Origin: Eukaryota sp. TZLM1-RC | Taxonomy: Eukaryota; Protista; Metamonada: BaSk clade | DNA length: 64,000 bases | Assembly (NCBI GenBank): GCA_040285825.1 | Contig: JAUPSS010000004.1 | Location: 3,851,658 to 3,915,657 of the forward strand | Reading direction: 5' to 3' | Position numbers and translations under genes: made by a program | The notes under the pieces: model-generated | What the model was told of the DNA's origin: nothing | What the model saw: only the letters and a program-made list of their open reading frames with translations | The model's database searches: none | Shown here: in pieces, positions 1 to 64,000 of the stretch | Layout of the letters: each line of letters starts with the position of its first letter | Numbering within the stretch: the stretch's first letter is position 1

Positions 1-1
1 G

Positions 2-292
2 ATTTTAAAAGAGGAGTATGAGCCGCTGAGCAAGTTCTTTAAGGAAAAGGGACTCCGAGTTCGAAATGTCGTTGAAGAAGGTAGTGCTCAAAGAGTCTTG
101 GACATCTTATCTGAACCAGAAGAAGAAAGTGAGGAAGATGAAGAATTTGCCGGCGTTGAGAGTCCCTCTGATTCTGAACTATCTGCCGTGGAAGAAGGCG
201 GAGAAGAGCTTGCTGAGATTGCTCCATTAGAAAAGGTTGATGAAAGTAACATAGTGGAGGGTGGAAGGAAACGTAGATCAAGAATTGTTTAA
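2..292 (+). CDS. 3' end of a histone chaperone, SSRP1/Pob3- or Rtt106-like (PH-domain end plus acidic tail); truncated by the window edge
   Basis: The frame is open from base 2: ILKEEYEPLSKFFKEKGLRVRN resembles the SSRP1/Pob3 PH-domain end. It is followed by acidic EEESEEDEEF and a CHZ-like tail VDESNIVEGGRKRR. Confidence 0.55.
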   Translation: MLKEEYEPLSKFFKEKGLRVRNVVEEGSAQRVLDILSEPEEESEEDEEFAGVESPSDSELSAVEEGGEELAEIAPLEKVDESNIVEGGRKRRSRIV

Positions 293-765
293 TTTAAATT
301 TAAATAGAAATTAATTAATTGCTTTTATGTTTTTTGATGTCGATAAAGTCCAACTAAAAGATTGATTAATAATTGTAAAATAGAAAAGTTGATAATTGAT
401 GTTTATTAATGGAATTTAGTCTCTGACAATAGAATTCTGATCCATTTTGGTTACCTAATTCTAAATACTATTAATGAGTTCAACTATTAGGGTCATGGTG
501 ATTTGAAATAAGTTTGTTAGAAGCAGAGTAGTACCTTTGAATTTTCACAAACAATTAACCCACTTTTTGACCAATTAATTTATCTTTTTTGACAATGATT
601 TCAGAAATGTCATTTCTAGTTGTTCAGATACGACAAATTCCTTTTTTTGTTGTATTTTCCATTATTGTATTTTCCATTATATTCTTACGTAAGCAATGTA
701 TTTTGTCAAACCTTGAATCTGGCATAAAATTTCATCAAAAAAAATCGTACCACTGCGGGAAAATG

Positions 766-1101
766 GAACCAAAACTATTCAATGACAGTGTTTCCTTCAG
801 CAGAGGCTCTTTAATAAACGAGATTCCTGCAGTTTGTGCCATATTGAAAACACTGTCTCTAACAGCATCATGTAATGAAGAACGATAAGTTATCAATTTT
901 GAACAATTCAGAGCATGACGCAAAGTGAGTTGAGGTGGATTCGAACAAATACATTGTTCTTTTAATATTGATTGATTAATGGGGATATTCAAATATAATC
1001 TCATTTTGTTACAAATGCTTCATCAGTAGCACACAGTTTGAATCTTCGTTGTACAATGGTTACAAACAGTGAAGAATCTGATGACTGATTTTCACAAACA
1101 C
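766..1101 (-). mobile_element. Internal fragment of non-LTR retrotransposon family A (zinc-finger/RLE region)
   Basis: MRLYLNIPINQ..CICSNPPQLTLRHALNC..HDAVRD is nearly identical to the 6561-7466 protein. Confidence 0.9.
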
Positions 1102-1838
1102 AAAAACCTCAAAGAGAGAACCTTATCCACTACGTCTGAACTGTATGTAGATGTCTTTGTCCTCTCGAATATTACATCCACTTTGGATATGAAACCACTC
1201 GAACCTCCACGTCCAAAACTAATAAATAACTAATAAATAAATTTATTAGTGTTATTCTTCTTATTGGACCCCATTCTTCAGGCAAGTAGTCCCTTGCTAA
1301 TTACATTACAGGTTCCTATGTACAAAAGACTGGTAGTGCTATTTGTACAACTGGCTTGAACTGCATAACTGCTGGAAAACGGAGAGACACAATCACTGGC
1401 AAGATCTCACTTCACCTATTTCCATTCCTCAAGGAAAAAGTTAAAGGAGACCCTGTTGAAACTTTTAAAGGTGCTGTCCTCTTATGATATGCTCAAGAAT
1501 ATCATATATTGAATATTTAAAAGAGGGTCAAGCAAAATTGAGTATACAGCTCTACTTACTTGTTAAATTGAATTCAAGGAATGGCCAATTCAACAAATTT
1601 AGAATCATACAACTCATCCTGTAAATAAGAGTAAACCTATCAAATTGGTATCCCTAATATGTACAATTTTCTTAGTTTAGCAGGGTTCACAGGCAAAAGT
1701 ATCGGATTTTTGTTACATTAACTTTATATAAAATATAAAATTAAATCTAGCACTTCAATAGTGAAATACAATCGACAATCGATTAGATTTGATTTTGAAA
1801 GAAACAAATACAATACTATATAGAAATTTATAAAAATT

Positions 1839-2999
1839 TTAACCTCCAAAGCCACCCAACTTAGATACCAAGAAACATGACCAGCTACCGGCCATGGAAC
1901 CTACCTGATTGCATAATGCTGCCCACTTTGTTACTTTCCGCTGATTGTGGGGGTCATCAATACGAATATCTACAATCATATACACCACAGTAACAATAAA
2001 CCCTTGCAGTGTTGCAATTAAAGCAGAGATCAATATTATCACCCATCCATAATTACCAAAAATTTCAGGATGTCGAGGACCAATTGCCCCAAAAAACAAC
2101 GAAATGTAAAACAAATAGCCAGTTATTGTAGTGAACACAGAGGGGTCCTTTACTATCAAAGAGGGGAGGAACCTTCCCAATAAATTAAAAGATTGAAACA
2201 AAGTATTTGACCAAGCGTACACGCGATGTCTATTAATGAATCCAATGGTAATGAAGGGTAATAGACCTGGCATATAAAAATAAAAAAACACAGAAATTAA
2301 AAAAATATTTAATAATTGAATTTTTGTTTGATTAAAAAGTGCTTTTGTAGTTAAAGGTTTTGTAAATGTTTGAATGGATGGAGAGAGCAAAGGAGTGTCC
2401 AAAGGTGCAGTTGTTTCAAGTATTATTGGAGTTAGTAAAAGAGAAAGCGTTGCAAGGGCCATCAAACAAGCAAGGATAATGAAAAAAACAGTGGGGGTGA
2501 ATCTAGGTGAGTAACCAACATCTTGGATCAAAGCAAGGAGGGAAGTAACAAAGCCAGAAGAAGCCATGCCTACTGAGACTGCTGACACAAACTTTCTGTT
2601 GTACTTTTTTACAAAGGGGAAAAGGGTTACCATAGAGGTGCAACCAACAAACCCAGCAGCAAAGGAGGCAGAAATAATACCTATGGAATAATCCTTTGAG
2701 AAAAAAGTGATCGTTAAGTCCCAGTAGAAAGCAGTGAAAAGGCAAACCAGTATACCAATGATGTAAAGGAAAATGGAGGTGATGTAGTCATTGATCTTGG
2801 AAGAAAGAAGAACATAGAGAAACGGGAATACGTTAGCCCAGTTATACCAGAAACCAATGGTAGTACCAATGGCTTGCTTTTCTATAAGTGTAGTTTCAAA
2901 GATTGGGACTTCAGCCCACAGTGCGTTGATGACAGCAAAAGGAGCAAACCCTATAAAAAAGAAGAGGGTGTACCCTAGAAGAAGTTGTAGACGGGTCAT
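1839..2999 (-). CDS. SLC52-family (riboflavin transporter-like) multi-pass membrane protein
   Basis: 386 aa with about 11 TM segments. Motifs INALWAEVP, ANVFP, VGCTSMVTLFPF and RFTPTVFF match the SLC52 pattern. Confidence 0.75.
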   Translation of the reverse strand: MTRLQLLLGYTLFFFIGFAPFAVINALWAEVPIFETTLIEKQAIGTTIGFWYNWANVFPFLYVLLSSKINDYITSIFLYIIGILVCLFTAFYWDLTITFFSKDYSIGIISASFAAGFVGCTSMVTLFPFVKKYNRKFVSAVSVGMASSGFVTSLLALIQDVGYSPRFTPTVFFIILACLMALATLSLLLTPIILETTAPLDTPLLSPSIQTFTKPLTTKALFNQTKIQLLNIFLISVFFYFYMPGLLPFITIGFINRHRVYAWSNTLFQSFNLLGRFLPSLIVKDPSVFTTITGYLFYISLFFGAIGPRHPEIFGNYGWVIILISALIATLQGFIVTVVYMIVDIRIDDPHNQRKVTKWAALCNQVGSMAGSWSCFLVSKLGGFGG

Positions 3000-3477
3000 T
3001 GTAACAGATATTGTCTATAACAATGAAATAAGTGTCCTGTTTACTCGGATGTTGAGGGATTGGATTGAGTTTTTGAACAGTGGAAGATTTTACTGTGGCT
3101 TGAGGTGCCTTTGACCTTTGAAATCTTAATGACCATTCTGATTCTTGTATGTAGATTATCTACATACAGGTTGAACCAGCTGAAAGAGTCAACATTTGTG
3201 TGATACATTTACAATACATTTACACAGTTAATTTATGTCAGAATGACAAAACAGAACAACAGGACAAAACCTTTCACAAATCTGAATCTCAATGAACAAA
3301 TCGGTTCCTTGGAAGAATTCTTGAATCATGAGCATTTAATGGACGTTGTAGGGAAAGACGTTGTGAAAGTTTATTTAAAACTTGATTAGCTTTACATAAT
3401 CCATATCAGAAAGTTCTTGGGCAAAAAATCTGGCATCAATTAAATTCAGTAGTCATAAGTCTTTTTAAATAAATATT

Positions 3478-4177
3478 TATTGACCATGCACACTTAATTA
3501 AATTAATTCATAACTAATGGGACGAATATCATTGAACAAAGATTTCCTCTACAAAATCTTGATCTGCTTGCTGTCTAGCTAAAGCTTCTCTAAATCGATT
3601 GAAAAATCCAGGTAATCTATTATTAATGGCAAACTGAATTAGAGAACGCCATAAAAATATCAAATCTTTTCATTGTTTTTTCTTGAACCATTTTTTGGAA
3701 GCCATTTAAAAAAAATTTCTGCTTCAACTGACAATCTTCCATTCATTGAAAATGGGAAAGCAATAAAAACTTGCTGTGTATTTCTACCGGCATTAGCCTC
3801 TTCAATATCTTTATCATATTTTCTATGTTTTTCTTTTGCTTTAACACCAAGAGCACTCACAGATATTTAGATTTCTTCTGTGAACCAAAGTATCATTTGC
3901 AACATTGCATGAAATAAAATCAACAATAGCTTCAGAGTTCTCAATCCAATTACAGTATACATCACCTCTATCATCAGAGAAAATGTTTCCTTCAGCAGAC
4001 GCTCTTTGATACACGAAATTCTTGCAGTTTGTGCCATATTAAAAACAATGTCTCTAACAGCATCATGTAATGAACAACGATAAGATATCAATTTAGAACA
4101 ATTCAGAGCATGGCGCAAAGTAAGTTGAGATGGATTCCAACAAATACATTTTTCTTTTGATAATAGTTGATTAATGG
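3478..4177 (-). mobile_element. 5'-truncated non-LTR retrotransposon family A copy
   Basis: RLE ORF fragments at 3660-4205 and the conserved 3' tail (gtcccattagttatga...gtgtgc..tcaataaa) shared with other copies. Confidence 0.9.
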
Positions 4178-4539
4178 TCGTTTTAAGCCAAATCATTTTT
4201 CGCAAATCGACTTGGGAATTTCCAGGTCAAGTCAAGACCCAAGTTTTCAAATTTGTTAATGGCATCAATTTCTTCATCAGACAACAGAGACATTTGTCAT
4301 AACATTTGTCTACATTCTGACCATTCTGTTTGCGTCACAAGTTGAATTAATTCAGCTAGATAAAAATCAGGTTTTAAATTAACTGGTTCATCTGGCATAA
4401 CTTTGATGTCATTTCTGTTTTACGTTCCAATCAGAAAAGCCAATTTCAATTTGTTTACTCATCTCAACAGCATCTGATTGACTGATTTGGTAAGGAATTT
4501 CCTTTGGATTAGGAGTTTCTGATTCTGATACCAGTTTGG

Positions 4540-4589
4540 TATCATATTCGTTAGGGTCTATTCCAGCAACGAACTTACCTTCTAAAAAA
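4540..4589 (-). pseudogene. Fanzor1 #2 RuvC-I motif segment, separated from the rest of its gene by the MULE insertion
   Basis: The minus strand reads EGKFVAGIDPNEYD (Asp at 4556-4558). It joins LYIHDICEHELNF at 6421-6456 when the MULE is removed. Confidence 0.7.
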
Positions 4590-6411
4590 GGGACACCCTA
4601 TTCTCACTCCCTGACTTCGCATATTCTCACTCCCTGTTTCCCACTTGTTCAAACCATTTTTTCTGCTTGTATGTTGTAGCTTGAATATACTCTAGTTGAT
4701 AGCACTTTATTTGTTCAATATATCTACTGATTGTTTCAGAATTGTTGTACTAGCTGCTCCAGTTGTTCTTTGAAAGGACAACGTCTTCGTGTATGTCCAG
4801 GATTTCGACATAAACTACGTTTCCTCATGGTTCTTTGGATGACTGTGCCTACAACAGAACCATTGTTTTGTCTTTCTTCGGGGTTGCTGGTTCTAGGCCT
4901 ACCTCTTGATTGCGCAACTGTTGGAGGTAGAAGGCTCTTTTACACACACTTGAATCTCATCAAGAGTTCCTGATACAATTCTCACAACTTCCGCTGTCTT
5001 TTTGGTGATTACATGGGATACTTTTCCATGAACTCTGTCGAACAACCATGTTGCTACATTTTTAAGCGTCTTTCTTTTACTCAGTTCAACAGAACGTGAT
5101 ATTTTCTCCAACTGTTTTTCGATGAACTTAGCAATCATAATGACACTTTGTCCGAACTGACGTTGATTAATTTTGAGGTTTTCCTTCATTGCATAATGTC
5201 CTGACTCAACTCTGGACGTAGTTGTTTGGCCCAAGAAATCTCGACCGTATAAAAAACATTTGATAAATGACTCTCTTCTGGTCATCCACTCGTTCTTCAC
5301 ATATTGTAAGACAGCAGGGATATCTGGATAGATATCTGGATAGATATCTGTGAGAGAATTTTTTAAATCTTCTTCCTGATCCAACACAAATACTTCACAC
5401 TGAACAAATGCTTCGTAACTGTGATAGGATCCATGTATAATCAACAGTTGTTTCGGATTTCATGTAACAAAATCCGACATGATAAGTCATAAACATCGGC
5501 GTTGTACCCACAACGGCCAATAAAGGTAATTGATTAACTGCTGTTTTGTAAGTGCAACCAATTTGAACCACTGTATGAAATTTTTCATAGTACTTTAATG
5601 ATTTTTTATGCAAGAACAAAAAATGAGTCGCATTACTTTCTGTGTTCCACAATAAACGTACTATGAAAGTCTTTTGATGCAAATCCGCGATCAGCTTTTC
5701 TACAGATGGTTTCAATCCTAAAGCATCAGTCATAGAACCTTTTAAGTTATGAATGTCTTGTGCAACAATACAGCAATTGGAATCCTTCAGTTTTAAGCAG
5801 TCGACTATTTGGTCAGCACAGTGCTAAATTTCTGAGTTCGACAATAAAGGTAGAGCGTCTATATTGAGGGTATATGGACATGTTGTGTGACGGGTGATGA
5901 TTGTGCTTAAGCACAGAAGTCTCCAGGTCTATGTACCATTCTGGATAAAAACTCAACTTTCTTTGTCTCAGTATCAAAATAAATGAACAATTGTTGTCGT
6001 AAGAACTATGCTGACATAATGTTGCTGTGGAATGAACGTTTGCTGCACTGTGCACACAAGCAAACTTTATGTACGAACATGTACTAGTATACTTCGACCT
6101 CAAAACAGAAATTGCATAACCCTGTTTAAAGGCGGATTCCTTGAAAAGCCTATAATATGAATCGACATTTCTTAAACCATAAGGAATTTTTGGAATGACC
6201 ATCTGGTAAGGAATATAACCGCCATCGTTCACAGGATCACGTAAATCTGTCAGGGATACATGATCGCTGACAGAGCACTCAGAATCAGGTGAAGAAACAT
6301 CAAGATATAAGTCACCAGGATCATATTCATGGGGGTGAGAATTATAGTCCATGTAAAGTTTTTGGAGTGAGTGAGAATAAGCGAATTCAGGGAGTGAGAA
6401 TAAGGCGTTTC
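4590..6411 (-). mobile_element. Mutator-like element (MULE, FAR1-type), defective, with TIRs and a 9-bp TSD
   Basis: TIRs of about 45 bp (gggacaccctattctcactccctgacttcgc.. vs the reverse complement of ..gcgaattcagggagtgagaataaggcgtttc). Flanks are tctaaaaaa (4581-4589) and tttaaaaaa (6412-6420). ORFs show a FAR1 DBD (FAC..HNH), the MULE core (GCTYKT, with the first Asp replaced), GQTTTSRVESGH and a zinc-knuckle remnant CRNPGHTRRRCP. Confidence 0.92.
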
Positions 6412-6420
6412 TTTAAAAAA

Positions 6421-6500
6421 ATTCAGTTCGTGTTCACAAATATCATGAATATACAATTCATCTCTTTCTAAGTGTTTGTCTTTACATTTTTTTCAAAATT
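6421..6500 (-). pseudogene. Fanzor1 #2 segment between the non-LTR and MULE insertions
   Basis: KRDELYIHDICEHELNF resembles the Fanzor1 'ELYID' region that precedes RuvC-I. Confidence 0.6.
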
Positions 6501-6502
6501 TT

Positions 6503-9500
6503 AATTTATTGAATTTGCACACTTGATTAAATTAAATCATAACTAATGGGACGACTATCATTAAACCAAGATTTCCTCTACAAAATCTTGATTTGCTTGC
6601 TGTCTAGCTAAAGCTTCTCTAATTCGATTGAAATACCGCGGTAATCTATTAATAATGGCAAATTGAATCCGTGAACGCCATAAAAAAATATCAAATCTTT
6701 TCATTGTTTTTTCTTTCACCATTTTTTGGAAGTCATCCAAAAAAGTTTCTGCTTCAACTGATAATCTTCCATTTATCGAAAATGGGAAAGCAATAAAAAC
6801 CAGCTGTGTATTTCTATCGATATTTGCATCTTCAATTTCTTTATCATATTTTCTATGTTTTTCTTTTGCTTTAAAATCCAGAGCAGCCACAGGATTAAGT
6901 TTTCTTCTGTGAACCAAAGTATCGTTTGCAACATTACATGAGACAAAGTCAACAATAGCTTCAGAATTATCAATCCAATCACAGTATACATCACCTCTAT
7001 CATCAGAACCAAAATTATTCAGAGAAAGTGTTTCTTTCAGCAGGGGCTCTTTGATACACGATATCTTTGCAGTTTGTGCCATATTGAAAACAGTGTCTCT
7101 AACAGCATCATGTAATGAAGAACGATAAGTTATCAATTTAGAGCAATTTAGAGCATGGCGCAAAGTGAGTTGAGGTGAATTCGAACAAATACATTTTTCT
7201 TTTGATAATAATTGGTTAATGGGGATGTTCAAATATAATCTCATTTTTGTTACAAATGCTTCATTAGTAGCACACAATCCAAATCTTCGTGGTACAATGG
7301 TTACAAAAAGTGAAGAATCTGACACCTTGTTTTCACAAACACCCTTTTCCAATAACAATGAGTGAAGATCTTGATTTAAAACAGCCGAGCTGCAAATATT
7401 ATTATAAAGATCTTTTTCATACATTCCAGTCAATCTTTTCTGTAATGTTCGAAGAGTATACTTCAAATTTAAAACATTTTTTTCTGGAATATTGCCATTG
7501 AATGATTGGGGAAAACATCGACCCCATTTTTCTACATCAATTCTTGAAATTTCTTCATTTAATGCAAAAACAGTGGAACTTTTGCGTTGTCATCAATAAA
7601 TCTTCCCAATCTGCAAATCTTTCGGAGAACTCAAAGATTGCATTTCTGCATCCACCAACAAAAGCACACGAGGTAAGAATAGAAGCCTTCGTCCACCCTA
7701 AACCACCATATTGTGGACTAAGGTAAGCATGATCTGGAATTTGAAACATTTTACATCCCAGTAATTGAGACAGAACTTTTGCACGTAACTCATTAAACTT
7801 TTTGAGCCAAAGGTCTAGTGACGAGAGGATTTGTAGATCGAAATATATGATTAAAATTGGAACTAAAACACAGTCTTATAATGGTAAATTTGATGTGTTT
7901 TTTTATATCTAAATTCATCATTCGGTCAATTTTGTCAGAAATTGAGTTCAACTTTTCAAACAATTTTTTGGTAATTTCATCATTATTTCCTAAAAACGAA
8001 CCCAAATGACGAATAGCATCAATTGAATATAATTTGGCTTGAATTTCAATATCATCAATTATTGTGGAAACTGGAGAATTCGATAACAAAACACATTTAA
8101 GTAAATTAAGTCGGAGACCAATTTTGGTAAATAATTCTTTAAAACATACAGTTGCTTTTTTCACAATATTTAATTCACCAATAAGCACAACATCATCCAT
8201 ATATGCAATCATTTTTAGTGAAGGAAACATCTCTTGAATTTGCAGTAGAATAGGATGAATGGCCAAACAAAACAAAAGAGGTCCTAACGGATCTCCTTGC
8301 TTTACGCCACTTGATGAAATCAAAATGTTGTTACCAAAATGTAAATTAGAATATTTGCAATATGTTGATTGAAAATATGGTATTAATTCTGGCATATATT
8401 GCAATAGAGCACCATGGATACTGCGACGACTTAGCGAATTGAAAGCATTACTAAAATCCAATGACATGCAAACATTGGATTCATTTTGACGAAATAAGAC
8501 ATCAGTAGCAAAAATCACCCACTTCATCACTTGATGAAATCAAAATGTTGTTACCAAAATGTAAATTAGAATATTTGCAATATGTTGATTGAAAATATGG
8601 TATTAATTCTGGCATATATTGCAATAGAGCACCATGGATACTGCGACGACTTAGCGAATTGAAAGCATTACTAAAATCCAATGACATGCAAACATTGGAT
8701 TCATTTTGACGAAATAAGACATCAGTAGCAAAAATCGCTGAAGAGACTCCATCTGTAGTATTTATACCATATTGAAAGGGTAATAAAATCTTTTTAGCTT
8801 TTTCATTGAACCTGCTTAAGCAACACGCAGAAAAAATATTATGTAAGCTCTCAGAGACTGCAATAGGGCGAACATCCATTTTTGAATTTTTGACAAGTGC
8901 AGTCAAACGAGAACTTCTTAATTCTTCTGGGTATTTGCGTTGACCAGATAATATTTGGTTGAAAAATTTGGTCAATAAACCAAGGCAATCTTCTGAAGAA
9001 ATAATCGCGGCTTTTACATGATCAATAGTAATACCAGAAAGTCCGGCAGACTTACCACGAGGTCTCTTTTTGATAACCGAAAAAACTTCTGATGGCATCA
9101 ATGGATAATTTTCCCAGTATGTGCCGTAAAAATTTTGATCCATAATAGGGTCTTCATAAGGATGAAGTATTTTCAGTTTATCTACTGTATTTTCATTGTT
9201 CGGTGCTTTGACTCCGGGACTTAAAGCTGACAAAGCCTTGGACCATTTGTTGTCAAAGCATTTGTCTTCAAAAATTTTACTTAATTTCTCGGATGACTGA
9301 TTTCTCGGTGCTATATTAGTTAAATCTTCGGAAATATTAACGAAATTTTGTTCAAAAGGAGGACAAAAAGAACCAAAAAAATTCCCAAATAATATTGATA
9401 GCATACTTTCCTTTACATAATTGATCCAAAAATCTTTGAAAAACGAAAGCAAATTCATTGCATTTGGTCGGATGAATTTCTTGAGGTATTCTTATAGGAG

Positions 9501-9782
9501 GATGGTAGTTATCAACTATGCGGCATTTCAAGCAGCGATCAGAAGTTTTTCCTTTTGCATTTTTTCTAAAAGAAATACCACAAGTGTTGCAAGTTTTGTG
9601 CTTCAATCGATTGCTAACTGGTTTTGCAACAACTTGTGGAGCATTATTTATGGGTTCTACCTTAGACTCTTTCCTTCTAATAAATTTTCTTTTACATTTT
9701 GTTTCAGAATTTGCCGCATCATTTTTTCCAACATTGGGGCATGTTCGAGCATTATGTCCCTGTTGTCGACACTTTGAGCATC
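6503..9782 (-). mobile_element. Near-full-length RLE-type non-LTR retrotransposon (CRE/SLACS-like), family A, frameshifted
   Basis: N-terminal CCHC knuckle CSKCRQQGHNARTCP (about 9737-9781) and CxxC pairs. RT motifs RPIAV, LDFSNAFN, GVKQGDPLGP and YMDD. C-terminal CxC..HxxxC zinc finger with RGD/DF..KHRKY RLE, then a conserved 3' UTR. Confidence 0.95.
8308..8736. repeat. 209-bp tandem duplication inside the RT with an 11-nt filler
   Basis: 8308-8516 matches 8528-8736, with spacer acccacttcat. The duplicated peptide IFATDVLF...ILISSS is present in both ORFs. Confidence 0.95.
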
Positions 9783-11100
9783 AAATCTTTTCAAATCAAT
9801 CCTTTTGTGTTGAACTGAAACTTCAAACCCATCTGTCAGAATACTGCCATCAAAAAAGTAACCATTAGTTTTTTTGGTCATGGCACTATGCTGTATATTG
9901 AATACCCTTTGCCATGTTTTAAGATTCTTTTGGTCAACGTTAATCGTTTGATCATTACTTTCTTGAGTTTCATCAAATTTTGTGACGGGAAGCAATTGAT
10001 TCACCAGTCAGTTTTGGTGATTGATTATTAATAATTTAAATACCTCTGGTTTCAAGCCGCATATACGCTGAAGACAGTGATATTCTAATGGGAAAAAACG
10101 TTGTAAATGAATAAAGGATTAGGGTTTTTCCTTCAGCATTTTCGATTACTTCTTCAGAATTACGATTGACGTCCGTCATTAGCATGAAAGACTTTGTAAG
10201 ATATTGTTCCCAGTGTACCTGTTTATCAAAAAATATATTAAATACATGAGGCTTTCCTGTCTTTAACTTGGATTTTGGGATGGTCAAATTGAAACTCATT
10301 TGCTGGAGCATATTATTTACTGTTTTGCATTCTGTTGTAGTGTGTAATGAGTTTCATTTTTCAACTTGTGTGTTTGACTCCTCTTGTCATCCTCAGGTTT
10401 TTGAACAACATCATCCTCAACAACTTTTCGAATTTTAGGTGGATTACCTATAACAATCAGAAATTTTCAACCATGACACTTATACTGTTAAGGCCAACAG
10501 TTTGAATTCTATTTAGTTCATGTTCAAACATTCTAAAGATAGTTTTCACCATTTCGTGCTTGGCTGGTGAATTAATATTCATTTTGACTTCCCAAGCCAC
10601 ATTGATCAAGCGGCAAAAATGTTCAGAAAATGTTGTGAGAATATTAACCATATAGGACGTATGAATATTGGTGACACAATGATCCAAAATTCGAGTCACT
10701 CCCACAACACCGACATGAGTGTTGATCGAGAACAACTGAGGGTTATAATGGTTTATATAGATATTGGCCATTATAAATCTTGAAGTGTGAGCATCTTGGC
10801 GTGGTGGTTTACCCGTTACTCCCTTGTATAGGAATTTGTGAAAAACATTCACCTTTAGCCTTTCTTTGTCATCTTGTTTCAAATGACAATATTTTTTGAC
10901 CACCCAAAAAGTAAAGTGGCTTCAATAAGTTCTTTGGAAAACAAGACTGATTCCTCATGATGGAAAAAGCAATGCAAGTAATTCATAAATCCTTCATACA
11001 ATTTTGTCAATATTAACAACCATCACTTGAATCACTGTTTGCACATTTTGGTTAGGAATTAAATTTTTGATACCATATTTGAGGATTTACATTGAAATCA
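9783..11100 (-). pseudogene. Fanzor1 #2, N-terminal REC/WED region
   Basis: Motifs LKYGIKNLI, ILDHCVTNIHTSYMVNI..F, FFPIRISLSSAYMRLET and WQRVFNI..YFFDGSILTDGFEVSV occur in Fanzor1 order. Confidence 0.85.
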
Positions 11101-12060
11101 ACTTTAACAATTTTTGGTTTTGTTGTTCAAGAAATAGTTAGGAGTTTCGAAAACCAAAAGAGTATTCTGAAGACAAAGAATGGAGTAATTCTTCGTCTCT
11201 ATGGGACCAGGCATTTCCAATGACCTCCAAGAATTTGAATTTCCAGGCTGGACTGAGTTTTTTCTTAGCCCTATTCTCGCTCAATAAGTTCATGTTTACC
11301 TTGTTTTTTCAGAAAACATGAAGCAACATCAGATAAACTATTTCCAGCACCACATAGTGAAGTTGATGCTAAATTGAAGAGTATCAATAATTTTGAAATT
11401 ATATACATCTTCAATGAAAAGTTCAAAATATCAGTTAGTGGGCTAGATAAATATTCTCTTTTGAATAATTCCTTGCCATTAATGAAAGAGCGACTTTTCA
11501 AAGAGGACAAATCAAACTGTTTGATGTTATGTCCAGCCAAATAATCTGGTTGACAATTGTTCAGGGAATTATCAAAATTATGTATGATTGAAAGTTCATT
11601 GGGAAATAAATGAACAAAAAGTATCTGAGCAATGATTAGATACGGAAGAAAACACATTATAATCAGTGGAAGCCACAAATATATGTTTCTGTTTATTAAT
11701 TAATTGCGAAACCTTTGAGTCAAATTCCGCAATGACCAAAGAGATAAGTATGATAGCGTCTCTTCTAAGAGAAACGTCAGGTGGCTTTGAGAAAATCTGT
11801 GTCTTTTGATTTTCAATTTCCTTAATATGGCCTAAATTTGTTAATTTTTGTTCTAAAGAATCAATTTTAGCATCAAGTTTTTATCTTCCAGAATTATTAA
11901 TTAAATTGACAATGATTTGACTGTCTCTTTTAACAAATCTTGTTTTTGCGTTGTTTTTTTGATATTCAAAAATGAAAAATCTTAAATATTCGAATTTGTG
12001 TTTGTACTAGATATCAAGATTTGTCTCAATGTCAATCCACCATAAATTGACATTTTTGGG
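11100..12060 (-). pseudogene. PolB-type DEDDy 3'-5' exonuclease domain directly upstream of Fanzor1 #2
   Basis: ExoI WIDIET (12022-12033), DAIILIS, FPNELSIIHNF, ExoII PDYLAGHNIKQFDL, SLSDVASCFL..K and degenerate ExoIII CLQNTLLVF (about 11150-11175). Confidence 0.85.
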
Positions 12061-12372
12061 ATGAAAACTTTCTAATGATTCAAAATCAATAAGTTTTTCT
12101 GTAGCTTCATTCATATTTAGATCTACATGTGGAAAAGACTCATTAATAAAACTTGTGGGTCAGTCTCAGATGGCTCTGAGTCACACGAGATTTATTGGTC
12201 TTTGAAGCAACTGCAGACGCTCTAAAGTTGTTTTACGTTTGATAGTATAAGAAGTGGTTGATATACGTTTAAGTGACATAAACGTTTATCAATAGTGATC
12301 ATATTGAAATCATATGGAAAACTAATAAATCGATTAGTATAAAATGCGAACTTTGCGAGATTTTTTACAAAG

Positions 12373-12423
12373 GTAATTATGAAGGTTGTTACGAAGTTTA
12401 TTACGAACTTTAATACGAAGTTT
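12373..12423. repeat. Imperfect 12-bp tandem repeat (attacgaagttt-like, about 4 copies)
   Basis: aattatgaaggttgttacgaagtttattacgaactttaatacgaagttt. Confidence 0.6.
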
Positions 12424-13342
12424 GTTTGCCTGGTTTTGTGCCAGTTTATCGGTACATCTCCACCATTTACATGTGCTTGTTCCACTGCCAACACATTCAG
12501 TGAAGCATTTCGGGTGAAATTGTATTGTTTTCACTTTGTCCAAACAATTCCGTGAATTATTTCAAAAGTATATGTCTATTAGCACACATTACGAAGACAT
12601 TGCTGCAGTGAGATTTGATGGTGAAAAAGTGGGTTCTAAAAATATTTCCTCCTCGATTGTGTTTGCAATAATTGGATCGATGAATAATAATTCCATAATA
12701 AATTGTGGTCAGTAACACAAGATCTTTAAATTTCTAAAACTTTGTGATTGTCAAATTTTGGTAAATGTTTGTGGATAGAGTTTTACAGTTTTGACATGTG
12801 GAGCATTCATCAAATGCAAGCATATATTCTCAAGCAAAAAACTGAAAAATTGTTGTTACTAAAGCTTGTTCAACACTGTGAACAAGCATATGAAGGACTT
12901 TGATTCTCATGACTGATTATGAGAAAAACAGCTTTTTAGAAACAAACAATACAATGCATGTATTGGATTTTCAAAAGAACAGAATTGAATGTATGGATCA
13001 TCAACCTGTTACTTCAGCAAAGTTTTCTGTACGCTTTGAAAAGGCTGATACGTTCATGAGGCAAAATTCATAGCTGGTGAAATGCCATTGTTGCTCCAAT
13101 GGTTACAGGAACGATTTTTCGTTTTCTGTGGGTCACTTCTTTCATACATCATCACTGGTGGTTTGGGGTATTTGTCAAGTATATGCAGTAAATGGTACGC
13201 TTTACCATTTTTCTTTGTTTATTATTTCAAATACCATCATTTTATTGCAATATTAGCATAATGTATTGAATTAGTGCTTCTGAGCTACCATCAGGAATTA
13301 GTGCTTTGGTATTAATTTCTAATTGCTTTTTTGAAGATCTTT

Positions 13343-14062
13343 ATGATCTCTTTTGTGATTTGGATGATCCTTCTTATTGCATGTCTGGTGCTTATTGCTA
13401 CTGCTGAAGATATTCACCTTTCAGTCAATGAATCAGCAGAAAAATTCATCTTATGGTCCAAATCCGACGCCTGGATACCATTATCACCATCACAAGCATC
13501 CAACGTGTATATTCAAGGTAGGAGCAAGGATTTGGTGGTGGTTCTGGACAAGGATGTATCTATCATGTCGCTGCACCTCAGGAATGTCATTCTCCAACTT
13601 AACACCTCATCACTTACTGTCAAGGGTCTTACCTGTCTATCCAGAGCCGAAATCCATTCTTTGAACTACGATCTTTCTTCAATTTCAACACAATTTCTTC
13701 AATTTGTAGGAAAAGAGAACATAGTCAATTCCACCCTCATTATTGGTTCTCGCACAGGTGTTACAGAACATAATCAGCATATTCCAGATTGTGGTGCTCA
13801 AATAGTTGAATTACATTCTAGTATTACAAAACAAAGGTCATCATCCGTTAAAACTGCAAAGAATTTATTGCTCTCAATGGATATCCTTATTTTGCTTGTT
13901 GTGCCGTTTACTTTCATTGTTTTAGTAGTAGTTAACTTGTCGCAATTCATTAAAATTCGACAATTGAAACGTCAAATTTCCAAGATTCAAGAAGACTTCG
14001 TCAAGTTGTGTCCTAAATGTATTACACCAATGGTCTATCATTGGCACCTTCAGATAAAGTGA
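13343..14062 (+). CDS. Uncharacterised single-pass membrane protein
   Basis: First ATG at 13343. Hydrophobic N-terminal signal-like segment and a C-terminal TM (ILILLVVPFTFIVLVVV) followed by basic residues. Confidence 0.6.
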   Translation: MISFVIWMILLIACLVLIATAEDIHLSVNESAEKFILWSKSDAWIPLSPSQASNVYIQGRSKDLVVVLDKDVSIMSLHLRNVILQLNTSSLTVKGLTCLSRAEIHSLNYDLSSISTQFLQFVGKENIVNSTLIIGSRTGVTEHNQHIPDCGAQIVELHSSITKQRSSSVKTAKNLLLSMDILILLVVPFTFIVLVVVNLSQFIKIRQLKRQISKIQEDFVKLCPKCITPMVYHWHLQIK

Positions 14063-14859
14063 AGTGATTCATACTTTTTGTTGTAGTTCTGATACTACTT
14101 TACTATCAGTCAACCATCAGACAAAACATTTGGTAACCATTTGGTTTGGTTTGGAAGAACCCTACACCGTCACCATATTTTTCAATTCACATTTACTACT
14201 CGTACAAGATAAGTTATCCGTCACAGTTTTTTTTCATGGAGTTTTCTTTTTCTCATCCATAATATGATTCAGATCTCAGTTGTGTTTGAGTTAAGATTCT
14301 CAAGATATTCAATACCATGAAAATCATAAAGCTGCTCTGTAGCTACTCATTAAACACTTTTCAACACCCTTTCATTGTGTTTAAGACAGTTAACCTCAAC
14401 AAAGCAGCACAGCCCTCACTCCTAGAATACACATCTACCAAGGGAGATTAAACCGGTTTTTCTGAGAATTCTTCTCAAACCCATACATTTCAAACCTAGT
14501 GTTGGTTGCTTTCCGTTTTTCGATTTGTACTTACCTTTCAGTCCCCAAAGTTAATACTCATATTTTTATCATTCTAATGGGCCTTTAATTTGTTGATTTC
14601 GCTGACATCACTTTTGTGTTGGTTTATTTACTTGTAACGTCTAAACAGAGTGTGGGGGCAAATGGTGCTGAGCAATTCATTATGGACGAATTTAATTCGA
14701 TATACTTCTTGATTTGTTTATTTTCTAGAAATTTCGTGAGAATTCTGATATCCTGTGAAACATTTCCACGAACAACTGATAGAATTCCACATTCTGCGTT
14801 TACTGGACTAATGCAATAACGGAATTCAAAGGTGTTGAGGCATAGTTTTTCTTTCAACA

Positions 14860-15305
14860 CATTGATTTATTCCAACAAAAAACTAAGCAGCAGACTCAAA
14901 ATTCGAAATCTTCATACCCCAACTCAGCCAAAAAGAATTTACTGGAAGTTTTTGTTTCGTAAAATCGACCAGGAGATATCAAAGCAGAAAATAACAAGGG
15001 GATAATGTTATTAAAAATAAGAAAAAAAAACAATTCTGTTCTGCCAAAACATTTTGTCAAAAACTCTTCCTGTACGCTGTTTCACAAATTCAATAAAATC
15101 ATCCAAGAAAGATACATCAATGGAAAGTGATGAAATGTTTACAATTAAACAGATGTTTTGGAGAAATTTTTGATCCATTTTTACAAATGAACGATGTTTT
15201 AAAAGAATACCTCAAATTTTGTAGCGTTCTAGGTGGTATCTCGTGTACGTTATCAGGAAAACATTTACTCCAAATGTTAGGGGGCAAACAATTGAGAGCA
15301 TTTTC
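14860..15305 (-). mobile_element. Internally deleted 3' fragment of non-LTR family B
   Basis: IWSKCFPDNVHEIP..HLFNC and FWQNRIVF..LGYEDFEF are homologous to 33608-34501. Confidence 0.8.
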
Positions 15306-15353
15306 ATGGCGCATGCCAACTATGACTAGATGTTACTAGTCAGTAAAAATAAA

Positions 15354-17610
15354 CTAAGTTCTAAGATAAACAGGCCTACCTTCTTCACCGGATAACCAGT
15401 GATCAAATACATTCAACATATTCAAACAAGCCATCTTGTTCCTATTCCAATACTTTGCCTTGACTGCTTCTCTACTTTCTGACTTTTTACATCGTGCTTT
15501 TGCATCATTAATACACTGAGAACTTCTACATTCCAAAAGCCCATGAGGAAATTTGAACGGTGTTTTTTCAGCACTTTTAGGAATTGGATTCCTTGTTTTG
15601 ATAGTTGTTTCAAACACTTTTTCAAAGCAAGAAGGACACTTTGAAGAAGTATGGCTTTCATCAATTAGAACAGTTTGAAAACCTCGTCTAAGAAAACAAC
15701 TTATCCATCTATTGGAAGGAGTTGGGGGACTATGTTTGAGATTACTGATTGGTTTACGACCCAAGTCCCCAATACACAATACCATTTTGTCTTTACCACC
15801 GAATGTTGTCAATAACTTGTTCACAATTCTTTCTTCAGTGTTTTTCCTATGGATAAAACTTTGGATATTATGTATCCTCCATAAGGGTAAACTATAAAAT
15901 TGTTTCACTGCATTGTAGTGTTTACACTTGGCCAACATAAACTCTCTGAATTTGTGGTAATCAACAGTTTTTGAATCATGATCACGTAACCACGAATTCC
16001 ATTCCTCAATGGTCATTGTCTGGTCTTCACTAATACGATTATTTTGTCTAACACAAAATTGTAACACTTGTTTGTGTTTTCTATTCACCATATGTTAGCC
16101 TCATCCATTCATATTTTTTCAGTGGATTTGAATTGGATTCTTCCGACTGTGCTCCAAACTGAATTAAATCTCTCTTTCCAAGATCACCAAAAACCACATT
16201 TTTATCACTATAATCTTCAGGATCAAGGTGATCAAAATAAGAGACTGAAACCTTGGCAATATTTGAATCAGGTTTAAAGGTTAATCCTGCGAAATCTTCT
16301 CTCACAAACTGAAAACAAATACTTATACCATTGGTTACTGCGTAATTATTGAATTTGAAACCATTTTTTTGAAAGATTTGTTATTAGTGTTGAACCATCT
16401 GTTCCAATAAGAATTCTGTTGATTGTGAGTTAGACTACCAATATCAGATATATACATATAATTTTGGACTTGTTTAAATCGAGGTTTACCATCTAAATTA
16501 CCCATAGCATTTTTCCCAATACCCCACAATGTTCGCATGTCTATTGGAAAGTATCCAGGTTTACTACCCATATTAAGTGGAATGACATTAAACAATTTTG
16601 CTTCAATTCCTTCTAAATATTGAATTATTTGAAATGATGGTTTCAGAAAATGTAAAGGATACTTTTCAAGGGTGTATTGCAGTATTTTAACTTGCACATT
16701 TTCTGTTCCATTGCCCTCATTAATTTGGATAATATTTGGGAAAATTATAGACAACCAGTGCTCCAATAATAATGTAACACCTTCTTCCATCAAATAATTT
16801 GTGATTTCAAACACAACATCGGTTGTAGAATTATCAAAATATTTAATAACTTCTTGTAAAAAATATACATTAGATGGGTGATCAGAATTTCCAAAATTTT
16901 GCAAGTAATTAATTAATTCAATTCGCTTCCCACCAGTCATAAAATCCTTCACAATTTTCTAACGAAATCTAAAGAAACTGAGAAATCTTTGGCGTTGCAT
17001 ATAATTCAAATGTTGCAAACTATCTGGAAGAACTTCTGTCCAATTTTCCTTCATTAGATCTTACAAATCTTTTTTTCCCATTATATGATTAATGAACCTC
17101 TTGATATATAAATGATAATTTCTTTTGATATTCAGTTCAAAAGCAGGCCACATTTCATATTGACTCATGTATTCAAATGATCTATTTACATGGTTATAAT
17201 CTAGTCTAGGCATATGGCAAATTGATGAAGTGTCGGTGTATTCAGTGAGACAATGGCGATACCCAGGGAATTCAGAGTTGTTATCATAAGTTCCTAACCC
17301 AAAAATAAAGTTGTTCAAATCATCACTTAACGTTGGTATTGGTTTATCGAATGCTAATTTAAACCGATGCACCTTTGAAGATAATTTTTTCAAACATATC
17401 ATTGTGTGATAGAATAATTTGTAGTCAAAATTTGTTAAATCTTCGCTCTTCATGAATTTGACTAAAAGATACTGTTTGACACAAAATGAAGTTTGTTGTC
17501 TTACAGCAGTCATTATCTCAGATGCTATAAGTAACTCTTCTAGTAATTCTCTATACCTTGCTGTAGATGAAACAGAGGTCTTTACTGTAGACCATGACTG
17601 ATTTATTATT
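15354..17610 (-). pseudogene. Fanzor1 #1 (complete REC/WED plus RuvC and zinc finger), disrupted by stops and 1-nt frameshifts
   Basis: STVKTS; FELNIKRNY..IKRFIN; YTLEKYPLHFL..KLFNVIPL..GYFPID; TNG (equivalent to TDG); RuvC-I FGDLGKRDL (D at 16183-16185); IGD; RuvC-II LIDESHTSSKCPSC; HGLLEC..C; RuvC-III WNRN (D to N); terminal RPVYL. Confidence 0.93.
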
Positions 17611-18420
17611 TTATCCCTTTGGAATAGAATAAACAATTTGAAAACTAGAATTGCATCCTGAAGACAATAAGATCCTAATGTTCTCAATGGTTTATTTGAA
17701 TAGAGGCTATCAACAGGTAATAAATTTTTAAACTCATCATGAAGTTTAAGTTTTGTTTCAGCAAGTACATGGTATGCTAAATTGTTCAATGAAGCTCCAT
17801 ATCTAATTTTGATAAATTTTCTGGCAAACAAAAAAGTGTCCAAAATAGTGAAATTTTCATAAAACTGAATTACTTCTCTCCAACGTCGATGAAGATATAA
17901 TTCATTTAGACCAATTCATTGGGACAAAATTGGAAAAGTTATTCCAAAATGTGATAATCGCACAGCCAACACAGGTAAATCAAAATTAAAAATATTATGG
18001 CCTAAGAAACCAACAATTTTTTTTATCATAAGTGAATTCTGCAAATGACTTCAATAGATGTTGTTCATGATCAAATTTATTCAATGAAACATCAAAAACT
18101 GGTTTGTTATCATTGGTCCATGATAACACTCGTCTCGTTCCCTCTAAATTAGCAACATAATTTATACTCGAGGAATGGAAAATAGTATCCCCATTATGGT
18201 CAATTTCAAACAAAATCATAGAAATCATTAAAATTTCGTGCCGTTCTAAAAAACCTGTTGTTCTAACAATTGCTCATCATCAGTCATTTGGCGACGTCGC
18301 TCTGACTATGATTGCTTTTGTTGAGCTCGCAAATTGTCTAAAGTTTTATTAATATCTTTTTTCTTGGTTATTTCAACACCAATTTCCTTGGTTTCAATAT
18401 CAATTGAACAAATAAGAGGG
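17610..18420 (-). pseudogene. PolB-type DEDDy 3'-5' exonuclease domain fused to Fanzor1 #1
   Basis: ExoI SIDIET (18390-18401), HEILMIS, FDHEQHLLKSF, ExoII GHNIFNFDLP (about 17975-18003), ILDTF, SLNNLA..L and ExoIII YCLQD (17655-17669). ExoIII lies in the same ORF as the Fanzor N-terminus. Confidence 0.9.
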
Positions 18421-18956
18421 CGATCAGAGGTACTAACTTTTTGATTAAGGACAGGATCATCAATAAAAGGTTTCTTTTTAACCTTTTTCTTCTTTCCCCG
18501 AATCACATCAATTTTTTTAAATTCATTAACACTTGAAACAGAAGATTTAGGTGCAACAAGATTTTGAAAATCTCTGGGTTTCTGAGGCAGTTCAGTACTA
18601 CCTCTACTTTGGACAAACCTACGTCGACTCCTCTTTGATGAATGTTCGACCGGAATCAGAAATCTTTGACTGTTTCTTAATGATTTTGAATAACTCAATG
18701 ATTTTCTAATTTTGTTATATTTGGTCCTACGTTGTATTGGGGTCAAGGATGAATCTTTTCCAATTTGGGATAGTGTTGAAGGTTCTTGTTGCAGGCTGTC
18801 TTGCTGATTGGAAGAAATCACGGCAGAAGTGATTGGTCTCATATTTTTTACAGAAGAAACAACCTTTGTGGGAACAACAGACGATGATGACCGTCTGACA
18901 GTTTTTGAAGGAGGGGTTGATTCCACTGATGACTTTCTCATTTTGGGCTGACAATA

Positions 18957-18986
18957 TGGACCAGGGTTCGCCTCTACATCACCATG
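18957..18986 (-). other. 2A ribosomal-skipping (StopGo) peptide #2
   Basis: QLLTEHGDVEANPGP matches the D(V/I)ExNPG/P consensus. Confidence 0.9.
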
Positions 18987-19650
18987 TTCTGTGAGCAACT
19001 GTTGTTTCAATGCTGCGCGGAACTGATATACATTGACTGAAATATTGGCTGTTTCCGTCAACATCTCGTTTAAAGAAACAAAGTTGTGATGATTTTCTAT
19101 AAAGTACTGTACATATTTCAAACAAAAAATTCCGCAATCATTCACACTTTGAACTCTAGGCACAGGAAAAATTTTAACACCATCAAGGCAACTTAAAATC
19201 ACTGCAAATTTGTGCAATACAGCTGCAATATTGTGAGATACTTCTTGACCTTGAGTAACCATGGAATCTATGGCACCACAATATAAATTATAGTCTTCGT
19301 TGTTCGGTTTTTTCAAAAAAACCCATGACATCAATAACTAAAACAATCCAATGATTTCCCATTCCTCCAGATTCTATGTCCATTGATGAGACAGTCTTAC
19401 CAAAGACATCATTGATTGGAATAATGACAAAGCGACAATTGTGATTGTTACGGATGGGTGTTATAATGTAATTACGCATGGTCCGAACCATTGACTCATG
19501 GTCATCAAGGAGAGCACTCTGAACCACATTCACATTCAAAATTGAAACATGATTGGATTGGATCATCCACTTGGCTGAAAAATAATTTATTACCTCATCT
19601 TCAACAAATTCCATTGGTTCTAATGATTTAATGGAGGAAAGATCGATCGA
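18987..19650 (-). pseudogene. Ulp1/SENP (peptidase C48, SENP8-like) cysteine protease domain with one frameshift
   Basis: EFVEDEVINYF, IIPIND..GG.GNHWIVLVI, AIDS and VQSVNDCGIFCL give His, Asp, Gln and Cys. The frameshift lies in the A7/T6 runs at 19308-19321. Confidence 0.88.
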
Positions 19651-19680
19651 GGGACCTGGATTTGCTTCTACGTCACCATG
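19651..19680 (-). other. 2A ribosomal-skipping (StopGo) peptide #1
   Basis: WVPDLTTHGDVEANPGP matches the 2A consensus. Confidence 0.9.
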
Positions 19681-19739
19681 CGTTGTGAGGTCAGGAACCC
19701 AGTCTGAAGATAATTCGCAAATAGTGGAAGAACCAATAG

Positions 19740-20805
19740 TGGAAGCATCAGTAACTATCATTGGATCATTATTGCTAGAAACAACAGTTTCTAAATGAAT
19801 AGTGAAATTAGTAGCAACAAAAAATTGAGATTGGCAATCAACAACAACTACTTCATCAGAATAATAATTGAAAAATACAAAGCAGCATAAATAATAAAGA
19901 ATGGATAACAAATCGACTATACAGATACATATAGTCAAATCTTTCTTCACCGTAATCAACAACAAACAGTCAAAAACTGAATGACTAATGATTAGGCAGT
20001 CGTTTATGTATCTATAAACAAAGACTCTGCCTTCAAGATTCTTAAATTCAACATTAGTTAGTTTGAGGTCAGAATTAGTTAATTCAAAGTGACCATCGTT
20101 AGCAGTAGAATGACGAACAAGAACAGTTTCTAAATCAATAATAGAATCAGTAGTAACAATAGATTGAGATTGACAACCAACAGCATCTACATCATCAAAA
20201 TCAACAATAGACTTAACAAGGGTAATAAGAGGTTCATCATTAGCACATCCACTAATGACTTTTCCATCAGAATCAACTGGACCTAAAGTTTTGACATTGG
20301 TGAAATCCAAGGTTGAGTCATCAGCATTGATGAATGAACCTGAATAAGAAGAAAAATTGATGAGAACCAAATTAGTTAAAGTAGTTTCTGCACTAGAATT
20401 GAAATCAATTAATCTGAAAACAGATGAATCAAGTACTTTAGAATCAACCAAAGTTACTTTACTGAAGGAAGTATTCAAAAGAGCTTCAGATGGAGTATCA
20501 ATATTTAAAAGTTGTACACACAAACCTTCAACTTTAGAACCACTCTTTATATCAAAAGCTTTAACTTCAAGATTGTTTAATTGGACATCAGTTGCAGTGA
20601 AGTCACAATTGGTTAATTCAACATGTCTAGAAGCTTGTGAATGCACTACATCAACATTAATAAAGGTAACATCTGCATTGTTAATACCAACAAGAGTTTG
20701 GGATAAATGACCAGTAAGTGAGGAGTAATAATAATAATAAGTGAGGGTAGTGGGGTTGGGGTTGGGGGTAGTGGGGGTGGGGGTGCTATTTGTGTGCTCA
20801 ATCAT
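19740..20805 (-). CDS. Beta-helix-like (pectin-lyase-fold-like) Thr/Ser/Asn/Val-rich segment in frame with 2A #1
   Basis: Repeated beta-strand patterns and an internal repeat (GCQSQSIVTTDSIIDLETV / DCQSQFFVATNFTIHLETV). The ORF is continuous into the 2A and the protease. Confidence 0.45.
20745..20783 (+). other. G-quadruplex-forming G-tract cluster
   Basis: gggtagtggggttggggttgggggtagtgggggtggggg contains five tracts of at least 4 G. It is preceded by (taa)5. Confidence 0.7.
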
Positions 20806-20976
20806 GGATTGTAAATCTCCAAAATAGGCGTATTCAGTGGAATTGTGACGCTTGGGAAGGAGTCATCCATGGACATCAGTGGTATGGTAGATAATGTAAG
20901 GAACACTTCGGGCAAAAACTGCCGTGAGAAGTAGTCAAGACAAGAAGTTTCATGGAGAAAGAAAAACAGAAGCGGA

Positions 20977-23820
20977 ATGGTGTCATTAGTTGCTACAAAA
21001 TTCAACAAATTCACCACTATCCCTCATCAACTCACATCCATGACAGTAACTGTGAACTTCCAAGACATTCTCTGTAAAGCTGCCAAAAACCCCTTTGAAC
21101 CTCTCAACATCAGTCAATATGTCTCACCTTCGATCATGTTTTCGGATTCATCTCATAAAACCCCGTTTCTACCTTACGCTATCAAGGACATTCCTAAAAA
21201 CCATCTTCTCCTGATAGAGCGTGGTTTTTCAATAGTTTGGCCCGCCAAAAAGACCCCAGAAACTACTTGCTGTTCCCTCTGCTCTCTTCGCTCGGCCTTT
21301 GAATCAGAGATCTCCCTTCTCAATCATGTTCAGCGCAAAGCCTTATTCTCACGACTTTCAGCTCATGCCCTCCCCACTAACCCCTCTTCAGAAGATCTCC
21401 ATCAATTCGTCATTGAACACTGCTTTCCTCTCACTCATTCTCAGTACCATGTCCATGCTCGTTCCCGTCACTTGTTTAGGCACTCTCCTGACGAAGGGAG
21501 GGGGATCTTTATGCTTGCTTCAAATATCCCAGTCGCTTGTGTTCCTAATACCGCTTGTTTTACCATTGCTGATTGCTTATTTATCGTCACTACAACCAAA
21601 ATTAAATCTGGTTCGTTATTGTTACTTCCTGTTGATAGCAGGCCTGGTCTGGATTGCCTATCTCTTGGTACTAGTAAGTGTGGAAAGATGTCGAGTGGAG
21701 ATCAGGAAAAGCTTTATGATGTTTGTGCCAAGTGCAACTATGAAATTTCGTTATCAACAAAATCTTTATTCGAAGTTTGCTCACTCAGAGCTGGATTGTA
21801 TCAATCAATCACTGACCCAAAAATTTCATTTGATCAGACATATTCAAATTTTCAATCAGTTGCCAGTCAATTACCTCAGGGATTACCTTATTTGCAAATT
21901 GATGCCGCTCTGTGTAGATGCCTTCGATATATTGATTTAAACTTTCCAAAAGCCGTACGATCTCTTCAATTTGCTTACCAACTATCCAAAACTAACTTGG
22001 GTTTCTACAGAAGAAGAGACTTGTTCTTGAAATTGATAAGAATGGTTGCGATCGAGTATAGTAAAAAAGATTTACCTGAAATTAGTGATAAATGGACCTC
22101 TAGGCTTCTTAAATTGACAATCTTTCCCTTTAACCTCTCAGCTTTTTTTGATCTCTATCTCACCAATTATGTTGATCTTATTGAGTTACCTTCAATTTTG
22201 TCCATATTGGAAGATGAAGATTGCGATTCTTATGAAGACCCATTTGAAGACTCTGTCGCTATGAATAAACTAGCGGAATTAAACCAAAATTTAAAAAATT
22301 TAAAAACTCTGAAGGGTATTAAAAATATGACCCCTGTTCCTGAGGAAACCAAAGAAACTATCAACTGTGGATCTAATCAATCAGAATTGATTACCAATCA
22401 AATTTCTGATCCAGATAGTAAGAAATCAATCTTTTCTGATTTATGCAATAGATTTAAAATTCTTTTATTTCAACGTAGATTTGTGTCGTTGCTATCAGTT
22501 TTGGGCAGAATACCATTAGATCAATCAAATCCCGTGTTAAACTTTTTTTCTGCTATTTGTTATCAAGCTTGTGGTCAGTTTGAGACAAGTATTGAAATTT
22601 TCAACGCCTTGTCGAAAATTTCAAATGAATCTCCAATGAGCTCTACTATTAACCAAGTGATTAAAGAAGCAATGTATGGAAATTTTGATTTAGCTTCAAT
22701 ATTTGAAGAGTATTCTACTGATCCTTACTCTGGTTGCCTCCATTCAGAATATAGATCAAAATTGATCAAAGTCAACCAAAGTCCTCCAAATGGTCTGGGA
22801 ATTTCTGCTGTCGAAGACATCAAAGTTGGAGAGTTTCTATTGGTGGAAAGAGCTCTAATCACCCAGTTTCCAAACTCTGAAGATGACGTTTCCAATCAAA
22901 ATATTGATCCTTTGAGCTCTATTGCACGAAAAATTCAACATTTAGAGGATGAAATACCTGAAAATTTAAAAATTTCTCTGTTGAGTTCTCCATGTCGAGT
23001 TGGCTGGTCAAACATAGTCAAGAAGCTCAAAAAGGAAGCTCACAAAACACCATCATTAAATACCATCAAGAAGTCATTAGAATCGAACTTGTTTCCTCTC
23101 TCCCATCGGCAATTTTGTTTTCACCCCCCTCCAAAAGAAACTAGTCTTGGTGGGTTTGGGGTGTTTTTGACCGCATCACGTTTCTCGCACACGTGTGCTC
23201 CCAACGCTGTTTACTTTACTGTAGGCGACTTGATTTTCATTCGAGTAGTTAAACCAATCTCAAAGGGTGAGTCTGTTTCTATTAGAAGAATTGTTTCGGC
23301 TCCTAATGGGGAATTTTTCCCTTGCAGTTGCTGTGTTTGCAAAGCCGAAATTGAGTCAAACGATAACAAAGGTAACAGCTTTACATTATTGAAAAAAGTG
23401 ACAAAGTTACTTTTTTCCTCCCCTTTTTCTTCTTCATTCGATGCCATATTTGATAGGTTTAGGTCAACCTTAGACTCAATGCCTTCAAGATACCCCCCAC
23501 TATCAGCTGAAGCTTTTACCAGAGCTGCTCAGTTTAAGGTTTCGCAATTTGAGTTTGAGGCCGCCAGAGATTACTTGGATATTGCCTTTCAAGATTTGTT
23601 ACTACCAGAATCCAGTGGAGTTGATGTTCTTCCTTTTATAGAAGTTTGTGTCTCCCTTATAGATTACTATTTGGATTGTGGTAATATTCAAGAAATTTCT
23701 GAAATGGAACGAAGAATTAAAAAATTAGTAATTTTGATTGGAATTGATGGCAATGATGATGCCCTCTGCGGAAAATTAGTTAAACAAATGAGAATTAAGA
23801 AGCAAAGTGACGTTTGGTAG
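20977..23820 (+). CDS. SET-domain (SMYD-like) protein with a second, degenerate N-terminal SET and TPR-like helices
   Basis: GLGISAVEDIKVGEFLLVE, GVFLTASRFSHTCAPNA..KPISKGESV and post-SET FPCSCCVC. The N-terminal copy reads GIFMLAS..ACVPNT..IKSGSLL. Confidence 0.8.
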   Translation: MVSLVATKFNKFTTIPHQLTSMTVTVNFQDILCKAAKNPFEPLNISQYVSPSIMFSDSSHKTPFLPYAIKDIPKNHLLLIERGFSIVWPAKKTPETTCCSLCSLRSAFESEISLLNHVQRKALFSRLSAHALPTNPSSEDLHQFVIEHCFPLTHSQYHVHARSRHLFRHSPDEGRGIFMLASNIPVACVPNTACFTIADCLFIVTTTKIKSGSLLLLPVDSRPGLDCLSLGTSKCGKMSSGDQEKLYDVCAKCNYEISLSTKSLFEVCSLRAGLYQSITDPKISFDQTYSNFQSVASQLPQGLPYLQIDAALCRCLRYIDLNFPKAVRSLQFAYQLSKTNLGFYRRRDLFLKLIRMVAIEYSKKDLPEISDKWTSRLLKLTIFPFNLSAFFDLYLTNYVDLIELPSILSILEDEDCDSYEDPFEDSVAMNKLAELNQNLKNLKTLKGIKNMTPVPEETKETINCGSNQSELITNQISDPDSKKSIFSDLCNRFKILLFQRRFVSLLSVLGRIPLDQSNPVLNFFSAICYQACGQFETSIEIFNALSKISNESPMSSTINQVIKEAMYGNFDLASIFEEYSTDPYSGCLHSEYRSKLIKVNQSPPNGLGISAVEDIKVGEFLLVERALITQFPNSEDDVSNQNIDPLSSIARKIQHLEDEIPENLKISLLSSPCRVGWSNIVKKLKKEAHKTPSLNTIKKSLESNLFPLSHRQFCFHPPPKETSLGGFGVFLTASRFSHTCAPNAVYFTVGDLIFIRVVKPISKGESVSIRRIVSAPNGEFFPCSCCVCKAEIESNDNKGNSFTLLKKVTKLLFSSPFSSSFDAIFDRFRSTLDSMPSRYPPLSAEAFTRAAQFKVSQFEFEAARDYLDIAFQDLLLPESSGVDVLPFIEVCVSLIDYYLDCGNIQEISEMERRIKKLVILIGIDGNDDALCGKLVKQMRIKKQSDVW

Positions 23821-24647
23821 TGTTCAATAAATATTTAATAATTGTTCTTTTTTCATCTTTTTTGTCTTTTCTACTGGTTATTTTCTTTTTTTTGCATTCT
23901 TTTTTAGTTTAAGTTTGGGTTTTCCACCCTAACTATCCGGGTTTTACGAATATCTTGACAGCTTTAAGTAAGCAACATGAGCAAACATTGTTGATGTGGA
24001 GTTACAACAAGTGTACCAAGCAAGGAATGGGTTCTTACTCTTTAAAGCAAAACATAGTTCTTTTCTTACCCAGGAAAACTATCATAAACTGTAGCAAGTT
24101 GAGTCTCACTCATTTCTTCAACTTTCTCAGGGTTCATGGCTGTAATGTAGATGTAGTATATTTGATAACTTTAAATTTAGTCACCAGGATTGAGAGTTGC
24201 AAATGGTGAAATTAGTTTGGTGTATTAATGGTTTGGGTCAATGGAAGCAATAACATTTTCTCTTTTTAATAAATTGAGTTCATTTTCACTTAAATATAAT
24301 TTACAATACTGTTTTTCTTTCTTTTTCTGTTTGCTTGTCTTGACCCTTTTTCATATAATCCCTTTGTGTTGAATCAATACCCCCATAAGGCTTAACCATA
24401 GTCCCAATGATTGAATCAAACAAATGTACAATTGATATCTATGATCCCGAACCAACATTCATGTTCAGGATCTTTTTCCAAGTTTTAAGCTTTTTTAACG
24501 ACCTCATCATCGCTTTCCATTTAACCCGTGACCAATTGAAGAAATTTGACAAATTAGACTTTTCATTCTTTCATTTTTAGTTACAATTTTGCATATTTTT
24601 TTGGCCCGTGGCTATTATAATTGGTTTTAAATTAGTCTAGTTTGAGT

Positions 24648-24868
24648 TTGAACTTCCACACTAAACAAAATAAAATCATAACTAATGGGACGAAATTCAA
24701 TGAACCAAGTTTTCCCCTACAAAATCTTGATCTGCTTGCTGTCTAGCTAAAGCTCCTCTAATTGGATTGAAAAACCGAGGTAATCTCTTAATAATGGTAA
24801 ATTGAATTTGAGAGCGCCATAACCAGATATCAAATCTTTTTATTGTTTTTCCTTGAACCATTTTTTTA
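24648..24868 (-). mobile_element. Short 3' fragment of non-LTR family A
   Basis: Homologous to the 3' ORF end and UTR of 6503-6730. Confidence 0.85.
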
Positions 24869-25049
24869 GGTTACAATACAATGTGTTATTAATGGTTTAA
24901 TCATTGATTTTTCTTGTTGTATTGACGAACTTCTGTTTCTCTTCATAATGCTTGAGTCAATAAAGTTCTAGTGCACAACAATAGTTTAACTTGAAGTTCA
25001 TCAATTTTCTTTACATTTTGAAGAATTTGACAAGTTTTTGTTATAGAAA

Positions 25050-25108
25050 CAATAATTGAGTTTTAGACATTGGAAATTTGATAAATGTGCCAAGAAGCCA
25101 ACATAAAT
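25050..25108. repeat. 59-bp dispersed repeat, identical to 57530-57588
   Basis: caataattgagttttagacattggaaatttgataaatgtgccaagaagccaacataaat occurs at both sites. Confidence 0.9.
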
Positions 25109-25832
25109 AAAATTTATTGAATTTGCACACTTGATTAAATTAAATCATAACTAATGGGACGACTATCATTAAACCAAGATTTCCTCTACAAAATCTTGAT
25201 TTGCTTGCTGTCTAGCTAAAGCTTCTCTAATTCAATTGAAAAACCGCGGTAATCTATTAATAATGGCAAATTGAATCCGTGAACGCCATAAAAAAATATC
25301 AAATCTTTTCATTGTTTTTTCTTTCACCATTTTTTGGAAGTCATCCAAAAAAGTTTCTGCTTCAACTGATAATCTTCCATTTATCGAAAATGGGAAAGCA
25401 ATAAAAACCAGCTGTGTATTTCTATCGACATTTGCATCTTCAATTTCTTTATCATATTTTCTATGTTTTTCTTTTGCTTTAAAATCCAGAGCAGCCACAG
25501 GATTAAGTTTTCTTCTGTGAACCAAAGTATCGTTTGCAACATTACATGAGACAAAGTCAACAATAGCTTCAGAATTTTCAATCCAATCACAGTATACATC
25601 ACCTCTATCATCAGAACCAAAATTATTCAGAGAAAGTGTTTCCTTCAGCAGGGGCTCTTTGATACACGATATCCTTGCAGTTTGTGCCATATTGAAAACA
25701 GTGTCTCTAACAGCATCATGTAATGAAGAACGATAAGTTATCAATTTAGAGCAATTTAGAGCATGGCGCAAAGTGAGTTGAGGTGAATTCGAACAAATAC
25801 ATTTTTCTTTTGATAATAATTGGTTAATGGGG
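25107..25832 (-). mobile_element. 5'-truncated non-LTR family A copy (young), with possible TSD acataa
   Basis: Nearly identical to 6503-7225. acataa occurs at 25101-25106 and 25833-25838. Confidence 0.92.
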
Positions 25833-26616
25833 ACATAACCAATCTATATATCTATATATTGTTATAGATGAATTCATTGATTAGTACCTCAAATAATTGA
25901 AGCTTACCATTATGTTACAGCATTTCTCAAGGTTGATCAATAGACCCTGTGCTCAATATCTTTAGTACTTGTAAAGTGCCTTTTTCATACAGTTAAACGT
26001 TTATAGAATTTGCGACAAACTACATCATCTTCTTCCCCAATAATTTAAAATATTCAACAAAGAATACAGTTTAAACAAAGTAATGATTGAAGTGAACGTA
26101 TGTATCGAAAAGATTGCTAATATTCTTCTGAAACACATTTTAAAATTGTCCTTATTAACCATTAACTGAGTGGTATTATTTTCAACACTGTTTTTTAAAG
26201 CATACATCCTTTCCTAATTAATTGAATTATGTCATCAATGTATTTTTTCTTTTGAATTTGTTGTACTTCTTTTGGCGAAATCAGAGGAAATATTTGGTCA
26301 GTTAGCTTCAAGTGAAAGAACTTCCAACATGGAAAGGGTTCATTCTCAATTTTTTGGCCAACTGAGTCTAAAAATTCATCAGAAATTGGAACTTTGTTTG
26401 ATTGAAATTAGATTTGAATGTGGTCTTGTAGGCAACTTTGTAAATGATTATATTACAGAAAAAGGTTTACCATTGATAAATCAGGATCTGGTACTCATGT
26501 AAGGAGGTAATTAGTACTTTTGTAAATGAAGCTACTGAGGCTTTTTGACCATAATGCAGAAGCTTCAAACAGAAAAAGAAACAAAAAAATCTTTATAAAC
26601 TGTACAATAATTACAA

Positions 26617-29600
26617 TCAACTGACAATGATCTCTTCTTCCTCACTTTCATCTTCTTGTGTATTGGGTCTTTCCTTCAAGGCTACTCCTGCTGCCGAAAA
26701 TCCAGTATTGACAGCTGTCTGAGTATTAAAGGAAGAACCATCAGTTCCAGATTGCCTTGCCATTTCCCAAGCCAAGCGTAATTTTCTTATTGATAAAAAG
26801 GATCTGATTGGTCCAATGGCAACAATAATGAGCATTATAAAAGCATTAATTAGATGGACAGCAACTAAAAAAGGTTCAATAAGAGACGAAAAATTAGGCA
26901 TTTTCATTAAGGTGAACCCAGAGATTGCTGTAACAGTAATAGAGAACCTGCTGAAAACATCCATAAACACCTCATAACCATCAGAAAGAGGTTTTGTTAC
27001 CCAACTGAGCACAAAAACTAAGCCAACAATGATGGAAGAAATCAAAAACGACAATTCTCCCAAGTTGATGACCATAAACACAGACAAAAACAATAAGGAC
27101 CCCTTTTCAATCATGTGAATAACCTTCCAATACCGCAGTGGTCTTCTATAGGCAGCAAAAAGATAGCTTTGGGCAGTGGAAAATTCTTGACATGCTGATG
27201 AATATTTTTTTCTTATTTCCTTTTTCAAACGTTTAATTTCATCTTGAAAACCTGGTGGTGTATCTCTTTTTAATTGGTCAATTCTGTCAAGCAATTCTTT
27301 TCTTTTTGCTTTCAAATTATAATTTCTATCAATAAGGGCAACACCTTTTCTTATTAAAAAGAAAAAGAAAATGGGAATAGAAAACATAAACAATGCTCCC
27401 ATTACAGCATTAATCAACTGAAAAGTCGTAAAGTCTTGGAAAGTCTCCCCACATTTTTGAGCGGGTAACGTGGCAATCACCAGTTCACCATCGATTTCCT
27501 TACATATAAAAGTTGATAATATAGTTCTTGAAACCGGCATAAAAAGAATTGTCAGAGAAAAAAGACAAATTCTTCTTTTTGTTTTGATAAAATTAAACCA
27601 ATAAGCTGAATTCTTTTGGTTACTTCTGAAAGATTTTGCAAGTTTAAAATACAAAAGAAACACCACACTCCATAAAACAAACGTAGCAACCAAAAAGCCC
27701 ATAGAGTCCCCACTGGGCCAATTACCTGAGATAATCAATGAGATTGACCCGAAATCGACAAGCAACACCGATGATAAGATGAACAACAGAATACCAACAA
27801 AGTATATATTCAGAGTTAGCCTTTTGTGTCGTTTCCAGTAGAGAACATAACGTAACTTCCATTTGTTGTAATTAAAATCATAAAAATATAAAACGGTAAA
27901 TATCAATGGTAGCATAATGAAAGTGCCATACTTGATATAATCAAAGTAATCAAAATCAAGACGTAGCCAATCAAAACTGATTGAGAAAGGAATAGTAAGA
28001 TACTCATACCAAATAATGAATTGAGGCCACTCAATATTAATGTTAAATGCAAACAGCAAGCCCAAAATCTGGAAGAAACCAGTAATAATTTCCAGTTTAG
28101 TCAAAAAAGAACCCAAAGTCATGAAAAAGGGAGTTTTGAGGGCATTTGTGTAGGCTACAGATATTAAACCTGAAAACCTTTCAAAATTGACGTCAACATT
28201 GACTTCTTCAGAATTTTGATCTTCATGATTATCATCATCGATTGAATTTGATTGATCATCATCAGACTGATTTCCTTCATTTTCTGATGGATTTTGACCT
28301 CCATTGCCTCGATGACTATTATTTCCGTCTTGGTGATGGTCATTCCCATTGTTTCCTTCATTTTCTGATTGATTTTGACCTCCATTGCCTCGATGACTAT
28401 TATTTCCGTCTTGGTGATGGTCATTCCCATTGTTTCCTTCATTTTCTGATTGATTTTGACCTCCATTGCCTCGATGACTATTATTTCCGTCTTGGTGATG
28501 GTCATTCCCATTGTTTCCTTCATTTTCTGATTGATTTTGACCTCCATTGCCTCGATGACTATTATTTCCGTCTTGGTGATGGTCATTCCCATTGTTTCCT
28601 TGATTTTCTGATGGATTTTGACTCATTGGTTGAGCCGATGTACTTGACTTTACTGGCATTGCTGTATTAACCTGTTTGCTGACAACACGTGATTGACCAC
28701 TTTCCATTTTGGTAGAGCCAATAGCTCCAGGTCCTGCAGCGGGCTTCTTTTTTCCTTTTTCCTCACGAAGTTCCAAAGTATCTGAAGAGATTTGATCTGT
28801 TTGACTAACCTTACAAACAACAGGATTCAATAGCTCTTCACTTGGACGTTGCAAGAAATCTAAACCAGAGGAGCGAACCATTTTTTCGCAAATTGAATGA
28901 GCATTGCTTCGTTCTTCCAAAGTAATTTCTGTAGAATTTAAAATTTTCAGAGAAGGGATAAGAAAAATGGCCATGAATCTAATATTTGAAATTTTCTTGA
29001 AAGCAGGGACATCAATTGACAAATTCTCAACTGGAAGGTAAGCCAAGCACCTTAAAATTGCTACAAAATGCTGTTCAGAAAAACTACTTCCAAAAGGTTT
29101 CAAATCAATATTATAAAGTCTATTAGGTGAGAAGTTACCGAATTCCAAAAGAAAATTAAACGCATTCAACTGATAAGGATTAAGACCAAAAACATTGGGA
29201 ATGTTCTCTAAACTATGCAAACCTCTCAGTTTGGAACACACCAGTTCAAAATAAGTTTCAATTTCATCAGTTGATTTATCAACAGTACTTTTGAGAAGAT
29301 ACAAATACTTGAGGTTGGCGCAATAAGATAAAGCGTCAATTAATAGTGGCAAATCTTTAAATTTATTATCGCAAAGATTTAAATGCACCAAGGAAGGAAA
29401 ACTGGAAATTTCATTTAAATTTTGTGAAAACTCTGTCAAATCGTTATGGGAGAGATCAATAGAGATCAAATGTGAATATTTGGACAATGATTTGATTGAA
29501 GACAGACCACAATGGTTTAATTTGATGGTATTATTTCCGGAAAGTACACCTTGTCTATGTGCTACTAGGTCAATTTTGAAAGAATCAGCGGCTTTGTTTG

Positions 29601-32600
29601 AAATATTGGAAAATTTGACAACATCTAATGGAGAAATTTCACGAGAGTCGATAAATCTTAAATTACAATCAACTCTTTTGATACAATTCAGTTTTTTCAA
29701 TAAAGACTCGTAATAACTACTTGAATTTGTACAAGGATTAGAACCAATTCCTAATTGGACAAGGGTTGGTAATTCATCTACTAACTTGGCTAATTGATTT
29801 AAGTCTTTTAATTCATTGTTACAAAGGTTTAAAAATTCAAGACTTTTGAGAGAATTAATGGCAGAATACTGAATTGATTCATTAAATAAGTTATTATTAG
29901 ACAAATTAAGCTGTTTGAGATTGGGAAAATCAGAGAAATTGACCAAAGATAGGGACTTTCCTGATAAATCCAGACTGGTAACGTCAGCAGGGTTAAAATC
30001 CTCGGGTAATAAGGAGAATAACACTGACCTAAACCTGTACACTTCAACATCAGTAACACTTCCTCCACACCTTTTCCAACATTTACATACATAATCATGA
30101 TCAATTATGACGTCATCAATAGCAATCAAACTACGTGGCACTTGTCGACACAGTTCAAAATTACCAATCAAATTGATTTCATAAGAATTATTTCGACACA
30201 TTGGATTACCAGCAAGACCCAATACCGTGAGCTTGGTTAAAGGTACCAAATGGGAAAGTAGGCTGGTTAATATAGAAAAGGAGTTATTTCGTAAATCTAG
30301 TAATTGTAATTCAGAACATTTTCCAATAAAACTATCTTTTAAAGAAGAAATATTATTTTTGGCCAAAATTAATCTTCTTAAACCCACAAATCGACTTAAA
30401 TCTACTGCCACCAGTTCCAAAGACACCAATTTCAATTCATTTACCATGGATAAATTAGAATTTGTAAGTGTGGGGTACATAAAATTAATAGCAGCTTTGA
30501 ACATCAAAGAATGACACTTTGAATCAGAAAGACCACCTGATCGCCAAATTTCGAGTCGTTCCTTCATAGTAATTGGTGAATCTACTGTCTTTAGTTGAGA
30601 ATCTGGGGATTGAAGGCTCGCAATGAGAGACAAAAAAAGTGACCTGTCGTGACTGTTGTTGATCATTGGACATGGGTGGAAATAGACTATTTGAATATTT
30701 GGAAGGTTATCGATTAATTGACTGCAGTTATCCATTTCATGACTGGGAAAGTGATTATGTCGACAGTCCAAAACTGCGAGATTTGATAGTTTTTCTATTC
30801 CAAAAGAAGAAAGCGATTCAAAACCACAATCAGCAATATTAAGTGCTTCTAAATTTAGAAACATTCCAAAATTAACAACACTTCTATCAAAATCAAACTT
30901 CAACCTTCCTTCAAGATTAATTTCCTTTACTAGTTCCAAACTGTAAGCATTGCCCGGAATGATTTCTTTAGGGAGCCAGTTAATTGGATCTTTTGCAAAC
31001 AATAGAGTTAGAGTTGAATTGAAAAAGTATTGATTAATACTTAATTCTAAATCAGGATTCTTTTGCTTAATCAAAACAAGAGCATTCACTCTTTCTAAAA
31101 TGGAAACTTCAACGTCATCAATTACTGAAAGATGGGGACAGGGGGTTAATAACCGTGCAATGAGTTGTATTCTAAAAGAATTTAAATCATGACTAGATAG
31201 ATTGGCATTACGAGATGTAATGTTCAGATGACAAAGTGACGAAAGTTTGTCAAGTTCAGGTAAAATTCTATCTAGATTGATTGGATTCCCCGATATATTC
31301 AAAAATTTCACCTTATTTAGACCAGTAAAGTCCACAAATTCCAAATTATTATTACTCAAATCTAACAATTCCAATGAAGAAAACAATTTTAAATCAACTG
31401 AACCCAATCCAGCATTGGAAAACCTACCAGATTTAATACTTTTTACCTTGTCAGTAACATCTGAAGAGTAAAGTTCTCTATGACCTATGGTGGAAATACA
31501 AACAAGGGTCCACCTATACTCATTAGCAATGGTTTCAGACATCCCAAAGGCAATACAAGAATCAACAAGCTCTCCTATTGTAACCACTTGACCATCGAGG
31601 TAATTGATACCAGGCTGGTTATTAGTACCTTTGGAAAACCTACAAGAATAGATGATAAACTGTCTGTAATTGGTAGGGTAATTGTTATTTGATATAGATA
31701 AATCAGAGAGACTTGGAATTAGAGAAAGAATTTTGAAATCATTTTGATTGGATAATTGATTGTTTGACAAATCGACTGTTGTCAAGCGATCCAAATAGGC
31801 AAGTCCTGTATTTTCAAGGGAAGTCAAACGATTTCCAGACAAATATAACCGTTCCAAAGCTTTAAATTCATCTAAAAAAACACAGCTCAATTCACAATTT
31901 TTAGCTTGAATTTCCCTTATATGAAAAGGCAACCATGACGTCATTGATTGAATAACTGATTGGTTCATTACCACCAAATCCCAAAGCAACAATCCCAAGT
32001 TGTTTTTATATTCATCAGGACCAAATTTGTTGATCCAAGTGCCTCTGTCTTTTGGTTGAACACAAGAGTTATTTAAAACCCGAAGATACCTAAAACAACC
32101 AATCATTTGATTGACAATGCTACTTTTAATTCCCGTGTCTACAAGATTTAAATTTTCAATTAATGGACAATTATTGGTAAACTTGGGGACGTCAACCTTA
32201 CTTAGTGGATTTGTTTCCAAATCTAAAACTCTAATAGACCTAGAGGAGAGTTTTTCAATAGAACGGAGGTTGGAATTGGCAAGTAAAAGGTATTGAAGTC
32301 CAGTAAAGTCAGCTTGAATTGTGGAAAAGAGAAGGTCAAAATCACGTTGGGAGAGTCTTGTATTGGATAGGTTTAGGTAAAGTAATTGTGATCGATCATA
32401 CACTTTGCTTAGCTGTTCAAAACCTGAGCATTGTTGGTTGGGTGTGAGCTTGTCTAACGGGGTGATTCCGGGTAAGTTGAGTGAGAACGGACCAGGGATG
32501 AACTTGAAAGAAGGAGTGGAGTTACGTTCCTTTGTGTAGGAGTCGAGATCAAAATTGGGAGAGAAGACCCCAGGACCAGTTGAAGCTTGTTTATGTGTCT

Positions 32601-32727
32601 CTTCCAGAGAGATCGAGTGGAATGGGATGGGTTTGCGTTCAGGGGGAGGTGTCCATTTGTAACCTTGTGAAGACTGCTGCAACTCCGACCCAATGGTGTC
32701 AAGGTCATCCAGTATAAGCTCTTTCAT
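26617..32727 (-). CDS. Giant leucine-rich-repeat protein with a low-complexity repeat and a C-terminal multi-pass (TRP_C-like) membrane domain
   Basis: About 2036 aa from the ATG at 32727. Many LxxLxLxxNxL repeats. C-terminal KLEI..FFQI..EWP and YLFAAYR..YW..EK motifs with about 10 TM segments. Confidence 0.85.
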   Translation of the reverse strand: MKELILDDLDTIGSELQQSSQGYKWTPPPERKPIPFHSISLEETHKQASTGPGVFSPNFDLDSYTKERNSTPSFKFIPGPFSLNLPGITPLDKLTPNQQCSGFEQLSKVYDRSQLLYLNLSNTRLSQRDFDLLFSTIQADFTGLQYLLLANSNLRSIEKLSSRSIRVLDLETNPLSKVDVPKFTNNCPLIENLNLVDTGIKSSIVNQMIGCFRYLRVLNNSCVQPKDRGTWINKFGPDEYKNNLGLLLWDLVVMNQSVIQSMTSWLPFHIREIQAKNCELSCVFLDEFKALERLYLSGNRLTSLENTGLAYLDRLTTVDLSNNQLSNQNDFKILSLIPSLSDLSISNNNYPTNYRQFIIYSCRFSKGTNNQPGINYLDGQVVTIGELVDSCIAFGMSETIANEYRWTLVCISTIGHRELYSSDVTDKVKSIKSGRFSNAGLGSVDLKLFSSLELLDLSNNNLEFVDFTGLNKVKFLNISGNPINLDRILPELDKLSSLCHLNITSRNANLSSHDLNSFRIQLIARLLTPCPHLSVIDDVEVSILERVNALVLIKQKNPDLELSINQYFFNSTLTLLFAKDPINWLPKEIIPGNAYSLELVKEINLEGRLKFDFDRSVVNFGMFLNLEALNIADCGFESLSSFGIEKLSNLAVLDCRHNHFPSHEMDNCSQLIDNLPNIQIVYFHPCPMINNSHDRSLFLSLIASLQSPDSQLKTVDSPITMKERLEIWRSGGLSDSKCHSLMFKAAINFMYPTLTNSNLSMVNELKLVSLELVAVDLSRFVGLRRLILAKNNISSLKDSFIGKCSELQLLDLRNNSFSILTSLLSHLVPLTKLTVLGLAGNPMCRNNSYEINLIGNFELCRQVPRSLIAIDDVIIDHDYVCKCWKRCGGSVTDVEVYRFRSVLFSLLPEDFNPADVTSLDLSGKSLSLVNFSDFPNLKQLNLSNNNLFNESIQYSAINSLKSLEFLNLCNNELKDLNQLAKLVDELPTLVQLGIGSNPCTNSSSYYESLLKKLNCIKRVDCNLRFIDSREISPLDVVKFSNISNKAADSFKIDLVAHRQGVLSGNNTIKLNHCGLSSIKSLSKYSHLISIDLSHNDLTEFSQNLNEISSFPSLVHLNLCDNKFKDLPLLIDALSYCANLKYLYLLKSTVDKSTDEIETYFELVCSKLRGLHSLENIPNVFGLNPYQLNAFNFLLEFGNFSPNRLYNIDLKPFGSSFSEQHFVAILRCLAYLPVENLSIDVPAFKKISNIRFMAIFLIPSLKILNSTEITLEERSNAHSICEKMVRSSGLDFLQRPSEELLNPVVCKVSQTDQISSDTLELREEKGKKKPAAGPGAIGSTKMESGQSRVVSKQVNTAMPVKSSTSAQPMSQNPSENQGNNGNDHHQDGNNSHRGNGGQNQSENEGNNGNDHHQDGNNSHRGNGGQNQSENEGNNGNDHHQDGNNSHRGNGGQNQSENEGNNGNDHHQDGNNSHRGNGGQNPSENEGNQSDDDQSNSIDDDNHEDQNSEEVNVDVNFERFSGLISVAYTNALKTPFFMTLGSFLTKLEIITGFFQILGLLFAFNINIEWPQFIIWYEYLTIPFSISFDWLRLDFDYFDYIKYGTFIMLPLIFTVLYFYDFNYNKWKLRYVLYWKRHKRLTLNIYFVGILLFILSSVLLVDFGSISLIISGNWPSGDSMGFLVATFVLWSVVFLLYFKLAKSFRSNQKNSAYWFNFIKTKRRICLFSLTILFMPVSRTILSTFICKEIDGELVIATLPAQKCGETFQDFTTFQLINAVMGALFMFSIPIFFFFLIRKGVALIDRNYNLKAKRKELLDRIDQLKRDTPPGFQDEIKRLKKEIRKKYSSACQEFSTAQSYLFAAYRRPLRYWKVIHMIEKGSLLFLSVFMVINLGELSFLISSIIVGLVFVLSWVTKPLSDGYEVFMDVFSRFSITVTAISGFTLMKMPNFSSLIEPFLVAVHLINAFIMLIIVAIGPIRSFLSIRKLRLAWEMARQSGTDGSSFNTQTAVNTGFSAAGVALKERPNTQEDESEEEEIIVS
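28271..28621. repeat. 81-bp coding tandem repeat, about 4.3 copies
   Basis: Encodes ENEGNNGNDHHQDGNNSHRGNGGQNQS, with a period of 81 nt. Confidence 0.95.
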
Positions 32728-33282
32728 TGTGTATAACAATGAAAATATTATTATATATATTTTTTGAAATAATTTTTAATTTATTACTTTCAAAAAACTA
32801 AACACAAATATGAAAATGTTTATTGATTTCCCTCCAATAGATTTACGTTGTTGAAAATCAGCTAAGATTGACAGTCTCCGTCAGCGATACATAGATAATT
32901 TGTTTGTTTCTCATTTTCAGTTATTCCTTGAGGCTATTTCTAGGAATGTGTTGCCAAAAGGCATATTTGCGAGGTGTGGGTTAGGATATGTAAGGTGTAT
33001 AGCGAGTTAGGATAATGATAATTTTATTTCAACCTATATACGATAAACTGCGGTACTCACTAGTGAAATACCTACACTATCTGATCACGTTCTCTTAATT
33101 AAATTTAATTACAGTAGTTCTTTCGCTTTTTTTGCGGATAGCGCTTTTGCCGAGGCACATGGAGAGGTTGAGCTGATCTATTGGATTTAATAGATTTGGG
33201 TTTTCATTTACTTGCATGTTGCCTTAAGTCGAGAAGTTAAGATAATGTTGATTTATTTTTTCATCATATTATATAAGTTTAA

Positions 33283-34530
33283 GTCGTCCTATTGCAGTAG
33301 GTGAATCTCTATCTCGTTTGTTCTCCTCAATTATTTTCAATAGAATTGTTAAAAAGGTTGGAAAATTTTTGTCGCCAATGCAATTTGGTATTCAAACGAT
33401 TGATAGAGCTTCAGTGGCTGCTCTGAAATCTGACTTGTTCTCCAAAGGAACTGTTGAACTCCAAAGGAAACAACTTCATTTTCAATTTAGATTTCAATGC
33501 TTTCAACACTGTAAAAAGAAAAGCAATTAACAAAGTGATTGAAAAACGTTTCCCTGAACTATCAAGTTATTTCTACTTGTGTTACGGTAAATCCAGTGAA
33601 TTAGTATATGATGTGTTGTGCTTCCCTGGTAGAAGTTATTCCTGAGCTAATTCGAGCTCACTTGTTCTCTTCTTCACAATTCGGTGGTGTTGGCTTTACC
33701 AAATCTTCAATTCTTTTTCAAGCAGCTTTTGTTGGTGGTGGCAAAAATTTTATATTGGAATTTCTTAATCGTTTTCCTAAAAATATTTATTTGCTTAGTC
33801 CATCATTTTCAAAATATTTGAATGACCTTGATATCGCTATTTATAAAATTGCAACAGAAATCTGGTGTCAATGTTTTCCCGACTCAGTTCAAGAGATTCC
33901 TTCACGAAATTTAGTTAATTTAAGGTATTGTATGTTCAGCTCTATTGTATGTTTAAGTCCTGCAAGATTGAATCTTTTTTAGAACCTTTGCTTTCAAATC
34001 TGGCTGATGAATCTGACAAAAATTCTTTTGGTGACAGCCGTAAACGATGTGCTAGTCTCCGGACTTGATGGATCAATGATCATTAGTGATGTCAGATCTA
34101 CTGATGTATCAAACAGCTCAAATGAAAAACTGGCACAATCTTGTAATTCACCTTTACGTAGAGCTGAAGAAGCGAAAATTATCAAGTACACAGAAAAAAT
34201 CAATCACTTGAATTCCAACTCACATACTCAATACCTTCTTTGTCCTTTTGCTTTTTCCTTATTGTGAACCTTGGGTAAAACTGCGCTATCTGTTTTGGAC
34301 GATTTCTCTTCTATTGTCAAAAATAGAACTGGAAGAACATTTGACCGAACGTTTTGGCAAAACAGAATTGTATTTTCTCTTTTTAAGGGAATGTATAGCC
34401 TTATTTCTAGCTCGTTGTTATCACTAGGAAAATTTCATCAAGAAAATGCTGAAGCTAAGTATTCAATAGTAGATGTGGAGTTTGAGGAGATTGACTTTTA
34501 GTTTTTTACAATTTTGTTTGAATAAAATAT
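33283..34530 (+). mobile_element. Internally deleted RLE non-LTR retrotransposon, family B
   Basis: RPIAVGESL, QFGI, LDFNAFN, GGVGFTKS, EEAKIIKY and FWQNRIVF. Confidence 0.85.
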
Positions 34531-34559
34531 GTATCTAAAATAACATATCTTGATAGTCT

Positions 34560-34940
34560 TCACTTTCTGTGTTGTTGGATAACTTACTTATGCTATCCAT
34601 TATACTTTACCATTGTCAGCACCAAACTTGAGTTATGTGAGATGAAGTAATGACAGCTTGTTGTCCGCTTCTTCATTCCTTTTTCTCTTCACCTTGTGAT
34701 TTATAATTTCCGTTTCTAATGACTGTACTTTCTCTACGGCTTGGACAAATGTCTGTCAATTCAAAACAGTTGTTTCAAAGACATATGTACACTTTCCTTT
34801 TGCCTGTAATGAGATTAATTCTGACAGCCAGTGGGCAATGAAAGGGTAATATGTGCCGTTATACAAACAACTAGAAATGTTCTTACTGCAACAATGGTAA
34901 GATGGTTACAGGCTTCAACAGTAACTAGCACCACACTCTA
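34560..34940 (-). pseudogene. Possible hAT-like transposase remnant
   Basis: CNHLTIVA and FVQAVEKVQ loosely parallel the hAT remnant at 61.6-63.7 kb. Confidence 0.35.
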
Positions 34941-34982
34941 GACGATGCAAAACACAAATATTTGGTATCAATTTTAATAATC

Positions 34983-35222
34983 TATTGAACTTGCACACTT
35001 AACAAAATATACTTATAACTAATGGGACAAAATTCATTGAACCAAGATTTCCTCTACAAAATCTTGATCCGCTTGATGTCTAGCTAAAGTTTCTCTAATT
35101 CGATTGAAAAACCGAGGCAATCTATTAATAATGGCATAATGAATTTGACAGCGTCATAAAAAGATATCAAATTTTCTCATTGTTGTTTCTTGAACTATTT
35201 TTTGGACATCATGCAAAAAAGT
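34983..35222 (-). mobile_element. Short 3' fragment of non-LTR family A
   Basis: Homologous 3' UTR and ORF end. Confidence 0.85.
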
Positions 35223-35584
35223 GGCTGATTCTACTTGGTATCAATCGAATCATCACTGTATATGATGGGTTTCTGTATAAATATTTGATTTTGCTTTTTT
35301 GTAGTGAATTGAATGATTTCAGCGTTTGAACAGTGTTTAGAAAAAAAACGCTGTCTATTAAATTGAACACTGTGATTGACATTTTCAACAAATTCTTTTT
35401 GGCTGATTTGGGATAGCAAGATATAGAGTTTAAGGATTGTTGTATAGTTTATTGAATTAAATCGAATTTTACAAAAAAATATGATTGGCAAATCCAAAAT
35501 GGTGACGCCTTTGTACCAAAAAATGTTAAGTTAAAGTACTTTGCCACTTTACTTTTATAGATCCCTAGTTGTAAGATCATATAC

Positions 35585-35863
35585 ATGTTGCAGCTACATT
35601 TTGAAGTCTTTGGCAAGGTTCAAGGTGTTTGGTTTCGCAAGTACACTGTACAAGAAGCCCGGCGACTTGGTATCTCTGGTTATTGTCAAAACACATCATC
35701 TGGATCAGTAAGAGGCGTTGCTGAATGCGATTCTCGCTCAACTCTACAACAGTTTCAGCAATGGCTTGCAGAAACTGGATCTCCGAAAAGCAGGATTGAA
35801 CGTATAGAAGCTGAAATCGTAGAAACACCAGAGGGCAAATACCATGGGTTCGATAAGAGATAG
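35585..35863 (+). CDS. ACYP: Acylphosphatase
   Basis: 92 aa with the signature VFGKVQGVWFR, G.CQN..GSV.G and GSP..RI. Confidence 0.93.
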   Translation: MLQLHFEVFGKVQGVWFRKYTVQEARRLGISGYCQNTSSGSVRGVAECDSRSTLQQFQQWLAETGSPKSRIERIEAEIVETPEGKYHGFDKR

Positions 35864-36046
35864 ATACATGGCAAGTATGTAATGTTGTTGGCAAAAGTAT
35901 AATCAGAGTAAGTTATGTTTCAGACAGTTGTAATACCATGGATTATATTGTTAATTCAATATTCAAATAAAGAGTCCAGCAAAAAAAATAAACATTTTAT
36001 TAATAAAATCTTAAAAATGGCATTATTTTACACTAATATAAACAAT

Positions 36047-37996
36047 TTAATTCTGCATAAGATCCAAAAACGCTGATTTAAGCAACTTTGCCTCATCAGA
36101 AATGGTATTTCCCCCATCTTGACTCAAACCAACAGCAGTAACTTCTCGACTTCCAAAAGCTTCAACCTTGTCCAAAAACTCTAATATTGACTCATAAACA
36201 GAGTCTTTGAGTATAATCCAATGCTTTGCCAGGGTATCAACCAACGAAGCCAAGCATCGTTTGCTGTAAAACCAAGTGTCTACTGATAATTTCTTATCCA
36301 ATGGCTCAAATGACTTGATAATTCTAGATATACCAAATTCAAAATTTCCCTTTGCACAATATAAAGTTCCAATAACTAAATTAATAATACAAGAATGGTA
36401 ACATTCCTTTGTTGAATCCTGATAAAATAAAGCTTCCTCTTCCTTCTCCACCCTCTTCATCAAATCTTCAGCATCTTCATTATTGCTAGTCATGATGTAA
36501 GAAACACAAAGATTCGCTAAAACAATTGCTTGGACACTCAACAGCCCAGTATCATAGTACTGTTCAACAATTGGTTGATATCCTTGAACACAATCATGGA
36601 ATCGTTCATTCATGAACTGACAATGAGTTTGATTCAACTTCCAAGTGGTATTATCTGCACAAAATTCTGCACTTTGTTTCAATAGTTTTTCACAAGCAGA
36701 ATAATTGTCATCATCCCAAAGTATTTTAGCTTGCATCATTAGAACTGGAATGTAACTTTCCAATTCCGCGTCAAACGAGTCAAGCAAAGTCTTAATTTTG
36801 ACCTGATCACGTGACAGTTTTGCGTCTTGAATCATTTTAGTAATCTTTCTGAGCCTATCAACGTGACGACCTGACAGCGCATCAAGTTTCCTAAATGCAT
36901 CCTGGGGAGAACTTTTGCTGGTTATCGCAGCATCAATGAAATCTGAAAAATTCTGTGAGACCAATCTTGATACCAACATTGAATTTTCTGAAAGAATATC
37001 TGCAGCAATGCTCTCCAACCCATGCTGTAATTGCAACACGAGCAAGTTTGACATTGTTTCTGGAGGGAAAGGAGGTGTTTCCAATAAGAAAGAAAGCTTC
37101 TTAATGGCAGCATTGGGATCTTCCACAGTGTCCAACAAAGCTGAATTGTGTAGGGTTATGGGATCAAGTTCTTCCTCGTTCCTTGGTGGCATATCATTTA
37201 AAGCAATTTTGGCTTCATCAAATTCTTCCTTTTCAAAGTGAATGGCAATTTTAAGATTGAAGGCCTCAATTAAGGAAGTTTCGTGGAGAATCATTGAATT
37301 CCCAACAGATCTTACATCACCATCATTCCCTGCACCTACAGAAAGTTCTGGGTGAACCCTTATGCCGTGTTCTTTAATCTCTTCTGCTAACCTTAATGCC
37401 TGGTCATGCTGCCCTAGGCGATGGTGACAAAGCGCTATTCTGTAGACAAGATCAGGGGAAGAACCAAATTGAGTGAGCGCCTTGGCATAAGAATCTAGAG
37501 ATTCTTGGAACTTTCCTTCTTTGAATAAGAGAGCTCCATTTGAAATGAAAAAATCCTTTGAAGTTGAGTTTAATTCTGACGATTCATTAATATACTGACG
37601 AACGGCAGCATAATCTTCCTCTTCAAACTTAATGGAAACTAATAGTTGAAGTGCCTTTTCATAGACAGTTGGGTTAGTGTCTGGAACCTGGAGGGCTTCC
37701 TTGGCAGCTTCAACCAAGAATCCTGCCTTGAACAAAGCTTGGGCATGATAGAGTTGGTACGAAGGATCTTTTGGGCATAATGAGTGAAGTTGTTGGTAAA
37801 TAGAAGCAGAAGATTCAAAGTTTTGCATCATATAGTGACAGTAGGCTAACAGGGAGAGAGCAGCCCTACTTTCAGGGAATCGTTGAAGTTGGTACTCAAG
37901 AAGAGGGAGAAGATCTGAATAACGTTGCTCTTGTATAAGTGAATAGACATGTGATGTGAGTTCGCCTTCTACTTGGAGGTTTGGAGCAGCGGCCAT
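36047..37996 (-). CDS. IFT70: Intraflagellar transport protein 70 (TTC30/Fleer/DYF-1)
   Basis: 649-aa TPR protein with SRAALSLLAYC, HPELSVG, EAFNLK, DMPPR.EEELDPITLHN and HSCIINLVIGTLYCAKGNFEFGISRIIKS. Confidence 0.96.
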   Translation of the reverse strand: MAAAPNLQVEGELTSHVYSLIQEQRYSDLLPLLEYQLQRFPESRAALSLLAYCHYMMQNFESSASIYQQLHSLCPKDPSYQLYHAQALFKAGFLVEAAKEALQVPDTNPTVYEKALQLLVSIKFEEEDYAAVRQYINESSELNSTSKDFFISNGALLFKEGKFQESLDSYAKALTQFGSSPDLVYRIALCHHRLGQHDQALRLAEEIKEHGIRVHPELSVGAGNDGDVRSVGNSMILHETSLIEAFNLKIAIHFEKEEFDEAKIALNDMPPRNEEELDPITLHNSALLDTVEDPNAAIKKLSFLLETPPFPPETMSNLLVLQLQHGLESIAADILSENSMLVSRLVSQNFSDFIDAAITSKSSPQDAFRKLDALSGRHVDRLRKITKMIQDAKLSRDQVKIKTLLDSFDAELESYIPVLMMQAKILWDDDNYSACEKLLKQSAEFCADNTTWKLNQTHCQFMNERFHDCVQGYQPIVEQYYDTGLLSVQAIVLANLCVSYIMTSNNEDAEDLMKRVEKEEEALFYQDSTKECYHSCIINLVIGTLYCAKGNFEFGISRIIKSFEPLDKKLSVDTWFYSKRCLASLVDTLAKHWIILKDSVYESILEFLDKVEAFGSREVTAVGLSQDGGNTISDEAKLLKSAFLDLMQN

Positions 37997-38054
37997 TCTC
38001 TCAAGTGGAAATAAAAAACTTGAAATAAACGTCTATGGTTTTTATTTAAAATGA

Positions 38055-38205
38055 ATATTTTCTTCAAGCATCAAACTTATTCCAAGAACTTTCATTCTTG
38101 GTGAGATCGTCCACAGACGTTCCAGAATCCACGATTAATTGGCATTTCTCCTCTAGAACAATCAGTTGCTTTGAAGCTAGTTTATTTGTGGTCTCTGGAA
38201 CGCTT
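38055..38205 (-). ncRNA. Candidate Fanzor omegaRNA overlapping the 3' end of Fanzor1 #3
   Basis: An inverted repeat pairs 38188-38203 with 38117-38132 (13/16). Hairpin ccaagaat-GAAA-gttcttgg at about 38082-38101. cttcaaagca can pair with tgcttgaag. There is also a nested tgattg/caatta stem. Confidence 0.55.
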
Positions 38206-38806
38206 CTGGTCTTGTTCCATAGTAGTGCTCACGAATTGCAATTTCTAGCTGATTCAGTGATGCAGAAATGTCTCTAGACCAAACTTGATTACATTCCGGA
38301 CAATTGAAATATGCGTTGTGAACTTTAACTTCCTCATCAACTTCTCGATAGATCTTTTGGTGTAACATCTTGCAGTAGTTCACCTTTGCAGGTGTCATAT
38401 ATTCATCTCCGATCTTCACATTAGCAAATGAACATTGTAACAACTTGAGAAACGCCTTACGTGGAGTTTTCACTTTTTGACGTGATGTACCACCACCTCC
38501 ATTGCCAAACCACACCTTTACTTCTCGGCCGTCTGCAAATTTTTTCACTTTGTTGATAATTGAGCTGAATCTTTTCTGTTTTCTTATAAAGACGTCAAAT
38601 GTGTTTCTCCTCAATGCTTTTCGAGCACTCAGATCTAATTGCTGCTTCAGCAATGATCGTCTTACGTTATTACCTTCACAGTCCTTATAGTCACCGATAG
38701 TTGATATTTCAAGCAGATAATGGTTCAATTTCTGCACGTCATAAACATCTATTGATGAATGGGTCAGTGAAGCGGAGTGATTGATTTTTCGTTGCTTTGG
38801 TGCCAA
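38177..38806 (-). pseudogene. Fanzor1 #3, 5'-truncated C-terminal half
   Basis: FDVFIRKQK, VWFGNG, RuvC-II GDEYMT, CPEC, RuvC-III WSRDISASLN and RPEAF. Confidence 0.88.
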
Positions 38807-39079
38807 GAAGATATTGGATACGGTCGGTCCTGAACCTGTTCAGATGCTTTTATTGAAAATTAAGAAGAAACTACTCGAATACTAAAAAAACTACCTACCA
38901 ACATTGACGATCTTCTCTTTTCTTTTGAAGTATATAATTAAAAGCACTGTGGCATTTAAAACTATTCTTCAAAATGATACAGCTAATTTCATTTGCTACC
39001 TCATTCCATCCAAATTGGTCAAACAGTATTTTTGCTTTAGTGTAAAAACCCCCATGAACACTAAAAACGAGAGGAACAA

Positions 39080-41560
39080 TTTGGTTAATTTAATTTAATT
39101 CTTTTAAAATTGAATACTTTGCAATCTTATCGGAATAAGCTTTCGAAAAAGCATCAGTCCAATTATTACCATAACCTCCAACTATGGTGACATCAAAAGC
39201 AATTTGGTTGACGTTTGAAAGCCATCAACACGTAACTGCTTATTTAAACCAAATTTAAATTCCTTTTCAGATTCAAAATTATTTAATTCGTTAATAAAAT
39301 TATTTACTTCGTCATGTCTTTGTGTAACCATTCTTGAGACTTTTCTACATTGAAACGAGTGATCTAAGCCTAAGGTTTCCATAACCACACAAAGGACATA
39401 TCACAAATTGTTCTCCTTGAAGCAATCTCAGATTTATTAGGTATTTGAAGCAATCATCTGAGAACGTGAAATTTTGAGAAATAGGCAAGACTTTCAAAAA
39501 ACAAGATGATTGACTGTCACAATTTGAAATAAATTGTACTAGTTCACATTCTGATATTTTTTCCTTTAAAAGACTCAATTTTTCCTTATAAAATAAGTGA
39601 GTGATTTGACGTTGGCAAATTTTAATTCGTTTGTCCCAGATTGAGTCAAAACCAGCAAAAGAAGGTGATAAAGCTGATAGTCAAACCCTATACTGATCAC
39701 GTGGAATTAAATTTGTTAAATCAAGATCACGTACATCCAAGTATACAGAAACTGAATAGCAAATATGTGCAACTTGGCCCAAATGGAGAAACCCTAATCC
39801 ACCCAAAGAATGAAAGAATAAATTAAATCAAAATTATTTGATTCTTCCAATCCCATTAAGTTGAAATAAGCAACAAATTCTGAAACCCAAAGGTGAAAAC
39901 CCATGCTGGTGGACTCATAGGGAACTGTTCGGGCCCAGTACATCAAAATTGAATTAATACAATGTCTAAATATTAAAAATTGATTTTGTAGTGGTAATGA
40001 TTTTAATAAAAACAAACTGGGAATCAATTCATTTTGAACTTCTTGAATTATAAAAGAGGATTCAAACTCAGTAGAACCTATTGGAGATCCCAAACACATG
40101 AAATCATCTTCAACTGAAAACACTTCGGTTTTTGTCAAATTTAATTTCAAACCAATTTGCTTGAAAATTAATTCTAATTCATTTAATAACAACTCAATGC
40201 TGACTTCTTTTTGACAAAGAATATAAGTATCATCTAAATAACTTTTAACTTCAACACCTGGATAATTATTTAAAAATGATAATACGTGAATAGTTCCAAG
40301 TGCATATAAAAAAGGTGAAATTGGATCACCTTGCTTGACACCAGTGTTTGATGGAATAACCTGATCATAAAAAATTAAATTTGATTGTTTCCCATATGGC
40401 CATTTAAAAAAATTAACTAAATTGGGAGACTGATCACACAACAACTTATATAAATGATTTCGACTTAAAGTGTTAAAAGCATTTGAAATATCTAAGCAAA
40501 TTACTTTGTGAAAACATTTTGCAACTCTCTTTAGTCTTAGTTCATGAATAATTTTTTCACTGCCTCTTTCAACTTTGACACCATATTGACCTTCATTTGT
40601 CAAAAATGAAGAATCAACAAAATTAAGTAAATACTTAGATGCCATTCTGTAAAAAATTTCGGAAATAGCGATTGGTCTAACGCCATTATTTGGTTTTGTT
40701 AAACCTATCAATTTGGATGATAACAAAACAACTGAAAGAGATTTATCCAAAGTTCCATTGATCATATGATCTACCAAATACATTAGAATATCTGCTAATT
40801 CATCGTTAATAATTGAAGGAAAATGAACCATGCATGTTCAGATGCTGGAACCACATAAATTTGAGTGGTTGGGGTCGATGTCCCAGAATACCGTTTCCGT
40901 TTCATCATCAGGTATCTGCCACTCAATAGCTTTTGCTTTCTGGCGAGGTTTTGGCCGTTCAACGTTGGCTTGTAGGGTTTGTTTTCTATTCCGAGTGGTT
41001 TCGTAGTAATCAAGTTCCCCTTTGGGTCTCTTATCAGCCAAGGCTTCTCCAGACAATCTCACTCGTGTTCCTTTTGGGTGGGGTTTGAAAGTTTTACGGA
41101 CACTGTCACCATTAAAAGACATGTTGTAGTCATTAGATTTTGTTTTAAAAATATAAATAAGGGTTTTTCAAAATTGTCTGTGATGTGTTTTTGGACATAA
41201 AGTGGTTGAGAACCCATGTGGAACAGGGAAGAAAAACAGGCTTCAAATTAGCAATGGGAGTGAGTCTATGTCGTTTAAAGGTATGTGGAAAGGCTTGCTC
41301 CAGGTGGTTTTGGATTGTTAATCCGCAACGAAAGATGTAGGTACTGTTCTCTTGATTGAGGGTCACTCTTCAGGAAGAAAGAAGAGTCTTATGTTGTACC
41401 TTTGTGGATCACCAACCAAAAAGTTAAATAGAGTGCCAGCCATTGTATGGTGTTTGTTGAACCAAGTAAGAAGAGGTTCCCTAAAGTACGTGTTGTTGTG
41501 AAGTACAAAGCCAGCATAAGTGACTGGTGCAGGGCATTTATGTCCAATTCTATATGAGCG
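39080..41560 (-). mobile_element. RLE-type non-LTR retrotransposon family C, degenerate
   Basis: KPNNGVRPIAI, LDISNAFN, GVKQGDPISP and SYLDD. Zinc finger and RLE: CPLC..DHSFQC..RHDEV..RVDG. Confidence 0.88.
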
Positions 41561-42949
41561 AAAAAGTTAACCTTTCAAGACACAAGACCATCAGCAAGAA
41601 ACTGCTGGTACTTGCCTTGCAGCTGGCGGCATTTTGCATCCACTAGTTGTTGTAGAGGCCTACTAGTGGGTAGCGCATGATTACAACCTTTTCTTGACAT
41701 GAAAAAGACAGCAAACGACCATGATGTAGAGATTCGCTCGAGCTCTTCATAAACATGACCTTTGCCACGAATGTTGAATGGATGTCTAACTTTTGGCTCA
41801 GAGACCGCCACAAAATCAAAACACCGCATCCTGTATTGAAGCTGAGTCACAAAATGATTGGGTTCACACGGAAGTGTACAGCAAAAACTCTCGCCAGCAA
41901 ACTGCCCAGATGAACCATGGTGGTCACCTTGGTCAGCTGTCCATCAATTTAATCACACACTGGCTGCTCAAAGAACTGATGAAGGGAACAGGCACGTGTC
42001 CATGATTGCATAACCTTACTGAAAACGGAAGGTGCAGAGACAATAAGAAATGATTGATTTCTGAGTTTCAATTACTTTTAAAATTTGGTTCATTTTCAAC
42101 TTATTACACCCACAAAACAATAAAACATGGACAAAGTGATATATAGACACCAATTATAATAGATACTAGATGTGCTTTAAGCATTGTCTTTCCTAATAAT
42201 AGTAAACTGATGTAAAGTTTGATGAAATTGTTCTTAGTCACCGTAGTTGTTCGTTCAATTAAGGGTGTTTGTAAATTTAATAAATTCGTAAAATTTCACA
42301 ATTTAATTATTTTATTCAGTACAAACATGTTACCAAGGGAAGTCAGAACATCCGTTTATTCCTCCCCATTTCGTTCCCTTTTTGATGGAGAACCTTTCGC
42401 TTGTGATTTTGGTAAAATTGCTGACTTTTCTTTTATAGAGAATATAGGTTTCGTTCAGTGGGCTTACACATTGACCATAAAACCTTTATCTCGGATTCCA
42501 TAAAATAAACTAGCGACAGATAACTAACAAAAGACAGTCTGTAGAGGTACTATCGGCTACTCTTGAGTCTAAACTCGAGTCTATTGCTGATGGTCCATCC
42601 CAAACTGCGCCACCCTCTTCAACAGCAACCCAAGCTCGTCCTCCTTTACGCTCCCCCACCTCTACCCCCACGTGATCTTCCTGAGTTTTAGATGAATCTC
42701 CTTAATAGTTCTCCTTCATCATCTGTGAAATTTGTCACACTACCTGATAGAGTAAAGTATGTCAAGCTGTTGAAATCAGTCTGAATAAAGTACAATATCA
42801 AACTTGATCACGATTGTAGTGTATTTGGTGTTGAGAGTAATGTTTTTGAATACGCAACTCTTGAAATATATGTAGATAATGGAAGGTTTACTGAGTGACT
42901 GTCAAACTTTTCTTAGGTATTATTAATTTATTTAACATAAAACATGAAA

Positions 42950-44040
42950 ACATACAATACACAATTAAAACCCAACATCCACAAAGCCTGCCTCCCCTAC
43001 ATCAAAACAATTAATTGCTGAAGATTCAGAAAATTTCCCAAAAGAAGAGAGTGAATCAAAAACTAGTTTTATCATTCCCTTAAAAAACAGAAAATACAAT
43101 CCTATTTTGCCAGTAAACACGATTGAAAATTTTTCCAATTCTTTTCTTTACAACTACAACAAAATCATCAAGGGAAAGCCATAGCAGCCTTACCTAGAGA
43201 TCCAAGCAACGAAAAAACAAAGGGACATAAATTATATTGGGTATGAGAATTTTCATTAACTGAGGAAATGGGTTTCGCATATTTAGCAATTTTATATTTT
43301 TCGCCAGCAAGAAGAGGATTATTTACATCTGAGTCAATGAAATGTTCGTTAGAAGAATTACAAGGGTCAATAGACATGGCGTCCAAAATAGTAAAACTAC
43401 CATTTAAACCGGGAACAACTAGATCACCTCTTGTCAGACCCGTAGAAGCTCTGTTGTAACGCGTACTATATTGGGCTCTTGAAGAATTCATTTTGATCGC
43501 AAACGCTCTCAAAAGAAATCTACTCGAAATGATTTACACATTACATAAATTTAATCCCTGACATTATTATGCACTTTACTTCTAAATGTAATGAAATAAT
43601 TACAGTTCAAAAAATGAGTAAACAAAAGAGGTTTACCACATTTACAAATTAAATGATTGGGCAAATTATTTGGCCAGAGAAAACAACGAAAACGCATGTT
43701 TAACAGCCATTCATTGTTTTTTTAACAAAAGTCCATAAACAGAGGAAATTTGAGTTACTAAAGCAGCAGCAGAACTACCACGAATGTCCGTTAAAAATTT
43801 CCGAAAGCGGGATTTTCAGTTTTGGCTAAGCCAAGTCTTACTTCATAATTCAAGCTTTCATAGAATTTAACCAAATGGTGCTGAAACTTTTTTTAGGCAA
43901 AAACGTAAATTTGGAAGTGATCGGTTGGGAATTTTTTAAACATTAAACTTGGTTCATATTGTGCGTCTTTGCAAACTTTTTAATTGACCTTCAAGACAGT
44001 ATCCCAAGTTGCCTAATCTCTTAAGTTCCCAACATTTATG
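42950..44040 (-). mobile_element. Non-LTR family B fragment (3' part)
   Basis: RGDLVV..LDA..EKYKIAKY..CPFVFSLLG and YWQNRIVF. Confidence 0.8.
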
Positions 44041-44079
44041 ACCTTAATGGACCACTTAATGGACCATAATGGACCACTG

Positions 44080-44400
44080 TTATGAGAATGAAATGTTTCT
44101 TATGGCCTTGTTCGTTACCAAATAATCTAATTTGTCCCTGCAAGAATGTGGTTACGCTTTCCCGTATTTTGAACTGCAATTATTTTTTTACCTTTCGCTC
44201 AATTGTTCATGATTCAGTTCGTGATCAAATATATGCTATGTGCAAAAGTTTCAATATAGAGGCCTTTATTGAACCTTTAGTTCGTAAGCTATCTCCACAT
44301 CAAACTGATGATTCCTTAGGTAAAAGAAGAGCAGATTTAGTAGCACCAGGGATCGACGGTGTTCTCAACGTTGTGGATGTTGTCTCATTAGATGTGTGCA
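44080..44400 (+). mobile_element. Non-LTR family B zinc-finger/RLE fragment in the opposite orientation
   Basis: ICPC..ILNC..HDSVRD..EP..RRADL..DV. Confidence 0.8.
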
Positions 44401-44701
44401 AAATTCTGCTGCTCGTTTGGCGTATTCTGCTGAAGTTTTCCAATAAAATCAATATCGATGTGGGAAGTACTATTTGATTTGCCAATTTTGTTACCAAGAA
44501 TGTCGTTATATTCAACATTCTGTGAGTCCAGCAAACTTATCTTGCCATTTCTGATGTAAGGTGGTAAGACAGAATTGCTCAGTGAAGGAGCATTAAAATG
44601 CTTCTCATGATTAATTAGTAAAGCAAAATAGTCTCCTCTAACTGAAACAAGGCCAACCAATCATCTTGTGCCACTGCAACTCTTTCGTATGATTTTTTGT
44701 A

Positions 44702-45148
44702 TTACTCTAAACTATGAATTTTAGCTATAGCATCAAATGGCACAACATGCTTCTTTAAATAAACAGCCAAACTGGGAGTACATGGGTATCCATCATTTTG
44801 CCACCCATTACAACAATATTTTTTGTTGATAAACTCTACCGTTGCAAAATATTCTGCGTTTGCAGCCTTGTTGGTGGTAGAGATTGTTACAAAGCATGTA
44901 TGAGAAGAAAAGGCATTTATTGTAAAGTTACGTTGTGTAGAAGTTGGGACCTTACGAGATTTAGAGCGTCTTCCAGGTCTAGTGGATGTACTACGCAACT
45001 CGAAAGTACAAGTGGGTTCTTTACACTTCAGGGACCATCTATCTGGTCCAGTGTTGTCGACCGTTGCTTTAGCACCATGATGTAAGTTGCACGTACTAAC
45101 AGCAAGCTTAAGCTCATCTTTAAAGTCAAACACAGTTCCAGGTTTCAA
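44702..45148 (-). pseudogene. Internally deleted MuDR transposase (N-terminal DBD joined to a SWIM remnant)
   Basis: GTVF..KDELKLAV..C...CTFEL..HTC followed by CCNGWQNDGYPC. Confidence 0.75.
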
Positions 45149-45297
45149 TGCATCGTGACTGCTAACGGAGGCGCATCAGCTCTTCTAAGGCTTTGTTCTC
45201 GGCCATAGTGTTCAAATTGGAGAAAGGAAGGGGAAATTAGACAGAATGGTAAAACGTGAGTAGATTTGAAGGGGTTCAAATAACTCTGATTCCTTTA

Positions 45298-47040
45298 ATG
45301 TCTTATTCAGATGAGGAGTTTGAAAGTTATGTATCCGACTTCGAAAGCTGTTCGTCAAGCAATGCTACAAGTCGTCCCCATACACCTCATCAACATCTTC
45401 AACAAATCATTGATGCAGAAAATGCTTCAATCACATCCAGTCCATCGCCAACAAAACAACTTACACACTCTCCCAAACCCTCAACTGTTAATTTCGTGTT
45501 TACGGCCCCATCTAAGCTTTCAAAATCTAAACAGAAACTTCTACGTCAAAAATACAATGCTGTAACTTCTGTTGTCTCCTTTGATTATTCTACTCCCTTC
45601 GCTTGCTTTTCTCTTAATGTTGTTAGTGGTTCTGCCCTTGGTCGTGGTGTGCAATGTGGAGGAATTGGACTGAATAAAGCAGTGGAAACTAGCATTGATG
45701 TTTGTGATGTTGCATGTACGGCAGATGTAGGGTTCTTTGACGCTGTTGCTGATTCTTCTAGGCAATCAACCGATGATGATTTCATCATCCCAGTCAAATC
45801 ATCAATCAAATCATCAATCAAATGCGATTTTAAACATTTATCTTCATTTGTTACGAAAATCTCAAATCCGATCCTTTCTCTTTTACACAGGTCGCTTTCT
45901 CAGAAAACTGTTGCAAAAACTATTTCAAGTATTGAATTACTAACAACAGTATCAAATGGAATTTCAAATTATGCATTGTCCAACTATTTACTTGCTTTTT
46001 CAGATTATTCAGGTTCAGAAATCAGTCTAATCAATCTCAATCAATCACGTGAGATACCAGTCAGAATTAAGCTTCCATGTAAGGCAGTGGATTTCAGTTT
46101 AGTTTCTTATTCTAATCAATCAATCTGTGATTATCTTTTGATTGGAGTTTCTGAAGAAGGATGTCCTTTTGTTTATAAAATATTTAATCACACAAATCTG
46201 GAATTTGCGGTAATTGATGGCATCTTTGATGATAAACTGTTTCACAATGCTCTACCTGGAAGAGCTCAGAATTGTCATGTGATATCACGTGGAAATGATT
46301 GGAAAAAAGATTGTGTTGAGTTTGCTGTATTATCTTGTTCAAATCTCTTGGGTTTCTACACTATTTGTCCATCAAAAGGTTCATTTTCTTTGCAATTCAA
46401 TCTTGTTTATGACCTAATGACGTCACCAAAACTGACCACCGTTGACAAAGTTCATGATACCAAAAGACTGGTCAAATCACTAAAATCTTGCATTTCTGTT
46501 GGTTCTGCAGTTGCTGCTGATAGTAGTTTGTATTATCTTATTGGCACAAACACTTTTATCTTCCCATTCTCAATTAGCAATAGGAAAATGAAATCATCCA
46601 TACCAAAGCGGTTTGAATTTTGTGGACCTCAGTGCATATCTTCCAATACGTTTCTTCCAGAATTGTTCATGGTGTTCAACAAATTCTCTTTATCTTTGTT
46701 TAGTGTTAATAATTCAAAACCTAAATGGACGTTCAACTGTTTGTTTGAGCAAAATTTTACTGGTCTTTCATTTTCTTGGAGTGTTTTTGATCCTTTTATG
46801 TTTGCAATTAGTTATGGTCGACGACTTTTGATTTATGATCTGTCTTGGTCTTCTGCAAATGCAAGATCTTCTTTATTATTAGATGAACAAATTAGTTTTG
46901 TTGTTTGGTCAACAAATTGTCTTATCTTGTACTTGCAAAATGAAACTTTGGTAAATATGCCGTTTCCAGAGTTTGTCGTTGATCAAACAGTTTCTAACCC
47001 GGACCGAAGTCTGATTGATCAGTTACCATCACTTGATTGA
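45298..47040 (+). CDS. Divergent WD40-like beta-propeller protein, possibly dynein intermediate chain-like
   Basis: ATG at 45298. Acidic YSDEEFESYVSDFE N-terminus and C-terminal FSWSVFDP..LIYDL..VVWS repeats. Confidence 0.5.
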   Translation: MSYSDEEFESYVSDFESCSSSNATSRPHTPHQHLQQIIDAENASITSSPSPTKQLTHSPKPSTVNFVFTAPSKLSKSKQKLLRQKYNAVTSVVSFDYSTPFACFSLNVVSGSALGRGVQCGGIGLNKAVETSIDVCDVACTADVGFFDAVADSSRQSTDDDFIIPVKSSIKSSIKCDFKHLSSFVTKISNPILSLLHRSLSQKTVAKTISSIELLTTVSNGISNYALSNYLLAFSDYSGSEISLINLNQSREIPVRIKLPCKAVDFSLVSYSNQSICDYLLIGVSEEGCPFVYKIFNHTNLEFAVIDGIFDDKLFHNALPGRAQNCHVISRGNDWKKDCVEFAVLSCSNLLGFYTICPSKGSFSLQFNLVYDLMTSPKLTTVDKVHDTKRLVKSLKSCISVGSAVAADSSLYYLIGTNTFIFPFSISNRKMKSSIPKRFEFCGPQCISSNTFLPELFMVFNKFSLSLFSVNNSKPKWTFNCLFEQNFTGLSFSWSVFDPFMFAISYGRRLLIYDLSWSSANARSSLLLDEQISFVVWSTNCLILYLQNETLVNMPFPEFVVDQTVSNPDRSLIDQLPSLD

Positions 47041-47448
47041 TTAGTGATTATGTCGAAATAAAATGATTTTATTTATATATTTTTAAACACTTCTTATCTG
47101 AATTTATCATTTTACTTGAATGAAACAAATTCATTTACCTTTGATAACAACAATAACACCATTAAAGTTCAAAAGTATCCACAAAGTATAATTCAGTAAG
47201 AACATTCTTGACCGTTTTTGCAATGGATGAAACAAATTGTGTTAGGTGAAAGAGATTGGTGCAAAATGTTTTAATGTCAATTTAAACGCTACGACTGTCA
47301 TTTGTCAACAGTTGGAGTGTATGAACATAGTCGTTTCGGTTTGAAATATGGAGATTGAAACTCTGTGTTTGTGTTTTCAAGTGAAAGGCTTTGTTGAATA
47401 GAAATTTCTTAGAAATAGCGCGCCAATCAAACCTGTCGATCCCCAACG

Positions 47449-49056
47449 ATGTCTTATCTTCCCGAGGAGTTTTGGGACTTTGATGATGTGGACTCTATAT
47501 CACTAGAATCAGAAACAGATCTTACATCATGTCAATCGGATATCTTGTCAAGATTTCAGACATCTATTCCTGACATTGACATACCTACAGCCATGTCACG
47601 AAATACTACGACTCCCGTAAACCCTCAGGATAAACCCGACAAGAACCATCAATCAGCCCCGGTTCCTTCGAACATACCCAAAGAATCTACCATCAGTTTG
47701 GTTCCAAGTTTTTCAGTTTCACCACCAAAGAATGTAAATCGGACACATGCTGCTCCAGCAGCGACAAAATCTCCGATCTTTCCACCACCGTCTCCGTCGT
47801 TTTCTCCACTGTTTGCACCTTCTCAACAGAGGACTTTTCCTCCCTCAAGTAGCGGATCATCAGTGATGCTGACTCAACCACATGTTCCAATCAATCGGAC
47901 AGCTACAAACACGTCGAACAAACAAAACTATCCCCCCACACCCCAAGAACCTGGAGATAGTGAGGAACAAAAGCCAGTACTAACTGGAACTACTTCCAAG
48001 ATTCTCCGATCTGATTCTATATCCTTTTCTATTAACTTGGCTGAGGTTGTTTTTGAAAAAGAACAAAAGGACCATCAACTCCGTCGTGCTCTTTGCCGCC
48101 CCGATTTTGCTATAGGAGATTCCGGAATCTTTATCACTGGAACACAAGATATTCGCCCTGAAGCAGGAAAGGCCAACCTATTGATCATATCTGATATCAA
48201 AAAGTCTCCTACAAGTGGAGAGCTCTTTTGTTCATTTAGACAGTCCATGTCTGTACATGCTGCAGTACGAGATGTACATTTCTTAGATCATTCAAGAGCA
48301 GTAATTGCTGCTGGTGACAAACTTGCAATCCTGGTCATCAATTTCAAGGAAGGGGTACAGGTGTTTGATTCCTCTACCATTCAATCTTTTTCATTTGAAT
48401 GGCTGCCACCTTTCCACACTGATGAAATTCGTGAAATTTGTATCCATCCTTCCAATAGGTCGATCATAGCTTCATGTGGCTTTGATGGCCAAATCTTTGT
48501 TTTAAATCTGACTTCAATAACTCAACCTCAGATCAGCTCTTCATTCAAACTCAATGAAGTTGTTGGTTCGGTGAGATGGAATCCCTTCGACACAACTCTA
48601 CTCTCTGTCACTACGGACTCTGGATTGATGTATACATTCGATACGCAACTTAACAAAACTGTTCGTATAATTCCTACTAACAAGAAAGGACTTTTCACAC
48701 ACTGTCCGTTGTCAAAAGAACAAGTGTTGTTTGGTTTTGATGATGGTACGATACACTTGCACGATGTATCAAAGAATCAACATTTAATCTCATTTCATGA
48801 TATTTCTGTTACGTGTATTGGAGATATCCACATGTTTGCAGACGTAAGCACCTCTCTTCAATACCTAACATGCTCTGGTATTGGTGGAGTTACATTATGG
48901 TCTGTGGTGAAGGACCAAATGAGTGTAGTTGATAGTGGCAAGGTGAACACTAGTTGTGGAGGTCCTGATTATTATTCTTCTTCTTGTTTTGTACCATTTA
49001 TGAAGGCCATTGCTGTAACTGATTCTGAAGGGAATTTTATAATTCTCAAATACTAG
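47449..49056 (+). CDS. WD40-repeat protein with a Pro/Ser-rich N-terminus
   Basis: HTDEIREI..HP..IASCGFDGQI, VRWNP..VTTDSG..FD and FGFDDGTIHLHD. Confidence 0.85.
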   Translation: MSYLPEEFWDFDDVDSISLESETDLTSCQSDILSRFQTSIPDIDIPTAMSRNTTTPVNPQDKPDKNHQSAPVPSNIPKESTISLVPSFSVSPPKNVNRTHAAPAATKSPIFPPPSPSFSPLFAPSQQRTFPPSSSGSSVMLTQPHVPINRTATNTSNKQNYPPTPQEPGDSEEQKPVLTGTTSKILRSDSISFSINLAEVVFEKEQKDHQLRRALCRPDFAIGDSGIFITGTQDIRPEAGKANLLIISDIKKSPTSGELFCSFRQSMSVHAAVRDVHFLDHSRAVIAAGDKLAILVINFKEGVQVFDSSTIQSFSFEWLPPFHTDEIREICIHPSNRSIIASCGFDGQIFVLNLTSITQPQISSSFKLNEVVGSVRWNPFDTTLLSVTTDSGLMYTFDTQLNKTVRIIPTNKKGLFTHCPLSKEQVLFGFDDGTIHLHDVSKNQHLISFHDISVTCIGDIHMFADVSTSLQYLTCSGIGGVTLWSVVKDQMSVVDSGKVNTSCGGPDYYSSSCFVPFMKAIAVTDSEGNFIILKY

Positions 49057-49646
49057 GGGTGCGATCCACTCTTTGGTTTGTGTGTGTAATAAAGAGCTTA
49101 CCAGTATTAGCTAGTATTATAGTCTAGTTGTGTCAACAAATAAAGTATGCAATCAACAGTTGGTGAACATAAGGTCGAGGTCAATTCTCTTGTTCTTTAG
49201 AATTATTTTCCAAAACAAGTCAGCATAGTCATAAAGAGAAACTAGGAAAACTAAGTGAACTTGGTCATTAAATCCCATATTAATTCCTATTTTGAAGATG
49301 TTGAAAATAGTTTTATTCCAACAAAATTCCCAAGTATTCACTATTTTATCTAAAGCGCGACGATATTTGTGTGTCTGAAATAAAATTATTGCAATTCATT
49401 ATCATTATAAACAGAAGTCAAACAAAGATACATCTCTGAAAAAACAAAATCAATAGTGGCAGAGACAAACAGCTTTCATTACCCAAAAAATAGTTTCAAC
49501 CAACACTAAAAAAATGACTTAACTTAAACTTTATTCCTGACAGCAGAGACATCACAAAGTCTCTACACAAGACACAAGATGTCGCAATAAACATGACCTT
49601 ATAACTCAGACTAAAAGAAAAAAAGATCTTGTACAAAAAAAATTAA

Positions 49647-51854
49647 TTAAACCTTACAATAGAAATCTTCTCTGTCAAGATCTGCAGAGTATATTTTGAG
49701 CAAATTACTAATTGTAGGTCCAAAAAATTCATTACCCAATAGAATATGCTGCGGAATCACACCAACATTTTCCTTAACTGAAATAACTAAATCGGAAAAG
49801 CTTTCCCATGGATATCTCTCAGGAAACTCAGATCGCAAAGCTTCATATACATCGACATAGGTAGAATCAAGTTCAGTTGAGATTTGATACATTTCTCTTG
49901 CTTGCATCCTGCAACGAATGGAGACCAAAACAGGAACGGGAGGATGAGATGCTAGACTCTGAATAAACTGAGTAGCAAACTGTTTGTGTAGCTTTTCTTG
50001 GAGATTGGATTTTGCATCAACTCCAATAATAAGTTGGGAATTAGGTTTTCCGTCTATCAAAATTAGATCAGGACCAGCAGCGTCCTTGCCATTCTTCCAA
50101 ATATTTCCCCTACACGATTCCAATTCTTTCCAAGTACATACTTCATCTTGACTAATTAAACACTGAATCTTAAGGTTTTTGATAATTGCTTTCGATGGTT
50201 TGAAATGCAGAACTTTCAGACGTAAAGTTTCCTTCAATTGGATGGAATACTGCTGGGAATTCCAAATACAATGGTCAGGATTAGATGAAGTTTGACTTGG
50301 TCCAAATAAATAAATGAGGGAGTGGCATTGGGAAATTGGTTCAACTTTAGGAAAAAGTTGACTCCGCAAAATAAGAAAATTGCCGATTAATTCTTCAAAT
50401 GACTTCCCCATTTCTGTAGCAAACTTATCTTTGGCCATTTTTAGGGCATCGCCATCAACTTGATTAAATGTCTTCTTATCAATAAACAAGTCAACAATAG
50501 TGTTGATCAATGAATCGAGTTGTTGCAACAGAGCAGGGGAGACATAACATGAGATGGACCATTTAAGATCAAAATAAGACAAAATACAATGATAGCGTGT
50601 TAATTGAAAAGAGTCTCTACTGTGCTGTGGTGGAGGAAGGACTAATGGATTCAACATAAAGAAAGCATCAGCTTCAAAACAATCCATAGCCAAGTTTCCA
50701 CTGTTTAATCGTACTTGATCACAATGAAATTCACCGAATGAGGACATTTGAGGCGACAAAGCAAGAGGAAAAGCTGCAACAGCGAGTGCTTGAATAAGAG
50801 GATTTAAAGGAGAAACATCTGAAGTGTTGATTTCAGGCGATACATTCCACTTTCTGGTTTTCTTGAAGGCGTTAAGGGTCCTAATAATTGTTCTTGGATT
50901 ACCCGAACACTGAATGAGACATTTGAGTGCTTCTGTAAGGTTAACACCACTTGGAAGATCAGCTTGTTGAATGAATTGGTATAAATGATTTAGATCTGAG
51001 ATGGCTTCAAGCCTGTAAGTAATCACCTTGAATTTGGAATTTTCTAAACATTGTTGGATATATTGACGATAAAGTCCAGCGACAAACGGTAAACCAACAC
51101 CATTATGAATAAGATTTCTAAAAAAAGGAAACCATTCAGGAATAACAGACCCACCTTCACAGTTGGAGTTCCGGTTGGAAGAAGGAATTTCATCAAAAAA
51201 GAAGAGAAAAGGTAAGTTCGATTCATTACCCAGTGATTTCCAATAATTCAAGGCATCGTCTTCATTTTGAAAAAAAGATAAAGAATTGTCTATTGTTTTT
51301 GGAGAGAATCTGGATAAGAGGAAATCGAGGTCTTTTAGAAAACGATTCATTGGTCTCGAATTAACTCCAGGTAGCAGAGATTTCAGGTTACTAAAGAAGA
51401 AGCCTGAGGTGGGTGGAGAATAAGGAATGTTGAGATATAATGCAATGTACTCGAGAAGATATTCAGTAGCATTTTCAAACGAACAGTCAGGGAGCTCCAT
51501 GGCGACAAAACGACCGGAAAGATATAGATAAACTAAAAGGTCAGCAATACATGGAGTACTCCCAATGACTTTTTGAGAATGACCAAGCGAGATGTACAAA
51601 TCTGAAAGAATATCGTTACGTCCATTAGGCTCAACAAGAGAGTGTAAACAGCTAGCTCCAAAAGTTGTTTTACCAGACCCACGAGTACCAATCACAGCAT
51701 TGATACATGGCTTCTCATTTTTGCCAATTGTTCTGAACAGAGAAAGTTGATCGCATAGATTGAGTGTGAAAGAAAGGATAGCTCCGATTCTATTGATCAT
51801 TGATTTAGATTGCAGGGCCTTATAAGAGTTCACACCTCGGATCAGAATAGACAT
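49647..51854 (-). CDS. Crinkler/RHS-type P-loop NTPase plus restriction-endonuclease-fold protein
   Basis: Walker A GTRGSGKTT, Walker B FLFFFDE and SGNPR. C-terminal GKSFEE..NGKDAAGPD..GVDAK is a PD-(D/E)xK-like motif. Confidence 0.72.
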   Translation of the reverse strand: MSILIRGVNSYKALQSKSMINRIGAILSFTLNLCDQLSLFRTIGKNEKPCINAVIGTRGSGKTTFGASCLHSLVEPNGRNDILSDLYISLGHSQKVIGSTPCIADLLVYLYLSGRFVAMELPDCSFENATEYLLEYIALYLNIPYSPPTSGFFFSNLKSLLPGVNSRPMNRFLKDLDFLLSRFSPKTIDNSLSFFQNEDDALNYWKSLGNESNLPFLFFFDEIPSSNRNSNCEGGSVIPEWFPFFRNLIHNGVGLPFVAGLYRQYIQQCLENSKFKVITYRLEAISDLNHLYQFIQQADLPSGVNLTEALKCLIQCSGNPRTIIRTLNAFKKTRKWNVSPEINTSDVSPLNPLIQALAVAAFPLALSPQMSSFGEFHCDQVRLNSGNLAMDCFEADAFFMLNPLVLPPPQHSRDSFQLTRYHCILSYFDLKWSISCYVSPALLQQLDSLINTIVDLFIDKKTFNQVDGDALKMAKDKFATEMGKSFEELIGNFLILRSQLFPKVEPISQCHSLIYLFGPSQTSSNPDHCIWNSQQYSIQLKETLRLKVLHFKPSKAIIKNLKIQCLISQDEVCTWKELESCRGNIWKNGKDAAGPDLILIDGKPNSQLIIGVDAKSNLQEKLHKQFATQFIQSLASHPPVPVLVSIRCRMQAREMYQISTELDSTYVDVYEALRSEFPERYPWESFSDLVISVKENVGVIPQHILLGNEFFGPTISNLLKIYSADLDREDFYCKV

Positions 51855-51883
51855 GGTTGACCAAGATTAATACCATTTATATA

Positions 51884-53808
51884 GAGTCTGACAAAATACA
51901 CCAGCTATTGCACCAGTTATTAAGAATTGTTTGAAAAATTGAATTTAATTTCTGAAAAAAAATGACCGAATTATGAAATTAGATATACAAAAACATATCA
52001 AATTTACCATTATAAGACTATGTTTAAGTTCCAATTTTAATCATATATTTCGATCTACAAATCCTCTTATCACTAGGCCTTTGGCCCAGAAGTTTAATGA
52101 ATTACGTGCAACAGTTTTGTCACAATTACTAGGATGTAAAATGTTCCGAATTCCTGATCATGCTTATCTTAGTCCACATTATGACGGTTTAGGTTGGACA
52201 AAGGCTTCTATTCTTACTTCATGTGCTTCTATTGGTGGATGCAGAGATGCAATATTTGAGTTTTCTGAAAGATTTGCCGATTGGGAAGATTTATCAATGA
52301 CAACGCAAAGTTCCACTGTTTTTGCATTAAATGAAGAAATTTCAAAAATTAAAGTTGAAAAATGCAATCGATGCTTTCCCCAATCATTCAATGGAAATAT
52401 TCCTGAAAAGGTTTTTTTAAATTTTAAATACACTCTTCGAACATTACAGAAACGACTCACTTCAATGTATGAAAATGATCTTTATAAAATTAAATGCAAG
52501 TCGGCTGTTTTGAATCAAGATCTTCACTCATTGTTATTGGAAAAGGGTGTTTGTGAAAATCAACATCAGATTCTTCACTTTTTGTAAAACTTGTACCACG
52601 AAGATTTGGACTGTGTGCTAATGATGAAGCGTTTGTAACAAAAATGAGATTATATTTGAATATCCCCATTAATCAATTATTATCAAAAGAAAAATGTATT
52701 TGTTCGAATTCACCACAGCTCACTTTGCGTCATGCTGTAAATTGTTCGAAATTGATAACTTATCGTTCTTCATTACATGATGCTGTTAGAGACACTGTTT
52801 TTAATATGGCTCGAACTGCAAGAATTTCGTGTATCAAAGAGCCTCTGCTGAAGGAAACATTGTGATCGAATAATTTTGGTTCTGATGATAGAGGTGATGT
52901 GCACTGTGATTGGATTGACAACTCTGAAGTTGTTGTTGATTTTGTCTCATGTAATGTTGCAAACGACACTTTGGTTCAAAGTAGAAAATTTAATCCTGTA
53001 TATGCTCTTGAATCTAAAGCCAAAAAACTTAGAAGATATGGCAAAGATATTGAAGAAGCTAATGTTGATAGAAATAGACCACTTGTTTTTATTGCTTTCC
53101 CATTTTCGATAAACGGAAGACTATCAGTAGAAGCAGCCATTTTTTTTGATGATTTCCAAAAAATGGTTGACAAAACAATGAAAAGATTTGGTATCTGATA
53201 GTGGCGCTCTTGAATTAATTTTGCATTATTAATAGATCGCGTCGATTCTGCAATCGAATTAGAGAAGCTTTAGCTAGACAGCAAACAGATCAAGATTTTG
53301 TAAAGGAAATCTTGGTTCAATGAATTTCGTCCTATTAGTTATGAGTTTATTTTGTTGAGTGTGCAAGATCATTAAACAAAAATACCAGTTATTTAAATTT
53401 TTTCGGTAGTTTGCACCATTTTATTAATCTGTGCACCAGTGTAAAATGCACCAGTGTAATTTACAAAACACCATTTCTATCTGGTACATATCACCACCTT
53501 GTGCTTCTTCATTTATCTAGTGTTACAAACGTGGCAGACTGTTAGGTTCAAAAAACGTTAGACGCCAACCTTCGGCATTTGAAATCGCGCCAAGAGGTAG
53601 ACTCAATGAGAACCAGTAATGCAATTTCTACCTAGATTGTCTACGCAATGCCATCTCGTTCATATTTATTGTTTCCTTCACCTTAATAAACCTACTCTAT
53701 TTTATTTAGCATTCTCAACAGCTCGAAAACAAATTTAAATAGTAAGTGGTGCAACAAACTTAATAATTTAATTAACTGGTGCAATAACTGGTGTATTTAG
53801 TCAGAGTC
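51884..53808. mobile_element. Non-autonomous TIR element (MITE, about 450 bp) interrupted by a non-LTR insertion
   Basis: Left end gagtctgacaaaatacaccagctattgcaccagtta matches the reverse complement of the right end, gactctgactaaatacaccagttattgcaccagtta. Internal gcaccagt subrepeats are present. Confidence 0.85.
51922..53383 (+). mobile_element. 5'-truncated non-LTR family A copy with a 10-bp TSD
   Basis: TSD accagttatt at 51912-51921 and 53384-53393. ORFs are homologous to 6561-7950. Confidence 0.93.
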
Positions 53809-54043
53809 ATTATTTAATTTAGAAATCATGGTAACTCACGTGCGAATTACCATATTTACCCAATTGCAATATCGTTGTATAGATGTCATAGGAAAATTGT
53901 ATTTTAGACTGATAAATTTTATGATCGGACGATGATGTGATTATTGTGTGTTCAAACCATGAGCATTGAATTTTTATCATAATCTATGAAATATAGAAAG
54001 ATTGATAAAGCATATTTACTGAAAAAATAATCAAATCCTACAA

Positions 54044-54737
54044 TTACATAATACAACAGCCTTTCTTATCTTCATTATTTTGTTCATTACTGGAACTCAC
54101 GGAATGATTTACAATCTGAGCAGGAACAACCTTCTGTGATTAGAAATCAATTAAAAAAACATACAGATGCAGCCTCAACATCATGTTTGGAAAGAGGAAC
54201 ATGGGCTAAATCAGCAGCAATTCTATGAAACACGGCATTGACATTGTCACCGGTCTTCGCTGATAGGAAAAAAGAAGACATGTCGTTCTCCCTAGCAAAG
54301 TCGTTGTGTTTATCAGGTTTCACCATACGAAGATGTGCAAGATCCGTCTTTGTACCAAGTAGAATCAGGTGAGGTAATGACTCATCTTGATATGTTCTTC
54401 TCACAATGTTTAGCCAATCATGAAGATTATGGAAGCTTTGAAGATTGGTAATGTCATATACAAGTATTATGGCATGAGAACCGTATATGTATTTAGAGAG
54501 CATCTTGGAGCCTATGGTCTGGCCTCCAATATCCCATAGTTGAAGTGTCACACGTGTATCATTAGGAAAGTCTATATTTCGGCTAAAGAAGTCCAAACCG
54601 ACTGTTTGCTTGTAAGACTTAGCAAAGTAATCATCAACAAAGCGGTACACAGTTGAAGTTTTTCCAACTGCACCATCACCAAGAAGTATGACTTTAAACC
54701 TTAATAATTCACTTTCAGAGTCTGAAGAACTGTACAT
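54044..54737 (-). CDS. RAB28: Rab28 small GTPase (2 exons; intron 54134-54164)
   Basis: GDGAVGKTS, YKQTVGLDFF and WDIGGQTIGSKML. Splicing out gtatg...ctaatcacag gives a 220-aa protein ending in the CaaX motif CCIM. Confidence 0.93.
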
Positions 54738-54846
54738 TGATCAAAGTTGAGTGGTAATTCAATTAATGCATGTTTCTTTCCAAACATCATTGTTTTTGTT
54801 TGATGAACGCTATTATACTCCAAACTTCCTGCATGTACTCACAGAT

Positions 54847-55350
54847 CATTGCAGTACCTTTGTTCTAGTATTATCATGAATATGTAAGCGTGGTATCACG
54901 TACTTATTGAGTGTACTGCTTACTTCCCTATTCCAATAAACTCCACATTCACTATTTTGCCAGTGCAGCATACCTTAACATTGGACTGGTTAAATATCAT
55001 CTTTGTTCTGATTGCAATTTTGCATGAGTTCTTGAATTATATTTTCTAGATTGTTAATAACATGAGCATTATAGTACTGCTTTTTGCCGACCGTAAATCA
55101 TCTTCCATTCTCCTTTTTGTGCGTTTGAACCTTTTTTATGCAAATGGATCTTTTACTTTTTCGATTGTTTTCGACACAAGCAAATCAACTTTTACTGGTA
55201 CGATAACCTTCTACCGAACAGGCTTTAATACCATTTTTTGCGAAAATTCTTTTCAGTCCTACACATCTCATGGTGCTTGCTTGATCTTGGAAATTGCTCT
55301 TCGCAAAGTCAATTACAATACTTATATCATCATCCAATTTGACAATTGTT
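54847..55350 (-). pseudogene. Fanzor1 #4 C-terminal remnant (not in the ORF track)
   Basis: A single frame with stops reads VGLKRIFAKNGIKACSVEGYRTSKS*FAC ... GMLHWQNSECGVYWNREVSSTLN..RTKVLQ*. Confidence 0.8.
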
Positions 55351-55499
55351 GCCTTAAGTATTGGGGGAAAAGAAAAGTGGATTTATTTTCTAATCATATT
55401 ATATAAGCCCTTGGGCGCAAACACTGCTTCTTCCCTATTTTAAAATAAATCATTTCATATGAATATGAAACAAAAACTACAAACAAAAAACTAAATAAC

Positions 55500-56090
55500 T
55501 ATAAATACTGAGAATTCAACATGCTTCCTAATTCTATTACTACGTCTAGGCCACCTAGGGGCTGTAGACTCATTGGAGGTACCTTGTCGTTGACTAGTGG
55601 TACGCCTACCAATTTTCTTGTTATTCTTACTAAATAACATGTGAGCTTCTGAATGTTTAACCGAATGGAGAGGCTCTTCTGTTGTCTCACCGCCAAACCA
55701 TTGAACAGTACAGAAACTACCTGAATCAGAGCCATATTCTGAGAGGATTTTCTCTATAACGTGTTTTTCAGCATCGCCTCCTACTACTGCCTTGATGAAC
55801 TCAATATCCTGTGGATTATCAGCGTAATAGATTCTACAATTTTTTTAGCAGCTTTTAATTCAATGCCAGTGGTAAGATTCTTTAATGATAAAGTGGATTT
55901 GGTGCAGTCAATCACTAAGAATGGTTCATTTCAAGATTGATGCAATTTATTATTTTGCTTGGTTTTACGTAAGACATAGTCGCCAATATTGAATACTATA
56001 AAACGCGAATTAGTATTATCTACTGAAATTGGAGTATTTAATGTTTGGGGACGCTCTGCTTCTTCCCTCTTTTCTTGAAGACGATTATTT
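55500..56090 (-). mobile_element. Ty3/Gypsy integrase C-terminal/chromodomain-like remnant
   Basis: FNIGDYVL..PFLVI..LKNLTTG..HVIEKIL..VQWFGGETTEEP is homologous to 57800-58250. Confidence 0.7.
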
Positions 56091-56142
56091 TTAAATTTAA
56101 TGTCAACTAATAAAGGTATGTTAGTTTCAAATTTGGATAGAT

Positions 56143-56350
56143 TTGCTATTAACTTTCAGTTTGAGCCAAAAACGAGGTGTTATTCAATGTGCTTGGTATG
56201 ATGGAACTGAACTAATTATCGATTGTACGACCGTGTCTCCACGGCAAAGAAGTTCCAATTCTGACATTGCACATTTCCTCAAAAATGCTGAGGTTTTCCA
56301 AGAAATCAAAATACGAAACCTTTCTACAACGTCTTATTTTGAATAATGTT
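56143..56350 (+). mobile_element. RLE endonuclease fragment of a further non-LTR family
   Basis: WYDGTELIIDCTTVSP..KNAE fits the RLE D..K motif. Confidence 0.5.
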
Positions 56351-56682
56351 ACGGAGTGTTATAACAAGCGAGTTGCTATCCAAGTGAATAGCGAAAATCT
56401 GCCGTCATTCAGTCGATGGGATTTGAGTGGGTAAAAGCTTAGGTTAAGGTTTGTTGTTTAGTTTTAAAAAAATGTGTTTGTTTCTGGAATAAACTCATTT
56501 CATATGTTTGCAGGATCTGTTCTTGGATTAATCGAAGATCCGAACATAAATTCGTACGAGGTAAAAACAGTTTTTTGCCTTTAGTGGAGGTTAGTTCTAT
56601 GAGAATCTTTTATGAACTTTCACAAACATAAAGAAATAGTATTTTTCACCATAAATTCAATACAAATTCAAAAAAAATCCAA

Positions 56683-56934
56683 AGTTCCATTTTCATGTTG
56701 AATATATTCTACAAACAGACAACATCCAATAGAAATGAATCAAATGGTGATGTTCAGCAATTGACAATGATAACCCTAAGTTCTACTCGATTATCATTCT
56801 TTTGATTAGGTCAATAACATTTTCAACATTTATGAGCTTTATGCATCATTGAAACTAATGGTCATGTCTCTCCGTTGAGTTGAATTCTATTGTTTTTAAA
56901 CTGTTTGCAACATTTGCGACAATTCAAGCATGAT
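56683..56934. repeat. Repeat of about 250 bp, with an inverted copy at about 62877-63129
   Basis: Long reverse-complement matches, e.g. tgtttttaaactgtttgcaacatttgcgacaattcaagcatgat. Confidence 0.9.
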
Positions 56935-56972
56935 TGAAGTATACAAAGGCAATTATTTAGAAAACACTGGAC

Positions 56973-57588
56973 TTATAACCACTGGATACAAAAAAAGATA
57001 GTAAAAAACAAATAAAAATTGAAATACTTTATACTAAAAGAGTTTTGATTTCCACCTACATAGTCATGAGAAATATCAACCAAATACATATCACCCGGAT
57101 ACTGAATCCACCATTGAAAACAAGCTATTTCAGCTACAAATTCATTCATAATAAGTTTAACAGATTTAATTAAACCTTGATTAATAAGTTTTGTTGGAGA
57201 TACGGGAGATTTTGACAGATAGAATTTAGCAGCACTAACAAGTTGAACAAATTTCATAGGATACTTCTGTTCAGTTATATTGGTAGGAATTGGGCTCAAT
57301 ATTTTCAAGTTTGGTAATTGTATTTGAATATTGACAGAATTACACACGTTTACTACCAGTCTAACAATCGACTGAAGTAAAAATATTCCTTGTAATGACA
57401 TGTTTGAAATACCAGGAAACACAACCGTTTCTTTCAATGCTGTAAGATTGCATACATCAGCAACATGTCCTTCACTGTTGAACAAGCACCAACTTCACTA
57501 GTGAACTGGATAACTGTTCTATATTGAAGCAATAATTGAGTTTTAGACATTGGAAATTTGATAAATGTGCCAAGAAGCCAACATAAAT
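56973..57588 (-). pseudogene. LRR-like multigene-family pseudogene fragment
   Basis: LSNFQCLKLNYC, NLTALKE and LPNLKIL are LRR-like. The frame is broken by stops. Confidence 0.45.
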
Positions 57589-57659
57589 TCAATAAAAATT
57601 TATAAAAATTCTATACTATTGACGAATATATATCATAATATATTTTTAATATCATAAAT

Positions 57660-60650
57660 ATCAAAAATTTACAATATCAATTCTATGGTAACTTCATCAA
57701 TATTTCCTACAAACGATCCCACGGGACAATTAGCGTCAGTTGAACATAACGTGGCTTCAATTTCAATACCATCATAGACTGGCCATGATAGACTGGCCTT
57801 TCGACTATCTCGTCTGGCTCTTCTATGAGGTTGTTTGCGAGTAGGTTGGCCAGCAGAAGGTCGTGACTTGTTGGTCTGGAGGAAGGCTTGATCGGCCTTT
57901 GTATTCTTAATGCGGTCGACAGGCTCAGTGCCTCGTACATCTCCAGCATATACGACTTGACACTCGTTACCATCCTGGTTGAGAACTTTTGATAAGAGAT
58001 GTTCTTCAGTATCACCTGAGGCCACGATGCGATGGAATTTGTCATCGGTGGGCTTATCAGAATGATATAATTTGCATTGTGAAATGCTAGCCTTAGATTC
58101 GACACCTGTGATTAAATTCTTTATTAATAAAGTTGATTTGCTAGGTTTGTCGATGACCAGATATGGGCCCAGATAATTCCCATGTAATTTGGAGTTACTA
58201 AATGATTTGAGGATTCAGTATCCAACTTCGAATAGCAGGTTACTCGTTCTTGGCTTCTCCTCCGGCGATTTCGATGTTTGGGTGGTTTCTGCTTTTTCTC
58301 GTTTTTCTTTCAATCGATTGAATTTAGATTGGATATACAAATTTTGTAAGATGATCTCTATGACGTCGTTCAAATAGGCCATTTGATTGACTGAAATTTG
58401 GAATACCATTCGTCACGTCGATCGACAAGAATTCGCAAAGTGATTTAAACACGTTGGTGGCGAATTCTGGGCCGTTGTCACTGTGAATGCTGTAGGGTAT
58501 ACCGAAGATTGCACGAACACTCCAAATCAAAGCGTCGGCTGTCAGCCTTGCATTTGATTCTTTGAGGGGTACGAGGATTGTATACCCAGTGAAACTGTCC
58601 ACGAAAACTAAGATGTATTTATTGGCCTCTTGATCTGAAGGAAGAGGGCCAATGGTATCCACGTTCAACCTCGCGAAGGGTTTGTCAGCCCAGAGAGATC
58701 CGGTTGATGGGGTGTTAGTTTTGGGGACAGGTGCCGTTTTCTGACATGATGGACAAGAACGCACATGATTCTTCATGTCATCAGTCATACTAGGCCAGTA
58801 GTAGTCGCTAAAGGATAGCCTGCGTAAACTCTCAAACATACTAGGATGACCGCCTGATACATAACCATGTATGATCAGAAGCGTGTCGTTGATAAGTGAT
58901 GACGGAATGACTATCCTGCCTGATTCGTTAACGTAAAGGTCAAGATGATTGACGGAACAGTTATTAAATGAATGTTCTTGAGCTGCAATCGCTTGTCGTT
59001 GCTCTGAACGGATCCTACTCAACCATGGATCGAACATGGGGATTGCAGATAAACATTTCGAATGTTTTGTGAGTATCCCGAAGGTCTTCTGGGTCTAGAA
59101 GAGCAAAATCGTCTGGTGATGTGTAGCGCGAAGAGTACAGGCTCTGTGAGCTTTTGTAAGTTGAGTGAGACGTGCTAATTCATTAGTTAGAGCGACTTCA
59201 CGAGGGTTGTTGGGATCGCATTCAAAATCCTGAGAGATTCTGTCGTTATATGCCCAAGAGATGAAGTTGTTAATGAAAGCAATGACCTTGCCAGTATTAA
59301 TAATCATATCCTTCTTGAAACGAGGCCGATTACGATCAGACTGGAGTTTCCTGGCTCGGTCGTGATACAAACTACGAGATGCTTTGGCTATAGCGGCGAG
59401 AACAGCGTTTGTTGTGGTAATTCCATTTTGAGGAGGGAGACCAGCACCATAGACTGTTCTACCGCAGTCTGATGCTTTGGTTTGACGCATCCTGTTCACT
59501 TGTTTAAGGGTATGTCGTAACCAGTGTGACCTTCAACGCCATCTAAAGTGGGATCAACTTCTCGTCCATCTCGAGTGATTGTACGAAAACAACGAGAGGG
59601 GATGTCCCAGATTTTGGTGGTGGATTAGGATGTTTTAGGCATGCTAAGAGAGTCGAAACCCACCGCGTTAGATGGGAGAAGGATGAGAGGAGAAGTGTCG
59701 AGATCCGAAACGGACAAATCTCCAGAGAGGGGTTTGGTGATGGAGGGATCAGGAGAGAAAACTTGGCTCCTGGGAATCCACAAAACGCATGGGTTACTGT
59801 CTTCATCATCACCATGAACAGCTATTGTTTCAGGACGAGAAGGTATGGGAGTGGTTTCGGGATTATCTGAAAGGCTTCTGCGAGTAGGAGGGTTTTCCAA
59901 CGAGTTACATACTCTCAAGAACTCCTGACCGTAAGCACTGCGAACGGCGAAAACTTGGCCTGGACTAGGTTTAATTGCTGATTTTCTATCCAATCGGAAT
60001 GGATAGAAATCCATGTGACAATTCGGGTCTGGATGAGTCAAAGGATTATATTGTTGAGGCATCTGCAAGAACTAAAAGTTGTTTCCATCTTCTTCAACAG
60101 AAGAAATCCGAGGAAGAGACTTGTTTAAAAACATCTGAATCATGAACTGTTCGAAGTGGTCTTTAGAAACACGAGTAGCGAGCTCATTCTTCAAGGAGAC
60201 TAAATCAAGGAAGTTCCATAGTTCCAAATCCCCACGGAATTTTTTACTGGTGTACTGCCACTTGGATTTAATTGGAGTAGAAACCTTGGGGGAAGTAGAG
60301 GAGGAACGAGCCTTACCAGTAGAATCTGTCGACTCCTTGGAAGCCGTGGAGGTAGACTCCCCTTTCGAGGTGTCAGTGTGGGCTTCCTTAGGAAAAGAAG
60401 ACTCCTTGGCAGGAGTGAGAGAGTCTCCCTCTGAGTCCTGAGGATGTTTGGCGAGATGGGAGTCGAAATCCCTAAGGCCGAGATTGGGGTTGGTTTCACC
60501 AGAAGGTGAGGCAGTATCCAGAGAAGCCTGTTGGTCGTTAGCTGTTGAGCGGCCAATAATTATTGATGCCTGAGGGCTAAGGTTAGACATATGTATAAAG
60601 AGAGAGTAATTTATTATGACGGGAAATGAGCTACAGCGAATTTCAACACC
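57660..60650 (-). mobile_element. Internally deleted Ty3/Gypsy LTR retrotransposon (gag-like region plus integrase; no RT seen)
   Basis: HHCC (IH..GH..YYWP..CPSC), VDTIGPLP, VDSFT, HSDNGPEF, NGLFER and a GPY motif. Confidence 0.88.
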
Positions 60651-60784
60651 ATCGTCAGTGAAGTCTCCATGAATGAACTTTAAATAAACATTAAACTAAT
60701 ATACAAGAATAATTAGGAAAGTCTAACTACACTCTAGAATAGTGTATGGACTAACAAAAGTGCCATTTGCAATATTACAGGAGG

Positions 60785-61298
60785 CAAAGTCAACAACACC
60801 TCAGGGTTCTCAATCCAATCACAGTATACATCACTTCTATCATCAGAACCAAAATTATTCAATGAAAGTGTTTCTTTCAGCAGAGGCTCTTTGATACATA
60901 AGATTCTTGCAGTTCGTGCCATATTAAGAACAGTGTCTCTAACAGCATCATGTATTGAAGAACTATAGGTTATCAATACAGAACAACCCAGAGCAAGGCG
61001 CAAAGTGAGCTGAGGTGAATTCGAACAGATACATTTTTCTTTTAATAATAATTGATTAATGGGGTATTCAAATATAAACTCATTTTTGTTACAAAGGCTT
61101 AATTATTAGGAAACAGTCCAAATTTTTGTTGCACAAAGGTCACAAACAGTGAAGAATCTGATGAGTGATTTTCACAAACACCTTTTTCCAATAACAATGA
61201 GTGAAGATTTTGATTTAGATCAGCTGAGCTGCATAAAAATCATTTTCATACATTCCAATCAGTCGTATCTGTAATGTTCGAAGAGTGTATTTGAAATT
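60785..61298 (-). mobile_element. Non-LTR family A internal fragment
   Basis: HDAVRD..EPLLKETLSLNNFGSDDR. Confidence 0.88.
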
Positions 61299-61599
61299 TC
61301 AATAATTATATAATTTTGAATTATATAATTGTATAAGAGGGAAGGCAAGGTTGGAGACATTATCAAGATGTGAAAATTTAGAATGTTTTGAACTATATAA
61401 TATAATATTGTTCTGAATACGAAGACACAAATTTATTGAAACATAACACTTAATAAAATAAAATTACGACTAATGAACATTAAATTAAATGAACCAAGAT
61501 TCACAAAATCCTTGTCAGTTTGGCTTCTCGTCATTGCTTCTCTTATTCGATGAGATGTTATCAACTTGTGATCAAACTTTGTGTGAAATTGTGTGTGAA

Positions 61600-63745
61600 T
61601 AATGTTGGCTATGTGTTACTTGGTCAATACACACTTAAGACTGCCGATGTCATGAATCGCGTGTGGCAGATCCTGCAAATTCTGACCGAAATCTAGTGTT
61701 GGCTTACTCCTCTGTTCAATTTTCAGCTTCATGTGATCAAACAGCGACTTCTACTACTATTTCTTCAACGTCCTCATGTGATCCAACCACTTCCTCTGAC
61801 CAACTTTCTTTTGATGCTTCCACACATGCGCCCGACCACATCTCCGTAATTCCCGTTTCTGACCATACCGTTACCTTTCCTCAAAAGCAACATTTGAGAG
61901 ATCTTGACCATGCTGATTCTAACAAACTAACTTTAATTCTTATATCTCAAAGTTCACCTGGTCTAGAAGATAACACCTTTGGCTCAGAGGTTCAACTGAT
62001 TCAACTGTCTAGTACTACTTCTTCCATCCCATCGACAAATGGGTTGACGCATCGTTGGAATACCATTATCTGGAAGATTTTGCTGCGTTTCAAAAAAATT
62101 CTGTTGCAATGCTTGCATTAAAAACGTTTACACTTCCTTTTGAAGGTAATTTCAAGAACACCACTGTGAAAACAAAATAGTTTGGGGCTTCGCAAACTTT
62201 TGGTCTGCTTCAAAAATACTGGAACTCTTTGGAAAAACAAATAAAAGTTGTGTATGTATTGTCTGCGGCAACGGACTCACCAACGGAGCTATTGCACTTA
62301 AACTTGATGTCCCAATGGTCGGATGTACATGTTATCGCTGGAAATTAAGCAATACATGATGGAACTTGATGTTGTAGTCAGAAAAATCTACAAGCTATTT
62401 GGAGAACTGATGACGGCTAAGCACGTAATAATGCTTCAACTAAAAACTGATGTGAGTATTAAAAGATTGAACACCGCAAGGTGGGGTACTCGTTTTGCCA
62501 TAGTTGAAAAGTACTTTAGTTGTTGTGAAACTGCTGTCAAGCTTGAACAAAAAGTAACTGACTCTATGCCCACCGTATCTGAGGAAAAAGGTCTGAGGGA
62601 ACTGCTGACTCTTTTACAAAAGAAGAGGTTAACAAAAGTCTACAAGCCAGTTCACTTTCTCTTCCTGAAGCAGGGGACATTGCTGCAACGAAAAGTTTAG
62701 CAGTCTCACAACTTACACACTTTTCCCATGTGACTTGTCTAAATCACCAGAGTTCGAAACAGGTGTGATCAAAGTCATTGACTCAAGAAGATGTAATCAG
62801 AAACAAGCTATTTATTCACTTGAAAACTTCTTTTGTAAAATGCGCCATTCGTTTCGATTTTTGCAATGTCAAAATGATCATGCTTGAATTGTCGCAAATG
62901 TTGCAAACAGTTTAAAAACAATAGAATTCAACTAAACGGAAAGACATGACCATTAGTTTCAATGATGTATAAAGCTCATAAATTTTGAAAATGTTATTGA
63001 CCTAATCAAAAGAATGATAATCGAGTAGAAATTAGGGTTATCGTTGTCAATTGCTGAACATCACCATTTGTTTCAAGTTTATTGGATGTTTTCTGTTTGT
63101 AGAATATTTTCAACATGAAAATGACACTTCATGAATTTATATTGAATAAAATAAATAAATAGACTATTTTTTTACCATACTTCGATAACCAAATGATTAT
63201 TGAACTTACTTTTTAAACACAAGTAAAACAATGTAATGTGTTTCAAAAAACAGCTAATTGTCCAAAAATTCAATAATAAAAACTAAATAATGTATATATT
63301 TTTCCAAAAAACAACAAAAATTCACTTCTTTTATGACTTACACAAACAAACAAAGTCACTGACTCTTTCACTGATCATATGACCTCTGTCGAGCGACTGG
63401 CCCTAGTTCCTTTTGAAATATCAGTTTCTTCTGTTATCTCGCCTGAATCTGCCACTAGAAAGCGCCTTTCTCAAAAAGAGTTTCTCAAAAAGGGAAAAAG
63501 CCAGTCTACGTGAGCCACTATCAAAACCGTAATGCGACCCAGCATGGATACCAATCACGTCGAACATGGTGGAAAGGCTGTTCAGTCAGTCTAGACCATG
63601 CAGAAGTGGCTACAGAGGCAATTTGTCACCAAGCATCATGGAACTTGAACTCTTGTTTCATGTCAACCGAGCTTGGTACTTTTTGGAGACTGTAGGATCT
63701 CTGTTCAAACAACATGATAAGGCCAATGACAATGTTGAATAGTTT
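61600..63745 (+). pseudogene. hAT-superfamily transposase pseudogene, split by an intervening repeat
   Basis: GN..TN..IA..LDVPMVGC, NTARWGT, SPEFETGVIKV and the C-terminal dimerisation motif WIPITSNMVERLFS..RGNLSP..VNR. Confidence 0.75.
62877..63129. repeat. Inverted copy of the 56683-56934 repeat, lying within the hAT remnant
   Basis: Reverse-complement match to 56683-56934. Confidence 0.85.
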
Positions 63746-64000
63746 CTGTTCAGATGGAGTTTATCAATTATTGAATGTATTAAGTTTTGTTTATCTCAAT
63801 TTAAGGAAAAATAGAAAACCAAAAATAAATACACTATTTTGCATTGCAACGATCATCGTTTGATTGTCAAATCTGAAACGATAATCGATCGAAAGTAAAA
63901 GATGCATCAGTATCAATCGACGATACGATATTGAAATGGGAAAATTAGTTTTGTACCATTTAAAGACTTTCAAAATTACCTTCATACCACAATAATTGTT

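What the first reader, a model, noticed from the sequence alone, without database searches (positions are those of the whole stretch)
15354..20805. Polyprotein element: 2A / Ulp1-SENP protease / 2A / DEDDy exonuclease fused to a Fanzor1 RNA-guided nuclease
Seen in sequence: one minus-strand coding run, broken by a few stops and 1-nt shifts that mostly fall in homopolymer runs. In order it holds a beta-helix-like segment, 2A #1, a C48 protease (H, D, Q, C present), 2A #2, a basic Ser-rich linker with an NLS-like RGKKKKVKKKP, a PolB-type exonuclease with DIET, GHN..FD and YCLQD intact, and a full Fanzor1. Established: Fanzor1 proteins are eukaryotic TnpB relatives guided by an omegaRNA, and 2A peptides cause co-translational skipping. 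Inference: the element expressed a free de-SUMO/de-NEDD8-type protease and an Exo-Fanzor of about 1200 aa from one mRNA. That would combine RNA-guided cutting, end resection or guide trimming, and host ubiquitin-like-modifier antagonism. I do not know of this architecture being described. No transposase or polymerase palm domain is visible.
Basis: partly seen in the sequence, partly recalled or inferred. Interest (0 to 1): 0.95.

Follow-up and report, generated by a model that had tools for sequence, protein, structure and literature searches.

The report
Dead exonuclease-Fanzor 2A polyprotein transposon
This is a broken, apparently full-length copy of a mobile element found only in Skoliomonas flagellates, whose single gene uses two ribosome-skipping 2A sites to yield a secreted-type protein, a SENP8-like protease and an RNA-guided Fanzor nuclease naturally fused to a DNA-polymerase proofreading exonuclease, a combination I found in no paper.

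Summary
Observation confirmed and extended. The window (Skoliomonas litria TZLM1-RC) holds a 5.67-kb element (20976-15307, minus strand). Its gene runs: signal peptide plus beta-helix-like leader / 2A / C48 protease / 2A / NLS linker-PolB exonuclease-Fanzor1. It ends in a 47-nt two-hairpin tail that looks like an omegaRNA.

This is not chance nesting. Eight other loci are 95-98% identical and one encodes an unbroken exonuclease-Fanzor. Two other Skoliomonas species keep the fusion at 30-53% identity, with 2A and protease, while the front cargo varies (doubled protease, DEAH helicase). The RuvC triad is D-E-N, as in the active GtFz1. The hairpins keep their shape in four families despite sequence change.

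This copy is a true pseudogene: four stops and 2-, 14- and 174-nt deletions. There is no transposase, TIR or TSD; right ends are fixed and left ends often truncated.

My best guess for the exonuclease is trimming 3' DNA ends at the guided cut, not classical resection. Nothing is shown biochemically. The scan reported this architecture before on other DNA of this genome.

The parts
20954..20978 (-). Left end and 23-nt 5' leader of the element. The boundary is at 20976; a shared AT at 20978-20977 may be target or element.
   Evidence: Same boundary in independent copy L007; no TIR/ATIR, no TSD
20900..20953 (-). True start codon and signal-peptide-like N-terminus, broken here by a 2-nt deletion at 20936
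   Evidence: Intact in L002 (P0212) and L007; 13-residue hydropathy 3.1
19711..20899 (-). Leader cargo: Pro/Thr/Asn repeat, beta-helix-like segment and hydrophobic patch; in-frame 174-nt deletion at 20029
   Evidence: ESM Atlas structure hits to right-handed beta-helix/Pmp-like proteins, TM 0.62-0.66, on a low-confidence model; no Pfam hit; high-depth related contigs with loose ends
19651..19710 (-). 2A/StopGo peptide #1 (DLTTHG-DVEANPG|P)
   Evidence: upstream hexapeptide resembles the DLTxDG class of PMC12846837
19017..19653 (-). C48 (Ulp1/SENP8-like) cysteine protease; +1 shift at 19321
   Evidence: Pfam PF02902 E 0.0099 on the window piece; orthologue P0173 hits SENP8 best, E 2.7e-7; GEM-RC1 copy carries PF02902; H/D/Q/C aligned
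18957..19016 (-). 2A/StopGo peptide #2 (LLTEHG-DVEANPG|P)
   Evidence: a 2A also precedes the linker-exonuclease in GEM-RC1 P0185
18429..18959 (-). Basic Ser-rich low-complexity linker with NLS-like RGKKKKVKKKP (18500-18468)
   Evidence: poorly conserved between species
17610..18428 (-). PolB-type DEDDy 3'-5' exonuclease; stops at 18308 and 17918, shifts at 18253 and 18024
   Evidence: PF03104 E 7.5e-7 in P0009 and to 6e-14 in orthologues; AlphaFold model matches Pol delta/epsilon exonuclease domains; catalytic motifs kept across families
15354..17609 (-). Fanzor1 (WED-REC-RuvC-TNB) with D-E-N triad; stops at 17063 and 16961, shift at 16370, 14-nt deletion at 16085
   Evidence: phmmer to SpuFz1 E 3.8e-15; Foldseek to PpFz1, SpuFz1 and GtFz1, E 1e-27 to 6e-19
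15307..15353 (-). Right end and predicted omegaRNA scaffold: U-rich run, stem 1 (15342-15323), 4-nt linker, terminal stem 2 (15318-15307)
   Evidence: Sharp common end in all nine copies; same two-stem fold in four families from three species
15292..15306 (-). Right flank = predicted 15-nt guide (host DNA, not element)
   Evidence: Differs between independent insertions; guide role inferred from SpuFz1 (PMC10432273)

Best explanation
The feature is a decayed copy of a Skoliomonas-specific Fanzor1 DNA element that encodes no transposase. Shown: one ORF holds leader-2A-protease-2A-exonuclease-Fanzor1, the right end is a conserved two-stem structure, and the family made recent copies. Inferred: translation begins with a signal peptide; 2A #1 releases that leader, so the downstream products stay out of the secretory route; 2A #2 separates a free SENP8-like protease from a nuclear 1,198-aa exonuclease-Fanzor. 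The Fanzor loads an omegaRNA cut from the 3' end of the same transcript (two stems plus about 15 nt of right flank) and cuts sites made of TAM plus flank, that is, empty alleles. Fanzor1 cuts 14-21 nt away from the TAM, so the TAM-side end carries a 3' tail that the element-bearing donor does not have at that place. The tethered proofreading-type exonuclease most likely chews back that 3' end (as Pol delta's exonuclease does in yeast break repair) or spoils re-ligation, and so pushes repair towards copying the element in. New insertions probably need a transposase supplied in trans that starts at the right end (HUH/rolling-circle type, as proposed for the CRe-1 elements of Chlamydomonas). The protease is accessory, as in Ginger1 and Mutator elements. 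Confidence by step: architecture 0.95; active RNA-guided nuclease in intact copies 0.8; functional 2A 0.85; exonuclease acting on 3' DNA ends at the cut 0.55; trans HUH mobility 0.4.
For: Unbroken exonuclease-Fanzor ORFs in sister copies and two other species. The exonuclease's last helix joins the first Fanzor strand with no indel in all families seen. Catalytic residues of both nucleases are kept at 30-53% overall identity. Skoliomonas Fanzors of this type form one branch, SH-aLRT 100 in a quick tree. D-E-N triad is active in GtFz1 (PMC11423790). Two stems plus linker match the SpuFz1 scaffold; cut positions 16-21 nt from the TAM (PMC10432273). Shuffled tails give this fold in only 0.4-3% of cases. 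Restorative homing model (PMC13565253). Pol delta exonuclease trims invading 3' ends (PMC9477423). Fixed right ends, 5' truncations and a pyrimidine after the end in 11 of 12 independent sites resemble CRe-1/Helitron2 (PMC3627910).
Against: No RNA data were found, so the transcript, omegaRNA and 2A products are unobserved. No RepHel, ATIR or TSD. No empty site was found, so the TAM is unknown. The whole-protein model leaves the exonuclease at low confidence, so its position relative to the RuvC site is unknown. dN/dS between young copies rests on too few changes. Several 5' truncations are due to later nested insertions (L002, L005).
Confidence: 0.55

Rival explanations
1. Same element, but the exonuclease acts on RNA: it trims the 3' end of the omegaRNA guide to mature length and plays no part at the DNA break.
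For: The omegaRNA needs a defined 3' end in the flank. The DEDD superfamily includes RNases (own knowledge). The fusion is tight.
Against: All sequence and structure neighbours are PolB proofreading DNases. Other Fanzor1 proteins mature their guides without such a domain: the exonuclease profile hits only Skoliomonas proteins among 211.
Confidence: 0.12
2. Transposase-free self-mobility: the exonuclease-Fanzor itself opens and trims new sites, and host repair copies the element in from its right end, giving precise right ends and ragged left ends.
For: None of 12 loci from three species encodes a known transposase, yet copies are 95-98% identical. No TIR or TSD. One family adds a DEAH helicase to the fusion.
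Against: A guide taken from the flank directs cuts only to the same or a repeated site. No route to join the right end to unrelated DNA is known. The genome was not searched whole for a helper; earlier scan notes list HUH Rep-like genes (unchecked).
Confidence: 0.13
3. The transcript is mobilised in trans by the abundant non-LTR retrotransposon reverse transcriptase, which would also give fixed 3' ends and 5' truncations.
For: RT elements are dense around most copies. The truncation pattern is typical of target-primed reverse transcription.
Against: No poly(A) tail and no TSD. A 2026 review finds no evidence for retrotransposons encoding Fanzor and no benefit from homing (PMC13565253).
Confidence: 0.12
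4. The exonuclease and protease are passengers kept for another reason, such as host or antiviral function, or remnants of an ancestral virus-like element that had a whole PolB; they do not cooperate with the Fanzor.
For: 2A peptides, PolB and C48 proteases all occur in viruses. The closest outside hits of the exonuclease are phage and bacterial PolB genes.
Against: No palm domain or capsid gene in any locus. Cargo upstream of the last 2A is exchanged, but the exonuclease stays fused to Fanzor in every family where that region survives.
Confidence: 0.07
5. Chance nesting or assembly artefact.
For: The genome is repeat-rich and assembled from long reads; four shifts lie in homopolymers.
Against: Same order in independent loci and three species; unbroken ORFs exist.
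Confidence: 0.01

Closest known systems
Fanzor1 nucleases SpuFz1, PpFz1, GtFz1 (PMC10432273, PMC11423790)
   Same: Fold (Foldseek E to 1e-27, TM by target to 0.79), rearranged RuvC-II Glu next to the C4 zinc finger, two-stem right-end RNA, and the D-E-N triad of GtFz1
   Different: N-terminal PolB exonuclease fusion, 2A polyprotein, protease and secreted-type leader; very short post-stop scaffold (47 nt; true 5' end unknown)
CRe-1/2/3 Fanzor1 elements of Chlamydomonas (non-autonomous Helitron2; PMC3627910)
   Same: Fanzor1 without its own transposase, intact 3' ends, frequent 5' truncation, 3' hairpin, T/C after the insertion point
   Different: No ATIRs, no TSDs, no matching autonomous Helitron found; polyprotein with 2A
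MCi-2 of Mucor circinelloides (PMC3627910)
   Same: Conserved Fanzor-bearing 3' part with exchangeable 5' modules and no TIRs
   Different: MCi-2 has 11-12 bp TSDs and a partial Crypton transposase; no exonuclease fusion reported
Ginger1 and Mutator transposons with Ulp1 domains (PMC2836005)
   Same: C48 protease as an accessory domain of a transposon
   Different: There it is fused to a DDE transposase; here it is flanked by 2A sites and paired with an RNA-guided nuclease
Engineered exonuclease fusions (TREX2-Cas9, T5-Cas12f; abstracts)
   Same: Exonuclease tethered to an RNA-guided nuclease
   Different: Natural, uses a PolB proofreading domain, and conserved across a genus

Membership tests
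Fanzor1 | RuvC-I Asp, RuvC-II Glu six residues before a C4 zinc finger | tested here: met
   GDLG (16185), DESHTSSKC (15659), CxxC...CxxxxC; aligned to SpuFz1
Fanzor1 | Terminal RD motif (third catalytic residue) | tested here: inconclusive
   RN instead of RD in all Skoliomonas members seen; the same change is natural and active in GtFz1
Fanzor1 | Fanzor1 fold rather than Fanzor2/TnpB/Cas12 | tested here: met
   Top seven Foldseek hits are Fanzor1 structures, E <= 6e-19; next hit 1e-5
Fanzor1 | Structured omegaRNA scaffold at the right end followed by variable flank | tested here: met
   Predicted two-stem fold kept in four families; flanks differ. Prediction only; no Rfam match
Fanzor1 | omegaRNA expression and TAM-dependent guided cleavage | not testable with these tools
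   No RNA run listed
PolB-type DEDDy exonuclease | ExoI DxE, ExoII NxxxFD, ExoIII YxxxD and the fold | tested here: met
Family-B DNA polymerase / Polinton | Polymerase palm, integrase, capsid genes | tested here: not met
   None in the element or in 12 loci
Peptidase C48 (Ulp1/SENP) | His-Asp-Cys triad with oxyanion Gln | tested here: met
   Pfam scores for the window piece and P0173 are below the gathering cut-off
Peptidase C48 (Ulp1/SENP) | Substrate (NEDD8, SUMO or ubiquitin) | not testable with these tools
   Best solved relative is SENP8/NEDP1
2A/StopGo | D(V/I)ExNPGP octamer with a supportive upstream hexapeptide | tested here: met
   Two in the window; exact DLTxDG in GEM-RC1 and RCL copies
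2A/StopGo | Measured skipping | not testable with these tools
   Needs a reporter assay
Helitron2/HLE2 | RepHel transposase | tested here: not met
   Absent from all loci; the helicase in P0169 is DEAH/HrpA-like, not Pif1
Helitron2/HLE2 | Asymmetric terminal inverted repeats and 5' hairpin | tested here: not met
   Longest match 6 nt (8 nt in L009); weak or no 5' fold
Helitron2/HLE2 | 3' hairpin, insertion before T/C, one-ended 5' truncation | tested here: met
DDE cut-and-paste transposon | TIRs and TSDs | tested here: not met
Non-LTR retrotransposon or SINE-like passenger | RT gene, or poly(A)/repeat tail with TSD | tested here: not met

The most novel reading that the evidence does not exclude
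A new kind of eukaryotic mobile element in which the exonuclease-Fanzor (with a helicase in one family) is itself the mobility machine: it cuts and trims target DNA under RNA guidance, host repair copies the element in from its right end with no transposase, and 2A sites let captured host genes be swapped as cargo.
Probability: 0.13. Interest if true: 0.92.

Novelty: new variant of a known kind. Interest (0 to 1): 0.72.

Why it matters
In the Fanzor surveys and the 2026 review I searched, the word 'exonuclease' does not occur and no natural accessory fusion is described. Here a whole genus has kept a proofreading exonuclease welded to Fanzor1, the design that genome engineers build on purpose to raise editing efficiency. 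It makes an open question testable: how ends cut far from the TAM are processed so that repair restores the element. Unbroken ORFs exist (KAL0226007.1, KAL0210696.1) and the scaffold is very short, so wild-type versus exonuclease-dead comparisons are simple. It also extends 2A recoding to a DNA element in a metamonad, where it seems to serve as a joint for swapping cargo.

Tried and rejected
Pfam on the broken window pieces gave only weak hits, so intact sister proteins were used. TSD and TIR searches were negative, and no empty site was found among the held loci. Rfam gave nothing. Exonuclease searches of viral and metagenome contigs returned PolB-like matches only: 37 loci, none with a Fanzor nearby; one was read and is a full PolB. 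The homologue search for the leader found only two sister copies and is blind to longer proteins. I first read the ATG flush with the left end (20977) as start-codon docking on the SET gene and rejected this: the conserved start is Met22 at 21040. The ATG at the right end opens only about 30 codons. 'All breaks are long-read errors' was rejected: there are non-homopolymer lesions, and a short-read contig crosses the 174-nt deletion with no difference. Contigs could not settle the four homopolymer shifts for this copy, because they merge paralogues. dN/dS among young copies was uninformative. The careful tree did not finish, so only the quick tree is cited. My extraction of the tails of the other Fanzor remnants was mis-indexed and is not used.
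Full report
Source. Exact look-up placed window proteins on a 6.9-Mb contig and in a cluster of proteins from Eukaryota sp. TZLM1-RC (assembly GCA_040285825.1). This isolate is Skoliomonas litria, a free-living anaerobic metamonad (PMC11603281). The assemblies are Nanopore polished with Illumina (PMC11316075).

The observation. Two perfect 2A octamers (19674, 18980) flank a segment with the His, Asp, Gln and Cys of C48 proteases; chance expectation for one octamer in the window is 3e-5. A basic linker with an NLS-like run follows, then the three exonuclease motifs and a Fanzor.

State of this copy. Against sister copies L001 and L002 the window copy is 98% identical. It has 1-nt shifts in homopolymers at 19321, 18253, 18024 and 16370, deletions of 2 nt (20936), 174 nt (20029, in frame) and 14 nt (16085), and four in-frame stops. 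A short-read contig crosses the 174-nt deletion without a difference. The copy is therefore dead whatever the homopolymer shifts prove to be.

Domain identity, tested on unbroken relatives. The Fanzor part of P0009 hits only SpuFz1 and PpFz1 in the PDB by sequence. Its AlphaFold model is confident over the Fanzor and matches the three solved Fanzor1 proteins far ahead of any Cas12. The triad is D-E-N; Asn at the third position is natural and active in GtFz1, and D606N raises SpuFz1 activity (PMC11423790). The exonuclease scores PF03104 at E 7.5e-7 to 6e-14. A model built from Skoliomonas sequences alone matches Pol delta, epsilon, alpha and viral PolB proofreading domains. The protease of orthologue P0173 hits SENP8 first. 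The leader begins with a signal-peptide-like stretch at 20953 and resembles beta-helix proteins only on a weak model. Related contigs at several-fold higher depth that run off into other sequence suggest capture from a host surface-protein family; this is inference.

It is one element. Eight other loci in the genome are 95-98% identical (three of them share one insertion site). All stop at the same base 47 nt after the stop codon. L007 shares the left boundary at 20976 and is an internal deletion derivative; most others lack 5' parts. P0009 is an unbroken 2A-linker-exonuclease-Fanzor and P0012 an unbroken protease end-2A-exonuclease-REC.

Other species. In GEM-RC1, locus L012 reads signal-like leader, 2A, two C48 domains, then exonuclease-Fanzor, and P0185 has a 2A before the linker. 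In TZLM3-RCL, P0173 reads hydrophobic leader-2A-C48-(internal deletion)-exonuclease-Fanzor, and P0169 carries a DEAH helicase in front of the fusion. Identity to P0009 is 30-53%, yet the exonuclease motifs and the indel-free junction into Fanzor are kept. These Fanzors form one branch against 60 others (quick tree, SH-aLRT 100), and the window's family is sister to the GEM-RC1 family, as the hosts are. An exonuclease profile hits only Skoliomonas proteins among the 211 held, which include the 150 best Fanzor relatives. The fusion therefore looks ancestral to the genus and absent from the relatives sampled; the upstream cargo is exchangeable.

Right end. The tail folds as a U-rich run, a 6-7 bp stem, a 4-5 nt linker and a terminal stem ending in CA. 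Four families from three species keep this shape with different sequences; stem 1 swaps A-T for G-C pairs between this family and GEM-RC1. Shuffles give the shape in 0.4-3% of trials, although single-sequence folding z-scores are modest (-1.2 to -3.8). SpuFz1's scaffold is likewise two stems and a linker, followed by a 15-nt guide (PMC10432273). A pyrimidine follows the end at 11 of 12 independent sites. An AT precedes the four apparent left ends seen in two families, too few to call a TAM. There is no TSD, TIR or ATIR.

Mechanism. Established: 2A causes co-translational separation, and the upstream DLTxDG class is functional (PMC12846837); Fanzor1 cuts 14-21 nt from the TAM; OMEGA nucleases are thought to act by restorative homing (PMC13565253). 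Inferred: three products, a secreted or membrane leader, a free protease and a nuclear 1,198-aa exonuclease-Fanzor. After a cut in an empty allele, the TAM-side end carries 14-21 nt that lie beyond the insertion point and must be removed before the element can be copied. In yeast, Pol delta's 3'-5' exonuclease trims invading 3' ends (PMC9477423). A tethered proofreading domain fits that job, or simply prevents re-ligation. Ulp1 proteases are known accessories of Ginger1 and Mutator elements (PMC2836005). How the element reaches new sites is unresolved. The pattern resembles the one-ended CRe-1 elements (PMC3627910), but the defining Helitron2 features were tested and not met, so I do not file it as a Helitron.

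Novelty. Paper searches for Fanzor with exonuclease and protease, or with 2A, returned nothing relevant. The Fanzor papers read do not contain the word exonuclease, and the two 2A surveys read do not mention Fanzor or Skoliomonas. The library lacks most subscription papers and Repbase, so absence is provisional. Earlier AI notes of this scan describe the same architecture at other loci of this genome; they agree with, and are not evidence for, what was tested here.

Verdict. A real and genus-wide new variant of Fanzor1 elements; this copy is a pseudogene that keeps both ends. Interest 0.72.

Noticed in passing
window 9660-12100, minus strand: A second, older and divergent exonuclease-Fanzor relic (DIET and GHN..FD motifs; PF03104 E 7.9e-7; REC and WED pieces). 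Its RuvC half is missing, replaced by a retrotransposon that begins at about 9780.
   Followed up: partly
window 38177-38839, 54850-55382 (minus) and about 12748 (plus): Further Fanzor remnants. The 38177 one has canonical RD and stops 181 nt before the start of a TPR gene (37996), so it may belong to the start-codon-docking family noted by other reports.
   Followed up: partly
window 20977-23820, plus strand: Tandem SET-domain host gene, head-to-head with the element. Its conserved start (21040) is only 63 nt from the element's left end, so the element sits in its promoter region.
   Followed up: yes
L009 7855-16084 (TZLM3-RCL, P0169): Family member with an HrpA-like DEAH helicase fused in frame to exonuclease-Fanzor (2,027 aa), behind a repeat-rich, Cys-rich ORF; L011 is its internal deletion derivative.
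   Followed up: partly
L012 7330-9080 (GEM-RC1): Two C48 protease domains in tandem, separated by a short coiled-coil repeat, after the first 2A.
   Followed up: partly
L001 7017-7560 and 14228-15211: Two more Fanzor relics flank the intact copy, one upstream in the same direction and one tail-to-tail with an exonuclease, suggesting that these elements cluster.
   Followed up: no
L004 11264-11282 versus 13283-13301: The right flank (predicted guide) of this copy matches 19 nt inside a BTB gene 2 kb downstream, right after an ATG triplet: a possible self-target or gene-fragment duplication.
   Followed up: no
L001 9147-9912; related sequence at window 3465-7400, 24633-25832, 51917-53383, 60801-61307: An abundant repeat, 97-99% identical between many loci, has inserted into the protease of L001 with an 8-nt overlap suggestive of a TSD; its ORF resembles the C-terminal nuclease part of a non-LTR retrotransposon.
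   Followed up: no
window 8308-8516 and 8528-8736: Perfect 209-nt tandem duplication inside the reverse transcriptase region of a young retrotransposon; recent, or an assembly artefact.
   Followed up: no
window 26617-32739, minus strand: 2,040-aa LRR-rich multi-pass membrane protein with an 81-nt tandem repeat at 28190-28675.
   Followed up: no

Follow-up and report, generated by a model that had tools for sequence, protein, structure and literature searches.

Two 2A motifs and the coding regions around them

The window, by which we mean the whole stretch of 64,000 nucleotides that was analysed, comes from Eukaryota sp. TZLM1-RC, which we take to be Skoliomonas litria, a soda-lake metamonad. 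On its minus strand the peptide HGDVEANPGP is encoded twice, by an upstream motif at 19680..19651 and a downstream motif at 18986..18957, each of them internal to an open reading frame with coding sequence on both sides. Together with their heads the two peptides read WVPDLTTHGDVEANPGP (2A-1; 19651..19701, minus strand) and KQQLLTEHGDVEANPGP (2A-2; 18957..19007, minus strand). Both fit the StopGo C-terminal consensus D(V/I)ExNPG/P, where the last slash marks the break, with a preceding Gly, the shared core being GDVEANPGP. The predicted break falls between Gly (19656..19654) and Pro (19653..19651) in 2A-1 and between Gly (18962..18960) and Pro (18959..18957) in 2A-2. A six-frame translation of the 64-kb window contains no other NPGP. 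By chance, D[VI]ExNPGP would be expected 3e-5 times per window, and it did not appear in 100 shuffles.

As the initial annotation had stated, six of the ten codons differ between the two motifs and all six changes are silent, the codon pairs being exactly those it had listed (2A-1 first: GAC/GAT, GAA/GAG, GCA/GCG, AAT/AAC, CCA/CCT and CCC/CCA). Counted by the Nei-Gojobori method, 2A-1 and 2A-2 differ at 6 of 7.3 silent sites (82%) and at 0 of 22.7 replacement sites (Fisher p = 1.2e-5). We make no claim of selection for silent divergence between the two, since 6 of 7.3 sites is not clearly above saturation. Their likeness reaches three codons further upstream (L-T-T/E) and no further.

Upstream of 2A-1 lies the leader (19702..20953, minus strand), which comprises a signal-peptide remnant, a body rich in repeats and, at 19932..19870, a hydrophobic segment that resembles a membrane span. 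Its ATG is at 20953..20951, and a 2-nt deletion at ~20936 puts the signal peptide out of frame in the window. The leader N-terminus as annotated at the paralogue L003 (protein P0005) is MKLLVLLLLLTAVFA, the L003 leader DNA itself being frameshifted. P0005 has a hydrophobic span at residues 411-429, followed by ~74 residues up to NPG/P. A signal peptide combined with a stop-transfer span would leave this tail and both 2A sites, and hence both breaks, on the cytosolic side, so that the protease and the nuclease encoded further downstream would escape being dragged into the ER.

The middle product is encoded between the two motifs (18960..19653, minus strand; 694 nt in the window and 693 nt, or 231 codons, in L003). 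With moderate confidence, we assign it on its motifs and family matches to the C48/Ulp1-like cysteine proteases, of which it would be a very divergent member. The C48 motifs GNHW (19353..), AIDSM (19268..) and QSVNDCG (19151.., 19136..) are present and supply candidate catalytic residues in the C48 order: His 19353..19351, Asp 19268..19266, Gln 19151..19149 and Cys 19136..19134 (all minus strand). Pfam Peptidase_C48 (PF02902) matches the Cys region only, with E = 0.0026 and 18.1 bits, below its cut-off of 20.7, and the related family YopJ matches over the Cys motif with E = 0.027. An ESM Atlas feature search gave 0.92 for the N-terminal half, where 26 of 30 matches are C48, and 0.95 for the C-terminal half, where 25 of 30 are. 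The HMMER profile of the protease was built from two overlapping natural pieces, which were neither joined nor read through the L003 stop; it found no relative in the PDB and, among 1.84 billion representatives, the window's own protein alone. Pattern scans for the protease in IMG/VR and the JGI metagenomes gave no match. AlphaFold2, run on the N-terminal 169 aa as a single sequence (P0002:309-477), gave a model with a pLDDT of 41, which was unusable. Ulp1 domains recur in Ginger1 and Mutator transposases, with a proposed role on ubiquitin-like tags in DNA repair (PMC2836005); the targets usually supposed for transposon Ulp1 domains are repair or chromatin proteins bearing SUMO- or NEDD8-type tags, and this is our best available guess here too.

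Downstream of 2A-2 the third product starts (18306..18959, minus strand) with the basic head PYCQPKMRKSSVESTPPSK and runs of K/R. Within this nuclear-signal head, ESTPPSK is invariant across the subfamilies described below. The frame continues through Exo I (SIDIET, 18407..18390) and ends in the window at a stop at 18308..18306. The remainder, in pieces, occupies 15354..18305 (minus strand) and encodes the rest of a PolB-type DEDDy exonuclease, with Exo II at 18002..17979 and Exo III at 17669..17652, and a Fanzor1 whose RuvC/zinc-ribbon part lies at 15773..15429, all on the minus strand. In the L001 paralogue, Pfam DNA_pol_B_exo1 is matched with 30.8 bits (cut-off 23), and with the same paralogue as query phmmer retrieves from the PDB SpuFz1 (8GKH, E = 2.9e-15) and PpFz1 (9CF0, E = 9.3e-12). 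The TnpB-like RuvC and the zinc ribbon that mark Fanzor1 are both present, with the motifs D (IGDLGRK) and E (LIDESHTSSKCPSC) and with R-N for R-D. The initial annotation had placed the two motifs around a protease and the whole in a Fanzor context, and both proposals are supported by these matches.

RuvC-III, at 15429-15452 in the window (minus strand) and at ~13913 in L001, reads YWNRN, against YWNRD in SpuFz1 (8GKH). With Asn in place of the third catalytic Asp in the window subfamily, the nuclease may be altered or inactive. A Polinton-type protein-primed polymerase, a candidate raised by the DIET motif, was rejected because the exonuclease domain stands alone and is followed by Fanzor1.

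Copies, lesions and subfamilies of the element

In blastn comparisons, homology to L003 and L001 begins at 20966 and stops at 15306 and the flanks are unrelated, which delimits a repeated element of ~5.7 kb (15306..20966, minus strand) consisting of leader, 2A, protease, 2A and exonuclease-Fanzor1. L001 lies on JAUPSS010000001.1 and L003 on JAUPSS010000007.1 of the same assembly (GCA_040285825.1), both in the layout of the window copy, and the three copies are 97-98.6% identical. The motif is conserved in these other copies: the two 2A blocks, of 51 nt each, show 100% identity between the window, L001 and L003. By tblastn, a second, divergent exonuclease-Fanzor copy (window 4540-12060) has neither 2A, leader nor protease. 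The leader ATG (20953..20951, minus strand) stands 23 nt from the ATG, at 20977 on the plus strand, of a divergent 947-aa SET-domain gene, so that the element has its 5' end almost touching the start codon of a host gene, in head-to-head orientation.

Measured from the Pro that follows 2A-1 up to the 2A-2 Gly, the distance in the window is 694 nt, which is not a multiple of 3, and the two motifs therefore lie in different frames as assembled, 2A-1 in the ORF 20805..19288 and 2A-2 in the ORF 19334..18306. The cause is an extra T in a T7 run at 19321..19315 (minus strand), a +1 frame shift inside the protease; the run is T6 in both L001 and L003. In L003 the two motifs share one frame, 231 codons apart, and P0002 of L001 is uninterrupted across the site of the T run (VIDVMGFLKKLNNEDY). 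The initial annotation had proposed the release of a protease of about 231 aa: the size is right for the family, whereas the window copy as assembled, being +1-shifted, cannot release such a protein.

Four single-base indels occur in the window copy alone (window 19321, 18254, 18024 and 16371), and every one of them falls in a homopolymer of 6-8 nt. The Skoliomonas litria genome is a Nanopore assembly polished with Illumina reads (PMC11316075, in whose text the label TZLM1-RC is absent). Homopolymer indels match residual Nanopore error and slippage mutation favours the same sites, so that the T7 shift may be real or an assembly error; given this pattern, frame shifts in repeats of GCA_040285825.1 are to be read with care. 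Low-depth Logan DNA contigs that match the window leave 18853-19226 uncovered. One of them (19695-20177) is exactly identical to the window; those with single-base indels carry the paralogue states (L003, L001) and hence give no evidence on the assembly at the window locus.

Besides the 2-nt deletion in the signal-peptide region, the lesions of the window copy include a 14-nt deletion at ~16086 and the stop at 18308..18306, a substitution where L003 is open. The window copy is dead whether or not the T7 shift is real. The protease is broken in all three copies compared, by the +1 shift in the window, by a 772-bp insertion of a small repeat in L001 and by a TAG in L003; the protease codon concerned (19305-19307, minus strand) is CCG in the window, TTG in L001 and TAG in L003, in copies that are otherwise ~98% identical.

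The small repeat, of ~723 bp, occurs in three places, at window 25111-25833, L001 9439-10161 and L002 17277-18000 (98.8-99% identical). Its L001 copy accounts for the insertion that disrupts the protease; the junction there carries (A/C)AAAGT as a 5-6 bp duplication. This repeat is probably a small non-autonomous mobile element.

The second subfamily of the element (L004 and L005; proteins P0007 and P0011) has an unrelated Cys-rich leader and a single 2A, F(I/T)VDLTIDGDVEANPGP, followed directly by RKRRSNFESTPPSK. This 2A is written in a third codon version (FIVDLTIDGDVEANPGP). Across the three codon versions of GDVEANPGP, eight of nine third positions vary and none of 18 first and second positions does; the heads around the 2A are only ~33% identical between the subfamilies. 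Decayed members of the L004/L005 subfamily have lost the intact motif and show NAGP, GNVE or GNVDANHGP in its place. Silent-only variation together with loss of the motif in dead copies is the pattern that a functional peptide would show, and it strengthens the suggestion of selection on the peptide that the initial annotation had drawn from the two motifs alone. Comparison among the three near-identical copies (window, L001 and L003) says little in this respect, because their differences look neutral (~7 of roughly 10 protease substitutions alter the amino acid); the comparison between lineages is the informative one.

In L002, L004 and L005 a single 2A is joined straight to the nuclear-signal head, without a protease. 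The L002 peptide (P0004) is WIPDLTEHGDVEANPGP, followed directly by YCQPKKRR, and its DNA is a hybrid: over the 18-nt head it agrees with 2A-1 at 17 positions, and over the 33-nt tail it agrees with 2A-2 at all 33. This hybrid single 2A indicates a protease cassette that is optional as a module and delimited by 2A repeats. It fits an empty site and a deletion by recombination between the 2A repeats equally well, so that gain and loss of the cassette both fit. L002 as a whole is a mosaic (9430-12924), in which a 166-bp piece with the tail of the 2A and the nuclear-signal head shares 97.6% identity with L003, a member of the double-2A subfamily, the 3.3 kb after it share 88-90% with L004 and L005, and the leader is of its own type, distantly related to the window leader near the 2A. 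This composition marks the 2A region as a junction at which modules were exchanged.

Predicted release of three proteins and alternative readings

We consider it probable that the window holds a decayed copy of a mobile element whose intact form would encode three proteins in one frame, separated by two StopGo/2A peptides and with the protease as an optional cassette. This reading draws directly on the architecture, on the conservation of the peptide through silent changes, on the 2A class and on the families of the flanking domains. Intact, the element would have one continuous frame of ~1,900 codons, carried by one mRNA. At each ...DVEANPG/P a eukaryotic ribosome would release the chain after Gly and resume translation at Pro, yielding a leader of ~500 aa with a signal peptide and a membrane span, a free C48/Ulp1-like cysteine protease of 231 aa, and a protein of ~1,200 aa that joins the nuclear-signal head, a PolB-type 3'-5' exonuclease and a Fanzor1 RNA-guided nuclease.

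Judged by its residues, 2A-1 belongs to the picornavirus class W-V-x-D-L-T-x-x-G-D-V-E-x-N-P-G-P, which skips efficiently in vitro. Its head WVPDLTTH matches active viral peptides, and 14 of its 17 residues are identical to aalivirus A1 2A4 (WVPDLTQCGDVESNPGP) and likewise 14 of 17 to Wuhan carp picornavirus (WCP) 2A3 (WVHDLTTDGDVESNPGP); the aalivirus peptide left zero uncleaved product in vitro in a GFP-2A-GUS assay (PMC11512398 Tables 1, 3). According to a deep mutational scan, G11, D12, V13, E14 and NPGP are essential and substitutions are tolerated at the x position (bioRxiv 10.64898/2026.09.24.754024), and both window 2As carry the residues that were essential there. The head of 2A-2, KQQLLTEH, is without W-V-P-D; it keeps L-T and has in addition an L-L pair as in FMDV 2A, and it has no counterpart among the tested peptides. 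Upstream context affects 2A activity (PMC11512398), which makes the activity of 2A-2 less certain than that of 2A-1.

The motifs could instead act mainly as attenuators or stallers of translation, lowering the output of protease and nuclease rather than separating the products cleanly. In a 2026 screen, most retrotransposon-linked 2A-like peptides are reported to lower protein output instead of skipping, 59-70% of those tested falling in the 'reduction' class (PMC13405545), and a dose limit on a genome-cutting nuclease would suit a transposon. We nevertheless regard attenuation as unlikely to be the main function, as the core GDVExNPGP and the W-V-x-D-L-T head match the viral peptides with zero uncleaved product (PMC11512398); attenuation and skipping are, moreover, compatible with each other.

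Lower still is the probability we give to the double 2A being a relic, that is, a recent accident in a dying lineage that never was a working three-protein gene. The dead protease of all three copies compared and the neutral look of the differences between them would suit such an accident, but neutral decay after insertion is normal for transposon copies, and the two 2A copies have diverged at 82% of their silent sites without a single replacement change. This degree of silent divergence implies that the double 2A long predates the 1.4-3% divergence of the copies and that selection has maintained it.

Clan CE proteases such as adenain process viral polyproteins, and C48 enzymes cut after the Gly-Gly of ubiquitin-like tails. 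That the motifs are cleavage sites of the element's own Ulp1-like protease, with processing proteolytic and not ribosomal, is very improbable: the protease does lie exactly between both sites, but the motif is the canonical StopGo consensus with N-P-G/P at the break, and L002, L004 and L005, which have a single 2A and no protease, keep it in the same place.

For the preferred reading, ribosomal release of three proteins, the skipping itself, the activity of the protease and its target are predictions. A more far-reaching version of it, which we put forward only tentatively, holds that active members would be the first DNA transposons known with StopGo, and that they would make leader, protease and nuclease in fixed proportion. 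At the sites cut by Fanzor, the protease would remove SUMO/NEDD8-type tags from repair or chromatin factors of the host, the 2A repeats would serve as swap joints for the protease, the leaders and the heads, and the silent divergence between the repeats would shield the cassette from deletion.

Relation to known systems

RNA viruses, retrotransposons and a few cellular genes are the known carriers of 2A peptides; in the present case the device is found in a DNA element with an RNA-guided nuclease. The 2A device and transposon-borne Ulp1 domains are each already known. Our literature search found no paper joining Fanzor with ribosome skipping or 2A-like peptides and no account of two 2As bracketing a protease in a DNA element, in line with the initial annotation, which had called the use of 2A in a Fanzor-bearing DNA element unusual. 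Recent surveys of 2A-like peptides name RNA viruses, retroelements and NLR genes and leave DNA transposons and transposases unmentioned (including PMC13405545 and bioRxiv 10.64898/2026.09.24.754024).

If the sites skip, the element would offer a small, naturally occurring collection of 2A variants in a eukaryote of deep-branching ancestry, StopGo would be added to the expression strategies of TnpB/Fanzor elements, and the arrangement would be a natural version of an engineering practice, in which a nuclease and a helper enzyme are linked by differently coded 2As. Skipping would also provide a testable link between Fanzor activity and the removal of ubiquitin-like tags. The hybrid single 2A of L002 suggests that modules of DNA elements are joined at 2A sites, a role for which these sites have already been proposed in RNA viruses.

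The closest likeness of the peptides is to the 2As of Picornavirales, with which 2A-1 shares its 17-residue pattern and in which several 2As per polyprotein partition functional modules. Our scan of IMG/VR yielded three contigs (L006, L007 and L008) with DLT[IL]DGDVEANPGP, the peptide of the third codon version. Compared with the Skoliomonas single-2A version, the last 14 residues are identical in L007 and L008 and agree at 13 of 14 positions in L006. L006 is picorna-like: its genome encodes Rhv capsid, RNA helicase and RdRP_1 domains, and its 2A (4096-4146) lies between the capsid and helicase regions. Unlike these RNA viruses, the host of the peptides here is a DNA element in the nuclear genome of a protist; the products predicted for it are a leader of membrane type, a protease like Ulp1 and an RNA-guided nuclease, and its 2A-2 has a hybrid L-L-T-E-H head.

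Among mobile elements, 2A-like peptides stand at the N-terminus of ORFs of the non-LTR retrotransposons L1Tc, Ingi, CR1, L2 and Crack (Heras 2006; Odon 2013, PMC3708506). There, as here, a 2A ahead of an enzymatic protein splits off the upstream translation. Those are retroelements with one 2A, whereas the present element has no reverse transcriptase but a Fanzor1, and two 2As around an extra enzyme.

The protease has its parallel in the Ulp1 (C48) domains of Ginger1 and Mutator/KI-MULE, which are likewise tag-protease accessories of DNA transposons, present in some members only (PMC2836005). There the domain is part of a fusion with the transposase, whereas the protein predicted here would be set free, at 231 aa, by two StopGo sites, and it is too divergent for the Pfam threshold.

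The nuclease, finally, resembles the Fanzor1 proteins SpuFz1 (8GKH) and PpFz1 (9CF0), with which its C-terminal RuvC/zinc-ribbon part aligns at the E-values given above. It differs from them in being fused to a PolB-type exonuclease and coded behind 2A peptides, and in having RN in RuvC-III, against RD in SpuFz1.
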